Assembly: GCA_046331705.1 (NCBI GenBank)
Contig: JAXLQJ010000012.1
Coordinates: 62,001 to 126,000 of the forward strand
DNA from: a bacterium
Lineage (GTDB): Bacteria > JADJOY01
DNA length: 64,000 nt
Reading direction: 5' to 3'
Shown here: positions 1-64,000 of the stretch, in pieces
How the letters are laid out: each line of letters starts with the position of its first letter
How positions within the stretch are numbered: the first letter of the stretch is position 1
Position numbers and translations under genes: made by a program
Notes under the pieces: generated by a model
What the model saw: only the letters and a program-made list of their open reading frames with translations
Database searches by the model: none
Told to the model about the DNA's origin: nothing

Positions 1-549
1 GGCCTGCGATTTCCCGATCGCCTCCGCGGCGGCCTTGAACGCGGCGTTTTGCTGCTCGACCTCGCGCGCCGAGGTGATGTCCTGCCACTCGAGCGTGCTG
101 CCGGCGTAGTTGCCGGCCGCGTCGAACACCGCGCTCACGTGCTGGCGGATGCGCAGCGGGCCGATGTTGATCTCGCCGACGTGGGGGAGGTTCTTGGGGT
201 CGCCGAGCAGCCGGCGCTGGCGCTCCGGGTTCGCGTGGAACGCGTCGATGCAGCTTCCCAGCACCCGATCGGCGGCGAAGCCCGGGTAGACCTTCTGGAG
301 GACGGGTTCGAGCCCGCGCAGGAGCTCGAGCGACGACTTGTTGACGAAGGTCACGACCAGATCGCGGTCGACTGCCATGATCGCGGTCTTGACCCCGTCG
401 AGCGCGGAACGCAGGCGAGCCACCTCGTGACTCCGTTCGTCCGCCTTCGCGGCGCGCGGCGCGCGGCGACTCGCGTCGTAAGCCGCGCTCGGCGTCTTGG
501 TCTTGGCCTTGGCCCTGGCGGCAGTCACGCGTCGTTTCGCGGTCGGCAT
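1..549 (-). CDS. Methyl-accepting chemotaxis protein, N-terminal PAS domain (Aer2/McpB-like), 3' part outside window
   Basis: Own translation from ATG 549 (GGAAGGAG upstream): ...LDGVKTAIMAVDRDLVVTFVN...CIDAFHANPERQRRLL...GSTLEWQDIT, typical of Aer2-type PAS domains; directly downstream of cheW; frame open to the window edge. Confidence 0.8.
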   Translation of the reverse strand, partial: MPTAKRRVTAARAKAKTKTPSAAYDASRRAPRAAKADERSHEVARLRSALDGVKTAIMAVDRDLVVTFVNKSSLELLRGLEPVLQKVYPGFAADRVLGSCIDAFHANPERQRRLLGDPKNLPHVGEINIGPLRIRQHVSAVFDAAGNYAGSTLEWQDITSAREVEQQNAAFKAAAEAIGKSQA

Positions 550-596
550 TTCGTGCTTCTCCTTCCGGCCCGCGCTCGCTTGGCGCGGGTCTGATG

Positions 597-1115
597 TCAG
601 TGGGTTTGGGCGTCCAATGAGATGAGCTCGCGCTCGTTCAGCAGCCGATCGATGTCGAGGAGGATGATCATCTTCTTGTCCACGGTCGCGAGGCCCTTGG
701 CGAACTGCGCGTCCAACGCGGTCCCGAAATCCGGTGTTTCCTTGATCTCGTTCTCGGGCAGGTTGTAGACGTCGGAGACCGCGTCCACGACCACGCCCAT
801 CACGCGGCTCTGCTCCCCGCGCTCGACCTTCACCACCACCACCACCGTGGTGCGGCCGTAGTCGGCGGAATCGAGCCCGAAGCGCTCGCGCAGGTCGATG
901 ATCGGCACGATGGTGCCGCGCAGGTTGATGACGCCCTTCACGAACGTGGGCGTGTTCGGGAGCCGGGTCGCGCGCTCCCAGCCGCGGATCTCCTGCACCC
1001 GCAGGATGTCCACGCCGTATTCCTCGCCGGCGAGGATGAAGGTGAGGTATTGGCCGCCGTTCTCCGGCGATCCGCTGATGGTTCGATCGATCTCGGTCGT
1101 TTGTGCGGTGTTCAT
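597..1115 (-). CDS. cheW: Chemotaxis coupling protein CheW
   Basis: QYLTFILAGEEYGVDILRVQEIRG, GVINLRGTIVPIIDLR, GVVVDAVSDV; start refined to MNTAQ. Confidence 0.95.
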   Translation of the reverse strand: MNTAQTTEIDRTISGSPENGGQYLTFILAGEEYGVDILRVQEIRGWERATRLPNTPTFVKGVINLRGTIVPIIDLRERFGLDSADYGRTTVVVVVKVERGEQSRVMGVVVDAVSDVYNLPENEIKETPDFGTALDAQFAKGLATVDKKMIILLDIDRLLNERELISLDAQTH

Positions 1116-1125
1116 GATGGGTTCC

Positions 1126-3249
1126 TCAGGCCGCGGCGGCCATCTCTCCACGAGCCTCGGGCTCGTAGCCAGAAGTGGTGGCACGATGTCGTGAGATTTG
1201 AACGAGACCGGCGATGTCGAGGATCAACGCCACGACGCCGTTCCCCAGGATCGTGGCGCCCGAGACCCCCTCGAGCCGCCGGAAATTGGTTTCCAGGCTC
1301 TTGATGACGACTTGCTGCTGACCCAAGAGCTCGTCGACCACCAGCCCGAGCTTCTGGCCGTCGTTCTCGACCACCACCGTGAGCTGGCCCGAGAGCGAGC
1401 GGTGGCCGCCCGCCAAGCCGAAGAGCTCGTGCAGGCGCAGCACCGGGATGATCTCGTTGCGCAGGCGATAGACCTCGGCGCGCCCGGCGATCGAGTTGAG
1501 CAGCGCGCCCTGGATCTGCAGCGACTCGACGATCGAGACCAGCGGGATGATGTAGGTCTCTTGACCGACGCGCACGAGCTGGCCGTCGAGGATCGCGAGC
1601 GTCAGGGGCAGGCGGATGGCGAACGTGGTGCCGACGCCGGCTTCGGAGCGCACCGACACCGTGCCGCCCAGGTCCTGGATGTTGCGTCGCACCACGTCCA
1701 TGCCGACGCCGCGGCCCGAGACGTCGCTCACTTCCTTCGCGGTGGAGAGCCCGGGCAGGAAGATCAAGTCGAAGATCTGCTCGTCCGGGACGTCGCCGTC
1801 ACCGCCGATGAAGCCCTTCTTGCGGGCGGACTCGAGGATCCGGGCACGGTCGAGCCCGGCGCCGTCGTCGCGCACCTCGATCACCACGCTGCTGCCCTGG
1901 TGGAACGCGTTGAGGTGCACCACGCCGACCTCGGGCTTGCCGGCAGCGCGACGTTGCTCGGGCGGCTCCACGCCGTGGTCGATCGAGTTGCGGATCAGGT
2001 GCACCAGCGGATCGGCGATCTTCTCGAGCACGGTCTTGTCGAGCTCGGTGTTCTCGCCGCTGGTCCGCATCTCGATCTGCTTGCCGAGCTGGCGGCCGAG
2101 ATCGCGCACCAGGCGGGTGAAGCGATTGAACGTGCTGCCGATCGGCAGCATGCGGATGCGCATCACGCTGTCTTGAAGCTCGCGGGTGTTGCGCGCGAGC
2201 TGGGCGAGGCCCTGGCGCAACGCCTCGAGGCGGCTCAGGTCGAAGTCGTGGTCGATCTCGCCGAGCATCGACTGGGTGATGACGAGCTCGCCCACCATGT
2301 TGATGAGCGCGTCGACCTTCTCGATGCTGACGCGGATCGACGACGCCTCCGAGCTCACGGCGACCGCGCCGCTCGCGCGGCCGACCTTGTCGGGCGTGAG
2401 CGCCGCGGACGGCGCCGGGCTGGCGCCGCTGGTGGCGGGCACCGCCGTCGCGCTCGCCGCGTTCGCGACGGCGGTCGCTTGCTCCGCGTCGTCGCGCACG
2501 ACCTCCGCCGCGCCGATCTCGGTGATCGCGAGGTCGCAGTCGTCGTCCACCCACGCGAAGGCCTCGCGGATCGCGGACTCCTCGACGGCGCCCACGAGCC
2601 GCAGGTTCCACGCGAGGTAGCAGTCCTCGGGAGCGAGCTCGACGAGGCTCGGCAACGCGCTGGTGTCGCATTCCGCGCTGAGCTCGCCCAGCGACTCGAG
2701 CTCGCGCAGGATGCGCGCGGGCTCGTTGCCGGTGCGCAGCAGGTGGCGGTGCGGTCGAAAGACGATGTCGAAGCGACGCGTGGCGCCGGGCGTGCTCGCG
2801 TCGTCCGCGGACGGTGCGACGGGGGCCGCCGCCGGCGCATCTCGTTCGGGACACGATGCCAGCGCCGCCTTGAGCTCGGTTTCCAGATCGGCGATCAGCG
2901 CCGTGTCCGTGGCGGTGCCGTGGCGGGCGGCGTCGAGCATGCCGCGCAGGCCGTCCACGCACCGCAGCAGCAGATCGACCTCGCTCTGAGTGGCGGCCCG
3001 CTGACCGGCTCGATAGAGATCGAGCAAGGTCTCGACGTGGTGCGTGAAGTTGGTGACCTCGCCGAAGCCGAACGCACCCGCCGCGCCCTTGATCGAATGC
3101 GCGGCGCGAAAGATCGGGTGGATGCGCTCGCCGTCGGGGTCGTCCGCGAGGCCGAGCAAGCCGGACTCGAGGGTCTCCAGCCCTTCGCGCGCTTCCTCGA
3201 AGAATGCGTCGATCAGCTCTGCCGAGATGCGGTTCGACTTGGTCGCCAC
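1126..3249 (-). CDS. cheA: Chemotaxis histidine kinase CheA
   Basis: Hpt FRAAHSIKG, HLIRNSIDHG, SGRGVGMDVV, C-terminal CheW-like domain. Confidence 0.97.
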   Translation of the reverse strand: MATKSNRISAELIDAFFEEAREGLETLESGLLGLADDPDGERIHPIFRAAHSIKGAAGAFGFGEVTNFTHHVETLLDLYRAGQRAATQSEVDLLLRCVDGLRGMLDAARHGTATDTALIADLETELKAALASCPERDAPAAAPVAPSADDASTPGATRRFDIVFRPHRHLLRTGNEPARILRELESLGELSAECDTSALPSLVELAPEDCYLAWNLRLVGAVEESAIREAFAWVDDDCDLAITEIGAAEVVRDDAEQATAVANAASATAVPATSGASPAPSAALTPDKVGRASGAVAVSSEASSIRVSIEKVDALINMVGELVITQSMLGEIDHDFDLSRLEALRQGLAQLARNTRELQDSVMRIRMLPIGSTFNRFTRLVRDLGRQLGKQIEMRTSGENTELDKTVLEKIADPLVHLIRNSIDHGVEPPEQRRAAGKPEVGVVHLNAFHQGSSVVIEVRDDGAGLDRARILESARKKGFIGGDGDVPDEQIFDLIFLPGLSTAKEVSDVSGRGVGMDVVRRNIQDLGGTVSVRSEAGVGTTFAIRLPLTLAILDGQLVRVGQETYIIPLVSIVESLQIQGALLNSIAGRAEVYRLRNEIIPVLRLHELFGLAGGHRSLSGQLTVVVENDGQKLGLVVDELLGQQQVVIKSLETNFRRLEGVSGATILGNGVVALILDIAGLVQISRHRATTSGYEPEARGEMAAAA

Positions 3250-3253
3250 GGTG

Positions 3254-3616
3254 TCACCCGATGACCTTGCGGATGGTTGCGAGAAGCGTGTCCGGGTCGA
3301 ACGGCTTCACGATCCAGCCCGTCGCGCCGGAGGCCTTGGCTTGCTGCTTCTTGTTGGGGTCCATTTCGGTCGTGAGGACCAAGATGGGCGTGAATTTGTA
3401 GGTCGCGAGCCCGCGCAGCTTTCCGATCAGCTCGAGCCCGTTCATGTTCGGCATGTTCACGTCGGTGATGACGAGCTGGACCGAACGGCCCTGCGCCACC
3501 CTCAGCGCCGCGACACCGTCCTCCGCTTCGAGCACCTGATGCCCGGCGGACGTGAGGGTCGAGGCCACCAGCTTTCGCATCGAAGGCGAATCATCCACGG
3601 CGAGGATGCTTGCCAT
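3254..3616 (-). CDS. cheY: Chemotaxis response regulator CheY
   Basis: Single receiver domain: ILAVDDS, ITDVNMPNMNG, LTTE, GWIVKPF. Confidence 0.93.
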   Translation of the reverse strand: MASILAVDDSPSMRKLVASTLTSAGHQVLEAEDGVAALRVAQGRSVQLVITDVNMPNMNGLELIGKLRGLATYKFTPILVLTTEMDPNKKQQAKASGATGWIVKPFDPDTLLATIRKVIG

Positions 3617-3650
3617 CAGAATCTCCTTGCCTACGTCCGGTGAACGAAGA

Positions 3651-3917
3651 TCAGGTGAGAGCCAAGCGAGCCGTCAGCCCGAGCCGCGCCACGCTGGCGC
3701 GCGCGGCCGGTCCGACCTCGCTCCACCGCACGCTCGAGCCCTTTGCACCCATGTCCGCCAGGAAGGCCAGCAGCACCTGCGCGCCGGCGGTGTCGATGCG
3801 TTCGACCGCCGCGCAGTCGAGGGTCACCGAATCCCCTCCCGCGAGCGCCGCGAGCAGCTGCTCGCGAAGCGAGGACGCGCAATCCAGGTCGACGAGCGCG
3901 GGCAGCGTGACGTCCAT
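3651..3917 (-). CDS. STAS domain protein
   Basis: MDVTLP...VTLDCAAVERIDTAGAQVL; first gene of the che operon; start refined to ATG 3917. Confidence 0.85.
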   Translation of the reverse strand: MDVTLPALVDLDCASSLREQLLAALAGGDSVTLDCAAVERIDTAGAQVLLAFLADMGAKGSSVRWSEVGPAARASVARLGLTARLALT

Positions 3918-4030
3918 GGTGAGCGTCCTCGGGCCGGAATCTGAGCGCCGGGCAAATGGGTTTGGGGTGGGCGATCCGGTGCCGAGCTGACGGGCGATAC
4001 GACCCACGCCCGTTCGGCGGTAGCCCTCCG

Positions 4031-4046
4031 AGCAAGGGCCGTGCCG
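4031..4046 (-). promoter_or_regulatory. Sigma54 (-24/-12) promoter of the che operon
   Basis: Minus strand CGGCACGGCCCTTGCT matches TGGCACG-N4-TTGC with GG-N10-GC spacing, about 115 nt upstream of the STAS start. Confidence 0.7.
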
Positions 4047-4363
4047 CCGGCAGTCGGGGGCGAGCTCATCGTCGCTAGTCCTCGATTCTGCGGTTTTTTG
4101 GGGGTGATCGAGGGGGGCTCGCCGAGAACGCGGCCACCCGGGCAGAACGACCTCCCGGCCAGACCAAGCTGCCCGGGCTGGGCAAGAACTGCAGGGATCA
4201 CCTGCCCGGTGCCCGGGCTTGGTGACCGCGCCGCCGACCACCCGATTCACGAGCCGAGGTGCGCCTGGGGAGGTGCAGCTCTGGGGAACCGTGACGTAGG
4301 TGACGGTCTGGTGCGCCGCCGTGTGCGACAAGCGCCGTTTGCGCCCGTTTACGCACCCGACCC

Positions 4364-4729
4364 GTGCCGCTTCGCTATACGATCGATCCCGAACGCAGGC
4401 TCGTCGTCACGTCGTACGAGGGGACCGTGACGGATGCCGACCTGCTCGATCATCAACGCGCCATTCTGAGAGATCCGGATTTTTGCCCGGATTATCACCA
4501 GCTCTCCGATGCTCGCGGCACCACGCGGCTGCTCGTGACGGGCGACGGGATCCGGGCGCTCGCGGAGACCAACGTGTTCTCGGCGCTTTCGCGCCGCGCG
4601 ATCGTCGTGGTGGGCACCGCCCAGTTCGGGCTGGCCCGCATGTTCCAGACGCTGAGGGAGCGCGGTCCCGAGCGGATCGAGATCTTCACGGACTACGACG
4701 AGGCGGTGCGGTGGCTCGCGGCGGGCTGA
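4364..4729 (+). CDS. SpoIIAA-like / STAS-SEC14-type small protein
   Basis: YTIDPERRLV...GTVT...RAIVV...FGLARMF...IFTDYDEAVRWL pattern. Confidence 0.65.
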   Translation: MPLRYTIDPERRLVVTSYEGTVTDADLLDHQRAILRDPDFCPDYHQLSDARGTTRLLVTGDGIRALAETNVFSALSRRAIVVVGTAQFGLARMFQTLRERGPERIEIFTDYDEAVRWLAAG

Positions 4730-4765
4730 TCGGGCCAGCGCGAGCCTGACCCGAGGCTGCCACCG

Positions 4766-6805
4766 TCAGCGCGGCGCGCGTGGCGCGACGTCTCGATCCA
4801 GGTCGTCGGCGAGAAGCTGGTCGAGGCTCGCGCCGCCGCGCACGGCGAGCCGGGACCGAAAATCCGTCATCGCCTTGCGCACCCGCAACACCTTGCCGTT
4901 GACGAGATTGGCCACGGTGATCGCGGTGTCCTCGGTGAGGGTGTTGCTCGGCAGCATGCGGCGCAGCGCATCCACGTCGATCAGGTCGCGAACGCGAAGG
5001 CTCGCGAGCGAGTCGAGAAAGCGCTTGGCGGCGACGCGCTCGTGCTTGGGGATGCGGGCCAGCACCGCGTTCGGATGGTCTTGGTATTCGTCGGCGATCT
5101 CGGCGAGGCCGTCGCGCAAGAGGTCGAGCGCTTCGTCGGCGAGCTGATTCGCGAAGAAGCGGAACACGTCGTTGGCCGTGACGGGCTCGAGCCCGCGCGC
5201 GGTGTGGTCCTTCCAGTCGGTCACCAGCAGCACGTCGACCTCGGAGAGCAGGAACCCGAAGTCGTCGTCGTGGGCGAGGTCGCGAATCAGGTCGTTGATC
5301 TCGGCGGCGCCCATCTCGCGAGTGAAGGCCCGCGGCACGGTCGTGAGCCCCGTGATCACGTCGTCGAGGCTCGCGTCGCCGAAGATCGGCGACCCGAAGG
5401 CATCCGCCACCGCGTCGCGCACCGGTGCCAGGGCACGGGCGACGGCGGCGGCGCTGCGGGCGCCGCTCGGATCGGCGAGCAGTCGATCGAGGCTCGCTTC
5501 CGCGTCGGCGAGCGATCGTCGAGCACGGCGCAGCGCCCGTGCGGCGTCGGGGAGCGCGCCCTCGAGCCGGGCCGCCGCGCGATCGAGGACGGCGGCGAGG
5601 TCGTGCAGCGCGCCCGCGCTGCGGGTCACGAGCTCCGTCGCCTGGGCGGCGGACGCGGGCGAGCCGCTCGCGAGGGCATCGAGCGCGTGGTCGAGGCGCT
5701 CGACCATCCGGCGCGCGGAATCCCGCACGCGCGTGGCGGAGTCGAGGAAGCGCTGCTCGTCGGCGTCGAAGGCGTAGCGCGCCGGGCGATTCTCGATCTC
5801 CCCCTGCTCGATGCGGTAGCCGAGCGCCGCGCGCGCACGGTCGCCGAAGCCGAGCTCGAGGGTCAACCAGGTCTCGAGGACGTTCTCCTCCACGGTGCCG
5901 AAGCGGTCGGTGCCGACTCGCACCCGCGCACCGGGCGTGATCGTCACGTGGTCGTCGAGGAAGCGCACGGCGGTGAGGTTCGCCCACGCGAGATGCGCGT
6001 CGGCGATGCGTCGCTCCACCGTGCCGCCGTAGGCGCGGGTGAGGGTGAGGTCGCCCCCCAGCGCGAGCCCGCTGCGGGTGGTCAGCGCGATCTCGAGGCC
6101 GAGCTCGCTGGTGGTGCTGCCGATCGCGCCGTGCAGCCGGAGCGTGGTCGCGAGCGAGGCGTCTTCCGCGCCGAGGCGAAGGCCGCCATCCCCGGCGAGC
6201 CACGGCTCGGGAACGGCCAGCAAGGTCACATCCGTGGTCGCGAGGCTGTAGTCGGCGTCGGGAAGGCGCACCGTCGGTGCCAGGTGCGTGAAGAGCGCGA
6301 CATCCGTCGTCGGCGCGAGCGTCGCGCCGAGCGCCGCGCCGAGCGAGAGCTGCGGGAAGACGTGCTCGACGTCGATGCGCGCGCCATAGCGCGCGGCGAG
6401 GCGCAGCGGGCCCAGCGGGGTGACGGAGTCGACCGGCTCGCCGAGCGGCGCCGTGACGTAGGCCGACAGGAACGAACGCAGCGCCGAGTCGCGGCTCTCG
6501 TCGTCGATGTACGGCTCCCCGTCGATCCAGAAGAGCGATGCGGCGACGCCCCAGCGGGTACGGCCGTCGTCGCGTTCGAGGGCGAGCGAGCCGAAGGGCG
6601 CGAAGAAGATCTCGTCGCCGCGGTAATGGCCAGCGGTGAGCGAGAGATCGGGAAGCAAGGCGTAGCGCACGGCCTGGGTGCGATCGTCCAGCACGATCTC
6701 CCAGGGTGGCGGCTGGTCGCCAGCGGCGGCCGCCGCCGTCGCCCACAGCGCGCAGCCACATCCTGTGACACGCCAAACGTGGCGCCACGAGGGGGCGCGT
6801 GACAC
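4766..6805 (-). CDS. Hypothetical exported protein: beta-strand-rich N-half, helical C-half
   Basis: 679-aa ORF with protein-like composition; signal-peptide-like N-terminus (ALWATAAAAAG); alternating hydrophobic strands; no family recognised. Confidence 0.6.
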   Translation of the reverse strand: MSRAPSWRHVWRVTGCGCALWATAAAAAGDQPPPWEIVLDDRTQAVRYALLPDLSLTAGHYRGDEIFFAPFGSLALERDDGRTRWGVAASLFWIDGEPYIDDESRDSALRSFLSAYVTAPLGEPVDSVTPLGPLRLAARYGARIDVEHVFPQLSLGAALGATLAPTTDVALFTHLAPTVRLPDADYSLATTDVTLLAVPEPWLAGDGGLRLGAEDASLATTLRLHGAIGSTTSELGLEIALTTRSGLALGGDLTLTRAYGGTVERRIADAHLAWANLTAVRFLDDHVTITPGARVRVGTDRFGTVEENVLETWLTLELGFGDRARAALGYRIEQGEIENRPARYAFDADEQRFLDSATRVRDSARRMVERLDHALDALASGSPASAAQATELVTRSAGALHDLAAVLDRAAARLEGALPDAARALRRARRSLADAEASLDRLLADPSGARSAAAVARALAPVRDAVADAFGSPIFGDASLDDVITGLTTVPRAFTREMGAAEINDLIRDLAHDDDFGFLLSEVDVLLVTDWKDHTARGLEPVTANDVFRFFANQLADEALDLLRDGLAEIADEYQDHPNAVLARIPKHERVAAKRFLDSLASLRVRDLIDVDALRRMLPSNTLTEDTAITVANLVNGKVLRVRKAMTDFRSRLAVRGGASLDQLLADDLDRDVAPRAPR

Positions 6806-6836
6806 GGGGGCCTCGGTCGAACGCGAGCGGACGCGT

Positions 6837-7205
6837 TCAGCCGTCGATCGCCGCGACCGAGTTGCCGCCGGGAAAGCGGGGAAGGGTGCTGAGCGAGCGC
6901 GGATCGAGCGCGGGGCGGGGATCGTCGGTGGGCGGCAGATAGAGCTCGACCGCCCAGCCGTGGGCGTTCTCGGGCACGGAGTCGAGGGCCTGCAGCAGGG
7001 CGTCGAGGACGCGATCCTCGCCGCCGGGCTCGGAGCTCACGCAGTAACCGACGACGCGTGCGTACGGCCAGGCGCTCCACCACAGATCGAGGAGCAAGCC
7101 CGTGGGGCCGTGCTCCACCACCAGCTCCCACAGCCCGCGCTCGGAGAAGAGCTTGCGACGCGTGCCGGGCGCATGCCGATGTCGGCGCGCTTCTCGGAAT
7201 TGCAT
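6837..7205 (-). CDS. Hypothetical protein
   Basis: 122-aa ORF with GGAGG upstream, co-oriented with and 31 nt upstream of 4766-6805. Confidence 0.55.
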   Translation of the reverse strand: MQFREARRHRHAPGTRRKLFSERGLWELVVEHGPTGLLLDLWWSAWPYARVVGYCVSSEPGGEDRVLDALLQALDSVPENAHGWAVELYLPPTDDPRPALDPRSLSTLPRFPGGNSVAAIDG

Positions 7206-7263
7206 GGTTGCCTCCGGATGACGGCGTGCGCCCCCGTCGTCGCCGTCCTCGTCGTCGCGGATG

Positions 7264-7314
7264 ATGCTAAATCAATATCACGGCTATTGCAAATACGAAT
7301 CAACGTGTTATCGT
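7264..7314. promoter_or_regulatory. Back-to-back sigma70-type promoters sharing a palindromic -35
   Basis: AT-rich island. Plus strand: TTGCAA (7287-7292)-N16-TATCGT (7309-7314) with TG extension. Minus strand: TTGCAA-N17-TAGCAT (7269-7264). Confidence 0.55.
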
Positions 7315-7497
7315 TGGGTCATGCGCCGACCGCCCGCGACACCCGCCACGGTTCGAAGCCGCGCTCGTGGATGCCCGGGAGACCCAGCCATGGTGGCTGG
7401 ATGCACCCCTTGCGCGGATTCGTGCCCCCGTGACGGGTCCGCGGGCGGTGGGCCATCCTTTCCTCGGCTGCCGCGTCCAACGCGGCGCTGAGACGCC

Positions 7498-9189
7498 ATG
7501 AAGTCGCGTGAGCTGAGCGTTCGCATCGGCGTGCTGTTGCGCGAGCTGCGGAAGGATCGCGGCCTCTCCCAGCGCGCCGCGGCCGAGCGCGTCGGCTGGC
7601 CCCAGCCCAAGCTCTCGCTGCTGGAGCAAGGCCGCCTCGATTTCGGCGCCCTCGAGCTGGTGGTGGGGCTCGCGGACGAGCTGGGTGTCGCGCCCGCCGA
7701 GGTGCTGGCGACGGCGCTCGGAGAAGCCGGACCCGACGCACGGCCCGGTGCGGACCGGGCATGGTTGCTGTCGGCGTCGCGGTTGCTGACCGTCCTCACG
7801 GAGGGCGGAAAGGCGCTGGTGCTCGATCGGGTGTCGCCCTTCCAGGCGCTCGGCGCCGACGCGCCGCCCGCGCGATGGGTGATGGCGCTGGTGCGCGCCC
7901 GCGCGTTCGGCGCCGTGCCGAGCGGCGCGCATGCGAGCGGGTGGATCCTGCCGTTCGCGCCGAGCCTGATCCGGCTCGGTTGCGAGGAGCTCGAACGCGC
8001 GCCCGAGGCGAGCGCGCTGACCGCCGAAGCGCGCGCCGCGATCGGTCGCGAGGCGCAGCGTTTCGCGCTGGCCCACGATCTCGCGGCACGTCCCGCCGAG
8101 GCGCTGGCGCTCGCGGATGCCCTGGCCGCCGAGTACCCGATGCCCGAGATCGAGTACCTGCGCGGTGTGCTGCACCATCAGCTCGGTGCCACGCCGCTGG
8201 TGGTCAAGGGCTGCGTGCAACGCGCGCTCGATCGCTTGGACGAGCGGCCGCCCACCGACTTGCGCGCCGACCTCGTCGTGGCGGGGTTGCTCGCGCAGCT
8301 CGAGGTCGCCGCCGATGCGGCGGAGCACGCTCACGACACCACCACGCCCGCGTCGGAGCGCCGCATCGATCGGGCCATCCGGCTCCTGGATGCGGCGGGC
8401 TTCGCGCAGGGCCGGGTTCACCTGGAGGTGCGCCGTGCGGTCGCGGATCACGAGCGTTTGCGCGTTGCCCGCACGCCGGCGTCGCGCGCGACACCCGCCG
8501 TCTTAGCGCCGGATGCGACCTGGATCGCCGAGTGGCACGCGGTCGCCGCGGTGCTGGCGCGCGCACGCGCCGAGTACCAAGCGCTCGGCGTGGCGATGGG
8601 GACGGCGTACGTCGAAGACTGGCTGGCGCGGCACCACGAGCTCGCCGGCGAATACGAGCGCGCGCTCGACTGGGTGGCGAGCGCCGCCCACCGCTATCGC
8701 GATCTCGGTCAACGTCGCTGGGAATGCTCGGCCGAGATCCGCGCCGCGCATTACCGAGCGGCGCTCGCGTTCGCCGTGCTCGGCGTCCACGACGATGCCG
8801 CGGTGACCGGCCGCCGCCTCGCGGGCGCGGCGGGAGATCGCGCCGTGGCCCTTCTCGACGAGACCCAGGCGAGCGTCGAGGCGCAGCTCGCCAGCGGCGA
8901 CGTCACGCCCTACGAACGCCCGCTTCTCGAGATCCATCGCGCGCTCGCCGCGGGGCGGCTTGCGGGGTTTCTCGCGCTGCGGCGCGGGGAGCGCGGACGC
9001 ATCGACGCGCTCGCCCGTGGCTACCGCGCGGCGAAGGACGCCGCGCTGGCGCAGCTCGACGACGAGGTCGACGCCACCGAGGCGACCCGGCGCGACGCGC
9101 TCGCGTCGTTTCGCGCCCTCGAGCGCGCGCATCCGCTGCTCCGCGGTGGATCGAGGACAGGAGCGAGGACCGGCCGTGACACGCACTGA
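7498..9189 (+). CDS. XRE-family HTH regulator with long helical (TPR-like) C-terminal region
   Basis: [32 protein letters not shown] Cro/C1 HTH followed by about 490 aa of Ala/Leu/Arg-rich helical sequence. Confidence 0.75.
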
Positions 9190-10771
9190 CGCCACCCGTC
9201 CCGGACGCTTTCCGTGGCTGCTGGTCTGGACCGCTGCGGCGCTGCTGTGGATCGGCTCGTTGTCGGGCTGCTCCGGGACCGGGCCGAATCCGGCGCCCCC
9301 GCAGCCCATCCTGCCGGCGCGCGTCATCGGCTGCGGGCTGCTCGGCACGGCGCGCTCCGGTTCCCCGGCGGGCGCCGGGATTCCGGTTCGGATCGTCGAT
9401 GCGGCGCTTGGCGAGGGCGCCGAGAGCGCGGCGCTGGCGCTCGGCACGACCGACGCACGCGGCTGCTACGCGATCGACCTGCCCGACACGGTCGCCGTTC
9501 GCTCCGGCGCCCGCTTCCAGGTGGAAGGGCAGGCGGGCGCGCTGCCACTGCGCGCGATGCTGCTCGAGCGCACCCTCGGCGAGGACGTGCAGGTCTTCCC
9601 CGCCGATTGGTCCGTGAGCAGCGAGTCCTGCACGTTGCTGACGGTCTCGAGCCTGGAGGCCTCGGGCCGCGCGCTCGACTCGTTGAGTCGCAGTGAGGTC
9701 GATCGGGTGCGCTCGGTGTGCGAGCTGGTGGCGCTCGTCGACAGCATCGAGAGCGCGATTCCCGAGCAGGTTCAAGACGTGACGGACACCAGCCTCGGCG
9801 CCGAGGACTCGCCGGTGCGCAACGCGCTCGACGCCGTTGGCGAGGTGCCGCCCGCGCAGGCGCTCGACGATCCGGATGGAGATGGCATCGACACCGCGGT
9901 CGACGATTGCCCCGCGGTCGCCGACGCGCAGCAGCGCGATGGCGACGGCGACGGAGTCGGAGACGCGTGCGACGACTGCCCCGTCGATCCGGATGCCGAT
10001 CAGCTCGACGCCGATGGCGACGGCATCGGCGACGCCTGCGACGTGTGCCCGAGCGTCGCCGATCCCGACCAGCTCGACACCGACGGCGACGGCATCGGTG
10101 ATGCCTGCGACGCGACGCCCGCGTGTACCGATTCCGACGGCGACGACATCTGCGACGACGGCGACGCGAGCGGACTAGCCGGCGATCGGCCGTGCACGGG
10201 CGGCATTCTCGAGGGCTGCGACGACAACTGCCCGAGCCGCCCCAACCCGTTCCAGGTCGACAGCGACGGCGACGGCGTCGGCGATGCCTGTGACGTCTGC
10301 CTGGATCTCGCCGATCCCACCCAGCTCGACACCGATCTCGACGGCGTGGGCGACGCTTGCGACGACTGCCCGCAGGTGGCGAACGCCGACCAGCTCGACG
10401 GCGATGGCGACGGTTTCGGGGACGCGTGTGACCAGAACCCGAGCTGCACGGACTCCGATCTGGACGACGTCTGCGACGACGGCGACGCGAGCGGCATCGC
10501 CGGCGACCGTTCGTGCGCCCCTGGCGAGCGCATCGGCTGCGACGATTCGTGCGTGAGCGTGCCCAACACGGACCAATCCGACACCGACGGCGACGGTGTG
10601 GGCGACGCCTGCGACGACTGTCCGCAGGTGGCGGACCGCGATCAGCTCGATTCGGACGGCGATACGCTCGGCGACGCGTGCGATGCGTGTCCCACCGAGC
10701 CGGGCTCGCCGCTCGTTCCGGATCCCCCCGATCCCAACGCGCCGCTTCCCGGCTGCCCCGCGCCGATTTGA
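9176..10771 (+). CDS. Lipoprotein with thrombospondin type-3 (Ca-binding) repeats
   Basis: GTG start overlapping the XRE gene end; hydrophobic stretch plus lipobox LSGC; many DxDGDGxGDACD repeats. Confidence 0.85.
9868..10690 (+). repeat. Intragenic TSP3 repeat array with an internal duplicated block
   Basis: Repeated gacggcgacggc..ggcgacgcctgcgac units; block [20 protein letters not shown]...GCDD.C occurs twice (about 10123 and 10444). Confidence 0.85.
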
Positions 10772-10829
10772 CGCCGCTGCCGCCGCGGACGCGGGCAGGG
10801 CGGCGCGTTCGGAACGTCCCGAGTCAGCC

Positions 10830-12629
10830 TCAGAACTCTTGCCAGTAGTCGTCGTCCGCGCCGTTGCCGCTCGCGTGCGCTCGCTGGGTTGCGGTGGCGC
10901 GCGGCGCGGGCGGCGCCGCTCTCACCGACGGCTTGGGTACCGCAGCCGGGGGCGCTGGGGCTCGGCTCGTGGTCGCGGCGGCGCTCTTTTCCTCGGAGTC
11001 GGCGCCGTCCTCGTCGCCTGCCGGCTCCGCGACGCTCCTGGGCTTCTCTGCGTCGGCGATGGCATCGCGTACGCCCGCCGGCTGCGCGCCCTCGTCGTGC
11101 GCGGTGCGGAAGAAGCCCATCAATCGATCGAGGTCGCGCGCTTGATCGGCCATCGCCTCGCTGGCGGCGGCGGATTGCTCCACGAGCGCGGCGTTTTCCT
11201 GCGTGGATGTGTCCATCCGCGTCACGGCCTGGTTGATCTGGTCGACGCCGGTTGCTTGCTCGGCACTGGCCGTGGCGATCTCGCCGATGATGTCGCTCAC
11301 CTTCTTCACGCCAGCCACGATCTCCGCGAGCGTCTCGCCCGAGCGGTTCACGAGCTTGCTGCCTTCCCCCACCTTGACGACGCTCTCGCGGATCAGTGCC
11401 TTGATCTCCTTCGCCGCGGCAGCGGCGCGTTGCGCCAGATGTCGCACCTCGGTGGCGACCACCGCGAAGCCGCGACCGTGCTCGCCGGCGCGCGCGGCCT
11501 CCACCGCAGCGTTGAGCGCGAGCAAGTTGGTCTGGAACGCGATCGCGTCGATCACGCCGATGATCTCGGCGATCTTCTTGCTCGATGCGTCGATCGCGCC
11601 CATCGCCTGGATCGCTTCGCCGACCACCACGCCGCCTTTCTCGGCCGCCTCGCGGGCGCTCGTGACGAGCTGATGGGCTTGCTGGGCGTTTTCCGCGCTC
11701 TGACGCACGGTGCTGGTCATCTGCTCGACGCTCGCCGCCGTCTCGCCGAGCGCGGAGGCCTGCGCTTGGGTGCGGTTGTTGAGGTCGGCGTTGCCCGCCG
11801 AGATCTCGCTCGAGCCTTGGCGGATGGCGCGCGACGTATCGCGGATTCTCCCGACCATCGTGCGTAGCTGCTCGAGGGCGCTGTTGAGCGCCCGCGCCAT
11901 GCGGCCGAGCTCGTCGTCCGCGTTCACCGCGAGCTGATTGCGCAGATCGCCGGCGGCGAGCGCTTCGAGGACGCTCACGGTCGATGTGAGGGGTCGGGTG
12001 ATGCTGCGGCAGTACCGCCAGATGCCGAGCGCCAGCAACGCGCCGAAGCCGGCGGTCGCCAGCAACATGGTGCGGCGAAAGCGTTGGCTCTCGGCCACCA
12101 CGTGCTCCAGGCCGACGTCCAAGCTGACCGCGCCCAGCACGCGACCCTCCTCGACCTGATGACAGGTCGTGCAGTTCGTGCCCAGCAAGTCGGTGGTGGC
12201 GATCATCGGCAGCACGGCGCGGTAGACGAGCGTTCCGTCGCGGGTCTCGGCGCCGAGGAAGGGCTTCGCCGTGCTCAAGACGTTCGCCTCCACGGCGTCG
12301 ATGGACTCCGGCTGCTTGCCGCTGGATCCGTACTGCTCGGAGACGGCGGGGCCGGCGAGCACGCGCAGCGAGCGAATGCCTCCGCTGCGCTTGAGCTCGT
12401 TGGTCACGGCCTCGATCCGCGCGAGGTCCGCCGAGTCCATGGCTTGCACGAGGCTCGTGAACGCGAGCTGGCTCGCCCCGTCGGCGAAGACGCGGCCCTG
12501 GTCGAGGGCCATCTGGCTCTGCTTGCGGGTGGCGAGGACGATGGTTCCGCCGCTCGTGAAGGCGAGCACCAGCACGAAGGCGCCCACCAACCGCGCCGAT
12601 ATCGGTAAGGACTGCACTTTGCGCCACAT
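10830..12629 (-). CDS. Methyl-accepting chemotaxis protein with periplasmic heme-c sensor and C-terminal pentapeptide
   Basis: TM-sensor (NCTTCHQ)-TM-HAMP-MCP ([30 protein letters not shown]); ends YWQEF; start refined to MWRKVQ. Confidence 0.93.
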
Positions 12630-12645
12630 GTCCCAAGACCCTCCT

Positions 12646-14478
12646 TCACCCGAGTCCACGAAACGTGCTCTTGCTCGAACCGTCTCCGGGAGTGCGCGCG
12701 GCGGCGCCCTCGGCGATGCTCACGGCCACTTCCCCGTGGGCTTCCGCGGTGGTGCCCCGCGCGGGCGGCGGCTGCCTGCTCGGGCGCGCGCGGGATCGTG
12801 ACGACCCCGACCGCGCTGGCCCGCGGGTCGGCGTCCCCTCGGTTGCGCCCGTCGGGGACGCGGCCTCGCGGGCCGTTGCGGTCGCCCGGCTCCGCGCGGC
12901 CACGGCCGGAGCGCCGCGGTCGCCGACGGAGTCCATGCCGTCGTCACGATGCGTGCGGAAGAACTGCATCAATCGGTCGAGCTCGCGCGCTCGGTCCGCC
13001 ATGGACTCGCTGGCGGCGGCGGACTGTTCGACCAGCGCGGCGTTCGCTCGCGTCGCCGAGTCCATGCTGGTCACGGCCTGATTGACGTGCTCGATCCCCG
13101 CGGCCTGTTCCGCGCTGGCGGTCGCGATCTCGCCGATGATGTCGCTCACAGTCGTCACGCCGGCGAGGATCTCGGTGAGCGTCTCGCCGGATCGATTCAC
13201 GAGCTTGCTGCCTTCGGCGACCTTGCCGACGCTCTCCCGGATGAGTGCCTCGATCTCCTTCGCGGCAGTGGCGGAGCGATGGGCGAGGCCACGTACCTCC
13301 GCGGCGACCACCGCGAAGCCGCGGCCCTGCTCGCCGGCGCGCGCGGCTTCCACCGCCGCGTTCAGCGCGAGCAAGTTGGTCTGGAACGCAATGCCGTCGA
13401 TCACGCCGATGATCTCGGCGATGCGCTTGCTGGACGCGTCGATCTCGCCCATCGCCGCGATCGTCTGGCCGACCACGGCGCCGCCGTTCTCGGCCGTGGC
13501 GCGGGCGTTCGTCACGAGCTGATTCGCGTGTCGTGCGCTGTCCGCGCTCTGCCGCACGGCGCTGGTCATCTCCTCGACGCTCGCCGCCGTCTCGCCGAGC
13601 GCGGAAGCCTGCGCCTGGGTGCGGTCGTTGAGATCGGCGTTGCCCGCCGAGATCTCGCTTGCGCCTCGGGTGATCGCCTGCGACGCCGCGCGGATCTGGA
13701 TCACCATGTCGCGCAGCTTCTCGGTCGCCGTGTTGAGCGCGTGCCCCATGCGACCGAGCTCGTCGTCGGACGTCACGTGCACGCGGTTGCGCAGATCGCC
13801 CCCGGCGAGCCCCTCGAGAACCGCCACCGTCGAAGCGAGCGGCCGCGTGATGCTCCGGCAATACCGCCAGACGCCCAGCGCCAGGAGCAGCCCGACGCCC
13901 GCCGTGGCGAGCAGCATCGTGCGCTGGAACGTCTGGTTCTCCGCGACCACCTGATCGAGGCCGACGTCCAGGCTCAGCGCGCCCAGGACCCGGCCCGCCT
14001 CGACCTGATGGCACGCGGTGCAGTTGGCACCCAGGAAGTCCGCACGGGCGATCATCGGTAGCACCGCGCGGTAGACCGGGATGCCGTCGCGGGTGGCGGG
14101 GCCGAAGAACGGCTGCCCCTCTCGGATCACGCGCTCCTCGACGCCGTCGACCGGATATTTCGGGTTCTTCTTCGGGCCGAAGCGCGCGATCACCGCCGGA
14201 CCGCGAACGACGTGGAGCGAGCGCACGGACCCGCTTCGCTCGAGCTCGTCGACGGCCGCGTTCACCTGCCTGAGATCCGCGAACCGCATGGCCTCGATCA
14301 CCGCCGCGAACGCCATGTGGCTCGCCCCCTCGGCGAACCGCCGCGCCTGACTCAGCGCCAGCAGGTTCTGCGCGCGGGTCGCCAGCACGATCGAGCCCGC
14401 GCTCGTGACGGCGAGCACTAGGACGAACGTGCCCACCAAGCGCACGGAGATGGGTAGGGACTGCACTCTCCGCCACAC
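12646..14478 (-). CDS. Methyl-accepting chemotaxis protein with periplasmic heme-c sensor (paralog)
   Basis: Same architecture, NCTACHQ, MCP signature; no xWxxF tail. Confidence 0.93.
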
Positions 14479-14492
14479 GACCAGCGCCCCCT

Positions 14493-14588
14493 CGGCAGGC
14501 GAGCCAAGTGAAAAACGCAGGGGTTACCGCGGAGTTGCGCCGAAGCGCCCGGGGCCGACGGCGTGGCCCCTGCGGCTCGCTGGTGCCG
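14493..14588 (-). other. Candidate structured 5' leader RNA
   Basis: Nested complementary segments 14493-97/14584-88, 14499-505/14574-80, 14517-23/14567-73 and a GCGC-UUCG-GCGC hairpin (14537-48). Confidence 0.4.
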
Positions 14589-14599
14589 CGCGGTCGGAA

Positions 14600-14615
14600 C
14601 GCAAGATCCTTGCCG
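14600..14615 (-). promoter_or_regulatory. Sigma54 promoter of the tandem MCP genes
   Basis: Minus strand CGGCAAGGATCTTGCG, GG-N10-GC. Confidence 0.6.
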
Positions 14616-14738
14616 CGACCGAGCGAGCCGGCGGTGGACCTCCCCCCGGGCGCAGTCTGGACTTACCCCCGGATCCGGTCGTGAATCGGGGGGGCGGGGC
14701 GTGGGCGAGAATCGAGCGCTGGAACGCGCGAACCGGCG

Positions 14739-15254
14739 CTACGGCTCGGCCTTGGCTCGCCGCCGCTCGGCGGGAAGGCCGTCGTGAGGGCCGAGCGTGC
14801 GCTCGGGGGCGTCCTTCCACCAGCGCTCGCCGATCTGCGCCTTGCGCTCGGGGTTGAGCGGATAGACGAGCTGGTTATCGGGCCGGGTTCGATCTCCGAC
14901 CACCAGCAGCCGCGCCGGACGATCGGAGTCGTTGATGAACGTGTGACAGATCCCGGTGCCTGCGGGAAAACCGACGGCGTCGCCGGGCTCGAGGCGGAAC
15001 ACCTCGCCATCGATCCAGGCGTCGACCGAGCCTTCGAGCACGTACACGAACTCGTCCTCGGTCTTCTCCGCGTGCGGATAGGAGAGCCGTCGGCCGGGCA
15101 GCAACAGCTCGTGATGGATGCCGATGCGCGCGAGCCCGAAGGCGTGGCCGAAGGGCGATCCCAGGCTGTGGAGCTCGTCGCTACCCGGATAGCTCCAGGC
15201 TTCGTCTTCCTGAAGCTCTCGCCAATGCTTGATGAACGGTGGCCGGCTGGTCAT
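14739..15254 (-). CDS. Cupin domain protein
   Basis: GIHHELLLPGRRLSYPHAEKTEDEFVYVLEG...GFPAGTGICHTFIN; ATGA overlap with the GT2 stop. Confidence 0.9.
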   Translation of the reverse strand: MTSRPPFIKHWRELQEDEAWSYPGSDELHSLGSPFGHAFGLARIGIHHELLLPGRRLSYPHAEKTEDEFVYVLEGSVDAWIDGEVFRLEPGDAVGFPAGTGICHTFINDSDRPARLLVVGDRTRPDNQLVYPLNPERKAQIGERWWKDAPERTLGPHDGLPAERRRAKAEP

Positions 15255-16573
15255 GGGCGTTCTCTCCCGGATGGAGGAAGGGTCGGATCGCCGCGATCGA
15301 GGGCGCGGAAGCGGGAGAGTAGGCCCTCTTCGTCGCTCCGCGCCAGTGGCTCGAGGTCTAGCGCGACTCCGTGCCACGCCAGGATCGCCAGCGCCACCTC
15401 GGCGATGGGTTGCCGCGGATACGCGACGGCGGTGAGGTGATGCACGAGCTTGAGCGCGCGAAAGGGACTGAGCCACGCGAAGAAGCGCGCGCGGAAGGAG
15501 GCCAGCGAGGTGGCGTTGGCGCGCATCTCGTGGAGCGCTTCGGGCAGGCCGTGATCGCGCAGGAACGACGCGGCGGGGGCGGCGACCTCGCCGAGCCCGG
15601 CGAGCGGGTCGTCACCGGTGCTCGCCCACCAGCGATCGATGCGCGCGATCAGCTCGGCGAGAACCCGATAGACGCGGGGATCGTAGCCGCGAATCGAGGG
15701 ATCCTCGCGTGCCAGCGCCTCGCCGACGGCACGGCCGGTGCCGAACGGGACGCGGCTGGAAACACGCGGAGACGGATGGACGGTGGTGGAGCGAATCTCG
15801 CCCACCCGCGCGTGCAGCGCGAGCTTCTGCAGGAAGTAGAAGTCCTCGCCAGCCTGACGGCGGTTCATGCCGCCGTGCGTCGCGTACGCCACGGCGCGCA
15901 CCGCCATGCTCGAGCCGACGGTCTGGATGGCGCTCGGATGGCCGGCGAGCCCGAGCCCGTGGACGTGGCAGCGCAGGAACAGCTCGTAGCCGACGATCGC
16001 CGCGCGATGGCGCGGATCGGCGAGATCCTCGTGGGGATGCTCGAAGTGCACGGCCGCCGCGTCCGCCTCTGGGTGCGCGTCGAACCACTCGGCGAGCGCC
16101 ACGAGGTAGCTCGGGGCGACGGTGCAGTCGGCATCGAGGCACGCGATCACGCCGCGCGGACGGCCCACGCGATCGAGGCGCAGGGCGGCCTCGTCCATGG
16201 CGAGCTTCCGCGCCAGGCCGACGCCCGCGTGACGCGCCGGCAGATCGAGCGCCTCGATCACGTGGACGCGGATCGGCGCGGCGGCCGCCGCCGCGGCCGC
16301 GCCGAAGGCACGCGCCTCGCGGGCGTCGAGCGCCGAGCGCGCGCGCACCTCCGCGTCATCGCGCTCGGAGGCGTTCGCGATCACGATGACCTCCACGCCG
16401 ATGGCGGGAGCCGCGGCGCGCGCGAGCGACGCCAGCGTCTCGCCGAGCGCGGGCTCGTCCTTGCACGGGATCGCGACCACCAGGCCCAGATCGGGAGCGG
16501 GCGGCTCCTCGATCGAGGGTCGAAAGCACGGCTGCTTTCGCAGATACTGCGCGATCGGAGTCTCGCCCGCCAT
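15251..16573 (-). CDS. Family 2 glycosyltransferase
   Basis: VVAIPCKDE, GVGLARK, CLDADC (DxD), GEDFYFLQK, SSRVPFGTG. Confidence 0.85.
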   Translation of the reverse strand: MAGETPIAQYLRKQPCFRPSIEEPPAPDLGLVVAIPCKDEPALGETLASLARAAAPAIGVEVIVIANASERDDAEVRARSALDAREARAFGAAAAAAAAPIRVHVIEALDLPARHAGVGLARKLAMDEAALRLDRVGRPRGVIACLDADCTVAPSYLVALAEWFDAHPEADAAAVHFEHPHEDLADPRHRAAIVGYELFLRCHVHGLGLAGHPSAIQTVGSSMAVRAVAYATHGGMNRRQAGEDFYFLQKLALHARVGEIRSTTVHPSPRVSSRVPFGTGRAVGEALAREDPSIRGYDPRVYRVLAELIARIDRWWASTGDDPLAGLGEVAAPAASFLRDHGLPEALHEMRANATSLASFRARFFAWLSPFRALKLVHHLTAVAYPRQPIAEVALAILAWHGVALDLEPLARSDEEGLLSRFRALDRGDPTLPPSGRERP

Positions 16574-17179
16574 GGCCTCTCGAACCGTGCCGCTACTGGT
16601 GCCGAGCGATCCGCGCTGGATCGGCGCCGTCCTCGCCGACCTCGACGGCTTCCTCGCCGATCACGCCAACTGCGAGCGCAAGGCGTCGGTGCAGGCGATG
16701 AGCTTCGTGGTCAAGTTCCCGGATCGGCCGCGGATCTTGCAGCCGCTGATCCGCCTCGCCCAGGAAGAGCTCGAGCATTTCGCTCGAGTGTACGCGCTCA
16801 TGGAGCAGCGCGGGCTGGCGCTCCGGCCGGACAGCAAGGATCGCTACGTGAATCCGATGCTCACGCTGCTGCGGCACGGGCGCAACGAACGCTTTCTCGA
16901 TCGCATGCTCCTGGCGTCGGTGGTGGAGGCGCGGGCGGCCGAACGATTCGCGCTCTTGGGCGAGGCGCTCGCGGATGCGGATCTCGCCGCGATCTATCGG
17001 ATCTTCGCGAGCGGCGAGGCGGGGCACGCCGAGCTCTATCCCTCGCTCGCCGCCAAATACTTCGGCGAGGACGAGATACGCGCGCGCCTCGCCGAGCTCG
17101 CGACGATCGAGGCCGAGGTGGTGAGCGCGCTCACCCCGCGACGCCCTGCAACAGCGCCGCGGCCGCGCCCGATCAGTGA
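16572..17179 (+). CDS. miaE: tRNA-(ms2io6A)-hydroxylase MiaE; 3' end uncertain (no in-frame stop where expected)
   Basis: DHANCERKAS, EELEHF, VEARAAERF, EAGH di-iron motifs; similarity ends near 17145 but the frame stays open to 18347. Confidence 0.85.
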
Positions 17180-17927
17180 ATGTCCCAGCCCTCGGGCGAC
17201 GCGGCTTCGGCAGCGGCGCGGGAGCCGGTGCGGGCCGCGCCCGCGGCGCGGGGGCCGCCGGGACGTCGGTTGGCGCCGGCGCGGCCTCGAAGGCGGCGGG
17301 CTCGCGCCGCGCGGTGCCCGTCGCGCCGAAGTAGTAGTGGACCGCGACTCCGCCGAAGAGGTTGCCGGTGGTGCCCGCGGATACGAAGTCCGGATCGGAG
17401 CCCACGTTCACGGCGAAGCCGATCTCCGTCGACAAGCTCAGGTTCGGCAGCCCTTGCAGGAAGAACTCGGCGCCGCCGAGGGCGCCGAAGCTGCCCACGA
17501 CCTGGTCGGCGCCCACGCTCCCCGCTTCGACGTCCGCGTACGAGACGCCGAAGAGGCCGCCGGCGTAGAGGTGCATGTTGGGTTCGTCGACCACGTTGCC
17601 GAGCAGGCGTCCCTCGAAGGACACCGCGAACGTGTCGACGTCGCGGGTCACTTCCACGTCACCGAGCTCGAACGAGCTGATCGAGCTCACGTTGAAGCCC
17701 ACGATCCCCTGGATGGCCCACGTGGAGTCGATCCAGTAACGGCTCGAGAGCCCGGCGCCGAGGCCCTGATTGCCGCTCACCGGCGACTGGCTGTTGGCCA
17801 TCATGTCGAAGCCCAGCCCCAGGCGTTGCGACAGGTCCTTGGCGGGCGCCGTCTCGCCGAGCGCGAGCAGGCTCAGCGCCAGGAGAGCGGCCCAGGTCCG
17901 GCACGAAGTTCGCGATCGCGTCGTCAT
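17173..17927 (-). CDS. Small outer-membrane beta-barrel protein with Pro/Ala-rich tail; probable frameshift near 3' end
   Basis: Signal peptide, KDLSQRLGLG, amphipathic strands ending VAVHYYF; a shifted frame gives AEAASPEGWDIH-stop at 17173. Confidence 0.7.
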
Positions 17928-18049
17928 CGAGTCCCCCGGTTCGCGCGCGGCCGCGCCGCGCGCCGAGTCGTGGCGGGTCATTTAGCTCGCGCCTCGAAGT
18001 GCTCGCAACCGTCGCTCGGGCCGTCGGTCCGCGGGCGGCTCGGCCGGGC

Positions 18050-18772
18050 TCAGGCGAGGCCGTGGGCTTCCAGCAAGGCGCGGTCGCCGAGGACGGCCTC
18101 GGGCGATTCGTCACGCACGACCTTGCCCCGCGACAGCACCACCGCGCGCCCGCAGAGCTGCGCCACGAAGTCGAGGTCGTGGGTGGCGATGAGTTGGGTG
18201 CGTCCGATGCGCCTCAGGAGCGCGATCAGCTCGCGACGGCCGCGCGGATCGAGGGCGCTGGTGGGCTCGTCGAGGACCAGCACCTCGCATCCCATCGCGA
18301 GCACCGAGGCGAGCGCCACGCGCTTCTTCTGCCCGACGCTCAGATGAAACGACGTGCGCTCGGCCGCGTCGCCGAACCCCACGGCGTCGAGCGAGTCGCG
18401 AACCCGGTCGCGAACCTCGGGCTCGGAAAGCCCCAGGTTGCGTGGGCCGAAGGCGACGTCGTCGTAGACCGTGGGACAGAAGAGCTGATCGTCGGGGTTC
18501 TGGAACACCAGCCCGACGCGGCGCCGGATCTCGCGCAGATTTCCCTTCTCGACCGTGAGCCCGAGGATCTTCACCTTGGGTGAGCACGCGAGGATCCCGT
18601 TCAGGTGCAAGAGCAGCGTGGACTTGCCGGCGCCGTTGGCGCCGAGCAGCGCCACGCGCTCGTCGGCCGCGACCGCGAGCTCGAGCGCGTCCAGGGCCCG
18701 CGTGCCGTCGGGGTAGGCATACGTCAGCGCCTCGACCGCCACGGCGGGCGGCACCGTTTCCGCCGCGCTCAC
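18050..18772 (-). CDS. nikO: ECF Ni/Co transporter ATPase NikO/CbiO
   Basis: GANGAGKS Walker A, FQNPDDQLF, LSVGQKKR, LDEPT; GTG overlaps the upstream stop. Confidence 0.9.
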   Translation of the reverse strand: MSAAETVPPAVAVEALTYAYPDGTRALDALELAVAADERVALLGANGAGKSTLLLHLNGILACSPKVKILGLTVEKGNLREIRRRVGLVFQNPDDQLFCPTVYDDVAFGPRNLGLSEPEVRDRVRDSLDAVGFGDAAERTSFHLSVGQKKRVALASVLAMGCEVLVLDEPTSALDPRGRRELIALLRRIGRTQLIATHDLDFVAQLCGRAVVLSRGKVVRDESPEAVLGDRALLEAHGLA

Positions 18773-19572
18773 GCGCGAATCCCGAGCCGGAACACCAAGA
18801 AGAGCCCGATCACCAGCGCCCCCAGCGCGACCTCGACGAAGCGCGGCGCCGAGACGTGGACGGTGGTGGGCCGACCTTCGTAGCCTCGCGCCAGCATCGC
18901 CAGGTGGATGCGCTCGGCGCGCTCGTAGCTGCGCAGGAAGAAGACGCCGATCATCTGGCCGATGGTGCGCGCCTGGGCGAGCGAGCGACCCTCCCAGCCA
19001 CGCGAGTCGCGCGCGCGGCGCATGCGCACGATCTCGTCGCCGAGCACGAACGCGTAGCGATACGTGAAGCTCGCGAGCATCACCAGCACCGCCGGCGTGC
19101 GGAGCTGCTCGAGCCCCACGACGATGCGCTCGAACGGCGTGGTCCAGGTGAGCAGCGTGAGCGCCAGCACACCGAAGAGCGCCTTCCACACCACGTTCCA
19201 GAACACCAGCAGGCCGCTCGCCGAGATCCGCAGGAACCCGAGGCGGAAGCCGTCGTCCGCGGTGACGCCATGGGCGGGTAGGAACGGCAGGAAGATCGCG
19301 ATCAGCGCCACGAACGGCACCACCGCGACGACGCGCGTCATCACCACGTGCGGCGAGACCCGCGACCAGATCAACAGCAGGCCGAGCATCGAGAAGTAGC
19401 AGGCCGTGGCCACGAACGCCGCGGGCGGCGTGCTCACGGCGATCACCACCAACGCGATCACCGTCACGAGCTTCACGCGCGGATCCACCCGGCCGGCCCA
19501 GCTCGGTAGGTCCGCCGCCGCGTGGGCGTGGGGCTGGGGATGGGCGTGGTCGTGAAAGTGGATGCCGCTCAC
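18769..19572 (-). CDS. nikQ: ECF Ni/Co transporter T component NikQ/CbiQ
   Basis: DPRVKL, YRY, RSYERAERIHLAMLARG; His-rich N-terminus. Confidence 0.9.
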   Translation of the reverse strand: MSGIHFHDHAHPQPHAHAAADLPSWAGRVDPRVKLVTVIALVVIAVSTPPAAFVATACYFSMLGLLLIWSRVSPHVVMTRVVAVVPFVALIAIFLPFLPAHGVTADDGFRLGFLRISASGLLVFWNVVWKALFGVLALTLLTWTTPFERIVVGLEQLRTPAVLVMLASFTYRYAFVLGDEIVRMRRARDSRGWEGRSLAQARTIGQMIGVFFLRSYERAERIHLAMLARGYEGRPTTVHVSAPRFVEVALGALVIGLFLVFRLGIRA

Positions 19573-19898
19573 GGCTCGTCGGCCCGCCCGTCGTCGCGGC
19601 GCTTGGTGCGCATCATCACCTTGGCGATCGCGTAGCTGCCCCCGAACATGATGACGAGACCGATCACCCCGGCGAGCGCGATCGCCTTGCGCTCGTCTTC
19701 CACGCCCGGAACCTTGTAGTCGGCGAGCGGCGCCGAGTCGCTGAACGGCTCGCGTGGCGCGTCCACGGCCACCTGATGATCCTCGAGCACCCGCTCCAGA
19801 CCATCGGGCGCGCGCGACGCCAGCGGCGCCACGACGACGACGGCGAGGACGGTCAGGCTGAGCGCGACGATGACGAAGATCTTGGTCTGCCGGTCCAC
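19569..19898 (-). CDS. nikN: PDGLE-domain membrane protein (NikN-like)
   Basis: ASRAPDGLERV...APLADY...LAGVIG, two TM segments. Confidence 0.85.
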   Translation of the reverse strand: MDRQTKIFVIVALSLTVLAVVVVAPLASRAPDGLERVLEDHQVAVDAPREPFSDSAPLADYKVPGVEDERKAIALAGVIGLVIMFGGSYAIAKVMMRTKRRDDGRADEP

Positions 19899-19911
19899 CC
19901 TCGTCTCCTCG

Positions 19912-20586
19912 TCATGCCGCAGCTGCTGCGAGCCCGGTGGCCGCGACGCGCGGCCGCCACGCTTGCACCAGGTCGGGCCGCACCGCCAGCACCAGCGATA
20001 CCACCGCGCTCGTGATGAGCGCTTCGCCGATGCCGATGAGCACGTGGACGCCCGCCATCGCGGGTAGCGCGATCCGCAGCGGCAGCTTGCCGGAAAGCCC
20101 GAGCTCGACGGCGCAGGCTGCGGCGCCGGCGACCACCGCGCACCACGACGCCACCGCCACCGCCGCGAGGAAGGCCGAGCGGGTCTTGGGCAACACCGCG
20201 AGCAGGCTGCGAAACACCGCATACCCGCCCACGCCGCCCACGATTCCCATGTTGAAGACGTTGGTGCCGAGGGCCGTGATCCCTCCGTCGCCGAATCCCA
20301 GGCACTGAACGAGCAACACCAGGAAGAGGATGAGGCAGGCGTTCGCCGGCCCGAGCAGCACCGCGGCGAGCGTGGCTCCGAGGAAATGCCCGCTGGTGCC
20401 GCCCGCGATGGGGAAGTTGAGCATCTGTGCCGCGAACACGAACGCCGAGGTGACGCCCAAGAGCGGCACCTGGCGCTCTTCCAGCGTCCGGCGCGAGCGG
20501 GCCACGGACCACGCCACCGCCGCGCCCGAGAGGACGTAGGTGGCCGCGTTGATGGGGCCGCTCACGAGCCCGTCGGGAATGTGCAT
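19912..20586 (-). CDS. nikM: ECF Ni/Co transporter S component NikM/CbiM
   Basis: N-terminal MHIPDG, FAAQMLNFP, GTSGHFLG, FGDGGITALG, HVLIGIGE. Confidence 0.93.
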   Translation of the reverse strand: MHIPDGLVSGPINAATYVLSGAAVAWSVARSRRTLEERQVPLLGVTSAFVFAAQMLNFPIAGGTSGHFLGATLAAVLLGPANACLILFLVLLVQCLGFGDGGITALGTNVFNMGIVGGVGGYAVFRSLLAVLPKTRSAFLAAVAVASWCAVVAGAAACAVELGLSGKLPLRIALPAMAGVHVLIGIGEALITSAVVSLVLAVRPDLVQAWRPRVAATGLAAAAA

Positions 20587-20606
20587 GGCGTGCCTCGATC
20601 GCGCGC

Positions 20607-20633
20607 AGCATACGAGTGTAGCAATCGTATTAC
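20607..20633 (-). promoter_or_regulatory. Putative NikR operator
   Basis: Minus strand GTAATAC-N13-GTATGCT containing the inverted repeat ATACGA-N9-TCGTAT, 20 nt upstream of nikM and downstream of nikR. Confidence 0.7.
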
Positions 20634-20793
20634 GGACGAACCAAGGCACCGGATGATTCGACCGCGTCCGCGCCCGCCGCGGATTCGACCGCGAGGGAAC
20701 GCGGTCCTCCCGCGGTGGTGAAGGTGGCGCGCCCCTGGTTCCGCACGTCGTGCCCGTCTCCTCGACCTGCGCTTCCCGGTGGCGCTCGGGAGC

Positions 20794-21210
20794 TCAGGCG
20801 AGGTCGTGCCCGGTCGAGCTCATCGACAGCGCTGCGTGCAGCACGCCCTTCTGCTGGCGCAGCAGATCGGCGAGGCGGCGAATCTCGTCTGCGCGCCCGC
20901 GCATCAAGATCGTCTCCGCGCACAGATCCTCGTCCAGGTGGACGTGCGTCACGGCCAGCACCTTGGTGTGGTGATGGTGCTGGAGCTCCATGAGCTTCTG
21001 CGTGAGCTTTCGCTTGTGGTGGTTGTAGACCATCGTCACGGTGCCCACCGCATCGCGGTTGCCTTGCCACGACTCCTGCACCAGGCGCTCGCGGATCATG
21101 TCGCGGATGAACTCGGAGCGATTCGTGTAGCGACTCTTCTGGATGAGCTTCTCGAGGCGATCGAGCAAGGTGTCCTCGAGCGACATGCTCACGCGAACCA
21201 GCTTCGACAT
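20794..21210 (-). CDS. nikR: Nickel-responsive regulator NikR
   Basis: RHH N-terminus RVSMSL...YTNRSEFIRDMIR; YNHH, QHHHH, THVHLDEDLCAE. Confidence 0.95.
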   Translation of the reverse strand: MSKLVRVSMSLEDTLLDRLEKLIQKSRYTNRSEFIRDMIRERLVQESWQGNRDAVGTVTMVYNHHKRKLTQKLMELQHHHHTKVLAVTHVHLDEDLCAETILMRGRADEIRRLADLLRQQKGVLHAALSMSSTGHDLA

Positions 21211-21228
21211 GCCGTACCTCTCTTGCGC

Positions 21229-22395
21229 TCAGCGCGGGGCGCCGCAGCCATCTACCCGGGGGCGGCCCCCGCGCGCAAGCGTCGCGAGCGGTGCGCTGGG
21301 CGCATCCAGCGCGCCCCAACCGCGACTGGTCCGAATCGAGCCGTCCGGCGCCACCGCCAGCGCCTCGAAGCCCGGGTGCGCGTCCACCCAGGCGATCGCG
21401 CGCTCGGCGCCCATCACGAAGAGCCCGGTGGCGAGCGCGTCGGCGCGGGTACCGTCGCGCTCACTCACCAGCGTCACGGCCCGCGCGCCGCGCGCGGGAT
21501 GGCCGGTGCGAGGATCGAGCAGGTGGTGGTAGCGGACGCCGTCGCGCTCGAAGTACCGCTCGTAGTCGCCGCTGGTGTGCACGGATGCGTTGCACACGGC
21601 CACGGCGGCGAGCGCGGAATCCGCGTGATCGGGGTCGCGCACGGCGATCCGCGCCGGAGGCGCGGACGAGCCGGGGGCGCGAAAGACCGCGAGATCGCCA
21701 CCGGCGTTCACGAGGCCCTCGCTCGCGCCCGCCGCTTCGAGCACCTCGACCGCGCGGTCCACCGCGTAGCCCTTGGCCACGCCGCCCAGACCGATCTGGG
21801 TGGCGCGATCGACGAGCCGCACCGTGCTCGCCGCGCGGTCGATGGCGATCTTGGTGAAGCCCACGTGCGGCAACGCCGCGCGAAGCTCCTCGTCGCTCGC
21901 GATGCCCTCGCTCTCCGCGGAAAACGACCAGAGCTTGCCCACCGTGCGGTAGCTGACGTCGAAGGCACCGTCGGTCTCGCGGCTCACGGCGTTGGCGCGA
22001 TCGAGCACGTCGATCACCTCCCGCGCGACCGGGATGGGCGCGCCGCCGGCGCGCTCGTTGATCTCCCAGACCGCCCCGCCGGGGCGCCAGTCGGTGAAGA
22101 CGGACTCGATTCGCGCGATCTCGTCGAAGGCGCGCTCGCTGGCGTCGATCAGGCGTTCGCGATCGAGCCCGCCCACCACGATCTCGATCTCCGTGCCCAT
22201 GAGGTAGCGACCGCGGGCGAGCGTGGCGCGCGCCGATCCGGTGGCTGGCGTGGCCGTGTCGCTCGCGCGCCCGCTCGGCGCGACGCAACCGATCGCGGCG
22301 CCGAGGGCCAGCCACGCGACCAGCAACGCCGCGCCGGTGCCGGCACGCGGCACCGCCGGTCTCGGTTGATGCTCGCGGGACACGGGTGACATCAT
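21229..22395 (-). CDS. apbE: FAD:protein FMN transferase ApbE (lipoprotein)
   Basis: MGT, GAFDV, LGGVAKGYAVD, VNAGGD, TSGDYERYF, YHHLLDPRTG, ADALAT; lipobox AIGC. Confidence 0.93.
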   Translation of the reverse strand: MMSPVSREHQPRPAVPRAGTGAALLVAWLALGAAIGCVAPSGRASDTATPATGSARATLARGRYLMGTEIEIVVGGLDRERLIDASERAFDEIARIESVFTDWRPGGAVWEINERAGGAPIPVAREVIDVLDRANAVSRETDGAFDVSYRTVGKLWSFSAESEGIASDEELRAALPHVGFTKIAIDRAASTVRLVDRATQIGLGGVAKGYAVDRAVEVLEAAGASEGLVNAGGDLAVFRAPGSSAPPARIAVRDPDHADSALAAVAVCNASVHTSGDYERYFERDGVRYHHLLDPRTGHPARGARAVTLVSERDGTRADALATGLFVMGAERAIAWVDAHPGFEALAVAPDGSIRTSRGWGALDAPSAPLATLARGGRPRVDGCGAPR

Positions 22396-22444
22396 GATGG
22401 AGCCTTCGTGGTCGTCCCTCTCGAACCCAAGTGGCGGTATCCCC

Positions 22445-23761
22445 ATGTGGTCGGTTCAGCTCCCGCGCTTCGTCGAACGCATCGATTCATCGTCGGCGTC
22501 GAGCTCCGTCGAAAAGCGTCGGCGTCGCCGCGTGGTCGTTGGTTCGCGCGCGCCGCTGGTGCCGTTGGCATGCGCCGCGCTCGGCCTGGCGAGCCCGCTC
22601 TCGGCTCGCGCCGCGACCATTCCCGTGCCCTCGGGCCAGCCGACGATCCAGGCGGGCATCGACGCCGCGACCAACGGCGACACGGTGCTGGTCGCTCCTG
22701 GAACCTACTACGAGAATCTCGACTTCAAGGGCAAGGCCATCACCGTCACCAGCTCGGGCGGCGCCGCCGTCACCAAGGTGCAAGGCGGGATGGTCTCGCC
22801 CGTGGTTCAGTTCGTGACCGGTGAGACCACCGCGAGCGTGATCTCCGGCTTCACGCTGACGCGCGGCTTGGCGCGCAACGTGAACAACTCGTCCACCGAC
22901 GACGCCGGCGGCGGGATCTCGATCAAGAACGCTTCGCCCACGATCACCAACAACGTCATCACCGACAACTTCGGCGGACATTCCTTCGGCGGCGGCATCG
23001 GCTTCGAGAGCAGCAACGCGGTGATCACGAACAACACCATCTCGAAGAACATCTCGGTGGGCGGTGGCATCGGCGGGACGCAGGGCTCGCCGGTCGTGCG
23101 CGACAACGTGATCGAGGACAACGTCGGCGCGATCCTGGGTGGCGGCGTGAGCTGCATCGCGTGCCCGACCATCACCATCACGGGGAACACCATCCGGCGG
23201 AACCGGAACTTCCAGGGCGGCGGCATCGGCGTCCAGGCCGCGTCCGCGGGCGTGATCGCCAACAACGTGATCGCCAGCAACGCAGGTGAGCTCGAAGGCG
23301 GCGGCATTCTCGTCAGCGGCAGCACCGGCATCGTCGTGGCCAACAACACCCTCGTCGCCAATCGCAGCCCCAACGGTGGCGGGATCTTCCTGTACCAGTC
23401 GCCGGCGACGGTCGTGAACAACGTCGTGACGCTCAACACCTCGACGCGACACGGCGCGGGGATCGGTTGTCGCGACAGCAGCGGTGCCACGATCACGTTC
23501 AACGATTTCTTCTCGAACACGAGCGAGACGTCGTACGGGTGCGCGCCAGGCGGTGGAACGCTCGGCGTCGATCCGCTGTTCGTGAACGCGGCGGCGGGCG
23601 ACTACCATCTGCAAGCGGGCTCGCCCCTCGTCGACGCCGGCACCAACGCCGTGAGCGGCCTGCCGGCCACCGACCTCGACGGCCAGCAGCGGATCCAGGA
23701 CGGCAACGGCGATCTCAACGCCGTGATCGACATCGGCGCCGACGAGGTTCCGGGCAGCTGA
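22445..23761 (+). CDS. Secreted right-handed parallel beta-helix protein
   Basis: PTIQAGIDAA..GDTVLVAPGTYYEN, repeated GGGI/ITNNVI units, C-terminal DPLFV..DYHLQAGSP..DIGADE. Confidence 0.85.
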   Translation: MWSVQLPRFVERIDSSSASSSVEKRRRRRVVVGSRAPLVPLACAALGLASPLSARAATIPVPSGQPTIQAGIDAATNGDTVLVAPGTYYENLDFKGKAITVTSSGGAAVTKVQGGMVSPVVQFVTGETTASVISGFTLTRGLARNVNNSSTDDAGGGISIKNASPTITNNVITDNFGGHSFGGGIGFESSNAVITNNTISKNISVGGGIGGTQGSPVVRDNVIEDNVGAILGGGVSCIACPTITITGNTIRRNRNFQGGGIGVQAASAGVIANNVIASNAGELEGGGILVSGSTGIVVANNTLVANRSPNGGGIFLYQSPATVVNNVVTLNTSTRHGAGIGCRDSSGATITFNDFFSNTSETSYGCAPGGGTLGVDPLFVNAAAGDYHLQAGSPLVDAGTNAVSGLPATDLDGQQRIQDGNGDLNAVIDIGADEVPGS

Positions 23762-23830
23762 CGACGCCGGGTGGCTCGGCGTTCCGTTCGTCCGGAGATG
23801 GGCGCGTTTCGCGCCTAGCTCAGGACGGGC

Positions 23831-26353
<2,523 letters not shown>

Positions 26354-26455
26354 GGGATTGCTGTTTGCGTTGGAGAGCCGCTGTGATTTCGCGCACGGAA
26401 GAGCGTCGTTCGAGCGTACCATCGCGTTCCGAAACGCCGCAAAGGAGGTCGGTTC

Positions 26456-26839
26456 GTGACGACGTGGAAGAAGGTGGCTCCCGAGCTGACGGCGCTCTTC
26501 GATTCTTGCCTGCCGCACGGGCTCGGTGTGGAGCGGCGCCAGATGTTCGGCTGCCCAGCGGCGTTCGTGAACGGCAACATGTTCGCCTGCACCCACGAGA
26601 CGCGCCTCGTCGTCCGACTGCCGGCGGCGGAGCGCGAGCGCCTCGTGCGCGAACCCGGCGCTGGCCCCTTCGTGGTCCTCGGCCGCACCATGCGCGAGTA
26701 CGCCGCCATCGAGAACCCGCTCGAGCGCTCACCGGAAGAGCTCACCGCCTGGATCGCGAGCGCCCTCGCTCACGCCAGCGGCATGCCTCCCAAGTCCCCC
26801 AAGCCACGCGGCCAGAAGCCGCGCGCGAAGCGACGTTGA
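26456..26839 (+). CDS. TfoX/Sxy N-terminal-domain family protein
   Basis: RRQMFGCPAAFVNGNMF...MREY...W...PPK; AAGGAGG upstream. Confidence 0.85.
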   Translation: MTTWKKVAPELTALFDSCLPHGLGVERRQMFGCPAAFVNGNMFACTHETRLVVRLPAAERERLVREPGAGPFVVLGRTMREYAAIENPLERSPEELTAWIASALAHASGMPPKSPKPRGQKPRAKRR

Positions 26840-26937
26840 ACGCGCGGCGAGGGTGGAATCGACGCAGCCCAAGCGCGCTACGGGTGTGGGGTTCTCGGAC
26901 GCCCCGCCATGACGGCCGTGCTCGTCGAATCGCGCGT

Positions 26938-27414
26938 GTGGCGATCCTGGCGGGGGCATTCGTGGTCGTCGGGTTCCTGCCGTGTTGTGCCTCGCAGCGA
27001 GGGCTCTCGCCGTCGACGCAGCCCTGCTCGCTGCCGCCGCTGGTGGACACCTCGGGTTGGGTGCGGGTTGGTGGGATGACGCTGCCTCCGGATTTCCAGC
27101 CCGCGGAATGCCAAGCGGACGAATGCGAGACCTGGGCGGGGGACGATCGACCCGCGGGTCCCATCCTCTCGATCGATCGCGGCGAATTCACTGCCGAGTC
27201 GTTCGCGGGATACGAGGCGTGCGCGCTGACCGTGAACGACCGCCGAGCGCTGTTCTTCGCGGGATCGGATCCCTGGGGGCGGCCACGCGTGGCGCTCTGG
27301 TTCTACGACGGCGACGGATCGACGACGCTGCTCTACACCGTCCGCTTCGAGCGGCCGAACGACACCCCGTTCGCGCGCACCCTCTTGCTTTGCGCTGCCG
27401 GGGCTCCGTGTTGA
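26938..27414 (+). CDS. Hypothetical exported protein/lipoprotein (start uncertain)
   Basis: Hydrophobic N-terminal stretch ending in Cys, then protein-like sequence; fills the gap between co-oriented genes. Confidence 0.45.
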   Translation: MAILAGAFVVVGFLPCCASQRGLSPSTQPCSLPPLVDTSGWVRVGGMTLPPDFQPAECQADECETWAGDDRPAGPILSIDRGEFTAESFAGYEACALTVNDRRALFFAGSDPWGRPRVALWFYDGDGSTTLLYTVRFERPNDTPFARTLLLCAAGAPC

Positions 27415-27457
27415 TGCGCCATTCCTCAGGCGCGTCTCGAGAGGGCGGACGACCGGC

Positions 27458-29413
27458 ATGAGGCCGAGAGAGCTGACGCCGCGTGGGCTGGTGCTGGGTG
27501 CGCTGATCACCACCGTGTTCACGGCGGCGAACGTCTATCTGGGGCTCAAGGTGGGGCTCACGTTCGCGTCGTCGATCCCGGCGGCGGTGATCTCGATGGC
27601 GGTGCTGAGCGCGGTTCGCGACTCGTCGATCCTCGAGAACAACATCGTGCAGACGGTGGCGTCGGCGGCGGGGACGCTCTCGGCGATCATCTTCGTCCTG
27701 CCCGGTCTGGTGATCGTCGGCTGGTGGACCGCCTTTCCCTTCTGGGCCTCGTTCCTGATCTGTCTGAGCGGCGGTGTCCTCGGCGTGCTGTTCACGATCC
27801 CGCTTCGCCGCGCCCTCGTCACCCATTCCGAGCTGCCCTATCCGGAGGGGGTCGCAGCGGCGGAGGTGCTGAAGGTGGGCGCGGGCAGCCGCGGCGAGAT
27901 CGAGGGCGCCGCGGGCGAGGCGAAGGAGGGCTTGATCGCGGTCGGGCTCGGGGCCGCGGCATCCGGGGGGCTCGCGATCGTGACGGCCACGCGCATCGCC
28001 GCTCAGGAGGTCGCCGGCTTCTTCCGCGTCGGCGGCACCGGCTCGAGCGGCTTCGACGTCGCGTGGTCGCTCGCGCTGCTCGGCGCGGGCCACCTGGTGG
28101 GGCTGTCGGTGGGCATGGCGATGCTGCTCGGTCTGGTGATCGCATGGGGTGTGGCGGTGCCGGTCCTGACGTCGTTGATGCCCGCCGCGCCGGGAGTGGA
28201 GCTCGCCACGCACACGTTGACGATCTGGCGCACGCAGGTGCGGTTCCTGGGCGCGGGCGCCATCGCCGTGGCGGCGGTCCACGCGCTCGCGATGCTGGCG
28301 AGGCCGGTGCTCGGCGGCCTCGCGAGCACGTTGGCGGCATCCGCGTCGACGCACCCACGCGACGATCGCGACCGGGATCTCGCGCCGCGCTGGATCGCGC
28401 TGCTCGTGGCGGCGTGCGTGGGCATCGCTGGCATGCTTGCCTTCTCGTTCGCTCGCGCGACGGTCCTCGCGCCGTACGCGGCGACGCTCACGGGCATCGC
28501 GGTGCTGTTCGTGCTCGCGGGCGGGTTCGCGATCGCGGGAGTGTGCGGCTACATGGCCGGGCTGATCGGTGCGTCGAACAGCCCGATCTCGGGTGTGGGC
28601 ATCCTGTCGATCGTGCTCTGCGCGTCCGCGCTGCTGCTCGCGGTGCCGCCCGCCCCCGAGACGCGCGCCGCGCTGGTGGCCTTCGCGCTCTTCGTGACGG
28701 CCATCGTGTTCGCGTGCGCCACGATCTCGAACGACAACCTGCAGGACCTGAAGACGGGTCAGCTCGTCGGCGCCTCGCCGCTGCGGCAGCAAGTGGCGCT
28801 CATCGTGGGCGTGGGCGCCGGCGCGGTGGTGATCCCGCCGGTGCTCAACCTGCTCGCCAGGGCGTACGGCTTCGCGGGGGCCGCGAACCTGGACGTGGTG
28901 GCGCCGAATCCACTGCCGGCGCCGCAGGCCACGCTGATCGCGGCACTGGCCCAAGGGGTGATCGGCGGCAGTCTCGAATGGAGGATGATCGGGCTCGGGG
29001 GGGTGGTGGGCGTGGGGCTGATCGCGCTCGATGCCGCGCTCGGCGCCTCCCGACGGCTTCGCATCCCGCCGCTCGCCGTCGGGATCGGCATCTATCTGCC
29101 GATGTCGGCGACCTTCGCGGTGGTGGTCGGCGCGGTGCTCTCGCGCTTCCATGCCCGCAGCGTGCGCCGCTTCGCGAATCCGGGGCGCGCCGAGCGGCTC
29201 GGCACGCTGGTCGCGTCGGGGCTGATCGTCGGCGAGAGCCTCTGGGGCGTGCTCAACGCGGCACTGATCGTCGGGTTCGCGAACGAGGCGCCGCTGGCAC
29301 TGGTGCCCGAGGATTTCGTGCTCGGGCCGTGGCTGGGGGCCTTGGGGTTCGTCGCGGCGATCGTCGGGCTCTACGGCTGGATGCTGCGCCGCGGCGCCGC
29401 GGGCTCGCCGTGA
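27458..29413 (+). CDS. OPT-family oligopeptide transporter
   Basis: RELTPRG, NVYLGLKVGLTFASSIPAAVIS, ENNIVQT, LPYPEG, SNSPISG, NLQDLKTG, LPAPQA. Confidence 0.95.
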   Translation: MRPRELTPRGLVLGALITTVFTAANVYLGLKVGLTFASSIPAAVISMAVLSAVRDSSILENNIVQTVASAAGTLSAIIFVLPGLVIVGWWTAFPFWASFLICLSGGVLGVLFTIPLRRALVTHSELPYPEGVAAAEVLKVGAGSRGEIEGAAGEAKEGLIAVGLGAAASGGLAIVTATRIAAQEVAGFFRVGGTGSSGFDVAWSLALLGAGHLVGLSVGMAMLLGLVIAWGVAVPVLTSLMPAAPGVELATHTLTIWRTQVRFLGAGAIAVAAVHALAMLARPVLGGLASTLAASASTHPRDDRDRDLAPRWIALLVAACVGIAGMLAFSFARATVLAPYAATLTGIAVLFVLAGGFAIAGVCGYMAGLIGASNSPISGVGILSIVLCASALLLAVPPAPETRAALVAFALFVTAIVFACATISNDNLQDLKTGQLVGASPLRQQVALIVGVGAGAVVIPPVLNLLARAYGFAGAANLDVVAPNPLPAPQATLIAALAQGVIGGSLEWRMIGLGGVVGVGLIALDAALGASRRLRIPPLAVGIGIYLPMSATFAVVVGAVLSRFHARSVRRFANPGRAERLGTLVASGLIVGESLWGVLNAALIVGFANEAPLALVPEDFVLGPWLGALGFVAAIVGLYGWMLRRGAAGSP

Positions 29414-29519
29414 GCGTGTCGGCGCCGCGCCCGCGCGCCGTGCGCGAGGATGGCTTACGATCTCGGTCCCGGAACGAGGATCATCCACGCTCGCGATTCG
29501 TCGAGCGTCGAGGAGCGCG

Positions 29520-30659
29520 GTGATGGCGAAAGCCAAGACGGTCCATCCTGCTACCCCGAAGCGAGCCAGCCGCGACCCGCGCGGAGCCGCGGCCAGCGGC
29601 ACCGGCACCTCCGCCGTCCCCGGCGGGGGCAAGCGCTCGGGCGCGGCTTCGCCGAGCGCGCTCGTCGCGAAGCTGACGGCGAAGACCAGCGCCACGCGCA
29701 CGGCGGGGCTCGCCATGCTGGTGGATTTCGTGCTCGATCAGCCGGCGAGGTCGTTCATCGACGCGCCGCGGCTTTCCGGCTGGGTCACCCAGGCGCTCAC
29801 GGCCGAGAATGCGGCACGCGTCGTCGACGAGCACGTCCAGCCCGCGTGGAAGCGTCACGTCGCGCGCGCCAAGAAGTCCCGGGCCAAGGCCGGCGACCTC
29901 GTCACCGTGGAGGCGCGCCAGGCGCTGGAGCGAATCCTCACGCAGCACCCGGGACCGCGCACGCGCTGGGCGGACGACGCCGTGGACCCGCGGCTGCTGG
30001 CGCTGCTGCTGGCGCCGGTGCTCGAGGAGCTGTTGCTCAAGCTCGCGCGCCGGCTGCCGGTCTTCGGCGGTGCCACCGCGGATTTCGTCGCCGGTGGACG
30101 CGGCAAAGGCGCGATGGGGCTGGGCGGGATGCTGCGTGCGACCGTCGAGAAGCGCGCCGGCCAGTTCATGGAAGCCGGGCGCGCGGTGCTGGGCGGGCTG
30201 GGGGTCGACATCGAGCACCAGATCCGCGTCGCGGCGGCGGAGCTGGGCCAGGCCGCCACCGACGAGCTGCGCGAGGCGTTCACCGCGCGCCTCAAGAGCA
30301 AGGAAGGTCGGGCGATTCTGGCCAAGATCCAGAGCAAGGCGATCTCGCACGTGCTCGAGACGTCGGTGGCCGAGATCTCCGCCACCGTGGAGCCGATCCC
30401 CTGGGCGGACGTGAAGAAGCTGGCGGCGGCGTTCGCCGAGCACGCCCGCGGCACGGCGCGATTCGCGGCCGTGCTGCGCGAGGAGATCGCCGCGGCGTTG
30501 GCGGTGGTCGGCGCGCGAAGCGTGGGCGAGCTGCTCGAGGAGGCGGGCTTGCGCGATCGGGTGCGCGCCGACTTGCTGGCGCAGGGCGAGCCGATCGCCA
30601 AGCGCTTCTTCGCCGCGCCCGCATTCGCGCACTGGCTCGGCGAGCTGCTCGCGGATTGA
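29520..30659 (+). CDS. Hypothetical helical protein
   Basis: 379-aa ORF with AGGAG upstream; no family recognised. Confidence 0.65.
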   Translation: MMAKAKTVHPATPKRASRDPRGAAASGTGTSAVPGGGKRSGAASPSALVAKLTAKTSATRTAGLAMLVDFVLDQPARSFIDAPRLSGWVTQALTAENAARVVDEHVQPAWKRHVARAKKSRAKAGDLVTVEARQALERILTQHPGPRTRWADDAVDPRLLALLLAPVLEELLLKLARRLPVFGGATADFVAGGRGKGAMGLGGMLRATVEKRAGQFMEAGRAVLGGLGVDIEHQIRVAAAELGQAATDELREAFTARLKSKEGRAILAKIQSKAISHVLETSVAEISATVEPIPWADVKKLAAAFAEHARGTARFAAVLREEIAAALAVVGARSVGELLEEAGLRDRVRADLLAQGEPIAKRFFAAPAFAHWLGELLAD

Positions 30660-30821
30660 CCCCGCGAGCGCTCTCGATGACGGGGAGAGCCCGCGGTCGA
30701 CGCCCGCGAGCGGGCCCGGCGCCGGCGGAAAACGGCAGTCGAGCCACTCAAGCATTTGACGTTGGCTCGCATTTGAAGCCGCCGCATCTCGAAAAGTCGC
30801 CTCATTTCAGCGGATTCGTCG

Positions 30822-30838
30822 TGGGCGTCCGAATTGCA
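30822..30838 (+). promoter_or_regulatory. Possible sigma54 promoter of the pilin gene
   Basis: TGGGCGTCCGAATTGCA, GG-N10-GC with TTGCA; weak -24 element. Confidence 0.4.
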
Positions 30839-30885
30839 GTGTCGACTCCCGCGTGCGTCATCGCGGCGCCGCAGGGAGGTTGCGC

Positions 30886-31347
30886 ATGGCGGTTCGACGT
30901 CGCCCGATTCAGTCGCGTTCGGCAGGCTTCACGATCATCGAGCTCCTGGTCGTGATCGCCATCATCGGGATCCTCACCGCCATCGCCGCGCCGCAGCTGC
31001 TGGGCACCCGCGAGAAAGCGCGCCACGGCGCGTGCGAGACCGCGCGTCACGCGATGGACAGCGAGCTGATCCATCGCATGGAGGAATTCGAGCGGCGCGG
31101 CGACGTCAACGCCGCGCAGCGCGCCATCGACGAGGTCGTGGCCTTCACCACCACCAACGGCGCGCAAAACCCCCGCAATCTCAATCAGGTGGGCTACGTG
31201 GCGGGCTCGTACTCGGTGCCGACGGTCGACGGTTCCTGCCAGGTGTTCCTGTACGACGACTCGGTGAGCGGGACTCCCGTGACTCCGGCGATCGTCGTGG
31301 CGCAATACGAAGGAACGATCCACACGTTCCGGATCACGCTCAACTGA
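30886..31347 (+). CDS. Type IV pilin / pseudopilin
   Basis: Basic leader, G|FTIIELLVVIAIIGILTAIAAP prepilin cleavage/methylation motif; GGGAGG RBS. Confidence 0.9.
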   Translation: MAVRRRPIQSRSAGFTIIELLVVIAIIGILTAIAAPQLLGTREKARHGACETARHAMDSELIHRMEEFERRGDVNAAQRAIDEVVAFTTTNGAQNPRNLNQVGYVAGSYSVPTVDGSCQVFLYDDSVSGTPVTPAIVVAQYEGTIHTFRITLN

Positions 31348-31402
31348 CCGCGCGCGGCGTGCCCGACCTCCGAACCCGAACGCCCGCACGCCGGAGAAGC
31401 CC

Positions 31403-32869
31403 GTGACCAACGCCCGTCCCGAGTCGCGCTCCGACGCGCTCGCGCCGCAAGCCGCGGCGAGCGCCGAGCGCCGCCGTCACCGCCGTCACGCGGTCGCGCT
31501 GATCGCGCGCGTCGGCGAGGCGCGCGAGGGTGGCCACCTGGGCGTGGTGACGTCGCTCTCGGGCGGCGGCGCTTTCGTTCAATCGGAGACGCTTCCCAGC
31601 GCTGGGGCGCAGCTCTGGCTGGAGTTCGGGCTGGCGGCGGGTCTGGGACGCTTTCACGGACGTGGGCGCGTGGTTCGCATCAATCGCCGGGACGGGGCCG
31701 AGATCGTCTACGGCTTCGGCATCGAGTTCGACGATCCCCCTGTCGATCTCGCGCTGCGCCTCGACGAGCTGGCCCATCGTCGGCCGGAGGTCGCGCGGCT
31801 CGACTCGCTCGGCTACCTGGACTGGCCGGTCCACCCGAACGAGGACGTCCCCGTGCCGGCCCAGAGCGTCGGCAGCCTCGAGCTGCGAACCGCCAAGGGA
31901 TGGAAGGAGCTGGCGGCGTCGCCGGCGCGCTCCGGTGGCGAGGGTCAGCACGCGTCGGTGCTGCTCCGGCTCGCGTTCCCGGCGATCGAGCGCGAGACGC
32001 GCCAACCGAGCCTGGTGCTCGGTTATCGCGGGCGGCTGCTCGGGCCACTGAGCGGAATCCCGCGCGACGAGCTGCTGGACGAGCTCCAGCCGGGCATTGC
32101 GCGCCCGACGCTCTGGGCGCGAGCCGTCGAGGCGCAGCTGCGCCTGATCGATCTGCTGGAATCGATCGAGTGGCGGCTCGAGCACCTCGGTGCCCAGCAT
32201 CGCGAGACGCTCAACTTCGCGCGGCAGATGGTGGCCGACGCGCGGCGGGGGCTGGTGGCGAAGCGGGAGGCCGCGGGTTCGATCGAGGCGCCCGGTGACG
32301 GCGCGCCGGGGTCGTCGCTCGCCAACCTGGATCGGCTGCTGGTGGCGCTCGACGCGCTGATCGGTGGATTGCTCGCCACCCTCGAGGCGCTCACGGCGCC
32401 GGCCGTCGAGTGGCGCCCCGCGAGTGCCGTGCGCCCGGAGCCGCGTGGGCCGTCGTTGCTGGGGACCGCGAGCGCGTGGCTGCACGCCGTGCAAGCCAAC
32501 GTGCAGGCGTGGTCGATTCAGCAGCGCGTGGCGGCGCTGACGCTGGCGGTGATCATCGGCGGGTCGGCAGGCTACGTCGCCTACGCGCCTTCGCAGGTGG
32601 CTGTCGTCAACGAGCGCGAGACGCTTCCCATCGACACCGAGTTGCTCAAGCGGCACGTGCCGGTTCAGGCCGTTCACGTCGAGGGCGGTCGCGTGGTGCT
32701 CGAGGTTCCGTCGAGCTGGACCGATGCGCCGATCGAGAGTCGCCGCGACGCGTTCATGGCGGCGTGCTGGTCGCTGGGAGCCGCGCGCTACACCGAGGCG
32801 GTGGTGCGCACGCCCAGCCATCGCGAGGTTGCGCGCTGGCACGGCGGCGTGGTCGAGATCCTGGGCTGA
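31403..32869 (+). CDS. PilZ-domain membrane protein
   Basis: ERRRHRR (RxxxR), SLSGGGAFV, GRVVR, GFGIEF; helical middle region; single TM near the C-terminus. Confidence 0.7.
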   Translation: MTNARPESRSDALAPQAAASAERRRHRRHAVALIARVGEAREGGHLGVVTSLSGGGAFVQSETLPSAGAQLWLEFGLAAGLGRFHGRGRVVRINRRDGAEIVYGFGIEFDDPPVDLALRLDELAHRRPEVARLDSLGYLDWPVHPNEDVPVPAQSVGSLELRTAKGWKELAASPARSGGEGQHASVLLRLAFPAIERETRQPSLVLGYRGRLLGPLSGIPRDELLDELQPGIARPTLWARAVEAQLRLIDLLESIEWRLEHLGAQHRETLNFARQMVADARRGLVAKREAAGSIEAPGDGAPGSSLANLDRLLVALDALIGGLLATLEALTAPAVEWRPASAVRPEPRGPSLLGTASAWLHAVQANVQAWSIQQRVAALTLAVIIGGSAGYVAYAPSQVAVVNERETLPIDTELLKRHVPVQAVHVEGGRVVLEVPSSWTDAPIESRRDAFMAACWSLGAARYTEAVVRTPSHREVARWHGGVVEILG

Positions 32870-32983
32870 CCAGGCGCTTGCGAGGGTCTCTCGCAGCGCG
32901 CGTTGGCCGCGCGGCGCTGGCGCGTGCTTCCCGACGCGAGTCGGATAGGCTTGGCGCGAAACCCCGACCCGGAGATCGAGACG

Positions 32984-33466
32984 ATGAAGCGCCTCGTTGT
33001 GTCGCTGCTGGTGTTGTCGTTCGGTGCCGCGAGCTGTAGCCACCTGCCGCTCTACGGCGAGGGGCAGAAGGAAGCCGCGGGAACCGTGATCGGAGCCGGT
33101 ACCGGCGCCCTCATCGGCTCGCAGATCGGCAAGGGCAAGGCGAACCTGGCCGCGGTCGCGATCGGCACGCTGGCGGGCGCGCTCATCGGTCAGCAGATCG
33201 GCGAGACGCTCGATCACGCCGACAAGCAGTACATGCAGCAGACCGCACAGACCACGCTCGAGAAGGCTCGCACCAACGAGACCTCGCAATGGGTGAATCC
33301 GGACAGCGGTCACTCGGGCACGATCACGCCCACCCGCACGTTCGAGGGGGAGCAGGGCCAGCCCTGCCGCGAGTACACCCAGACGGTGATGATCGGCGGG
33401 GAGCCGCAAGAAGCGCACGGGACCGCGTGCCGTCAGAGCGACGGCACGTGGCTCATCACGCACTGA
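32984..33466 (+). CDS. Glycine-zipper 17-kDa surface-antigen-type lipoprotein
   Basis: Lipobox AASC, GAGTGALIGSQIG, WVNPDSG, CREYTQTV, GTACRQSDGTW. Confidence 0.9.
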   Translation: MKRLVVSLLVLSFGAASCSHLPLYGEGQKEAAGTVIGAGTGALIGSQIGKGKANLAAVAIGTLAGALIGQQIGETLDHADKQYMQQTAQTTLEKARTNETSQWVNPDSGHSGTITPTRTFEGEQGQPCREYTQTVMIGGEPQEAHGTACRQSDGTWLITH

Positions 33467-33508
33467 GCGACTTCTCGCCGCGCGCGGCTCGAGCCGCCTG
33501 CTTCGGGC

Positions 33509-35050
33509 TCAGCCGCCCGAGCTTGGCGCGGGAGGGGCGCCGCCGGATTGGGGGCCGCTGCCGCCCCGACCGCGGCGCCGCCGCCGTCGTCGTTTCGGAT
33601 GCCCGGGCTCATTGGGGCCGGCGCCGGCTGGTCCGGCGCTAGGCTGCGGTGCCGCTGGGCGAGCGCCGCCGTAGGGTGCCGGGCGTGGGCCCCGCCCGGA
33701 CGATGCCGGCCCTCTCGACGGCTGGGACGGTTGCGGCCGGACCGGCGCCGGACGCGACGCCGGCGACGTCGATCGAGCGCCGCGCTCGGGCGGCCGGGCG
33801 GTACCGGTGGGCGCGCCAGCGCGCCGAGCCGCCTTTTCCTTGGCGCGCTCGCGCTCGACCGCCTTGCGTGCGCGGATCGCCGCGATCCGCTCGGCGAGCG
33901 GGATCTCGAGCTTCTCCTCGGCGCGCTGCGTGTAGTCGAATCCGGGCAGGCGCACTTCCGGCAGGCGCTTGCCGATGGCGCGCTCGATCCGCGCCAGATC
34001 CTCGCGTTCCTCGGAAGAAACGAAGGTGAAGGCTTCGCCCGTGGCTTCCGCTCGCGCCGTGCGGCCGACGCGGTGGATGTAGTCCTCGGGGAGGTGGGGC
34101 ACGTCGAAGTTGAGCACGTGGCCGAGCGACTCGACGTCGATGCCGCGGGCCACGATGTCGGTCGCGACCAGCACCCGGTGGCGGCCTTCCTTGAATCCCG
34201 CGAGCGCCTCGGTGCGCTGCGCCTGGCTGCGGTTGCCGTGGATGCGCGCGTTCGAGATTCCCTGGCGATCCAGGTAGTCGGCGAGGCGGTTGGCGCGGTG
34301 CTTGGTGCGGGTGAACGCGATCACCTGGCCGATCTCGTCGCGGCGCAGCAGCTCGGCGAACAGTGCCGCCTTGAGCTCGCCTGGAACCGGGTACACCGCC
34401 TGGGTGATGCCGACCGCCGGTGCCGCCTTGCGCTCCAGGTTCACCGCCACCGGATGATGAAGCATCTCGCGCGAGAGCTCGACGATCGGCGCCGGCATGG
34501 TGGCGCTGAAGAGCATGGTCTGGCGCTTCTGCGGCAGGTGCTTGAGCACGCGCCGGATGTCGGGGAGAAAGCCCATGTCGAGCATCCGGTCGGCTTCGTC
34601 CAGCACCAGCACCTCGAGGTGCTCGAGACGCGCGTAGGGCTGCTGGAAATGGTCGAGCAGCCGGCCCGGGGTCGCGGCGATCACGTCCACGCCGCTGCGG
34701 AACGCGTGCTCTTGCGGGGCCATGCCCACACCGCCGAAGACCGCGGCGCCGGTCACGCCGGTGTGCACGGCGAGCTCCTCGAGGTGCGCGTGGATCTGCG
34801 CCGCGAGCTCGCGGGTGGGGGCGAGCACCAGCGCCCGCGTCTTGCCGCGGGGCTTGGCGCGCAGCCGCTCGAGGATCGGCAGCAGAAACGCGGCGGTCTT
34901 GCCGCTGCCGGTCATCGCGCAGGCGAGCACGTCCTTGCCGGCGAGCGCCGGCGGGATCGCCTGCTCCTGGATCGGGGTCGGTTTGGCGAAGCCCAGCTCG
35001 TGCGTGGCGCGCACCAGGTCCGCGTGAAGGCCAAAGGTCGTGAAGGGCAT
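33509..35050 (-). CDS. rhlE: DEAD-box RNA helicase (RhlE-like)
   Basis: PTPIQ, TGSGKT, PTRELA, DEAD, SAT, ARGID, HRVGRTAR. Confidence 0.9.
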   Translation of the reverse strand: MPFTTFGLHADLVRATHELGFAKPTPIQEQAIPPALAGKDVLACAMTGSGKTAAFLLPILERLRAKPRGKTRALVLAPTRELAAQIHAHLEELAVHTGVTGAAVFGGVGMAPQEHAFRSGVDVIAATPGRLLDHFQQPYARLEHLEVLVLDEADRMLDMGFLPDIRRVLKHLPQKRQTMLFSATMPAPIVELSREMLHHPVAVNLERKAAPAVGITQAVYPVPGELKAALFAELLRRDEIGQVIAFTRTKHRANRLADYLDRQGISNARIHGNRSQAQRTEALAGFKEGRHRVLVATDIVARGIDVESLGHVLNFDVPHLPEDYIHRVGRTARAEATGEAFTFVSSEEREDLARIERAIGKRLPEVRLPGFDYTQRAEEKLEIPLAERIAAIRARKAVERERAKEKAARRAGAPTGTARPPERGARSTSPASRPAPVRPQPSQPSRGPASSGRGPRPAPYGGARPAAPQPSAGPAGAGPNEPGHPKRRRRRRRGRGGSGPQSGGAPPAPSSGG

Positions 35051-35154
35051 TCGAGCAAGCCTATCAGGCCCGCGAGCACGTCCATCGCTGCGCGTCGGCT
35101 GCACGGAATCTGCGCGGCGATCCACGACGCTGCATCCGGACGGGAGGCGTGCCG

Positions 35155-35673
35155 ATGAGACGGTCCACCCAGATCGCGATCGTGCTGGGCGGCTATCTCG
35201 GCGCCGTTCTCGCGGCGCTGGGCGCGACCGCGATCCGGATCGCGGTCACGAGCGGGCCCGATGCGGTGGCGTCGTCCGGCATGTACGCCGGCGGCGACAT
35301 GTTCTCGTTCTTGGGGGTGTTCGGGGCCGTGGCCCTCGTGCCGACCGGCGCGGCCTTGCGGTTCTTGCGCGATCGCCCGTGGTTCGGCCCAGCGCTCGGG
35401 GCGAGCGCTGGCGCGATCGCGATCACGGGGGTGGCCGCGGCCTGGGGATACCTCGTGTTCGCGCCGCGTGATGCGCCGCTCGGTGCCGTGATCGTCTCGA
35501 CACTCGCTGTGCTGCGATTGCTGGGATCGCCGCTGATGGCTGGCGCGCTCGCGCTCGTGGCGCTGGTCGCGCCAACGCGGGGCTCGCGACGAGCCGGGTG
35601 GATTGCGCTGGCCATCGAGGTCGGGGTGTGCGCCTTCGCCGGCTTTCGATTTCTCATCGAGCCACGGCTCTGA
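35155..35673 (+). CDS. Hypothetical membrane protein
   Basis: About five hydrophobic segments; SSGMYAGGD loop; GGGAGG upstream. Confidence 0.7.
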   Translation: MRRSTQIAIVLGGYLGAVLAALGATAIRIAVTSGPDAVASSGMYAGGDMFSFLGVFGAVALVPTGAALRFLRDRPWFGPALGASAGAIAITGVAAAWGYLVFAPRDAPLGAVIVSTLAVLRLLGSPLMAGALALVALVAPTRGSRRAGWIALAIEVGVCAFAGFRFLIEPRL

Positions 35674-35745
35674 GTGCCTCGACGCCGACCGCCGATTCGA
35701 CCCGCCGCGTCGGCTCGCTCGAGACCCGCTCCGCGGGCGCCGCGC

Positions 35746-36993
35746 TCAGCGGAGCCAGGCCGCGCTTTGCGTCGCCGCCAGGTGCACCAAATCGCCCTGC
35801 GCCAGCGACACGTCGACCAAGTGAAGCCCCCATCCTTTCCCGCCCAGGAACTCGCCCGGGTAGTCGTCGGCGCGGGGATCGCTCGGATCGGCGGCGATGC
35901 TCACTTGCAGATAGCTGGCACCCGCCGCGTTGGTGACGCACTCGCCGCGGATCTCACCGGGGACCGAGTAGAACGAGTGGCTCTTCGCCGCGCTGCGGTT
36001 CCGCGCTGGATCCGCGTACGGCCCTCCTTGCCCTCGCGCGATGAGGAGCGCTTCGAACACCGGCGCCTGAACGAAGGGCAGGTACGCATCGAGCGCCGCG
36101 GCGCCTCCGTCGGGCGATGCCGGATCGACGCACAGCGCCTGCATGCCCGGGTCGGCGGTGACGCCGAAGCGCGGATCGGCGAGATCGGGATCGCCTGCGC
36201 GGAAGCTCGAATAGGCGACGACGCAGCCGGTCTGTGAGGCGTCGCGGCAAGCCGGTGTGGTCGCGAACGTGCCGCCCACGTCCGCGCCCTCGGGAACCTC
36301 CACCAGCGTGCCGGGAACGTGCGCAGCGACGAGGCGCCGGGAGAGATACGCGTTCGTCTCGACTTCCTCGGCCACCAATCGCGTGAGGATCCGTGCGCCT
36401 TGCGAATGGCCGAGCAACAGGAAGCCGCGGCCGTGGTTCTCGTGAGCGATGTAGTGCTTGAAGGCGTCGAGCACGTCGCCGTACGCGATGGCCGAGGCTC
36501 GCTCCTGCAACTCGTCGGGAATCAGGGCGTCCGCGAAGAGCCCGAGCCCCAAGAGCACCAGCGTGCGTTGCCGATAGACGGGCGCGAACAATCGGCAGAC
36601 CGAGCCGTATCGCCCCGCCTGGATCAGCGTGGTGTCGGTCTCCTGCGGGCCCGGGTTCAGGTCGGCGTTCGCCGCGAGATCGAAGCTCACGGTCGGGTAC
36701 ACGTAGAAGCAATCGACGGGCGGGTCGACGGCGGGCTCGAAGCGCTCGGTGGTGGAGCTGCCATCGGCCTCGACGCGGATCGTGGTCTGATCGCCGTTGC
36801 ACGCGTTCGCCGATCCCGCGAGGTCGGGATGGCAGAGCCAGTGCGCCGTCCCGGAGTAGGTTTCGCTCTCGTAGCCGGCGTACGGGTTGGCGGCGGACGA
36901 CGAGCCGTCGCTTCCGCCGCAACCGACGGCCAGCGCCGCGAGCAGCGCGACGCCAGCGATCTCGCGCCCGAGCACCACGGTCCATCGCGTCAT
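35746..36993 (-). CDS. DUF3089-type alpha/beta-hydrolase lipoprotein
   Basis: WLCHP, DCFYVYPTVS, FAPVYRQ, GHSQG, WGLHLVD; lipobox AVGC. Confidence 0.88.
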   Translation of the reverse strand: MTRWTVVLGREIAGVALLAALAVGCGGSDGSSSAANPYAGYESETYSGTAHWLCHPDLAGSANACNGDQTTIRVEADGSSTTERFEPAVDPPVDCFYVYPTVSFDLAANADLNPGPQETDTTLIQAGRYGSVCRLFAPVYRQRTLVLLGLGLFADALIPDELQERASAIAYGDVLDAFKHYIAHENHGRGFLLLGHSQGARILTRLVAEEVETNAYLSRRLVAAHVPGTLVEVPEGADVGGTFATTPACRDASQTGCVVAYSSFRAGDPDLADPRFGVTADPGMQALCVDPASPDGGAAALDAYLPFVQAPVFEALLIARGQGGPYADPARNRSAAKSHSFYSVPGEIRGECVTNAAGASYLQVSIAADPSDPRADDYPGEFLGGKGWGLHLVDVSLAQGDLVHLAATQSAAWLR

Positions 36994-37372
36994 CGCGAGT
37001 CACCCTTCACCGCATCGCTGCCGATCGCGCGGCGAGCCGCTGGCGCTGGTCAGGACGCAGGCCGGTTTCATCGCGAGCGCGTCGTATGTGCCCGAGTGGG
37101 GCTGGGATCCGTCCGCGGCGTCGGGAGCTCGCCGTGCCGCTGCGGGGAGCGCCGTGGTCGGTGGACGGCTGCTTCACCCGGTGCCCCGACACCGTTCGTG
37201 CCAATCGAGGGCGCATGCTGCCAGAGACACGCGAATCCGCGCAACGCGCACGACGTCGCGCAGCGCGGACGCTCGCGAGCTTTCACTCCTCGCGCTTCGG
37301 CCGAGCATTCCAATCGCCCGCACGTGATCTAGCCTTTCGGATCGAGGCGATCTTCACCGCGAGAGGTCGAAC

Positions 37373-39244
37373 GTGACTCGGGCACCGAAGACGAGACGTG
37401 GTGCAGCGCGTGCGAGCCCGCCGTCGTGGGCGCTGCTCGCGGCGATCCTGGGCGTCTTCGCGTTCGCGCTCCACGCAAACGTTCTGGGCGCCGGCTTCGT
37501 GCTCGACGACGAGTATCAGGTGCAGCGCAACCCGTGGATTCGGGACTGGCGACATCTCCCGGAGATGTTCTCGTCCCACGTCTGGAACTTTCTGCCGAGC
37601 GCGCCGCCTTCGAACTACTACCGGCCGCTGATGCACGTGATCTACGCGGCCACGTTCCAGCTCTTCGGTCTGCGGGCTTGGGGGTTCCACCTCGTCAACC
37701 TCCTGCTGCACGCGGTGAACACGGTGCTCGTGTTCCTGTTCGCGCGCCGAATCGCCGCGGTGAGCGGTGAGCCGCACGCGAGCGACGACGAGCGGCTCGG
37801 AGGAGCATTCGCGTCCATGCCGTTCGTGGCGGGGCTGCTCTTCGCGAGCCATCCGGTTCACACGGAAGCGGTCGACTGGATCGCCTCGGTGCCCGAGCTC
37901 GCCTTCACCGCATTCGGCCTGATGGCGCTGCTCGTCCATGCGGCGTCGCCCCGTCGTCCGGTGCTCGCCGCGCTCTTTCTCTTCTGCGCGCTGCTCTCCA
38001 AGGAAACGGCGATCACGCTGCTCGGCGTGTGCTTCGCCTACGATCTCGCGTTCCCGCGGCGTCCGCGCTCGTATCGCGACTGGCTCGCGGCGTACCTGCC
38101 GCTGCTGGTGGCCACGGCGATCTACCTGGCGATTCGTCAGCGGGTGCTGTCTCACGGCCTGCTGCCGAGATCCCAAGCGCTCGCCGCGTTCGGGCCGTCG
38201 ATCCTCGATCCGCTGCGGCTCTTCTGCACGTATCTGCGCACGTTGGTGCTGCCCGATCGGCTGCACTTCTGGCACTCGTTCCGACCGCTCGACTCGCCGT
38301 TCTCGCTGGCGGGAATCACCTCCATCGCCGTGGCGGCGGCGTTCCTCGCAGCGCTGGCGCTCGCGTGGAAGCGGCACCGCGCGAGCTTCTTCGCGCTGGC
38401 GGCGCTGGCGATGCCGCTCGCGCCCACGTTTCTCATCGGAGCGCTGCCAGGAAAGCCGTTCGCGGAGCGCTACCTCTACTTTCCATCCGTCGGCTTCGTC
38501 GTCCTTGCCGCCTCGTGGCTGAGTCGGCTGCTGACCCTGCGCCGCGCGCGCGCCGCCGCGATCGCGGTCGCGGTCGCGACGCTCGGCCTCTATGCGGTCA
38601 CGACGGTGCGCCAGAACCGGGTCTGGCACGACTTCTACTCGCTCTACCTGCGATCGATGGACGAGTCGCCCGATGCTCCGGTGCCCTGCGACGACCTGGC
38701 GCACGCGCTCTTCGCCGAGGGCCGCGCGAAGGAGGCGATCGTCCAGCTCGGGGCCCAGGTGAAGCTCGACCCGAAGCGCGCCGATTGCCAGTCCGCGCTG
38801 GGCAGCGCGCTCCTCCTCGACGGTCGCGTGGAGGAGGCCATCGCGCATCTCGAGAGCGCGCTCGCGATCGATCCCGGCTCGCTCGCGTCGTACAACGACC
38901 TCGGCGTCGCGCTGCGCCGGAAGGGAGACGACGCGGCGGCGATCGAGCAGTACCGCAAGGCGCTGCGCCTCGCACCCGGCTATGCCGAGGCGCATTTCAG
39001 TCTGGGGTCGGCGCTCGCCGACCTCGGCCAGACCGCGGAGGCGCTGGCGGAATACCGCGCGGCGGTGCGCGCGCAGCCCGACAATGCGTATTACCGAGCG
39101 GTGCTCGGCATCGAGTGTGGCAAGCAGGGGCTGCTCGACGAGGCCATCGAGCAGTTCCGCGAGGCGATCCGGCTCGATCCCCGGGAGCCTGCCTACCGGC
39201 GCAACCTGGAGCGCGCGCAGGGGTTGAAAGCCCGCGGTGACTGA
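37373..39244 (+). CDS. TMTC-like multi-TM glycosyltransferase with TPR repeats
   Basis: FVLDD, YYRPL, HPVHTEAV.WI, SKE, AERYLYFPS, then several TPRs. Confidence 0.85.
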   Translation: MTRAPKTRRGAARASPPSWALLAAILGVFAFALHANVLGAGFVLDDEYQVQRNPWIRDWRHLPEMFSSHVWNFLPSAPPSNYYRPLMHVIYAATFQLFGLRAWGFHLVNLLLHAVNTVLVFLFARRIAAVSGEPHASDDERLGGAFASMPFVAGLLFASHPVHTEAVDWIASVPELAFTAFGLMALLVHAASPRRPVLAALFLFCALLSKETAITLLGVCFAYDLAFPRRPRSYRDWLAAYLPLLVATAIYLAIRQRVLSHGLLPRSQALAAFGPSILDPLRLFCTYLRTLVLPDRLHFWHSFRPLDSPFSLAGITSIAVAAAFLAALALAWKRHRASFFALAALAMPLAPTFLIGALPGKPFAERYLYFPSVGFVVLAASWLSRLLTLRRARAAAIAVAVATLGLYAVTTVRQNRVWHDFYSLYLRSMDESPDAPVPCDDLAHALFAEGRAKEAIVQLGAQVKLDPKRADCQSALGSALLLDGRVEEAIAHLESALAIDPGSLASYNDLGVALRRKGDDAAAIEQYRKALRLAPGYAEAHFSLGSALADLGQTAEALAEYRAAVRAQPDNAYYRAVLGIECGKQGLLDEAIEQFREAIRLDPREPAYRRNLERAQGLKARGD

Positions 39245-39326
39245 ACGGCGCCGCGCGCGGCGGTGGAGGACGGCGGGACGGCGACCCGCGGGGGCCTGCT
39301 CCCGTGAACGCTCGACCTGGAAGCCG

Positions 39327-40118
39327 TCAGCGCTCCCATGGCCGGAAGCCCATGCGGAACGCTGCGTAGAACGCCAGATACGCGCTGCAATGGAAGAGCA
39401 GATAGAGCATGGGGCCGCGCCACGAGTAGGCGACGGGACCGTTGCTGTCGCGATCGGCATCGTGGTTCTTGAGCCGGGCCCGGTACGCGAAGGTCGCGAC
39501 CAGCACCGCGCCGAGGCCGTCGAGGACGAAGTGCTGCTTCATCGTGGTGATCGAAAGCGCCACGGCCAGCACCACCGGCGCCGCGAGCCAGCCGTAGAGC
39601 GGTCGGGCTTTCCACGCCACCAGCGCCGCCAGTGTCGCGACCGACATGTGCAGCGACGGGAAGAGATTGGTGGGCGGATCCACGAAATACGTGAGCGCCA
39701 CGCCCCAGTTGTGGAACACGCTCAGGTCGAGATTCGAGAGATCGGGTCGCAAGCCCACCGAGCTGACCGGGAAGATCGCGAAGATCGCGAGGCTGATCCC
39801 GATCGTGAGGACGTATGCCTCGGCGGTGCGCCGAAAGAGCGTCGGGCAGCGCACCACGAAGAGCGGATAGAGCATCGAGGTGTAGACCCAGCTGTAGAGA
39901 TAGACGGTCCACGGCCAGAACGGGATGCGATCGTCGACGGGGAGCCGCAACGAGTGGGTGCGAGCATGGTCGGTGTTGAAGCCGACCAGGTTGTAGCCGA
40001 TGGCATCGAACGCGAGGACGCCCAGCGCGATCGCGATGCGGGAGCCCACGCCTTGGAGCGGGAGCGAAGCCTCGCTGCCGTCGTCGGCGTACGAGGTGAC
40101 GGTTTGGTCGTAGCTCAT
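39327..40118 (-). CDS. PAP2-superfamily membrane protein
   Basis: DPPTNLFPSLH and KQHFVLD motifs, multiple TMs; start uncertain (40118 or 40193). Confidence 0.8.
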   Translation of the reverse strand: MSYDQTVTSYADDGSEASLPLQGVGSRIAIALGVLAFDAIGYNLVGFNTDHARTHSLRLPVDDRIPFWPWTVYLYSWVYTSMLYPLFVVRCPTLFRRTAEAYVLTIGISLAIFAIFPVSSVGLRPDLSNLDLSVFHNWGVALTYFVDPPTNLFPSLHMSVATLAALVAWKARPLYGWLAAPVVLAVALSITTMKQHFVLDGLGAVLVATFAYRARLKNHDADRDSNGPVAYSWRGPMLYLLFHCSAYLAFYAAFRMGFRPWER

Positions 40119-40170
40119 CGGTGTCGTCGCGGTGGTTGGCGCGCGCGCGAATGCGAGGAGCGACGATTCA

Positions 40171-42867
<2,697 letters not shown>

Positions 42868-42963
42868 CGTCTCTGGCGCGTGGCGGAGGGCGTCGGCTCG
42901 GTGGGTCGGGTGAGGCAGGATCGCGGACGAGGGGGGGCGATCTCCGGGGTGCCGCGTCCGGCC

Positions 42964-43167
42964 TCAGTCGTCGGGTGGTGAGTCGTCGGCCGAGGTGTCG
43001 CCGTCGTCGCTCGCCTCGTCGGTGTCGGTGTCCTCGATGGGAGCGCCCTGGCCGGCGGGTCGCAGCTTCTTCTCTGCGTTGCGCCGCGCGCGTTCCGCGA
43101 GCTTGTCCTGCCGCTTCTGCTGGCGAGCCAGCTCTTTCTGCCGCTTGATGGCTCCGGGATTACGCAA
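42964..43167 (-). CDS. Small basic/acidic hypothetical protein
   Basis: KRQKELARQQKRQDK basic helix plus acidic tail; start uncertain (TTG). Confidence 0.55.
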   Translation of the reverse strand: MRNPGAIKRQKELARQQKRQDKLAERARRNAEKKLRPAGQGAPIEDTDTDEASDDGDTSADDSPPDD

Positions 43168-43256
43168 GTGGAGGCCTGGTCCCTTTCCGAGCCGAGCGAG
43201 TCGCCGGCTCGCTCCGAGTGTAGTCGAGACTACCCACCCGTGCCTTGGGTGCGAGC

Positions 43257-43670
<414 letters not shown>

Positions 43671-44144
43671 TCAGCGGCTGCGAGCGGCGCCGCGACGCGG
43701 CGCAGCGCGCGGTCTCACCGGCAACGCATCGCGCATCTCGGCTGGACGCACCACCAGATCGCGCAGGCGCGTACCGTCGAGCTCACGCAGGAATGCGGTG
43801 GTGGCGCGCTCGAGGAGGGGCGCCAGCCGGCACACCGAGGTGATCGGGCACGAGTTGGTCCGCTCGTCGAAGCACTCCACCAGATCGAGCTGCGACTCGA
43901 GATTGCGCACGATCTCGCCGACGGTGACGTCCCAGGTGCCGGGCAGGATCCGCACGCCGCCCTGTGCGCCGCGCTTCGCCTCGACGTAGCCGAGCTCGCA
44001 CAGGCGGTGCACGACCTTGAGCAGGTGATTCCACGAGACGTTGAAGAGCTGTGCGAGCTCTTCGGTCGTGACGTGCCCGTCCTCACGCGTGGCGAGGTAC
44101 ATGAGCACGCGCAACCCGTAGTCGGTGAACTGAGTCAATCGCAC
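43671..44144 (-). CDS. nsrR: Rrf2-family NO-sensing repressor NsrR
   Basis: MRLTQFTDYGLRVLMYLA, HLLKVV, RGAQGG, three Cys (VECF...CPI...CRL); divergent from the nirK cluster. Confidence 0.88.
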   Translation of the reverse strand: MRLTQFTDYGLRVLMYLATREDGHVTTEELAQLFNVSWNHLLKVVHRLCELGYVEAKRGAQGGVRILPGTWDVTVGEIVRNLESQLDLVECFDERTNSCPITSVCRLAPLLERATTAFLRELDGTRLRDLVVRPAEMRDALPVRPRAAPRRGAARSR

Positions 44145-44169
44145 GAGAACGACTTTCTCCTCATCGTCG

Positions 44170-44219
44170 TTGACAGCAAGGCCGCTGCGGCGTATTGTCG
44201 CATCTAAGATGCGACAATA
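44170..44219 (+). promoter_or_regulatory. Sigma70 promoter overlapped by a perfect 12-3-12 inverted repeat (likely NsrR operator)
   Basis: TTGACA (44170-75)-N17-TATTGT (44193-98); TATTGTCGCATC-TAA-GATGCGACAATA (44193-44219). Confidence 0.8.
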
Positions 44220-44288
44220 GATCTTCCGCCTCGAATTGCTCGGCGCTCGCGGCGATCGGGATCACGGGACTCTCTCTAACACGGAGGC

Positions 44289-45059
44289 GTGCCGCAATTG
44301 AGGAATTTAGAATACCAGTTATCGAGGGCGCGCGGCTTCCTCGAGCGGACGGCGCGCTGGATCGCGACCGGAGCCGCCGCGATGGCGCTGAGCAGCGGTG
44401 CATACGCCGCGAGCGACGGCGCCGCCGTTCTGCACGAGCTCGGCTGTGCCGACTGCCATGCGGTCGCCGCGCCCAAGCCCGAGGAGCGAACGCTGGCGGC
44501 CTACGCCACGCGCAAGGGACCGGATCTCTTCTACGCGGGCAGCAAGTACCGACCCGAGTGGCTGCACCGCTGGCTGGCTCATCCGATTCCGATTCGTCCC
44601 GCCGGCCTACACCCCGCGGATCGAACCCGCACCGCCGCGGACGGCGATCACCTCTCCGCCGAGGCGCTGCCTGCGCATCCCGCGGTGGCGCCGAACCGCG
44701 TGGACGCGGTGGTCTCGGCGCTCGTGAGCCTGAGCTGGGGCCGCCAGCTGACGGCGGCGGCGACGCCGACGCACGCGGCCGTTCCGCGTGCGCTCGCGGA
44801 GCTCAACTTCGTGAAGTTCAAGGGCTGCGGCTCGTGCCATCGAACGTCGAGCGCGAGCCCGCCGCTCTCGGGGCCCGATCTCGTCGACGCGTTCCAGCGC
44901 CTTCGCCCCGAGTTCCTGGCCAGCGTGATCGCGACCCCGCAGGCGTGGGATCCGGTGGCGCCGATGCCGGGCTACGGCCTCGAGCCGGTCGAGGTGGCGA
45001 AGCTCGTCGAGTACCTGCGGCTCGTGAGTGAGGAAGACCATGCCTCCCAGACTCGCTGA
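44289..45059 (+). CDS. Diheme cytochrome c (NcgC-like)
   Basis: Signal peptide, CADCH and CGSCH, KGPDLFYAGSKY..EWL..WL..P..IRPAG, distal MP. Confidence 0.85.
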   Translation: MPQLRNLEYQLSRARGFLERTARWIATGAAAMALSSGAYAASDGAAVLHELGCADCHAVAAPKPEERTLAAYATRKGPDLFYAGSKYRPEWLHRWLAHPIPIRPAGLHPADRTRTAADGDHLSAEALPAHPAVAPNRVDAVVSALVSLSWGRQLTAAATPTHAAVPRALAELNFVKFKGCGSCHRTSSASPPLSGPDLVDAFQRLRPEFLASVIATPQAWDPVAPMPGYGLEPVEVAKLVEYLRLVSEEDHASQTR

Positions 45060-46569
45060 GCCGATGCGCTCGCGCCGCATCGTGGCGCTCGCCGCGGCCG
45101 TCACCGCGGGCGTCGCGCTGCTCGTGTCCACGTGCTGGGCGGGTGACGACGCCGCGTGGGCCGAGCTCGCGTACCGGACCTACTGCACCCCGTGTCATGG
45201 GCTGGCCGGCAACGGCAAGGGCATCAACGTGCCCGTGATGTCGGTACAGCCGCGCGACCACACCGACACCCGCGAGATGGGCACGCGCAGCGACCAGGAC
45301 CTCTTCAACGCGATCACCGGCGGCGGACCGGCGGTGGGCAAGTCGGCGCTCATGCCGAAGTGGCGATCGTCGTTCAGCGACGAGCAGGTGTGGGCGCTGG
45401 TGCGGCACCTGCGGAAGCTCTCGCACACCGAGGGCGGCGCCGGTGCCGCTGGACCGGCGGCGAGCCCCGGGGCGGCGTCGGTGAGCGGCGCGGACTCGGC
45501 GATCCGACCCGTCCCCGCGCCGGTGCCAGCGCCCGTGGTGGGCGGCGCTCAGGACGTGGTCGCGCCTGCACCGCCCGAGGAGCTCACGAAGCGCTACCCG
45601 AAAGGCGAGGCGCGCAAATTCGAGATCCGGCTCGAGGAGCGCGAGCTCGAGGTCGCGCCGGGCTTCAAGACCAAGGTGTGGGCCTTCGACGGTCAAGTTC
45701 CCGGCCCGCTCATCCACGTCCGTGAGGGCGACGACGTGGAGGTGCGCTTCGTCAACCTCTCGTCCATGGAGCACACGATTCACTGGCACGGGATGCACCA
45801 GCGCGGCACGTGGCAGAGCGACGGGGTTCCCAACGTCACCCAACAGCCCGTGCAGCCCGGCGGCAGCTTCGTCTACCGGTTCGTCGCCACCCGCCCCGGG
45901 ACGCTCTGGTACCACTGCCACGTCAACGTCTCCGAGCACGTGGCGCTGCGCGGCATGTGGGGACCGCTGATCGTCGATCCGCTCGAGCCCACCGAGCTCG
46001 AGAAGCAGGTGACGAAGGACGCGATCCTCATGTTCTCGGGCTTCAGCTCGTCCGTCGCCGATCGGTACGGCGTGGGCGGTGGCCCCAGCGAGGTCCGCGA
46101 CTACTACGCGATCAACGGCAAGTCGTTTCCGCTGACCCAACCGCTGCGCGTGAAGAGGGGCGACGTGCTGCGGCTCCGGCTCTTCGGCGCCGGCACGAAC
46201 GTCGCCTTTCACCTTCATGGGCACGACATGCTCGTCACCCACAAGGACGGGCTGCCGCTTCCCGCTCCCTACTGGGCGGACGTGATTCCGGTGGAAGAGG
46301 GCTCTCGCTACGACGTGATCGTGCGCATGGACAACCCGGGCATCTGGATGACCCACGATCACGTGGACGGACACGTCACCAACGCCGGCAAGGACATGGG
46401 CGGCTCGATGCTCGTCGTCGAGTACGAGGAGATCGAGAAACCCGCCTGGTACGTGTGGAAGGACAAACCCTACGACCCGAACTTCTACTTCAGCGAGAGC
46501 CTGAAAGCAGGCTACGGGCTCTTCGATCACCCGGGCTTCCGCGGCGCGGAAATCCCTGGCGCTCCCTGA
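45040..46569 (+). CDS. Fusion of monoheme cytochrome c and two-domain multicopper oxidase (NcgB-NcgA-like)
   Basis: YCTPCHG...KSALMPKW; Pro/Ala linker; HTIHWH, WYHCH..EHV..RGM, FHLHGH, THDHVDGH. Confidence 0.88.
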   Translation: MPPRLAEPMRSRRIVALAAAVTAGVALLVSTCWAGDDAAWAELAYRTYCTPCHGLAGNGKGINVPVMSVQPRDHTDTREMGTRSDQDLFNAITGGGPAVGKSALMPKWRSSFSDEQVWALVRHLRKLSHTEGGAGAAGPAASPGAASVSGADSAIRPVPAPVPAPVVGGAQDVVAPAPPEELTKRYPKGEARKFEIRLEERELEVAPGFKTKVWAFDGQVPGPLIHVREGDDVEVRFVNLSSMEHTIHWHGMHQRGTWQSDGVPNVTQQPVQPGGSFVYRFVATRPGTLWYHCHVNVSEHVALRGMWGPLIVDPLEPTELEKQVTKDAILMFSGFSSSVADRYGVGGGPSEVRDYYAINGKSFPLTQPLRVKRGDVLRLRLFGAGTNVAFHLHGHDMLVTHKDGLPLPAPYWADVIPVEEGSRYDVIVRMDNPGIWMTHDHVDGHVTNAGKDMGGSMLVVEYEEIEKPAWYVWKDKPYDPNFYFSESLKAGYGLFDHPGFRGAEIPGAP

Positions 46570-46649
46570 CGTATCGAATCGAGATCGTCGCCATGGCGCG
46601 CGTCGCGCCGCGGCGGAACCCATCGTTTCACCCGAGGAGAACACACACC

Positions 46650-47591
46650 ATGCAGCACGCGATTCGACGAGCGATCACGTTGGCCGTGCTCGCGAGCCTC
46701 GCTTCCCCGGCGCTCGCGAAGACGGTCAAGGTGGAGATGACCGTGAAGGAGCTCGAGCTCCAGGTCGACAACAAGGGCACCAAGCAAAGGATGTGGACGT
46801 ACGGCGGCACCATCCCCGGCCCGCTGGTGCGGGTGGCGCAAGGGGACGTGGTGGACTTCACGCTCACCAACGACGAGGCCAACAAGAACAGCCACTCGAT
46901 GGACTTTCACGCGGCCATCGTCGACGTCCTCGACGAGTTCGCGGAGGTGAAGCCCGGCAACTCGAAGCATTTCACGTTCGAGGCGAAGTACCCGGGCGTC
47001 TTCATCTATCACTGCGGCGCGTCGGCGATGGTCGAGCACATCTCTCGCGGCATGTACGGGGTCATCATCGTCGATCCGAAGGAAGGCTATTCGGCGGCGT
47101 TTCCCAAGCCGGATCGCGAGTACGTGCTGGTCCAGGGCGATCTCTTCCGTGAAGGCACGTCGGTCGACGACCTGCTCGACGGCAAGAACTGGGTGGGCTC
47201 GCTCATCAACGGCCGAGTCTTTCACTACGACCCGGTCCACGATCCGAACGCCAGCCAGACGCTGGCGGCCAAGCCCGGCGAGCGCGTGCGTTTCTATTTC
47301 GTGAACGCGAACGTCAACGATCCGGTCGCGCTGCACCCGATCGCCGGCATCTGGGACAAGGTTTACGACCAGGGCAACCCGCGCAACGTGACCCACGGCT
47401 CGCAGACGTTCCTGATTCCGCCAGCTTCCGGCGCGATCTTCGATCTCGTGCCTCCCGCGGAGAAGGCCACCAACAACGCGATCGTCGATCACGCGATGCG
47501 GCGCGCGCTGCGCGGTGCCATCACCGTGCTCATGACCAACAAGGACGCCGATCCGGCCCTGGGCCACGGCGATCAAGTCTTGCTCCGCTGA
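46650..47591 (+). CDS. nirK: Copper-containing nitrite reductase
   Basis: HSMDFH, YHC, EHISRGM, LHPIAG, IVDH: type 1 and type 2 Cu ligands and catalytic Asp/His; GAGGAG RBS; signal peptide. Confidence 0.92.
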   Translation: MQHAIRRAITLAVLASLASPALAKTVKVEMTVKELELQVDNKGTKQRMWTYGGTIPGPLVRVAQGDVVDFTLTNDEANKNSHSMDFHAAIVDVLDEFAEVKPGNSKHFTFEAKYPGVFIYHCGASAMVEHISRGMYGVIIVDPKEGYSAAFPKPDREYVLVQGDLFREGTSVDDLLDGKNWVGSLINGRVFHYDPVHDPNASQTLAAKPGERVRFYFVNANVNDPVALHPIAGIWDKVYDQGNPRNVTHGSQTFLIPPASGAIFDLVPPAEKATNNAIVDHAMRRALRGAITVLMTNKDADPALGHGDQVLLR

Positions 47592-47706
47592 CCCGTCGGG
47601 TAGCGCCCCGCCCGTGCCGCGCCTCCGCGCACCGCGCGTGCGCGGCGGGGCAGGGCGTGCTCCGTCTCGATCGCACGCCGATCCCACCTCCACGAGAAGC
47701 CCGTCG

Positions 47707-48840
47707 ATGCGCCCCGCTCGCGCTCTCGGCCTCACCCTCGCCGCGCTCTCGCTCGTCGCCGTCGCCACGTGGTGGATCGCGCCGGTCGCGCGTCGCGACC
47801 CGCCGCGCGCGGCGGCGACGGAGCGGCTGGCCACGTACCAATGCTCGATGCACCCGCAGGTCGTCGCCGCGGAACCCGGGTCGTGCCCGATCTGCGGCAT
47901 GACGCTCACGCGGGTCGCGCAAGACGAGAACGAGCACGTTCCGGCACCGCCCGCGCCCGGCGGCGCCGCCGCCGACGATCACGCGTCGTTCTCGCTCGCG
48001 CCCGCGCGCGAGCAGGTCATCGGCGTCCGCACGGCGACCGTCGAGTTTCGCGAGCTTCATCGCACGCTCCACACCGGCGGGAAGGTCGCCTTCGATCCCG
48101 ACCTCTACGCGGCGCTCGCCGACTACCGCGATGCGCGTGACGCTCGCGACGCGCTCACCGCCACCCAGACGGCCGAGGACCGACAACGCGCCGACGCCTT
48201 GCTGCGGAGCGCCTCGGTCCGGCTGCGGCTGCTCGGCCTGTCGATCGGCCAGCTCGAGGCGCTCGCCCGGGCGGGCTCGGATCCGACCGCGATGCTGCTT
48301 CCCGGGCAGGGCGCGTGGGTGAACGCGGATCTCCATGCGCCGCTCGTGGACCTACCGCGCCCGGGCCTGCCCGTGGTGGTGACCTCGCCGAGCGCTCCTG
48401 GCCGGGCGTTTCGCGGGCAGCTCGTCACCGTCGACACCCTCGCCACGGGTCTCGCGCGCGGCCTGCGAGTGCGCGCGCAGGTGGCGACGCCGGGTGGCGG
48501 GCTGATCGACGAGACGATCGTCCAGCTCGCGATCGAGGTGCCGCTGGGGCGCAGGCTCGCGCTACCCGAAGGCGCGCTCCTCGACACCGGGCGGCGGCGT
48601 CTGGTCTTCGTCCGTCACGCCGACGGTCGCTTCGAGCCGCGCGACGTCGTGGTCGGCCAGGAAGGCGAGGACTACGACGAGGTCCTGGCGGGGCTCGCGC
48701 CGGGCGAGCGCGTGGTGACTTCCGCCAACTTCCTGATCGATTCGGAGTCACGCTTCCGCGCTGCGCTCGCCGCCTTCGATCCGCGCGCCGACGAGCGCCC
48801 CGCCGCGGTCGACGCCGCTCGAGCCGACGCCGCGCGATGA
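47707..48840 (+). CDS. cusB: Heavy-metal RND periplasmic adaptor (CusB-like)
   Basis: YQCSMHPQ..PGSCPICGM metal-binding domain; FEPRDV, GERVVTSANFLIDSES. Confidence 0.85.
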   Translation: MRPARALGLTLAALSLVAVATWWIAPVARRDPPRAAATERLATYQCSMHPQVVAAEPGSCPICGMTLTRVAQDENEHVPAPPAPGGAAADDHASFSLAPAREQVIGVRTATVEFRELHRTLHTGGKVAFDPDLYAALADYRDARDARDALTATQTAEDRQRADALLRSASVRLRLLGLSIGQLEALARAGSDPTAMLLPGQGAWVNADLHAPLVDLPRPGLPVVVTSPSAPGRAFRGQLVTVDTLATGLARGLRVRAQVATPGGGLIDETIVQLAIEVPLGRRLALPEGALLDTGRRRLVFVRHADGRFEPRDVVVGQEGEDYDEVLAGLAPGERVVTSANFLIDSESRFRAALAAFDPRADERPAAVDAARADAAR

Positions 48841-51800
48841 TCCGGCGCCTCATCGCGCTGAGCGCGGAGCACCGCCTCTGGGTGGTGATCCTCACGGCCG
48901 CTGCGCTCGCCGGCGCGGCGTGGACGATCGGCCGGTTGCCGCTCGATGCCATCCCGGATCTCTCCGACACGCAGGTGATCGTCTACTCGCGCTGGGATCG
49001 GAGCCCGGATGTCCTGGAGGACCAGGTCACCTATCCCATCGTGAGCGCTCTGCTCGGCGCGCCGCGGGTGAAGGCGGTGCGCGGGCTCTCGGACTTCGGC
49101 TACTCGTACGTGTACGTGATCTTCGAGGACGGCACCGACCTCTACTGGGCACGAGCGCGCGTGCTCGAGTCGCTGAGCAAGATCCAGGCGCGCCTGCCCA
49201 GCGGCGTGAAGACCGAGATCGGCCCGGACGCGACGAGCGTCGGCTGGGTCTACCAGTACGCGCTGAAGGACGTGTCCGGCGAGCACGACCTGGCGCAGCT
49301 GCGCACACTTCAAGATTGGCTGCTGCGCTATGCGTTGCAGTCGGTGCCGGGCGTGGCCGAGGTCGCTTCGATCGGCGGGTTCGTGAAGCAATACCAGGTC
49401 GACGTCGATCCGGATCTGCTGCTCGCGTACGGCATCCCGCTCACCCGGCTGCTGGACGCGGTTCGCAAGGGCAACGGCGAGACCGGCGGGCGGCTGATCG
49501 AGCTGGCGGGCACCGAATACATGATTCGGGGCCGCGGGTACGCCAGCTCGACCGAGGATCTCGGCAAGATCGTCGTGGGGGTGAACGCCGCCGACCAGAA
49601 GCCGATCCTCGTGAAGCAGCTGGCCCGGGTTCACCTGGGTCCCGACCTGCGCCGCGGCGTCGCCGACCTCGACGGCCTCGGCGACACGGTCGGCGGGGTC
49701 GTGGTGATGCGCCAGGGCGAGAACGCGCTGGCGGTCATCGATCGCGTGAAGGCGACACTCGAAGCGCTCGCGCCGTCGCTGCCCGCGGGGGTCGAGGTGG
49801 TGCCGGTCTACGACCGGGGGCCGCTCATCCGGCGCTCGATCGCCACGCTGCTGCGCGCACTCGTCGAGGAGATGCTGATCGTGAGCCTGGTGATCGTCGT
49901 GTTCCTTCGCCACCTGCCGTCGGCGATCGTCCCCATCGTCACGATTCCGGTGGCGGTGGCGCTCTCGTTCGTGCCGCTTCATCTCCTCGGTGTGACGATC
50001 AACCTGACGTCGCTGGCCGGAATCGCGATCTCCATCGGCGTGCTCGTGGACGGCGCGATCGTCGAGGTGGAGAACGCCTACAAGCGCTTGCAGGAGTGGG
50101 TGGCGGGCGGACGGATCGGGGACTTCCGCGCGGTGCGCCTCGCCGCGCTCGAGGAGGTCGGGCCCTCGGTCTTCTTCTCGCTGCTGGTGATCGCGGTGGC
50201 GTTCCTGCCGGTCTTCACGCTCGTCGATCAGGAGGGCCGGCTCTTCAAGCCACTCGCGTACTCGAAGACGCTGGTGATGGCGCTGGCCGCGCTGCTGGCG
50301 GTCACGCTCGACCCCGCGCTGCGCGTGCTGTTCACGCGCATGGATCCGGTGGTGCTGCGGCCGCGCTGGCTCGGGCGGATCGCGAATGCGCTCGTGGTCG
50401 GTCGCTATCGCGCCGAGGAGACGCACCCGGTCAGCCGCGTGCTGTTCCGGGTCTACGAGCCGGTGTGCCGCTGGGTGCTGCGGCATCCGCGCGTCACGCT
50501 CGGCGGCGCGCTGGCGCTCGTCGTCTCCACGGTGCCGGTGTTCACGCGACTCGGCTCGGAGTTCATGCCGCCGCTCGACGAGGGTGCGTTGCTCTACATG
50601 CCCACGGCGCTGCCCGGCATGTCGGTCACGGAGGCGCAACGCATCCTCGGCGTCCAGGGCCGGATCCTGCGCGGATTCCCGGAGGTGAAGACCGTCTTCG
50701 GCAAGGCGGGGCGGGTGGATTCGCCCACCGATCCGGCGCCGCTCTCGATGGTCGAGACCACCATCCAGCTCGAGCCCGAGAGCCGCTGGCGGAAGAAGCA
50801 ACGCTGGTACTCCGGCGCTCCCGAGATCGTGCAACGGCCGCTGCGCTTGCTCTGGCCCGATCGCATCTCGCTCGACGAGCTGCGTGACGCGATGGATTCC
50901 GAGCTGCGCCTGCCGGGGATCCCGAACATCTGGACGATGCCGATCCGCAACCGCATCGACATGCTCTCGACGGGGATCCGCACGCCCGTGGGCATCAAGG
51001 TGCTGGGGCCGGAGTCCGCCGAGATCCAGCGCATCGGCGAGCGCCTCGAGGCGCTGCTGCGCGAGATCCCCGGCACGCGCAGCGCGGTCGCCGAGCGCAC
51101 CGCCGGTGGGTACTACCTCGATTTCGTGCTGAACCGCGACGCGCTGGCGCGCTACGGAGTCGCGATCGAGGACGCCAACGCCATCATCGCGGCGGCGATC
51201 GGCGGCGAGCCGGTCACCACCACCGTCGAGGGGCGCGAGCGTTACACCGTGAGCGTCCGCTACGCGCGGGACTTTCGCGACACCGTGCAGCACCTCGCCG
51301 CGGTGCTGGTGCCGATCGAATCCGGCGGGCAGGTGGCGCTCGGCGAGCTGGCCGAGATCCGGCGCTCGGAAGGCCCGAGCATGATCCGCGACGAGAACGG
51401 TCGGCTCGCGGGCTACGTGTTCGTGGACCTGGCGGAACGCGACGTGAGCGGCTACCTCCGCGAGGCCCGCCGACGTGTGGGCGCCGAGCTCACGCTACCC
51501 GCCGGCTACACGCTGACCTGGAGCGGCCAGTTCGAGAACATGGAGCGCGTGCGGCGGCGGCTCGCCGTCGTCGTGCCGCTCACGCTCGTCCTCATCGCGC
51601 TCTTGCTCTACGCGAACACCCGTTCCGTGGTGAAAGCCGGGATCGTGATGCTGGCGGTGCCGTTCTCGCTGATCGGAGCGGTGTGGTTGCTGTGGGCGCT
51701 CGACTACCAGCTCTCGATCGCGGTGTGGATCGGCATGATCGCGCTCATGGGCCTCGATGCCGAGACCGGCGTGTTCATGCTGCTCTACCTGGATCTTGCC

Positions 51801-52094
51801 CTCGACGAGCGGAAGCGCCACGGCCGGCTGCGCTGTCGCGGCGACCTGGACGACGCGATCGTCGAGGGCGCCGTGAAGCGCGTCCGTCCCAAGCTGATGA
51901 CGGTCCTGGCGGCGTTCCTGGGGCTCTTGCCGCTCATGTGGTCGACGGGAACCGGCGCCGACATGATGAAGCGCGTCGCCGCGCCGATGGTGGGTGGGCT
52001 CGCGACCTCGTTCGCCCTCGAGCTTCTCGTCTATCCGGTGCTCTACGCGTGGTGGAAGTCGCGCGGCCCTGACTTGCGGGCCGTTCCGGGTTAA
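48837..52094 (+). CDS. cusA: Cu/Ag RND efflux permease CusA
   Basis: DAIPDLSDTQVI, EDQVTYP, GPDATSVGWVYQY, GSEFMPPLDEG, DPAPLSMVET, RIDMLSTG, RVRPKLMT. Confidence 0.95.
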   Translation: MIRRLIALSAEHRLWVVILTAAALAGAAWTIGRLPLDAIPDLSDTQVIVYSRWDRSPDVLEDQVTYPIVSALLGAPRVKAVRGLSDFGYSYVYVIFEDGTDLYWARARVLESLSKIQARLPSGVKTEIGPDATSVGWVYQYALKDVSGEHDLAQLRTLQDWLLRYALQSVPGVAEVASIGGFVKQYQVDVDPDLLLAYGIPLTRLLDAVRKGNGETGGRLIELAGTEYMIRGRGYASSTEDLGKIVVGVNAADQKPILVKQLARVHLGPDLRRGVADLDGLGDTVGGVVVMRQGENALAVIDRVKATLEALAPSLPAGVEVVPVYDRGPLIRRSIATLLRALVEEMLIVSLVIVVFLRHLPSAIVPIVTIPVAVALSFVPLHLLGVTINLTSLAGIAISIGVLVDGAIVEVENAYKRLQEWVAGGRIGDFRAVRLAALEEVGPSVFFSLLVIAVAFLPVFTLVDQEGRLFKPLAYSKTLVMALAALLAVTLDPALRVLFTRMDPVVLRPRWLGRIANALVVGRYRAEETHPVSRVLFRVYEPVCRWVLRHPRVTLGGALALVVSTVPVFTRLGSEFMPPLDEGALLYMPTALPGMSVTEAQRILGVQGRILRGFPEVKTVFGKAGRVDSPTDPAPLSMVETTIQLEPESRWRKKQRWYSGAPEIVQRPLRLLWPDRISLDELRDAMDSELRLPGIPNIWTMPIRNRIDMLSTGIRTPVGIKVLGPESAEIQRIGERLEALLREIPGTRSAVAERTAGGYYLDFVLNRDALARYGVAIEDANAIIAAAIGGEPVTTTVEGRERYTVSVRYARDFRDTVQHLAAVLVPIESGGQVALGELAEIRRSEGPSMIRDENGRLAGYVFVDLAERDVSGYLREARRRVGAELTLPAGYTLTWSGQFENMERVRRRLAVVVPLTLVLIALLLYANTRSVVKAGIVMLAVPFSLIGAVWLLWALDYQLSIAVWIGMIALMGLDAETGVFMLLYLDLALDERKRHGRLRCRGDLDDAIVEGAVKRVRPKLMTVLAAFLGLLPLMWSTGTGADMMKRVAAPMVGGLATSFALELLVYPVLYAWWKSRGPDLRAVPG

Positions 52095-52111
52095 GCCAAC
52101 GTCGGTTGGCC

Positions 52112-53143
52112 ATGGCGGAACGGGACTCGGCTCGCACGCTCGATCCGGCGGAGCTCGCCGGCGGCGACTCCAAGCGCTGGCTCGACTACCTCTCGGCCGA
52201 CGAGATCCGTGAGCTGCGCCAGATGCACGACTGGCGCTCGTGGGCGTCGCTTGTCACGGATTGGGGGCTGATCGGCGCGGCGCTGGCGCTGGTCGCGCGC
52301 TTTCCCAACCCGCTGAGCGTGGTGCTGGCCGTCGCCGTGATCGGCACCCGTCAGCTCGGGCTGGCGATCCTGATGCACGAAGCGTCGCACCGGACGCTGT
52401 TTCGCGGTCGCGGGCTCAACGACTGGGTAGGCACGTGGCTGTGCGCGTATCCGATCTGGAGCGACCTCGCGCCCTATCGCCGCTATCACCTCCAGCATCA
52501 CGCGAAGAACTGGACCGCCGAGGACCCCGACCTCGGTCTCGCGGCACCGTTCCCCGTCACGCCGTCGAGCATGCGGCGCAAGATCGTGCGCGATCTGACG
52601 GGCCGGACCGCGCTGAAGCGCGTGGTCTACACGCTCGCCCGCCACACCGGACGCATCCCCGATCTCACGGGCGGCGCCGTTCAGCCCTCGCGCGCGAGCC
52701 TGGTGGGCGTGGCCGTGACCAATCTCGCGCTCGTTGCGTTGCTCGCTGCTGCCGGCCACCCCGCGCTCTACCTGGTCTGGGTGGCGGCTTGGCTCACGAC
52801 GCACCATCTCGTGATCCGGCTGCGCTCGATTGCCGAGCACGCGATGATCCTCGATCCCGGCGATCCGCTGCGCAACACGCGGACCACCCTCGCGAGCGGC
52901 TGGGAGCGATTGCTGCTCGCGCCCAACTACGTGAACTATCACCTGGAGCACCACCTCGTCATGACCGTGCCGCACTACCAGCTGCCGCGCATGCACCGCT
53001 TGCTTCGCGAGCGTGGCGCGCTCGATCACGCTTGCGTCGCCGAGGGATATCTCGGCGTGCTGCGCCTCGCCGCGAGCAAGCCCGAGCGGGGGTTCGCGGC
53101 GCCCGCGCCCGCGAACGAACGCGCCGGGTCCTCGCCGCGTTGA
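52112..53143 (+). CDS. Membrane fatty-acid desaturase family protein
   Basis: Three His boxes HEASH, HLQHH, HLEHH. Confidence 0.9.
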   Translation: MAERDSARTLDPAELAGGDSKRWLDYLSADEIRELRQMHDWRSWASLVTDWGLIGAALALVARFPNPLSVVLAVAVIGTRQLGLAILMHEASHRTLFRGRGLNDWVGTWLCAYPIWSDLAPYRRYHLQHHAKNWTAEDPDLGLAAPFPVTPSSMRRKIVRDLTGRTALKRVVYTLARHTGRIPDLTGGAVQPSRASLVGVAVTNLALVALLAAAGHPALYLVWVAAWLTTHHLVIRLRSIAEHAMILDPGDPLRNTRTTLASGWERLLLAPNYVNYHLEHHLVMTVPHYQLPRMHRLLRERGALDHACVAEGYLGVLRLAASKPERGFAAPAPANERAGSSPR

Positions 53144-53468
53144 ATCGGCTCGCCGGCCGCACGGCTGCTGCGGCGCCTCGGTGAGGTGCCGCTCACGGAG
53201 CGCGGCCGCGCGCGGGTCGCTCGCCCGGCGGCTGCAGAAACCGCACTCGCGGACGTGCGGAAATCAGACGAGCGCCAAGCCGGCTGTTCTCGAACGCGAC
53301 AGTCGTGCCCTGGGCGCGACCCGGGCCGATTCGTGCGCGCGCGGAAACATCGAATGAATTCGAGCCGACCGTGCGAGGTCGCCGGGGCGTGCAGTGAGCC
53401 GGTGGCTGCGGCGCAGCGTTTGCGATGACGATTCGGCGCCCCATTCGTGACGTGCGGAGGATGCCGCG

Positions 53469-54161
53469 ATGGCCGAGCTCGATCGCGCCACAACTCAGGG
53501 TCTCTGGCTTCGGGTCGAAGGGACGAGCGCTCGATCGCTGCCCCGCACGCAGGTCGCTGCGATCGTGCTCGCCGCCGTCGAGCAGATTCCCCCACCCGAG
53601 ACCAGCGAGTGGCTCGCTGCTCCCGCGGCCGCTGCTGGCCCGCTCGACACGGTCGACACACGCCGCGTGACCGCGCTCCTCGTCTACTGCTACAGCCATG
53701 GTGTCCTGTCGTCGCGGGCCATCGAGGCCGCCAGCAGCACGGACCCGGTGGTTGCGCTGCTCGCGGCTCGGCCGCGTGACCCGGGTGAGCTGCGCGCGTT
53801 TCGGCGAGCCCATCACGCCGCGCTGGGAGCGGTGTTCGTCGAGGTGTACCGGCGCTGCGCGGCGATGGGTCTCGCGAAGCTCGGCCAGGTGATGCTGATC
53901 GAGCGCGACTCGCCGCTCCGCGCCACCGGAACGCGCGGGATCGGGGGCGAGCCGCGCGAGCTTCGCGCCCTGTCGCTTGGCGTCGCGGACACCGAGCGGC
54001 TGCTGGCGGAAGCGGAGCAGGAAGATCGCGACGATGACGTGCTGCTGGGCGCGAGCCAGCGCGAGCCGTCGCTCGCCGGCGCGCTCGCAGGTCAGGCGAG
54101 CGGCGCCGCGCGGCTGCACGCGATGCTCGCTCAGCTCGACTCCCGCGCCCACGCGCGGTGA
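53469..54161 (+). CDS. IS1182-family transposase-derived protein (N-terminal domain only, no DDE)
   Basis: LLVYCYSHGVLSSRAIE...FRRAH..AL..VFVEV...C..MGL; the expected IDGT motif is replaced by IERDS; only 230 aa; no terminal inverted repeats seen. Confidence 0.65.
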   Translation: MAELDRATTQGLWLRVEGTSARSLPRTQVAAIVLAAVEQIPPPETSEWLAAPAAAAGPLDTVDTRRVTALLVYCYSHGVLSSRAIEAASSTDPVVALLAARPRDPGELRAFRRAHHAALGAVFVEVYRRCAAMGLAKLGQVMLIERDSPLRATGTRGIGGEPRELRALSLGVADTERLLAEAEQEDRDDDVLLGASQREPSLAGALAGQASGAARLHAMLAQLDSRAHAR

Positions 54162-54205
54162 CGCCGCGTCCGCCCAATCGCGAGCGGTCCTGCGGAGACG
54201 GCTCG

Positions 54206-54673
54206 TCACACCCAGCGGCGCACGGCGCGCGCGTAGCTCGCGTACGCGTCACCGAACTTCTGGAGCAGCGCGCGTTCCTCCGGCTCGATCTGAAACCGGT
54301 TCAGGTAGGCGACGTAGCCAGGCACCAGGAAGAACGCGAGCGTGTGCGCCAAGTGGAGGCCCCACGCGAGAAGCAGCAGCGCGAACCCGACGTACATCGG
54401 GTTGCGGCTGATTCGGTAGACACCGCGGGTCACGATCGCCGACGCCGCCTCCGGCCGCGTCGGATCGACCGTGGTGTGCGCGCGTCGAAACTCGTAACCA
54501 CCCGCGAGGATGAAGCTCGCGCCGCCGATCGTGCATGCGAGCGCGAGGCCTTGATTCCACGGGATGGCGAGCGTGAGCGCCGGCAACGCCCGCGCCACCA
54601 CCCACATGGCCACGGCGGCAGCGATGAGCAGGGCGCCGGGTGGGATCTTGTGCTCGAGCGACGTCATGACCAC
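54206..54673 (-). CDS. Isoprenylcysteine carboxyl methyltransferase family protein
   Basis: TTVDP, GVYRISRNPMYVG, FQIEPEERAL...FG..Y..Y...VRRW. Confidence 0.9.
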   Translation of the reverse strand: MVMTSLEHKIPPGALLIAAAVAMWVVARALPALTLAIPWNQGLALACTIGGASFILAGGYEFRRAHTTVDPTRPEAASAIVTRGVYRISRNPMYVGFALLLLAWGLHLAHTLAFFLVPGYVAYLNRFQIEPEERALLQKFGDAYASYARAVRRWV

Positions 54674-55111
54674 GCTTCCGGGTCCCTATCTGGCACCGAG
54701 ACCCCCGCCGTGTCACGCCGCCCGATCCGCCGATCGTTTCCGCGCACCAGTGCACGCTGGATCGCCTCTCGAGGCGAGCGATTGGCGTGACTCGAGAGCT
54801 GCTGTCGGTCACCGTTGGCGCTGGTGTCACCGAGGGGCGCGTCGAGATCGTCGGCGACGAGCACGGCGGATCGCCAAGCGTGGTCGCGGCTTCTTCTCGA
54901 TCGTTCGATGGTGGGGGCGATCGCTCGCCCATCGTGAAGCATGCCATCCTGCGACGCCGTCTTCCCGCACTCGTTGGTCGCTTGATGGATGATCGTGGCC
55001 GGGACCCTCACCGTCGCATTCCGTGCAGTGCCGCGTGGGCTGTGCACGTGACCCATCGCGTGAAAGCCCGTTGCGGCAGTTGAGCGCGGCGACGGACGGA
55101 CGGTAGCGAAC

Positions 55112-55864
55112 ATGCCGATCCAGGTTGGCGAGATCGAGGCGCTCTTCCGGTACCCCGTGAAGTCCATGAGCGGCGAGCTTCTCGAGGTTGCCGATTTGGG
55201 CTGGCACGGCGTCGACGGCGACCGGCGCCTGGCGTTCCGTCGTCTCGACGATCGGAGCGGTTTCCCCTGGCTGACGGCCTCCAAGCTGCCGGAGCTGGTT
55301 CGCTTCGCACCACGGCGGCGGGGCACAGCGGACCCTGGAAGCCTTCCCACGCACGTTCGCACGCCGGAAGGCGAGGAACTGACCGTGTTCGGCGAGGAAT
55401 TGGCGACGGAGGTCGGTCGCCGGCACGGTTCGCCGGTCGAGATGGTGCACCTCAATCGTGGGATCTTCGACGAAGCGAGCATCTCGGTGATCACCTCGAG
55501 CACGGTCGGCGAGATCGGCCGGCTCGCCGCTCAGCGCCCCGACGTCCGGCGATTCCGCCCGAACATCCTGATTGCCTCGACGCGATCGATCCCGTTCGAG
55601 GAGGACGAGTGGGTCGGTGGCGTGCTCTCGTTCGGGGAAGCCAACGAGGCCGCCGCCGTCTGCATCACGAATCGCGACGAGCGCTGCTCGATGGTGAGCT
55701 TCGACCCCGATTCGGCGCGCCCCGACGCCGAAGTGCTGAAGGCGATCGTTCGGGTCAGGGACAACCAGGCCGGAGTCTACGGCGCCGTCACTCGACGGGG
55801 ACGCCTCACGATCGGGCTGCCCGTGTTCTTCGAACCGGCGGCCGCGGATCGGCGGCGCCAGTGA
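55112..55864 (+). CDS. MOSC-domain protein
   Basis: RYPVKSMSGE, GDRR, RRFRPNI, EDEW, RCSM. Confidence 0.9.
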   Translation: MPIQVGEIEALFRYPVKSMSGELLEVADLGWHGVDGDRRLAFRRLDDRSGFPWLTASKLPELVRFAPRRRGTADPGSLPTHVRTPEGEELTVFGEELATEVGRRHGSPVEMVHLNRGIFDEASISVITSSTVGEIGRLAAQRPDVRRFRPNILIASTRSIPFEEDEWVGGVLSFGEANEAAAVCITNRDERCSMVSFDPDSARPDAEVLKAIVRVRDNQAGVYGAVTRRGRLTIGLPVFFEPAAADRRRQ

Positions 55865-55927
55865 AGCAGACGAGATCTCGTCCAGTGAGCGCCGCGCGAC
55901 GACGGCACTCGACGGACGGTGCAGCGC

Positions 55928-56700
55928 TCAACCGTCGCCGGCGGCGGCCTTCTTGGGTTGCCAGTTGGCGACGCTGGCCGTCAGGTAATCGCGATTGAGG
56001 CGCGCGATGAAGTCCACCGAGATGCTCTTGGGGCAGGCGGCCTCGCACTCGCGGTGGTTCGAGCAGGAGCCGAACCCCTCTTCTTCCATCTGAGCGACCA
56101 TCTTCTCGACGCGGTCGTGGCGCTCGGGCTGGCCCTGCGGCAGCAGGCCCAAGTGCGAGACCTTGGCGGCGACGAAGAGTTGCGCCGCGGCGTTCGGACA
56201 AGCCGCGACGCACGCGCCGCAGCCGATGCACTGCGCCGCGTCCATCGCCAGATCCGAGGACTTCTTGGGGATCAGCATGGAGTTGGCGTCGACGGCGCAC
56301 CCGGTGGGGGCGGTGATGAAGCCCCCCTGCTGGATGATGCGATCGAAGGCGCTGCGGTCGACGACCAGGTCCTTGAGGACGGGGAACGCGCGCGCGCGCC
56401 ACGGCTCGAGCGTCAGCTCGTCGCCGTCCTGGAACGAGCGCATGTGGAGCTGACAGACGGTGGTGCCGCTGTCCGGGCCGTGGGCGTCGCCGTTGATGAC
56501 GAATCCGCACGAGCCGCAGATGCCCTCGCGACAGTCGTGATCGAAGGCGATCGGCTCCTCGCCGTTCCCGATGAGCTGCTCGTTGAGCACGTCCAACATC
56601 TCCAGGAAGGACATGTTGGGATTGGCGTTCGGGACGACGTACTTCACGAGCTGCCCGGGCTTGTCCTTGCCCGGCTGGCGCCACACGTGGAGGGTCAGCT

Positions 56701-56704
<4 letters not shown>
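55928..56704 (-). CDS. sdhB: Succinate dehydrogenase/fumarate reductase Fe-S subunit
   Basis: [34 protein letters not shown]. Confidence 0.95.
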
Positions 56705-58614
<1,910 letters not shown>

Positions 58615-58641
58615 GTGAAAAACCCTCCGCGCGACGTCGAC

Positions 58642-59331
58642 TCAGTGAATCAGGCCGAGGACGACGCCGATCGGAACCGCGAGGAACCCCAGCACCAGCA
58701 ACACCGCGAAGGCCGCCGCGAACAGGTTCCGGCACGCATTCCACTTGGGATGGTTGAGACCGAGCGTTTGAAACAGGCTCCACAGGCCGTGGAAGAGGTG
58801 CGAGCCGAGGGCGAGCATCGCGACGACGTAGATGCCCACCACGGCGAGGTGGCCGCGGAAGCCGCTGACGACGTTGCCGAACGCGTCACCCGGACGGAAA
58901 TTCGGGTGCGCCTGGCCGGTCGTGAAGTGCAGGATGTGGAACACGACGAACGCGAGCAGCAGCGGCCCGGTGATGATCATCGTCCGGGAGACGGCGCTCG
59001 TCTCGGGGCTCTTGCGGTAGGCGTAGCCGACCGGGCGCGCGAAGCGGTTGCGCAGCGTCAGGGCGACGGTGGCGGCGACGTGAACGGCCAACGCCGCGAG
59101 CAGCACCAGCCGTGCGACCCACAGGAGCTGCCCGTGGTCGAAGATCGGCGCGCCCATCTCCCGAAGGTGCTCGGCGTATTGATTGAGCTTCGACGCGCCC
59201 TGGTAGGCCTTGAGATTGCCGGCCATGTGGGCCAGCACGAAGCCGAAGAGAACCAGCCCCGTGATGGCCATCGAGGCCTTCTTCCAGATCGTCGAAGCGA
59301 GCGCGGAACGTCCCGAGCTCATGGTCAACAT
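58642..59331 (-). CDS. sdhC: Succinate dehydrogenase cytochrome b subunit (single anchor)
   Basis: KKASMAITG, HMAGN, HILHF, HLFHG; five TMs; start refined to ATG 59331. Confidence 0.92.
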   Translation of the reverse strand: MLTMSSGRSALASTIWKKASMAITGLVLFGFVLAHMAGNLKAYQGASKLNQYAEHLREMGAPIFDHGQLLWVARLVLLAALAVHVAATVALTLRNRFARPVGYAYRKSPETSAVSRTMIITGPLLLAFVVFHILHFTTGQAHPNFRPGDAFGNVVSGFRGHLAVVGIYVVAMLALGSHLFHGLWSLFQTLGLNHPKWNACRNLFAAAFAVLLVLGFLAVPIGVVLGLIH

Positions 59332-59356
59332 CCTCTCGCTGAGGGGGTCGTGAGCA

Positions 59357-59377
59357 ACGTGTATACAGCATACACGT
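59357..59377. promoter_or_regulatory. Inverted repeat upstream of sdhC (putative operator)
   Basis: ACGTGTAT-ACAGC-ATACACGT, perfect 8-5-8, in an AT-richer patch 25 nt upstream of sdhC. Confidence 0.55.
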
Positions 59378-59436
59378 CCGAAGTGTCGATTCGATGGCAC
59401 GGAATCGTAACGCCCTGGGGCTGCGCTTGCCGCACA

Positions 59437-59763
59437 CTAGGCCTCGGCCGAGCCGCTCGACTCATCGTCTGGAGGGGTTGGGGCCGTACCCGCCGCCGTG
59501 GCCGAATCGGTGCGGCGCGACGCCCGAAAGCGCGCCAGCAGCTCGCTGCGGACGTGCTCGCCGACGGGATGGGTCGGCAGTTGCGCCAGCGCGTCGCGGG
59601 CGCGGTCCAGTTGCTCGAGGTACGTGCGGCAGGATGGGCAGCGTTCCACGTGCTGCCGGAACCGCCTCGTCTCGACAGGCGAGAGGCGCGCTTCCGCGTA
59701 GCTGGTCGCCGCTTCCGTCACCTCGGCGCACGTCATCGCCGCGGATCGCTCGCGCTCGCCCAT
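59437..59763 (-). CDS. Zinc-finger (zf-HC2/ZAS) anti-sigma-type small protein
   Basis: MTCAEV...Y....LS......F..HVERCPSCRTYLEQL (HxxxCxxC). Confidence 0.8.
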   Translation of the reverse strand: MGERERSAAMTCAEVTEAATSYAEARLSPVETRRFRQHVERCPSCRTYLEQLDRARDALAQLPTHPVGEHVRSELLARFRASRRTDSATAAGTAPTPPDDESSGSAEA

Positions 59764-59901
59764 GTAACCGAGCCTAGCAGGGCCCGCAGGGCCCAGCAGA
59801 GTCGCGTCGTGCGGGGGCTCGAGCGGTCGGAAGCGCCGCGCGGCAGCAGCGGCGACGCGCGACCACCCGCGGTCTCCCGCGCCTGTTAGCCTGATCGCTC
59901 G

Positions 59902-62451
59902 ATGGCGGCGAGCGACACGCTGAGGTCTTCCCGCGAGCCTCAGGCGGCCGCGCGGCCGCGGGTGGTCATCGTCGGCGGCGGCTTCGGGGGCCTTTACGCC
60001 GCCCGCGGGCTCGCCCGCGCGCCCGTCGACGTGACACTCGTCGATCGACGCAATCACCACCTCTTCCAGCCGTTGCTCTACCAGGTGGCCACCGCAGGGC
60101 TCTCCCCGGGTGACATCGCCCAGCCGATCCGCGCGATCCTGCGCGACCAGTGCAACCTCACCGTGCTTCTCGCCGACGCGCGCGCGGTGGATCTCGCGCG
60201 GCGCCGCGTGGTGCTCGTCGACGGCGAGCTTCGCTACGACCACCTCATCCTCGCCACCGGCGCCACGCATGCGTACTTCGGCCACCCCGAGTGGGCGGAG
60301 CTCGCGCCTGGGCTCAAGTCGCTCGAGGATGCCATCGCCATCCGCAGCCGCTTTCTCTCCGCCTTCGAGGAGGCGGAGCGCGAGCGCGACGCGCGGCGCC
60401 AGCAGGCGTTGCTCACGTTCGTGATCGTGGGCGCCGGTCCGACGGGTGTCGAGCTCGCGGGCACGATGGCGGAGATGGCGCGGGTCTGCCTCGCCAGCGA
60501 TTTCCGCTTCATCGACCCGACGCTCGCGCGCGTCATCCTGTTCGAGGGCGGGCCGCGGGTGCTGCCCACCTACACCGAGCCGCTCTCGGCGAGCGCGAAG
60601 CGGCAGCTCGAGCGCCTCGGCGTGGACGTACGCGTGGGTGCGACCGTCTCGGACATGGGGCGCGGCTGGGTGGAGAGCGGCGGTGAGCGAATCGAGACGG
60701 AGTGTGTGTTCTGGGCCGCTGGTGTCGCGGCCTCACCGCTCGGGGCTTCGCTCGGCGTGCCGCTCGACAAGGCGGGTCGCGTGATCGTCGAAAGCGACCT
60801 GTCGGTTCCCGGGCACCCGGAGGTCGCGGTGATCGGCGATCTGGCGAGCGTCGCGAAGCGGGACGGCTCGCCCGTGCCGGGAGTGGCGCCTGCGGCGATC
60901 CAGATGGGGCGCTACGCCGCGGCTCGTGTGCGCGCCGCCGTCGCCGGTCGCTCCGTCGCGCCGTTTCGTTATCGCGACAAAGGCAGCCTCGCGACCATCG
61001 GCCGCGCGGCGGCCGTTGGCATGGCTGGCCCGCTTCGATTCACCGGCTTCACCGCATGGCTCGCGTGGTTGCTGGTGCACCTCTATTTCCTGATCGGCTT
61101 TCGCAATCGCGTCATCGTGCTCATCCAGTGGGCGTGGGCGTACCTGACGGCCCAGCGTGGCGCGCGGCTCATCACGCACTACGCGCCGGTGGCCTTGCTG
61201 CTGGCGTGCGTGAGCGCGGGTTGCGCCACCTATCGCGTGGACCGGGTGAGCATCGGCGTCGACGGCACGCAGGGAAACGGCAGCTCGGGGTTCGCGGCAC
61301 TCTCGGCGGACGGCGGCACGGTGGCCTTCCAGTCGGACGCGGACAACTTGGTGCCGGACGATCGCAACCGCGTGTCCGACGTCTTCGTGCACGCGCGCGC
61401 CTCGCGGCGCACCGAGCGTGTGAGCGTCGATTCGAAAGGGCGCGAGGGAGACGACGAGAGCACCCACGCGGCGATCTCCGCCGACGGTCGATTCGTGGCC
61501 TTCGAGTCCGCGGCCACCAATCTCGTGCCCCGCGATTCCAACGGCGCGAGCGACGTGTTCCTGCGCGACCGCAAGACCCGCACCACCGAGCGCGTGAGTG
61601 TCGCGAAGGGCGGCGCGGAGGCGAACGACGCGAGCGGCTCGCCCGCGCTCTCGGCCGACGCGCGCTACGTGGCGTTCCAGTCGGTGGCCACGAATCTCGC
61701 TCCCGGGAGCCCACGTCTTTCGCGCATCTACGTGCGTGATCGCACCAAGAACGAGACCGAATGCGTGAGCGTCAACGACGAGGGCCAGCTCGCGAACAAC
61801 GACTGCGACAGCCCCGCGATCTCGTCGGACGGCCGCTGGGTCGCGTTCGTGTGCAACGCCTGGAACATGGGAGTGGCCATGCGCGGCACCGCCAAGCAGG
61901 TCTACCTGCGCGATCGCAAGGCGCGTCGCACCTGGCTGCTCAGCCAATCGCTCGACCACCATCCCGGCGACTGGATGAGCTGGCAGCCGCGCGTCGCCGC
62001 CGACGGCACCACCGCCTTCGAGACCTACGCCACCAACCTGGTGCGCGACGACGCCAACGGCACGGGCGATGTGGTGCTCGCGATACCCGGTGTCGCGCCG
62101 CTCGAGCTGGTGAGCGTCGGCGACGACGATCGTCCCGCGAACGGGGCGTCGATGGCGCCGTCGCTCTCGGCGCACGGCCGGTACGTGGTCTTCTCGTCGT
62201 CGGCGACCGACCTGGTGTCGTCGGACTCGAACGGCAAGGTCGACGTCTTCCTGCGCGATCGCAAGAGCGGCGAGATGGAACGCGTGAGCGAGGCCGCCGA
62301 CGGCACCGCCGCCGACGGTGACAGCTGGTTTCCGGCGATCTCGAGCGACGGCTTGATCCGCGCCTACGAGTCGAACGCCACCAACCTGGTTCCCGGTGAC
62401 ACCAACGGCTATCCGGACGTGTTCGTGCAGCAGGTCGAGCCGCCCTTCTGA
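59902..62451 (+). CDS. ndh: Type II NADH dehydrogenase fused to a TolB-like beta-propeller
   Basis: GGGFGG, FQPLLYQVAT, GAGPTGVELAG, WAAGV, IGD, GARLIT; then LLLACVSAGC and repeated SADGRFVAFES.ATNLV..D.NG..DVF.RD. Confidence 0.85.
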   Translation: MAASDTLRSSREPQAAARPRVVIVGGGFGGLYAARGLARAPVDVTLVDRRNHHLFQPLLYQVATAGLSPGDIAQPIRAILRDQCNLTVLLADARAVDLARRRVVLVDGELRYDHLILATGATHAYFGHPEWAELAPGLKSLEDAIAIRSRFLSAFEEAERERDARRQQALLTFVIVGAGPTGVELAGTMAEMARVCLASDFRFIDPTLARVILFEGGPRVLPTYTEPLSASAKRQLERLGVDVRVGATVSDMGRGWVESGGERIETECVFWAAGVAASPLGASLGVPLDKAGRVIVESDLSVPGHPEVAVIGDLASVAKRDGSPVPGVAPAAIQMGRYAAARVRAAVAGRSVAPFRYRDKGSLATIGRAAAVGMAGPLRFTGFTAWLAWLLVHLYFLIGFRNRVIVLIQWAWAYLTAQRGARLITHYAPVALLLACVSAGCATYRVDRVSIGVDGTQGNGSSGFAALSADGGTVAFQSDADNLVPDDRNRVSDVFVHARASRRTERVSVDSKGREGDDESTHAAISADGRFVAFESAATNLVPRDSNGASDVFLRDRKTRTTERVSVAKGGAEANDASGSPALSADARYVAFQSVATNLAPGSPRLSRIYVRDRTKNETECVSVNDEGQLANNDCDSPAISSDGRWVAFVCNAWNMGVAMRGTAKQVYLRDRKARRTWLLSQSLDHHPGDWMSWQPRVAADGTTAFETYATNLVRDDANGTGDVVLAIPGVAPLELVSVGDDDRPANGASMAPSLSAHGRYVVFSSSATDLVSSDSNGKVDVFLRDRKSGEMERVSEAADGTAADGDSWFPAISSDGLIRAYESNATNLVPGDTNGYPDVFVQQVEPPF

Positions 62452-62463
62452 GCGCGGGTTGGC

Positions 62464-64000
62464 GTGAACGGCTTCGCTCCGAGCGCGCGCGGGTCGGTCC
62501 GCGGCGTGCTGCTGGCGGTCGCGCTGGCGGCGGCGTCGCAGAGCGGCGTGGTCCGGGCGGCGGAACCGACGGCGCGGGCCTGGGTCCTCGACCATGGTGA
62601 GGTGCGCGCCGTGCCCGAGTCTTCGGGTTCGGCGTCGGTTGGCGCCGCCGCGTCCGACGCGGTGCGCGGCTTCCCGACGGGCTCGCTGCTCAAGCCGTTC
62701 GTCGCCCAGGCGTGGGCGGCTGCGCACCCCGGCGAGCCGACTCCGCGCCTGCGCTGCGCCGGTGGCGCCACCTGCTGGCGTCCGTCGGGGCACGGCGAGC
62801 TGGGGCTGGCGCGCGCGCTCGAGCTCTCGTGCAACGCGTACTTCCGCGCGCTCGCCGCGGACACGCCGCGCGAGCTCCTCGAGGCGGTGATCGCGGACCA
62901 GCGCTTCGACGTGCCGCGACCGCTCACGCCCGATCTCGCGATCGGGCTCACGCAGCCGGGACCGCCGGAGGTCGCGGTTCGCGCCACACCCGCCGCGCTG
63001 CTCCTGGCGTTCGGCGCGCTGGCGCGCACGCCGTGGCCACGCGGCGATGCGGTGCGTCGCGAGGTGCTCGCTGGCTTGCGCGAATCGGCGCACGTCGGCA
63101 CCGCCGCGGGCTTGCGTGCCCGCGGCCTGCTGGCGAAGACCGGCACCGTGCCCGCGCTCGACGGCGCGCCGCTGGCGACCTCCGGCCTGGCGCTCGCCTT
63201 CGACGAGAGCGGCTGGGCCGTGCTCCTGCTGCTCGATCGCGGCACCGGTCGCGAGGCCGCCACACGGCTCGCACGCGCGTTGCCCTCGTTGCGTCCAGGG
63301 ACGGTCGTCGCCGCGCGCGCTTCCCCAGCGCCAGTCGGCCCGCTCCGCTCGGCGGCGCCGGTACCCGCGTCGCCCGCGCGCACCGCGTGGAGCTGGTCGC
63401 CAGCAGCCGGGCTCGAGCCGCCACCCGTTCGCGTGGCGCTCTTCGGCGAGCTCGCGCCCGCGGCGCTCGTCGCGCGCAATATCGGCGCGGCACCGGCGCC
63501 CCAACGGCACGGTTTCGCCGGCCCCGGTGCCTCGCTTGCGCTCACGCCCGGGGACACCCTCGGGCCTGCGCTGTGGGACCTCGCCGTCCCGGCGTTTCGC
63601 TTGAATCGCGTCGTGTCGGGATCGATCCGGGTGGCGAGCACGTCCTCGCGCGTGCTCCGGCCCATCCTCGAGACGCCGGCGCGCGACTACGTGAGCGGCG
63701 TCCTCGCCGCCGAGCTGCCGAGCCCCGAGATGGCCGCGCTGCGGTCGGATCTGGGTGCAGCCGTGCTGCGACTGCTGATGCGCGGGCCGCGTCACCCGGA
63801 TGCGGACGTCTGCGACACCACCCATTGCGCGTGGTTCATCGGCCGTGGCCCGCGGGTGTCTTGGGCCGATCCTCGCCATCCCGTGGCGATCGAGGGCCGG
63901 CGTCGCGACGACCCGACACGGCTCGCGCTGGTCACGCCCGCCGAGTGGGAACGCGCGAAGGCGCTGGCGCGCGAAGACGGCCCCGCCGTGTGGACCGCGC
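62464..64000 (+). CDS. Exported PBP-transpeptidase-like / SpoIID-LytB domain protein (YfaQ-like), 3' end outside window
   Basis: Own translation from GTG 62464: GSLLKPF (SxxK), SCN (SxN), KTGT, later DYVSGVLAAE and RHPDADVCDTTHC; absent from the ORF track, consistent with no stop inside the window. Confidence 0.75.
   Translation, partial: MNGFAPSARGSVRGVLLAVALAAASQSGVVRAAEPTARAWVLDHGEVRAVPESSGSASVGAAASDAVRGFPTGSLLKPFVAQAWAAAHPGEPTPRLRCAGGATCWRPSGHGELGLARALELSCNAYFRALAADTPRELLEAVIADQRFDVPRPLTPDLAIGLTQPGPPEVAVRATPAALLLAFGALARTPWPRGDAVRREVLAGLRESAHVGTAAGLRARGLLAKTGTVPALDGAPLATSGLALAFDESGWAVLLLLDRGTGREAATRLARALPSLRPGTVVAARASPAPVGPLRSAAPVPASPARTAWSWSPAAGLEPPPVRVALFGELAPAALVARNIGAAPAPQRHGFAGPGASLALTPGDTLGPALWDLAVPAFRLNRVVSGSIRVASTSSRVLRPILETPARDYVSGVLAAELPSPEMAALRSDLGAAVLRLLMRGPRHPDADVCDTTHCAWFIGRGPRVSWADPRHPVAIEGRRRDDPTRLALVTPAEWERAKALAREDGPAVWTA

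Follow-up and report, generated by a model that had tools for sequence, protein, structure and literature searches.

A phylum-restricted regulatory cassette with a covarying 132-nt hairpin beside an HTH-TPR-like regulator gene

Results and discussion

Within the 64,000-nucleotide stretch of DNA analysed here (the window), a cassette with a core of ~3.6 kb forms a genuine regulatory unit, one that is lineage-specific and confined to one rare uncultured bacterial phylum. We propose that this core comprises a regulator coupled to a thrombospondin (TSP) type-3 lipoprotein, a divergently encoded 122-aa protein, an AT-rich island and a 132-nt structured element (Table 1). A first-pass annotation of the window had put the locus forward as a discrete and undescribed unit, and such a discrete, conserved and undescribed unit is supported by the analysis: the cassette recurs with different flanks, and its specific proteins match no family in Pfam, NCBIfam or PADLOC. 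As judged by these sequence searches, all non-generic parts of the cassette are orphans.

Table 1. Features of the cassette and their positions in the window.
Feature	Position	Strand	Evidence and remarks
679-aa protein	4766-6805	-	GC3 0.90; optional cassette part, 4/6 genomes
122-aa protein	6837-7205	-	Core cassette part, 6/6 genomes; strong ribosome-binding site GGAGG
AT-rich promoter island	7260-7319		38% GC; motif conservation
Candidate operator, imperfect inverted repeat rTGATr-N9-TATCr	7262-7280		Overlaps leftward -10 and spacer
Predicted leftward -10 TAGCAT, towards 122-aa gene	7264-7269	-	17-nt spacer
Candidate shared -35, palindromic TTGCAA	7287-7292	both	Kept in 6/6 genomes
Predicted rightward extended -10 TGT-TATCGT, towards hairpin and regulator	7306-7314	+	16-nt spacer
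132-nt long irregular hairpin, candidate structured RNA	7323-7454	+ (inferred)	Covariation, conservation
563-aa regulator	7498-9189	+	XRE-type HTH and predicted TPR-like superhelix; 5/6 genomes
531-aa lipoprotein	9176-10771 (ORF from 8960)	+	Start GTG 9176, lipobox LSGC, TSP_3 repeats

Gene content and distribution

The four open reading frames, described by the first-pass annotation as two divergent arms, all stand: each carries a coding-type GC pattern over the codon positions (position 3 0.86-0.90, position 2 0.52-0.54, in DNA of 70% GC), and this pattern is missing from the overlapping alternative reading frames at the four-gene locus. The GTDB phylum holds only six genomes in total (G000-G005); these belong to a single family, and counts across them are not independent. 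The further claim of a four-gene module was upheld in genome searches for the 122-aa protein (all six genomes) and for the regulator (five, the contig of G004 stopping at the hairpin), and not for the 679-aa protein, found in four genomes and absent from both the locus and the genome search in G003 and G004. Because of this absence the conserved unit falls short of a fixed module of four genes, the 679-aa gene being optional, and the loss in two of six genomes also touches the failure of homologues to co-occur that had been named earlier as evidence against the module.

In the window the cassette is flanked by genes for CheW, CheA, CheY and a STAS protein on one side and by two MCP genes on the other, in agreement with the chemotaxis surroundings noted before. 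A 121-aa ORF with a weak SpoIIAA-like match (4364-4729, plus strand), missed in the first-pass annotation, lies between the 679-aa and STAS genes. Comparison of gene neighbourhoods, which had been suggested as a check, showed Che/MCP genes next to the cassette in G000, G001 and G003, and a gene for UDP-galactopyranose mutase next to it in G004 and G005.

The AT-rich island

Between the two arms lies what had been described as the only strongly AT-rich patch of the area, and the description is accurate: the island is the sole 60-nt segment below 45% GC in the 64 kb and the sole one below 50% within bases 1-20000. Whilst a strict sigma-70 promoter scan returned no sites, the conservation of promoter motifs suggests two back-to-back sigma-70-type promoters that would have the -35 hexamer in common: a leftward TAnnAT is located at 17-18 nt in all six genomes, and a rightward TGn followed by TAnnnT at 16 nt in five, with G005 exhibiting TGG and CATGAT at 17 nt instead. 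For the candidate operator motif no other convincing copy was found in the genome, and hence it has no support from a regulon.

The 132-nt hairpin

The most conserved feature of the locus, a 132-nt structured intergenic element, had been missed in the first-pass annotation. It is predicted to fold into a hairpin with a 14-bp GC-rich basal stem, a variable and covarying middle helix and a nearly invariant 47-nt apical part, which holds the 7-3-7 hairpin CCAGCCA-TGG-TGGCTGG (invariant in five of the genomes, one change in G004); the internal asymmetric loop is conserved and the unpaired apical nucleotides are near-invariant. In the alignment, 94.7% of cells are paired, as compared to 34-42% in slid controls, and seven pairs are changed on both sides as against 2.1 +/- 1.1 in shuffles, none of 500 reaching seven. 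Each of the six genomes contains one match (103-141 bits), always between the regulator and the 122-aa gene, and the invariant 27-nt core of the hairpin was found in exactly five other records among 185,579 species genomes. A search of Rfam 15 gave no family at E<=10, 6S included, save two microRNA models whose E-values of 0.21 and 6, far under the gathering scores, represent noise. The element is not coding either: the sole small frame of the intergenic region is read in different frames across the genomes and is not conserved as protein. Taken from sequence comparison, these results point to a strongly conserved, covarying and previously undescribed folded RNA element, which remains a candidate and for which we favour the plus strand. 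Six stem substitutions that affect one side only remain pairable through wobble on that strand but become A.C mismatches on the minus strand. The strand is nevertheless not settled, since the minus strand folds better (-93.1 kcal/mol, z -6.1, vs -81.1 kcal/mol, z -3.9) and at some positions keeps a wobble pair where the plus strand has a mismatch.

The basal stem starts 33-34 nt past the -35 hexamer in the five of six genomes measured (G002 left out), which by arithmetic from the spacers corresponds to 10-11 nt past the -10 hexamer. The distance from the hairpin to the regulator ATG is unconserved (48, 49, 49, 97 and 337 nt), with a dispersed repeat inserted in G003, and no Shine-Dalgarno-like sequence was seen before this ATG.

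The encoded proteins

The first-pass annotation had described the regulator as an HTH followed by a long helical region, and both parts were recovered. Pfam matches within aa 8-69 comprise HTH_31 (43.7 bits, cut-off 27; E 3.4e-11, aa 10-69), HTH_37 (27.4 bits, cut-off 27) and HTH_3 (24.0 bits, cut-off 23); in the AF2 model (mean pLDDT 72.8) a poorly modelled linker and then an all-helical region follow, the superhelix being best modelled over aa ~340-550, with pLDDT >90 over much of this range. Foldseek returned 14 PDB matches at E<=0.001 with TPR proteins throughout the top ranks, led by LGN/Pins TPR domains (E 2.5e-4, TM by target 0.5-0.65), whilst Rap of phage phi3T and ComR were placed at ranks 25 and 39. 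Pfam TPR families gave no match with the whole regulator at E<=0.01 or with aa 90-563 at E<=10. An HTH joined to a TPR-like superhelix is thus supported at the level of the predicted fold. The sensor part (aa 90-563) has six clusters among 5.8 billion proteins, with relatives of 549-593 aa.

The reported overlap of the regulator with the lipoprotein start was also found. The most plausible start is GTG 9176, with AGGAGCGAGGA as a Shine-Dalgarno-like stretch upstream; from here the lipoprotein gene overlaps the regulator stop (9187-9189) by 14 nt, and in G003 the coordinates of the two ORFs overlap by 11 nt, an arrangement consistent with translational coupling of the lipoprotein to the regulator. 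Orthologues of the lipoprotein adjoin the regulator in G001, G003 and G005 (66-84% identity). The protein had been read as a lipoprotein with calcium-binding repeats, which agrees with a signal peptide that, as read from the sequence, ends in a lipobox of the L-x-[GA]-C type with Ser at +2, and with the layout of the remaining protein: ~285 N-terminal aa without a family are followed by Cys-/Asp-rich TSP type-3 calcium-binding repeats (TSP_3, 42.3 bits vs a cut-off of 25, E 6e-11, Pfam). The NCBIfam equivalog model for MtsC (NF047638) gave 154.1 bits, which is under its 350-bit cut-off.

On the leftward arm, the 122-aa protein lacks both a signal peptide and a TM segment (maximum 19-aa Kyte-Doolittle value 0.74), is predicted to be cytoplasmic and combines a basic N-terminus (pI 12, aa 1-25) with an acidic body (pI 4.2). 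Its five clusters among 5.8 billion proteins all have a length of 122 aa, 56 columns are invariant in an alignment of seven sequences, and searches of Pfam, NCBIfam, PADLOC and structures gave no matching family or solved relative. Metatranscriptome contigs from sludge and wastewater span this gene up to position 7236, an edge that falls within the predicted 5'UTR and does not pass the predicted start near 7257; contigs also span the junction of the 122-aa and 679-aa genes and part of the regulator gene.

The 679-aa protein carries an Ala-rich N-terminal signal peptide, followed by ~14-16 predicted beta strands resembling an outer-membrane barrel (aa ~48-346), a four-helix bundle (aa ~348-490) and, as far as aa 679, further conserved helices, in an AF2 model of low confidence (mean pLDDT 44). 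VIA-align matched aa 121-339 to the porins CymA (Z 11.6) and OmpG (Z 10.9) and aa 346-490 to generic helical bundles (Z ~12), whilst leads from a structure atlas comprised only outer-membrane barrel clusters (BBP2_2, DUF6850, DUF3570; TM <0.4 by query), all under the atlas bars. No Pfam family, including any OMP family, and no NCBIfam model matched, and the family counts four clusters among 5.8 billion proteins (three among 1.84 billion representatives). From these predictions, the protein is probably exported, with an outer-membrane beta-barrel and a helical bundle. Structure matching, which had been proposed as a check on the four proteins, therefore gave a TPR-like fold for the regulator and, for the 679-aa protein, a porin-like one on a low-confidence model only.

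Proposed mechanism and alternative explanations

Read jointly, these features suggest a self-contained, phylum-restricted cassette operating as a switch, a reading that we hold tentatively and rate a little short of probable. The HTH-TPR protein would bind within the AT island, the candidate site being the inverted repeat that overlaps the leftward -10 and spacer, and a ligand in the TPR groove (a peptide, a protein tail or a small molecule) would cause it to shift transcription between the arms; as the -35 hexamer would be common to both, we propose that the two arms cannot be initiated simultaneously. The 132-nt element, starting a few nucleotides from the predicted rightward transcription start, may exert a cis effect on the regulator-lipoprotein mRNA from its 5' end, serving as stabiliser or attenuator, and may in addition offer a binding platform to a factor, for which the 122-aa protein with its basic tail is a possible candidate. 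As a result, the envelope or surface proteins would change: the lipoprotein and, in the four genomes that carry it on the leftward arm, the probable barrel protein. In this respect we infer, as did the first-pass annotation, that the switch controls surface proteins. A more ambitious version of the proposal, which we regard as unlikely, would make the 132-nt element a regulatory RNA of a new class, able to bind a protein or ligand, that forms a bistable switch with the 122-aa protein and the HTH-TPR regulator: the 122-aa protein would be a candidate RNA binder, RNA and small protein would feed back on the regulator arm, and mutually exclusive promoters on one -35 would choose between two envelope states.

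The hairpin could instead be an independent small RNA gene with its own promoter, giving a transcript of ~135-145 nt that ends at the basal stem and T-rich tract and that exerts its effect in trans or by sequestering a protein; the regulator gene would then have its own unrecognised promoter. The conserved extended -10 lies immediately upstream, the GC-rich basal stem is followed in all six genomes by 3-6 T per 12 nt in spite of the 70% GC of the genome, and the near-invariant unpaired apical nucleotides suggest specific recognition; the variable distance to the regulator ATG, which tolerates the repeat in G003, agrees no less well with a small RNA than with a leader. However, no conserved promoter-like sequence was found between the hairpin and this ATG, the T tract would make a weak intrinsic terminator and was passed over in a terminator scan (loop 3-8, >=5 T of 8), and RNA contigs from four metatranscriptome runs do not cover the hairpin, although this is not evidence of absence. 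We consider an independent small RNA rather unlikely, and it is distinctly improbable that the hairpin is a feature of the DNA and not of an RNA, with the HTH protein recognising operator half-sites or a cruciform. Dimeric XRE proteins usually bind inverted repeats; the 7-3-7 repeat, with its single change in G004, and the arms of 13 bp placed 101 nt apart would be examples of such sites, and both strands fold equally plausibly. Against this, pairing in the middle helix is kept through two-sided changes at six pairs, which a protein operator does not need, and the most conserved stems exhibit G-U-compatible single changes.

That the cassette serves the chemosensory pathway as an accessory input or output, and is not an autonomous switch, we judge quite unlikely: three of the five loci with informative flanks lie in or beside Che/MCP genes, only 2-3 CheA genes exist per genome searched, and the helical bundle of the 679-aa protein has a weak TarH match (E 0.03), but this match is far under the cut-off, and no Che gene is present in 18 kb of the G005 contig or in the whole 2.6-kb contig of G004, where UDP-galactopyranose mutase is the neighbour. 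Furthermore, the CheA of G003 best matches the window CheA (48% identity) and the clusters of G000 and G003 are probably orthologous, and hence the linkage may reflect one historical event. The first-pass annotation had likened the regulator to the RRNPP family, in which the TPR domain binds a secreted and re-imported peptide encoded nearby; peptide quorum sensing of this type is very unlikely here. The HTH and TPR-like architecture and the Rap and ComR matches speak for it. The published description gives five criteria, which include a receptor of ~250-500 aa, a TPR HMM match and a directly adjacent gene for a 10-100 aa propeptide that is secreted by Sec or PptAB (PMC10075063), and the cassette departs from most of them: the regulator has 563 aa, its TPR likeness lies in the predicted fold only, with no Pfam TPR match even at E<=10, its neighbours encode the 531-aa lipoprotein and the 122-aa protein, of which the latter has no hydrophobic N-terminal segment, and the intergenic small frame is not protein-conserved. 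The best fold matches are also eukaryotic LGN/Pins TPRs and not RRNPP receptors. That the locus is a toxin-antitoxin or anti-phage defence island, its XRE protein serving as antitoxin or repressor, is extremely unlikely: whilst systems of this kind often contain XRE HTH domains, and HipB/MqsA-type antitoxin HTH models as well as PADLOC HTH_VI gave weak sub-threshold matches, PADLOC recognised a generic HTH only (HTH_VI E 2.7e-5, capH 0.056) and matched none of the other three proteins, the partner genes encode envelope proteins, the cassette is single-copy and phylum-wide rather than patchy, and no integrase or mobile-element gene is found among the annotated flanking ORFs.

To our knowledge, ligand-sensing HTH-TPR regulators are well studied only in Firmicutes; the regulator of the proposed switch would be a sequence-unrelated HTH-TPR version in a diderm-type uncultured phylum of six genomes, with a link to envelope proteins. 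The cassette brings together four testable pieces, namely the promoters with their common -35, the candidate operator, the covarying RNA, which is more conserved than the surrounding proteins, and the small orphan protein present in every genome, and owing to its compactness it could be rebuilt in a laboratory host in order to learn the mechanism. Should the RNA prove to bind a ligand or protein, it would represent a new RNA motif; otherwise, a clean annotation of four orphan families is still obtained. The narrow distribution limits the generality of the system.

Comparison with known systems

The RRNPP receptors of Firmicutes and phages (PlcR, ComR, Rgg, Rap, AimR) likewise exhibit an N-terminal XRE-type HTH followed by a TPR-like superhelix, and their genes likewise adjoin genes that they probably regulate. 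Beyond the differences in size, TPR HMM match and adjacent secreted propeptide given above, the present regulator comes from a diderm-type host of another phylum, with no sequence relationship detected. The best structural matches to its sensor domain are LGN/Pins-type TPR domains (PDB 3sf4, 4a1s, 3ro2; E 2.5e-4 to 1e-3, about 360-420 aligned columns), which hold extended peptides in their inner groove; these are eukaryotic, lack an HTH and have 11-15% identity to the sensor domain, and thus the likeness, seen on a predicted model, is one of a common repeat fold only and no evidence of homology.

The 132-nt element can be set beside 5'-terminal stabiliser hairpins, transcription attenuators and long-hairpin RNAs such as 6S RNA, a comparison made through Rfam. 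As in these classes, a long irregular hairpin stands at the very opening of the predicted transcript, its internal asymmetric loop is conserved, and a T-rich stretch follows the stem; the element differs in being phylum-specific, single-copy and without an Rfam match.

Concerning the envelope proteins, the 679-aa protein resembles porins and outer-membrane barrels with a C-terminal periplasmic domain (OmpA-like) in its signal peptide and ~14-16 amphipathic strands followed by a soluble domain; its strands match CymA and OmpG at Z 10-11.6 and the last ends in an aromatic of the ARYAF type. It differs from them, on a low-confidence model, in the lack of an OMP Pfam family and in its C-terminal 330 aa, which are helical and match no family. 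The lipoprotein, in turn, is distinguished from myxobacterial TSP type-3 proteins such as MtsC (NF047638) by its lipobox in place of a MYXO-CTERM anchor and by an N-terminal 285 aa that match no family, whilst it has in common with them the Cys-/Asp-rich TSP3 calcium-binding repeats.

Gene content of the divergent cassette and its surroundings

Overlapping long ORFs are numerous in this region, the window having a GC content of 70%, and a coding-type GC pattern (0.86–0.90 at codon position 3, 0.52–0.54 at position 2) was restricted to the four ORFs proposed in the first-pass annotation: genes for a 679-aa and a 122-aa protein, which form the leftward arm of a divergent cassette, and genes for a 563-aa regulator and a lipoprotein, which form the rightward arm (see table). 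The claimed overlap of the latter two genes was confirmed: the best lipoprotein start lies 14 nt ahead of the regulator stop codon with AGGAGCGAGGA upstream, and translation from this GTG yields a classic lipoprotein signal with LSGC at its end. The AT-rich patch between the arms, described as locally unique, proved to be the sole 60-nt window below 45% GC across the 64 kb. The setting among chemotaxis genes also stands for the window: one side has minus-strand genes for CheW, CheA, CheY and a STAS protein as well as a plus-strand 121-aa ORF, and the other a tandem pair of MCP genes. The STAS gene and the 121-aa ORF may constitute a partner-switching pair attached to the chemosensory cluster. 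The MCP pair also adjoins the cassette in G001, another genome of the phylum; a cupin gene and a family-2 glycosyltransferase gene lie near the MCP genes in the window, and a nickel/cobalt uptake cluster lies further away.

Features of the cassette, its intergenic region and its surroundings (window positions)
Feature	Position	Strand	Remarks
STAS-domain gene	3651-4331	-	directly upstream of CheY-CheA-CheW
121-aa ORF	4364-4729	+	coding-type GC3; weak SpoIIAA-like match (E 0.023); diverges from STAS gene
679-aa gene	4766-6805	-	coding-type codon-position GC
Four-helix bundle of 679-aa protein (predicted)	5396-5800		aa 336-470; after the putative barrel; Che genes nearby
122-aa gene	6837-7205	-	coding-type codon-position GC
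AT island	7260-7319		38% GC
Imperfect inverted repeat	7262-7280		rTGATr-N9-TATCr; across leftward -10 and spacer
Predicted leftward -10	7264-7269	-	TAGCAT; faces 122-aa gene
Palindromic hexamer (predicted -35)	7287-7292		TTGCAA
Predicted rightward -10	7306-7314	+	TGT-TATCGT
Hairpin	7323-7454		132 nt, long, irregular; from six-genome alignment
Regulator gene (563 aa)	7498-9189	+	coding-type codon-position GC
Lipoprotein gene	GTG 9176 (best start)	+	coding-type codon-position GC; lipoprotein signal
Two MCP paralogues	10830-14478		overlapping, tandem; 609 and 610 aa; HAMP and MCPsignal; converge on lipoprotein gene
Cupin gene	14739-15476
Family-2 glycosyltransferase gene	15251-16573
NikR-CbiM-CbiQ and ApbE gene	18769-22446	-	nickel/cobalt uptake cluster

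Distribution and gene neighbourhood

The GTDB phylum of the window genome (G000) comprises only six species genomes, all from one family. The 122-aa gene is present in all six and the regulator in five, the 2.6-kb contig of G004 stopping just past the intergenic element; the lipoprotein gene adjoins the regulator at each of the four loci long enough to show it (G000, G001, G003 and G005), and the 679-aa gene is found in four of the six genomes. In G003 (86% complete), which lacks this gene, a non-coding stretch of 480 nt separates the 122-aa gene from CheR and CheD; in G004 (74% complete), which lacks it too, a UDP-galactopyranose mutase gene comes next. Che or MCP genes flank the cassette in G000, G001 (where one of the flanks is a CHASE-PAS hybrid kinase) and G003, and GMC oxidoreductase and UDP-galactopyranose mutase genes do so in G005. 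Since the flanks differ among genomes, the cassette is a discrete unit with a core of regulator, lipoprotein and 122-aa gene, whilst the gene for the putative barrel protein is optional: the proposed four-gene module thus holds as a unit recurring with changed flanks, but not as an obligatory set of four.

Metagenome contigs yielded one further cassette contig (L020, 1.9 kb), which we rejected as an independent lineage, as its identities to G000 are the same as those of G005 and its intergenic sequence is the same by eye. The leftward arm is directly followed by the UDP-galactopyranose mutase gene in G005 (L008:7852-9174) and G004 (L044:343-1593), the two genomes in which the cassette is located away from Che genes, and this neighbourhood suggests a possible connection with surface glycans that contain galactofuranose.

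The regulator and the lipoprotein

Residues 8–69 of the regulator match the Pfam families HTH_31, HTH_37 and HTH_3, with no Pfam match in the remainder of the protein. An AlphaFold2 model built from six relatives is all-helical (mean pLDDT 72.8, exceeding 90 across much of aa 340–550) and gave 14 matches at E≤0.001 in a Foldseek search of the PDB: the best of these are the TPR domains of LGN/Pins (TM by target 0.5–0.65), whereas among RRNPP proteins Rap from phage phi3T ranks 25th and ComR 39th. At the level of predicted fold, the regulator is an HTH domain joined to a TPR-like superhelix, in agreement with the helical-repeat region initially described. Its sensor region comprises six clusters among 5.8 billion proteins and is thereby an orphan, as are the 679-aa and 122-aa proteins. 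In most genomes the regulator ATG is preceded by no Shine-Dalgarno-like sequence (7470-7497 in the window and the equivalents in G001, G002 and G003; for example ...GACGCCATG, ...CCCGCCATG and ...CATCCCATG), which implies that translation initiation may be weak or unusual.

The 531-aa lipoprotein contains TSP type-3 repeats by Pfam, which together with its signal bears out the earlier assignment as a lipoprotein with calcium-binding repeats; the repeat region has 27% Asp+Glu and 23 Cys. Its match to the model of myxobacterial MtsC reached 154 bits, under the cut-off of 350.

The 679-aa and 122-aa proteins

The 679-aa protein begins with an Ala-rich signal peptide, followed by about 14–16 predicted strands that extend as far as an ARYAF motif around aa 346 and by helices thereafter to the C-terminus. 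Its AlphaFold2 model, built from four sequences, is poor (pLDDT 44), and fold matches are hence weak evidence: in VIA-align with this low-confidence model, aa 121–339 resemble porins (CymA, Z 11.6; OmpG, Z 10.9) and aa 346–490 generic four-helix bundles, whilst the ESM Atlas leads solely to outer-membrane barrel clusters, all under the confidence bars. Taken as a prediction, the protein is probably a barrel in the outer membrane, extended by a helical part that probably lies in the periplasm. The protein comprises four clusters among 5.8 billion proteins, and its profile found three clusters among 1.84 billion representatives, one being a distant full-length relative (P0009, 35% identity) whose locus was not found among genome or metagenome contigs.

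In case of the 122-aa protein, neither a signal peptide nor a membrane segment was found; the pI is 12 for the first 25 residues and 4.2 for the remainder, the C-terminal tail is conserved as DPRxLxxLPRF, and the gene has a strong GGAGG ribosome-binding site. It forms five clusters among the 5.8 billion proteins, every one exactly 122 aa long, and the ESM Atlas gave no usable neighbour. For both proteins and their sub-domains, Pfam, NCBIfam and PADLOC returned no family (best sub-threshold matches TarH, E 0.03, and MCE, E 0.067, far under cut-off), and alignment profiles searched against PDB sequences gave no match better than E 0.06, these being coiled-coil noise; the larger protein has no assignable family, as first reported. 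The TarH match, to the ligand-binding domain of Tar-type chemoreceptors, falls on the four-helix bundle of the 679-aa protein and is not significant (14.6 bits, cut-off 25.2).

Predicted promoters and the intergenic hairpin

A strict consensus promoter scan found no sites, and promoter assignments rest on conservation among the six genomes. The palindromic TTGCAA is present in all six; a minus-strand TAnnAT lies 17–18 nt to its left in all six, and a TGn-TAnnnT 16 nt to its right in five, G005 having the variant TGG-CATGAT at 17 nt. Given one common -35 hexamer for both directions, the predicted promoters would not be occupied simultaneously. The basal stem of the adjacent hairpin begins 33–34 nt past TTGCAA in the five genomes measured, 10–11 nt past the -10, which places the predicted transcript start 2–6 nt ahead of the stem. 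The imperfect inverted repeat across the leftward -10 is a candidate operator; TGATR-N9-TATCA occurs four times in the same genome including the cassette copy, and as the other three have GC-rich spacers, the genome-wide search gave no other convincing copy and no evidence of a regulon. The only terminator-like site found (minus strand 7316-7301, five pairs) was rejected, being absent as a conserved feature from the other genomes.

The intergenic block is much better conserved than the cassette proteins. The hairpin consists of a GC-rich basal stem of 14 bp, a middle helix that varies and an apical part of 47 nt. This apical part hardly differs between genera, whose cassette proteins are 57–66% identical. 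In the alignment 94.7% of cells are paired, against 34–42% in slid controls, and both partners have changed in seven pairs, a number that no shuffle out of 500 reached (2.1 ± 1.1). Rfam contained no matching family; a covariance model of the hairpin gave one strong match in each of the six genomes, in every case located in the gap that separates the regulator from the 122-aa gene, and among 185,579 species genomes the invariant 27-nt core is carried by exactly five sister genomes. We regard the hairpin as a candidate new structured RNA. The possibility of a small ORF was rejected: in G005 the loss of 1 nt shifts the frame of the invariant core, and the genomes differ in start codon (ATG in four, GTG in two). 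The evidence on strand is divided, with the minus strand folding better (z -6.1 versus -3.9), whereas promoter geometry and six single-sided stem substitutions that are G-U-compatible on the plus strand only, with fewer the opposite way, would favour the plus strand.

Three to six T residues lie within 12 nt after the hairpin in all six genomes, and the distance from hairpin to regulator ATG is 48, 49, 49, 97 or 337 nt. This variability argues against a riboswitch masking the start codon; a stabiliser or attenuator at the 5' end would fit it, as would an independent RNA of ~140 nt. In G003, a 57-nt GC-rich repeat occurs twice in the long spacer, 150 nt apart (L043:10905-11120); it belongs to a dispersed intergenic family that has no fewer than 58 matches in G003 and 50 in G000 and in places forms tandem arrays with units ~150 nt apart (as at G000:C1:205927-207093).

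Many DNA runs from activated sludge and wastewater contain the locus in near-identical form, and small shares of it occur in six metatranscriptome runs. Contigs from four RNA runs cover 6600-6840, 6790-6947, 6796-6934, 6975-7236 and 7775-7989, including the 122-aa gene together with 31 nt of its predicted 5'UTR (ending short of the predicted start near 7257), the junction of the 122-aa and 679-aa genes and part of the regulator gene; at depths of 2–9, these contigs indicate presence in RNA libraries only and carry no inference on strand, ends, a single transcript or absence. The stretch 7237-7774, hairpin included, is uncovered by contigs of the four runs, which cannot show absence.

Interpretation and comparison with known systems

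The best-supported reading, to which we give close to an even chance, is an autonomous cassette in which the HTH-TPR regulator would control both divergent arms and set the expression of envelope proteins, with the hairpin as a cis-acting 5'-terminal element of the regulator-lipoprotein mRNA. Its main rival, a hairpin that forms a small RNA in its own right, is rather unlikely in our estimate, and the variable spacer of 48 to 337 nt is compatible with it too. A DNA-level operator in place of an RNA hairpin appears improbable. There is likewise only a slim chance that the cassette is an accessory of the Che pathway: linkage is seen in three of five informative loci, but probably reflects one historical event, because the CheA neighbouring the cassette in G003 best matches that of the window. 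A role in toxin-antitoxin function or defence strikes us as extremely improbable.

Peptide sensing of the RRNPP type, to which the regulator had been likened, is very doubtful as well. PMC10075063 gives five criteria for this family, from which the cassette departs in receptor length, in the absence of a TPR HMM match and of an adjacent small propeptide, and in secretion signal; the broad architecture alone is shared, and the analogy fails in most respects. Titles and abstracts on RRNPP HTH-TPR regulators in Gram-negatives led only to Firmicutes, mycobacteria or phages, abstracts on XRE and TPR transcriptional regulators in Myxococcus contained nothing relevant, and a search coupling HTH_31 with tetratricopeptide found nothing. 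As no description of the cassette was found in the RRNPP, HTH-TPR or XRE-TPR literature, the suggestion of an undescribed system is upheld: the cassette is real, conserved, undescribed and restricted to its phylum. Its distribution is narrow, yet it is compact and lends itself unusually well to experiments. With architecture the only RRNPP feature in common, it would at most work like an HTH-TPR ligand-sensing regulator from outside that family, and its kind, an HTH-TPR regulator with divergent target genes, is already known.
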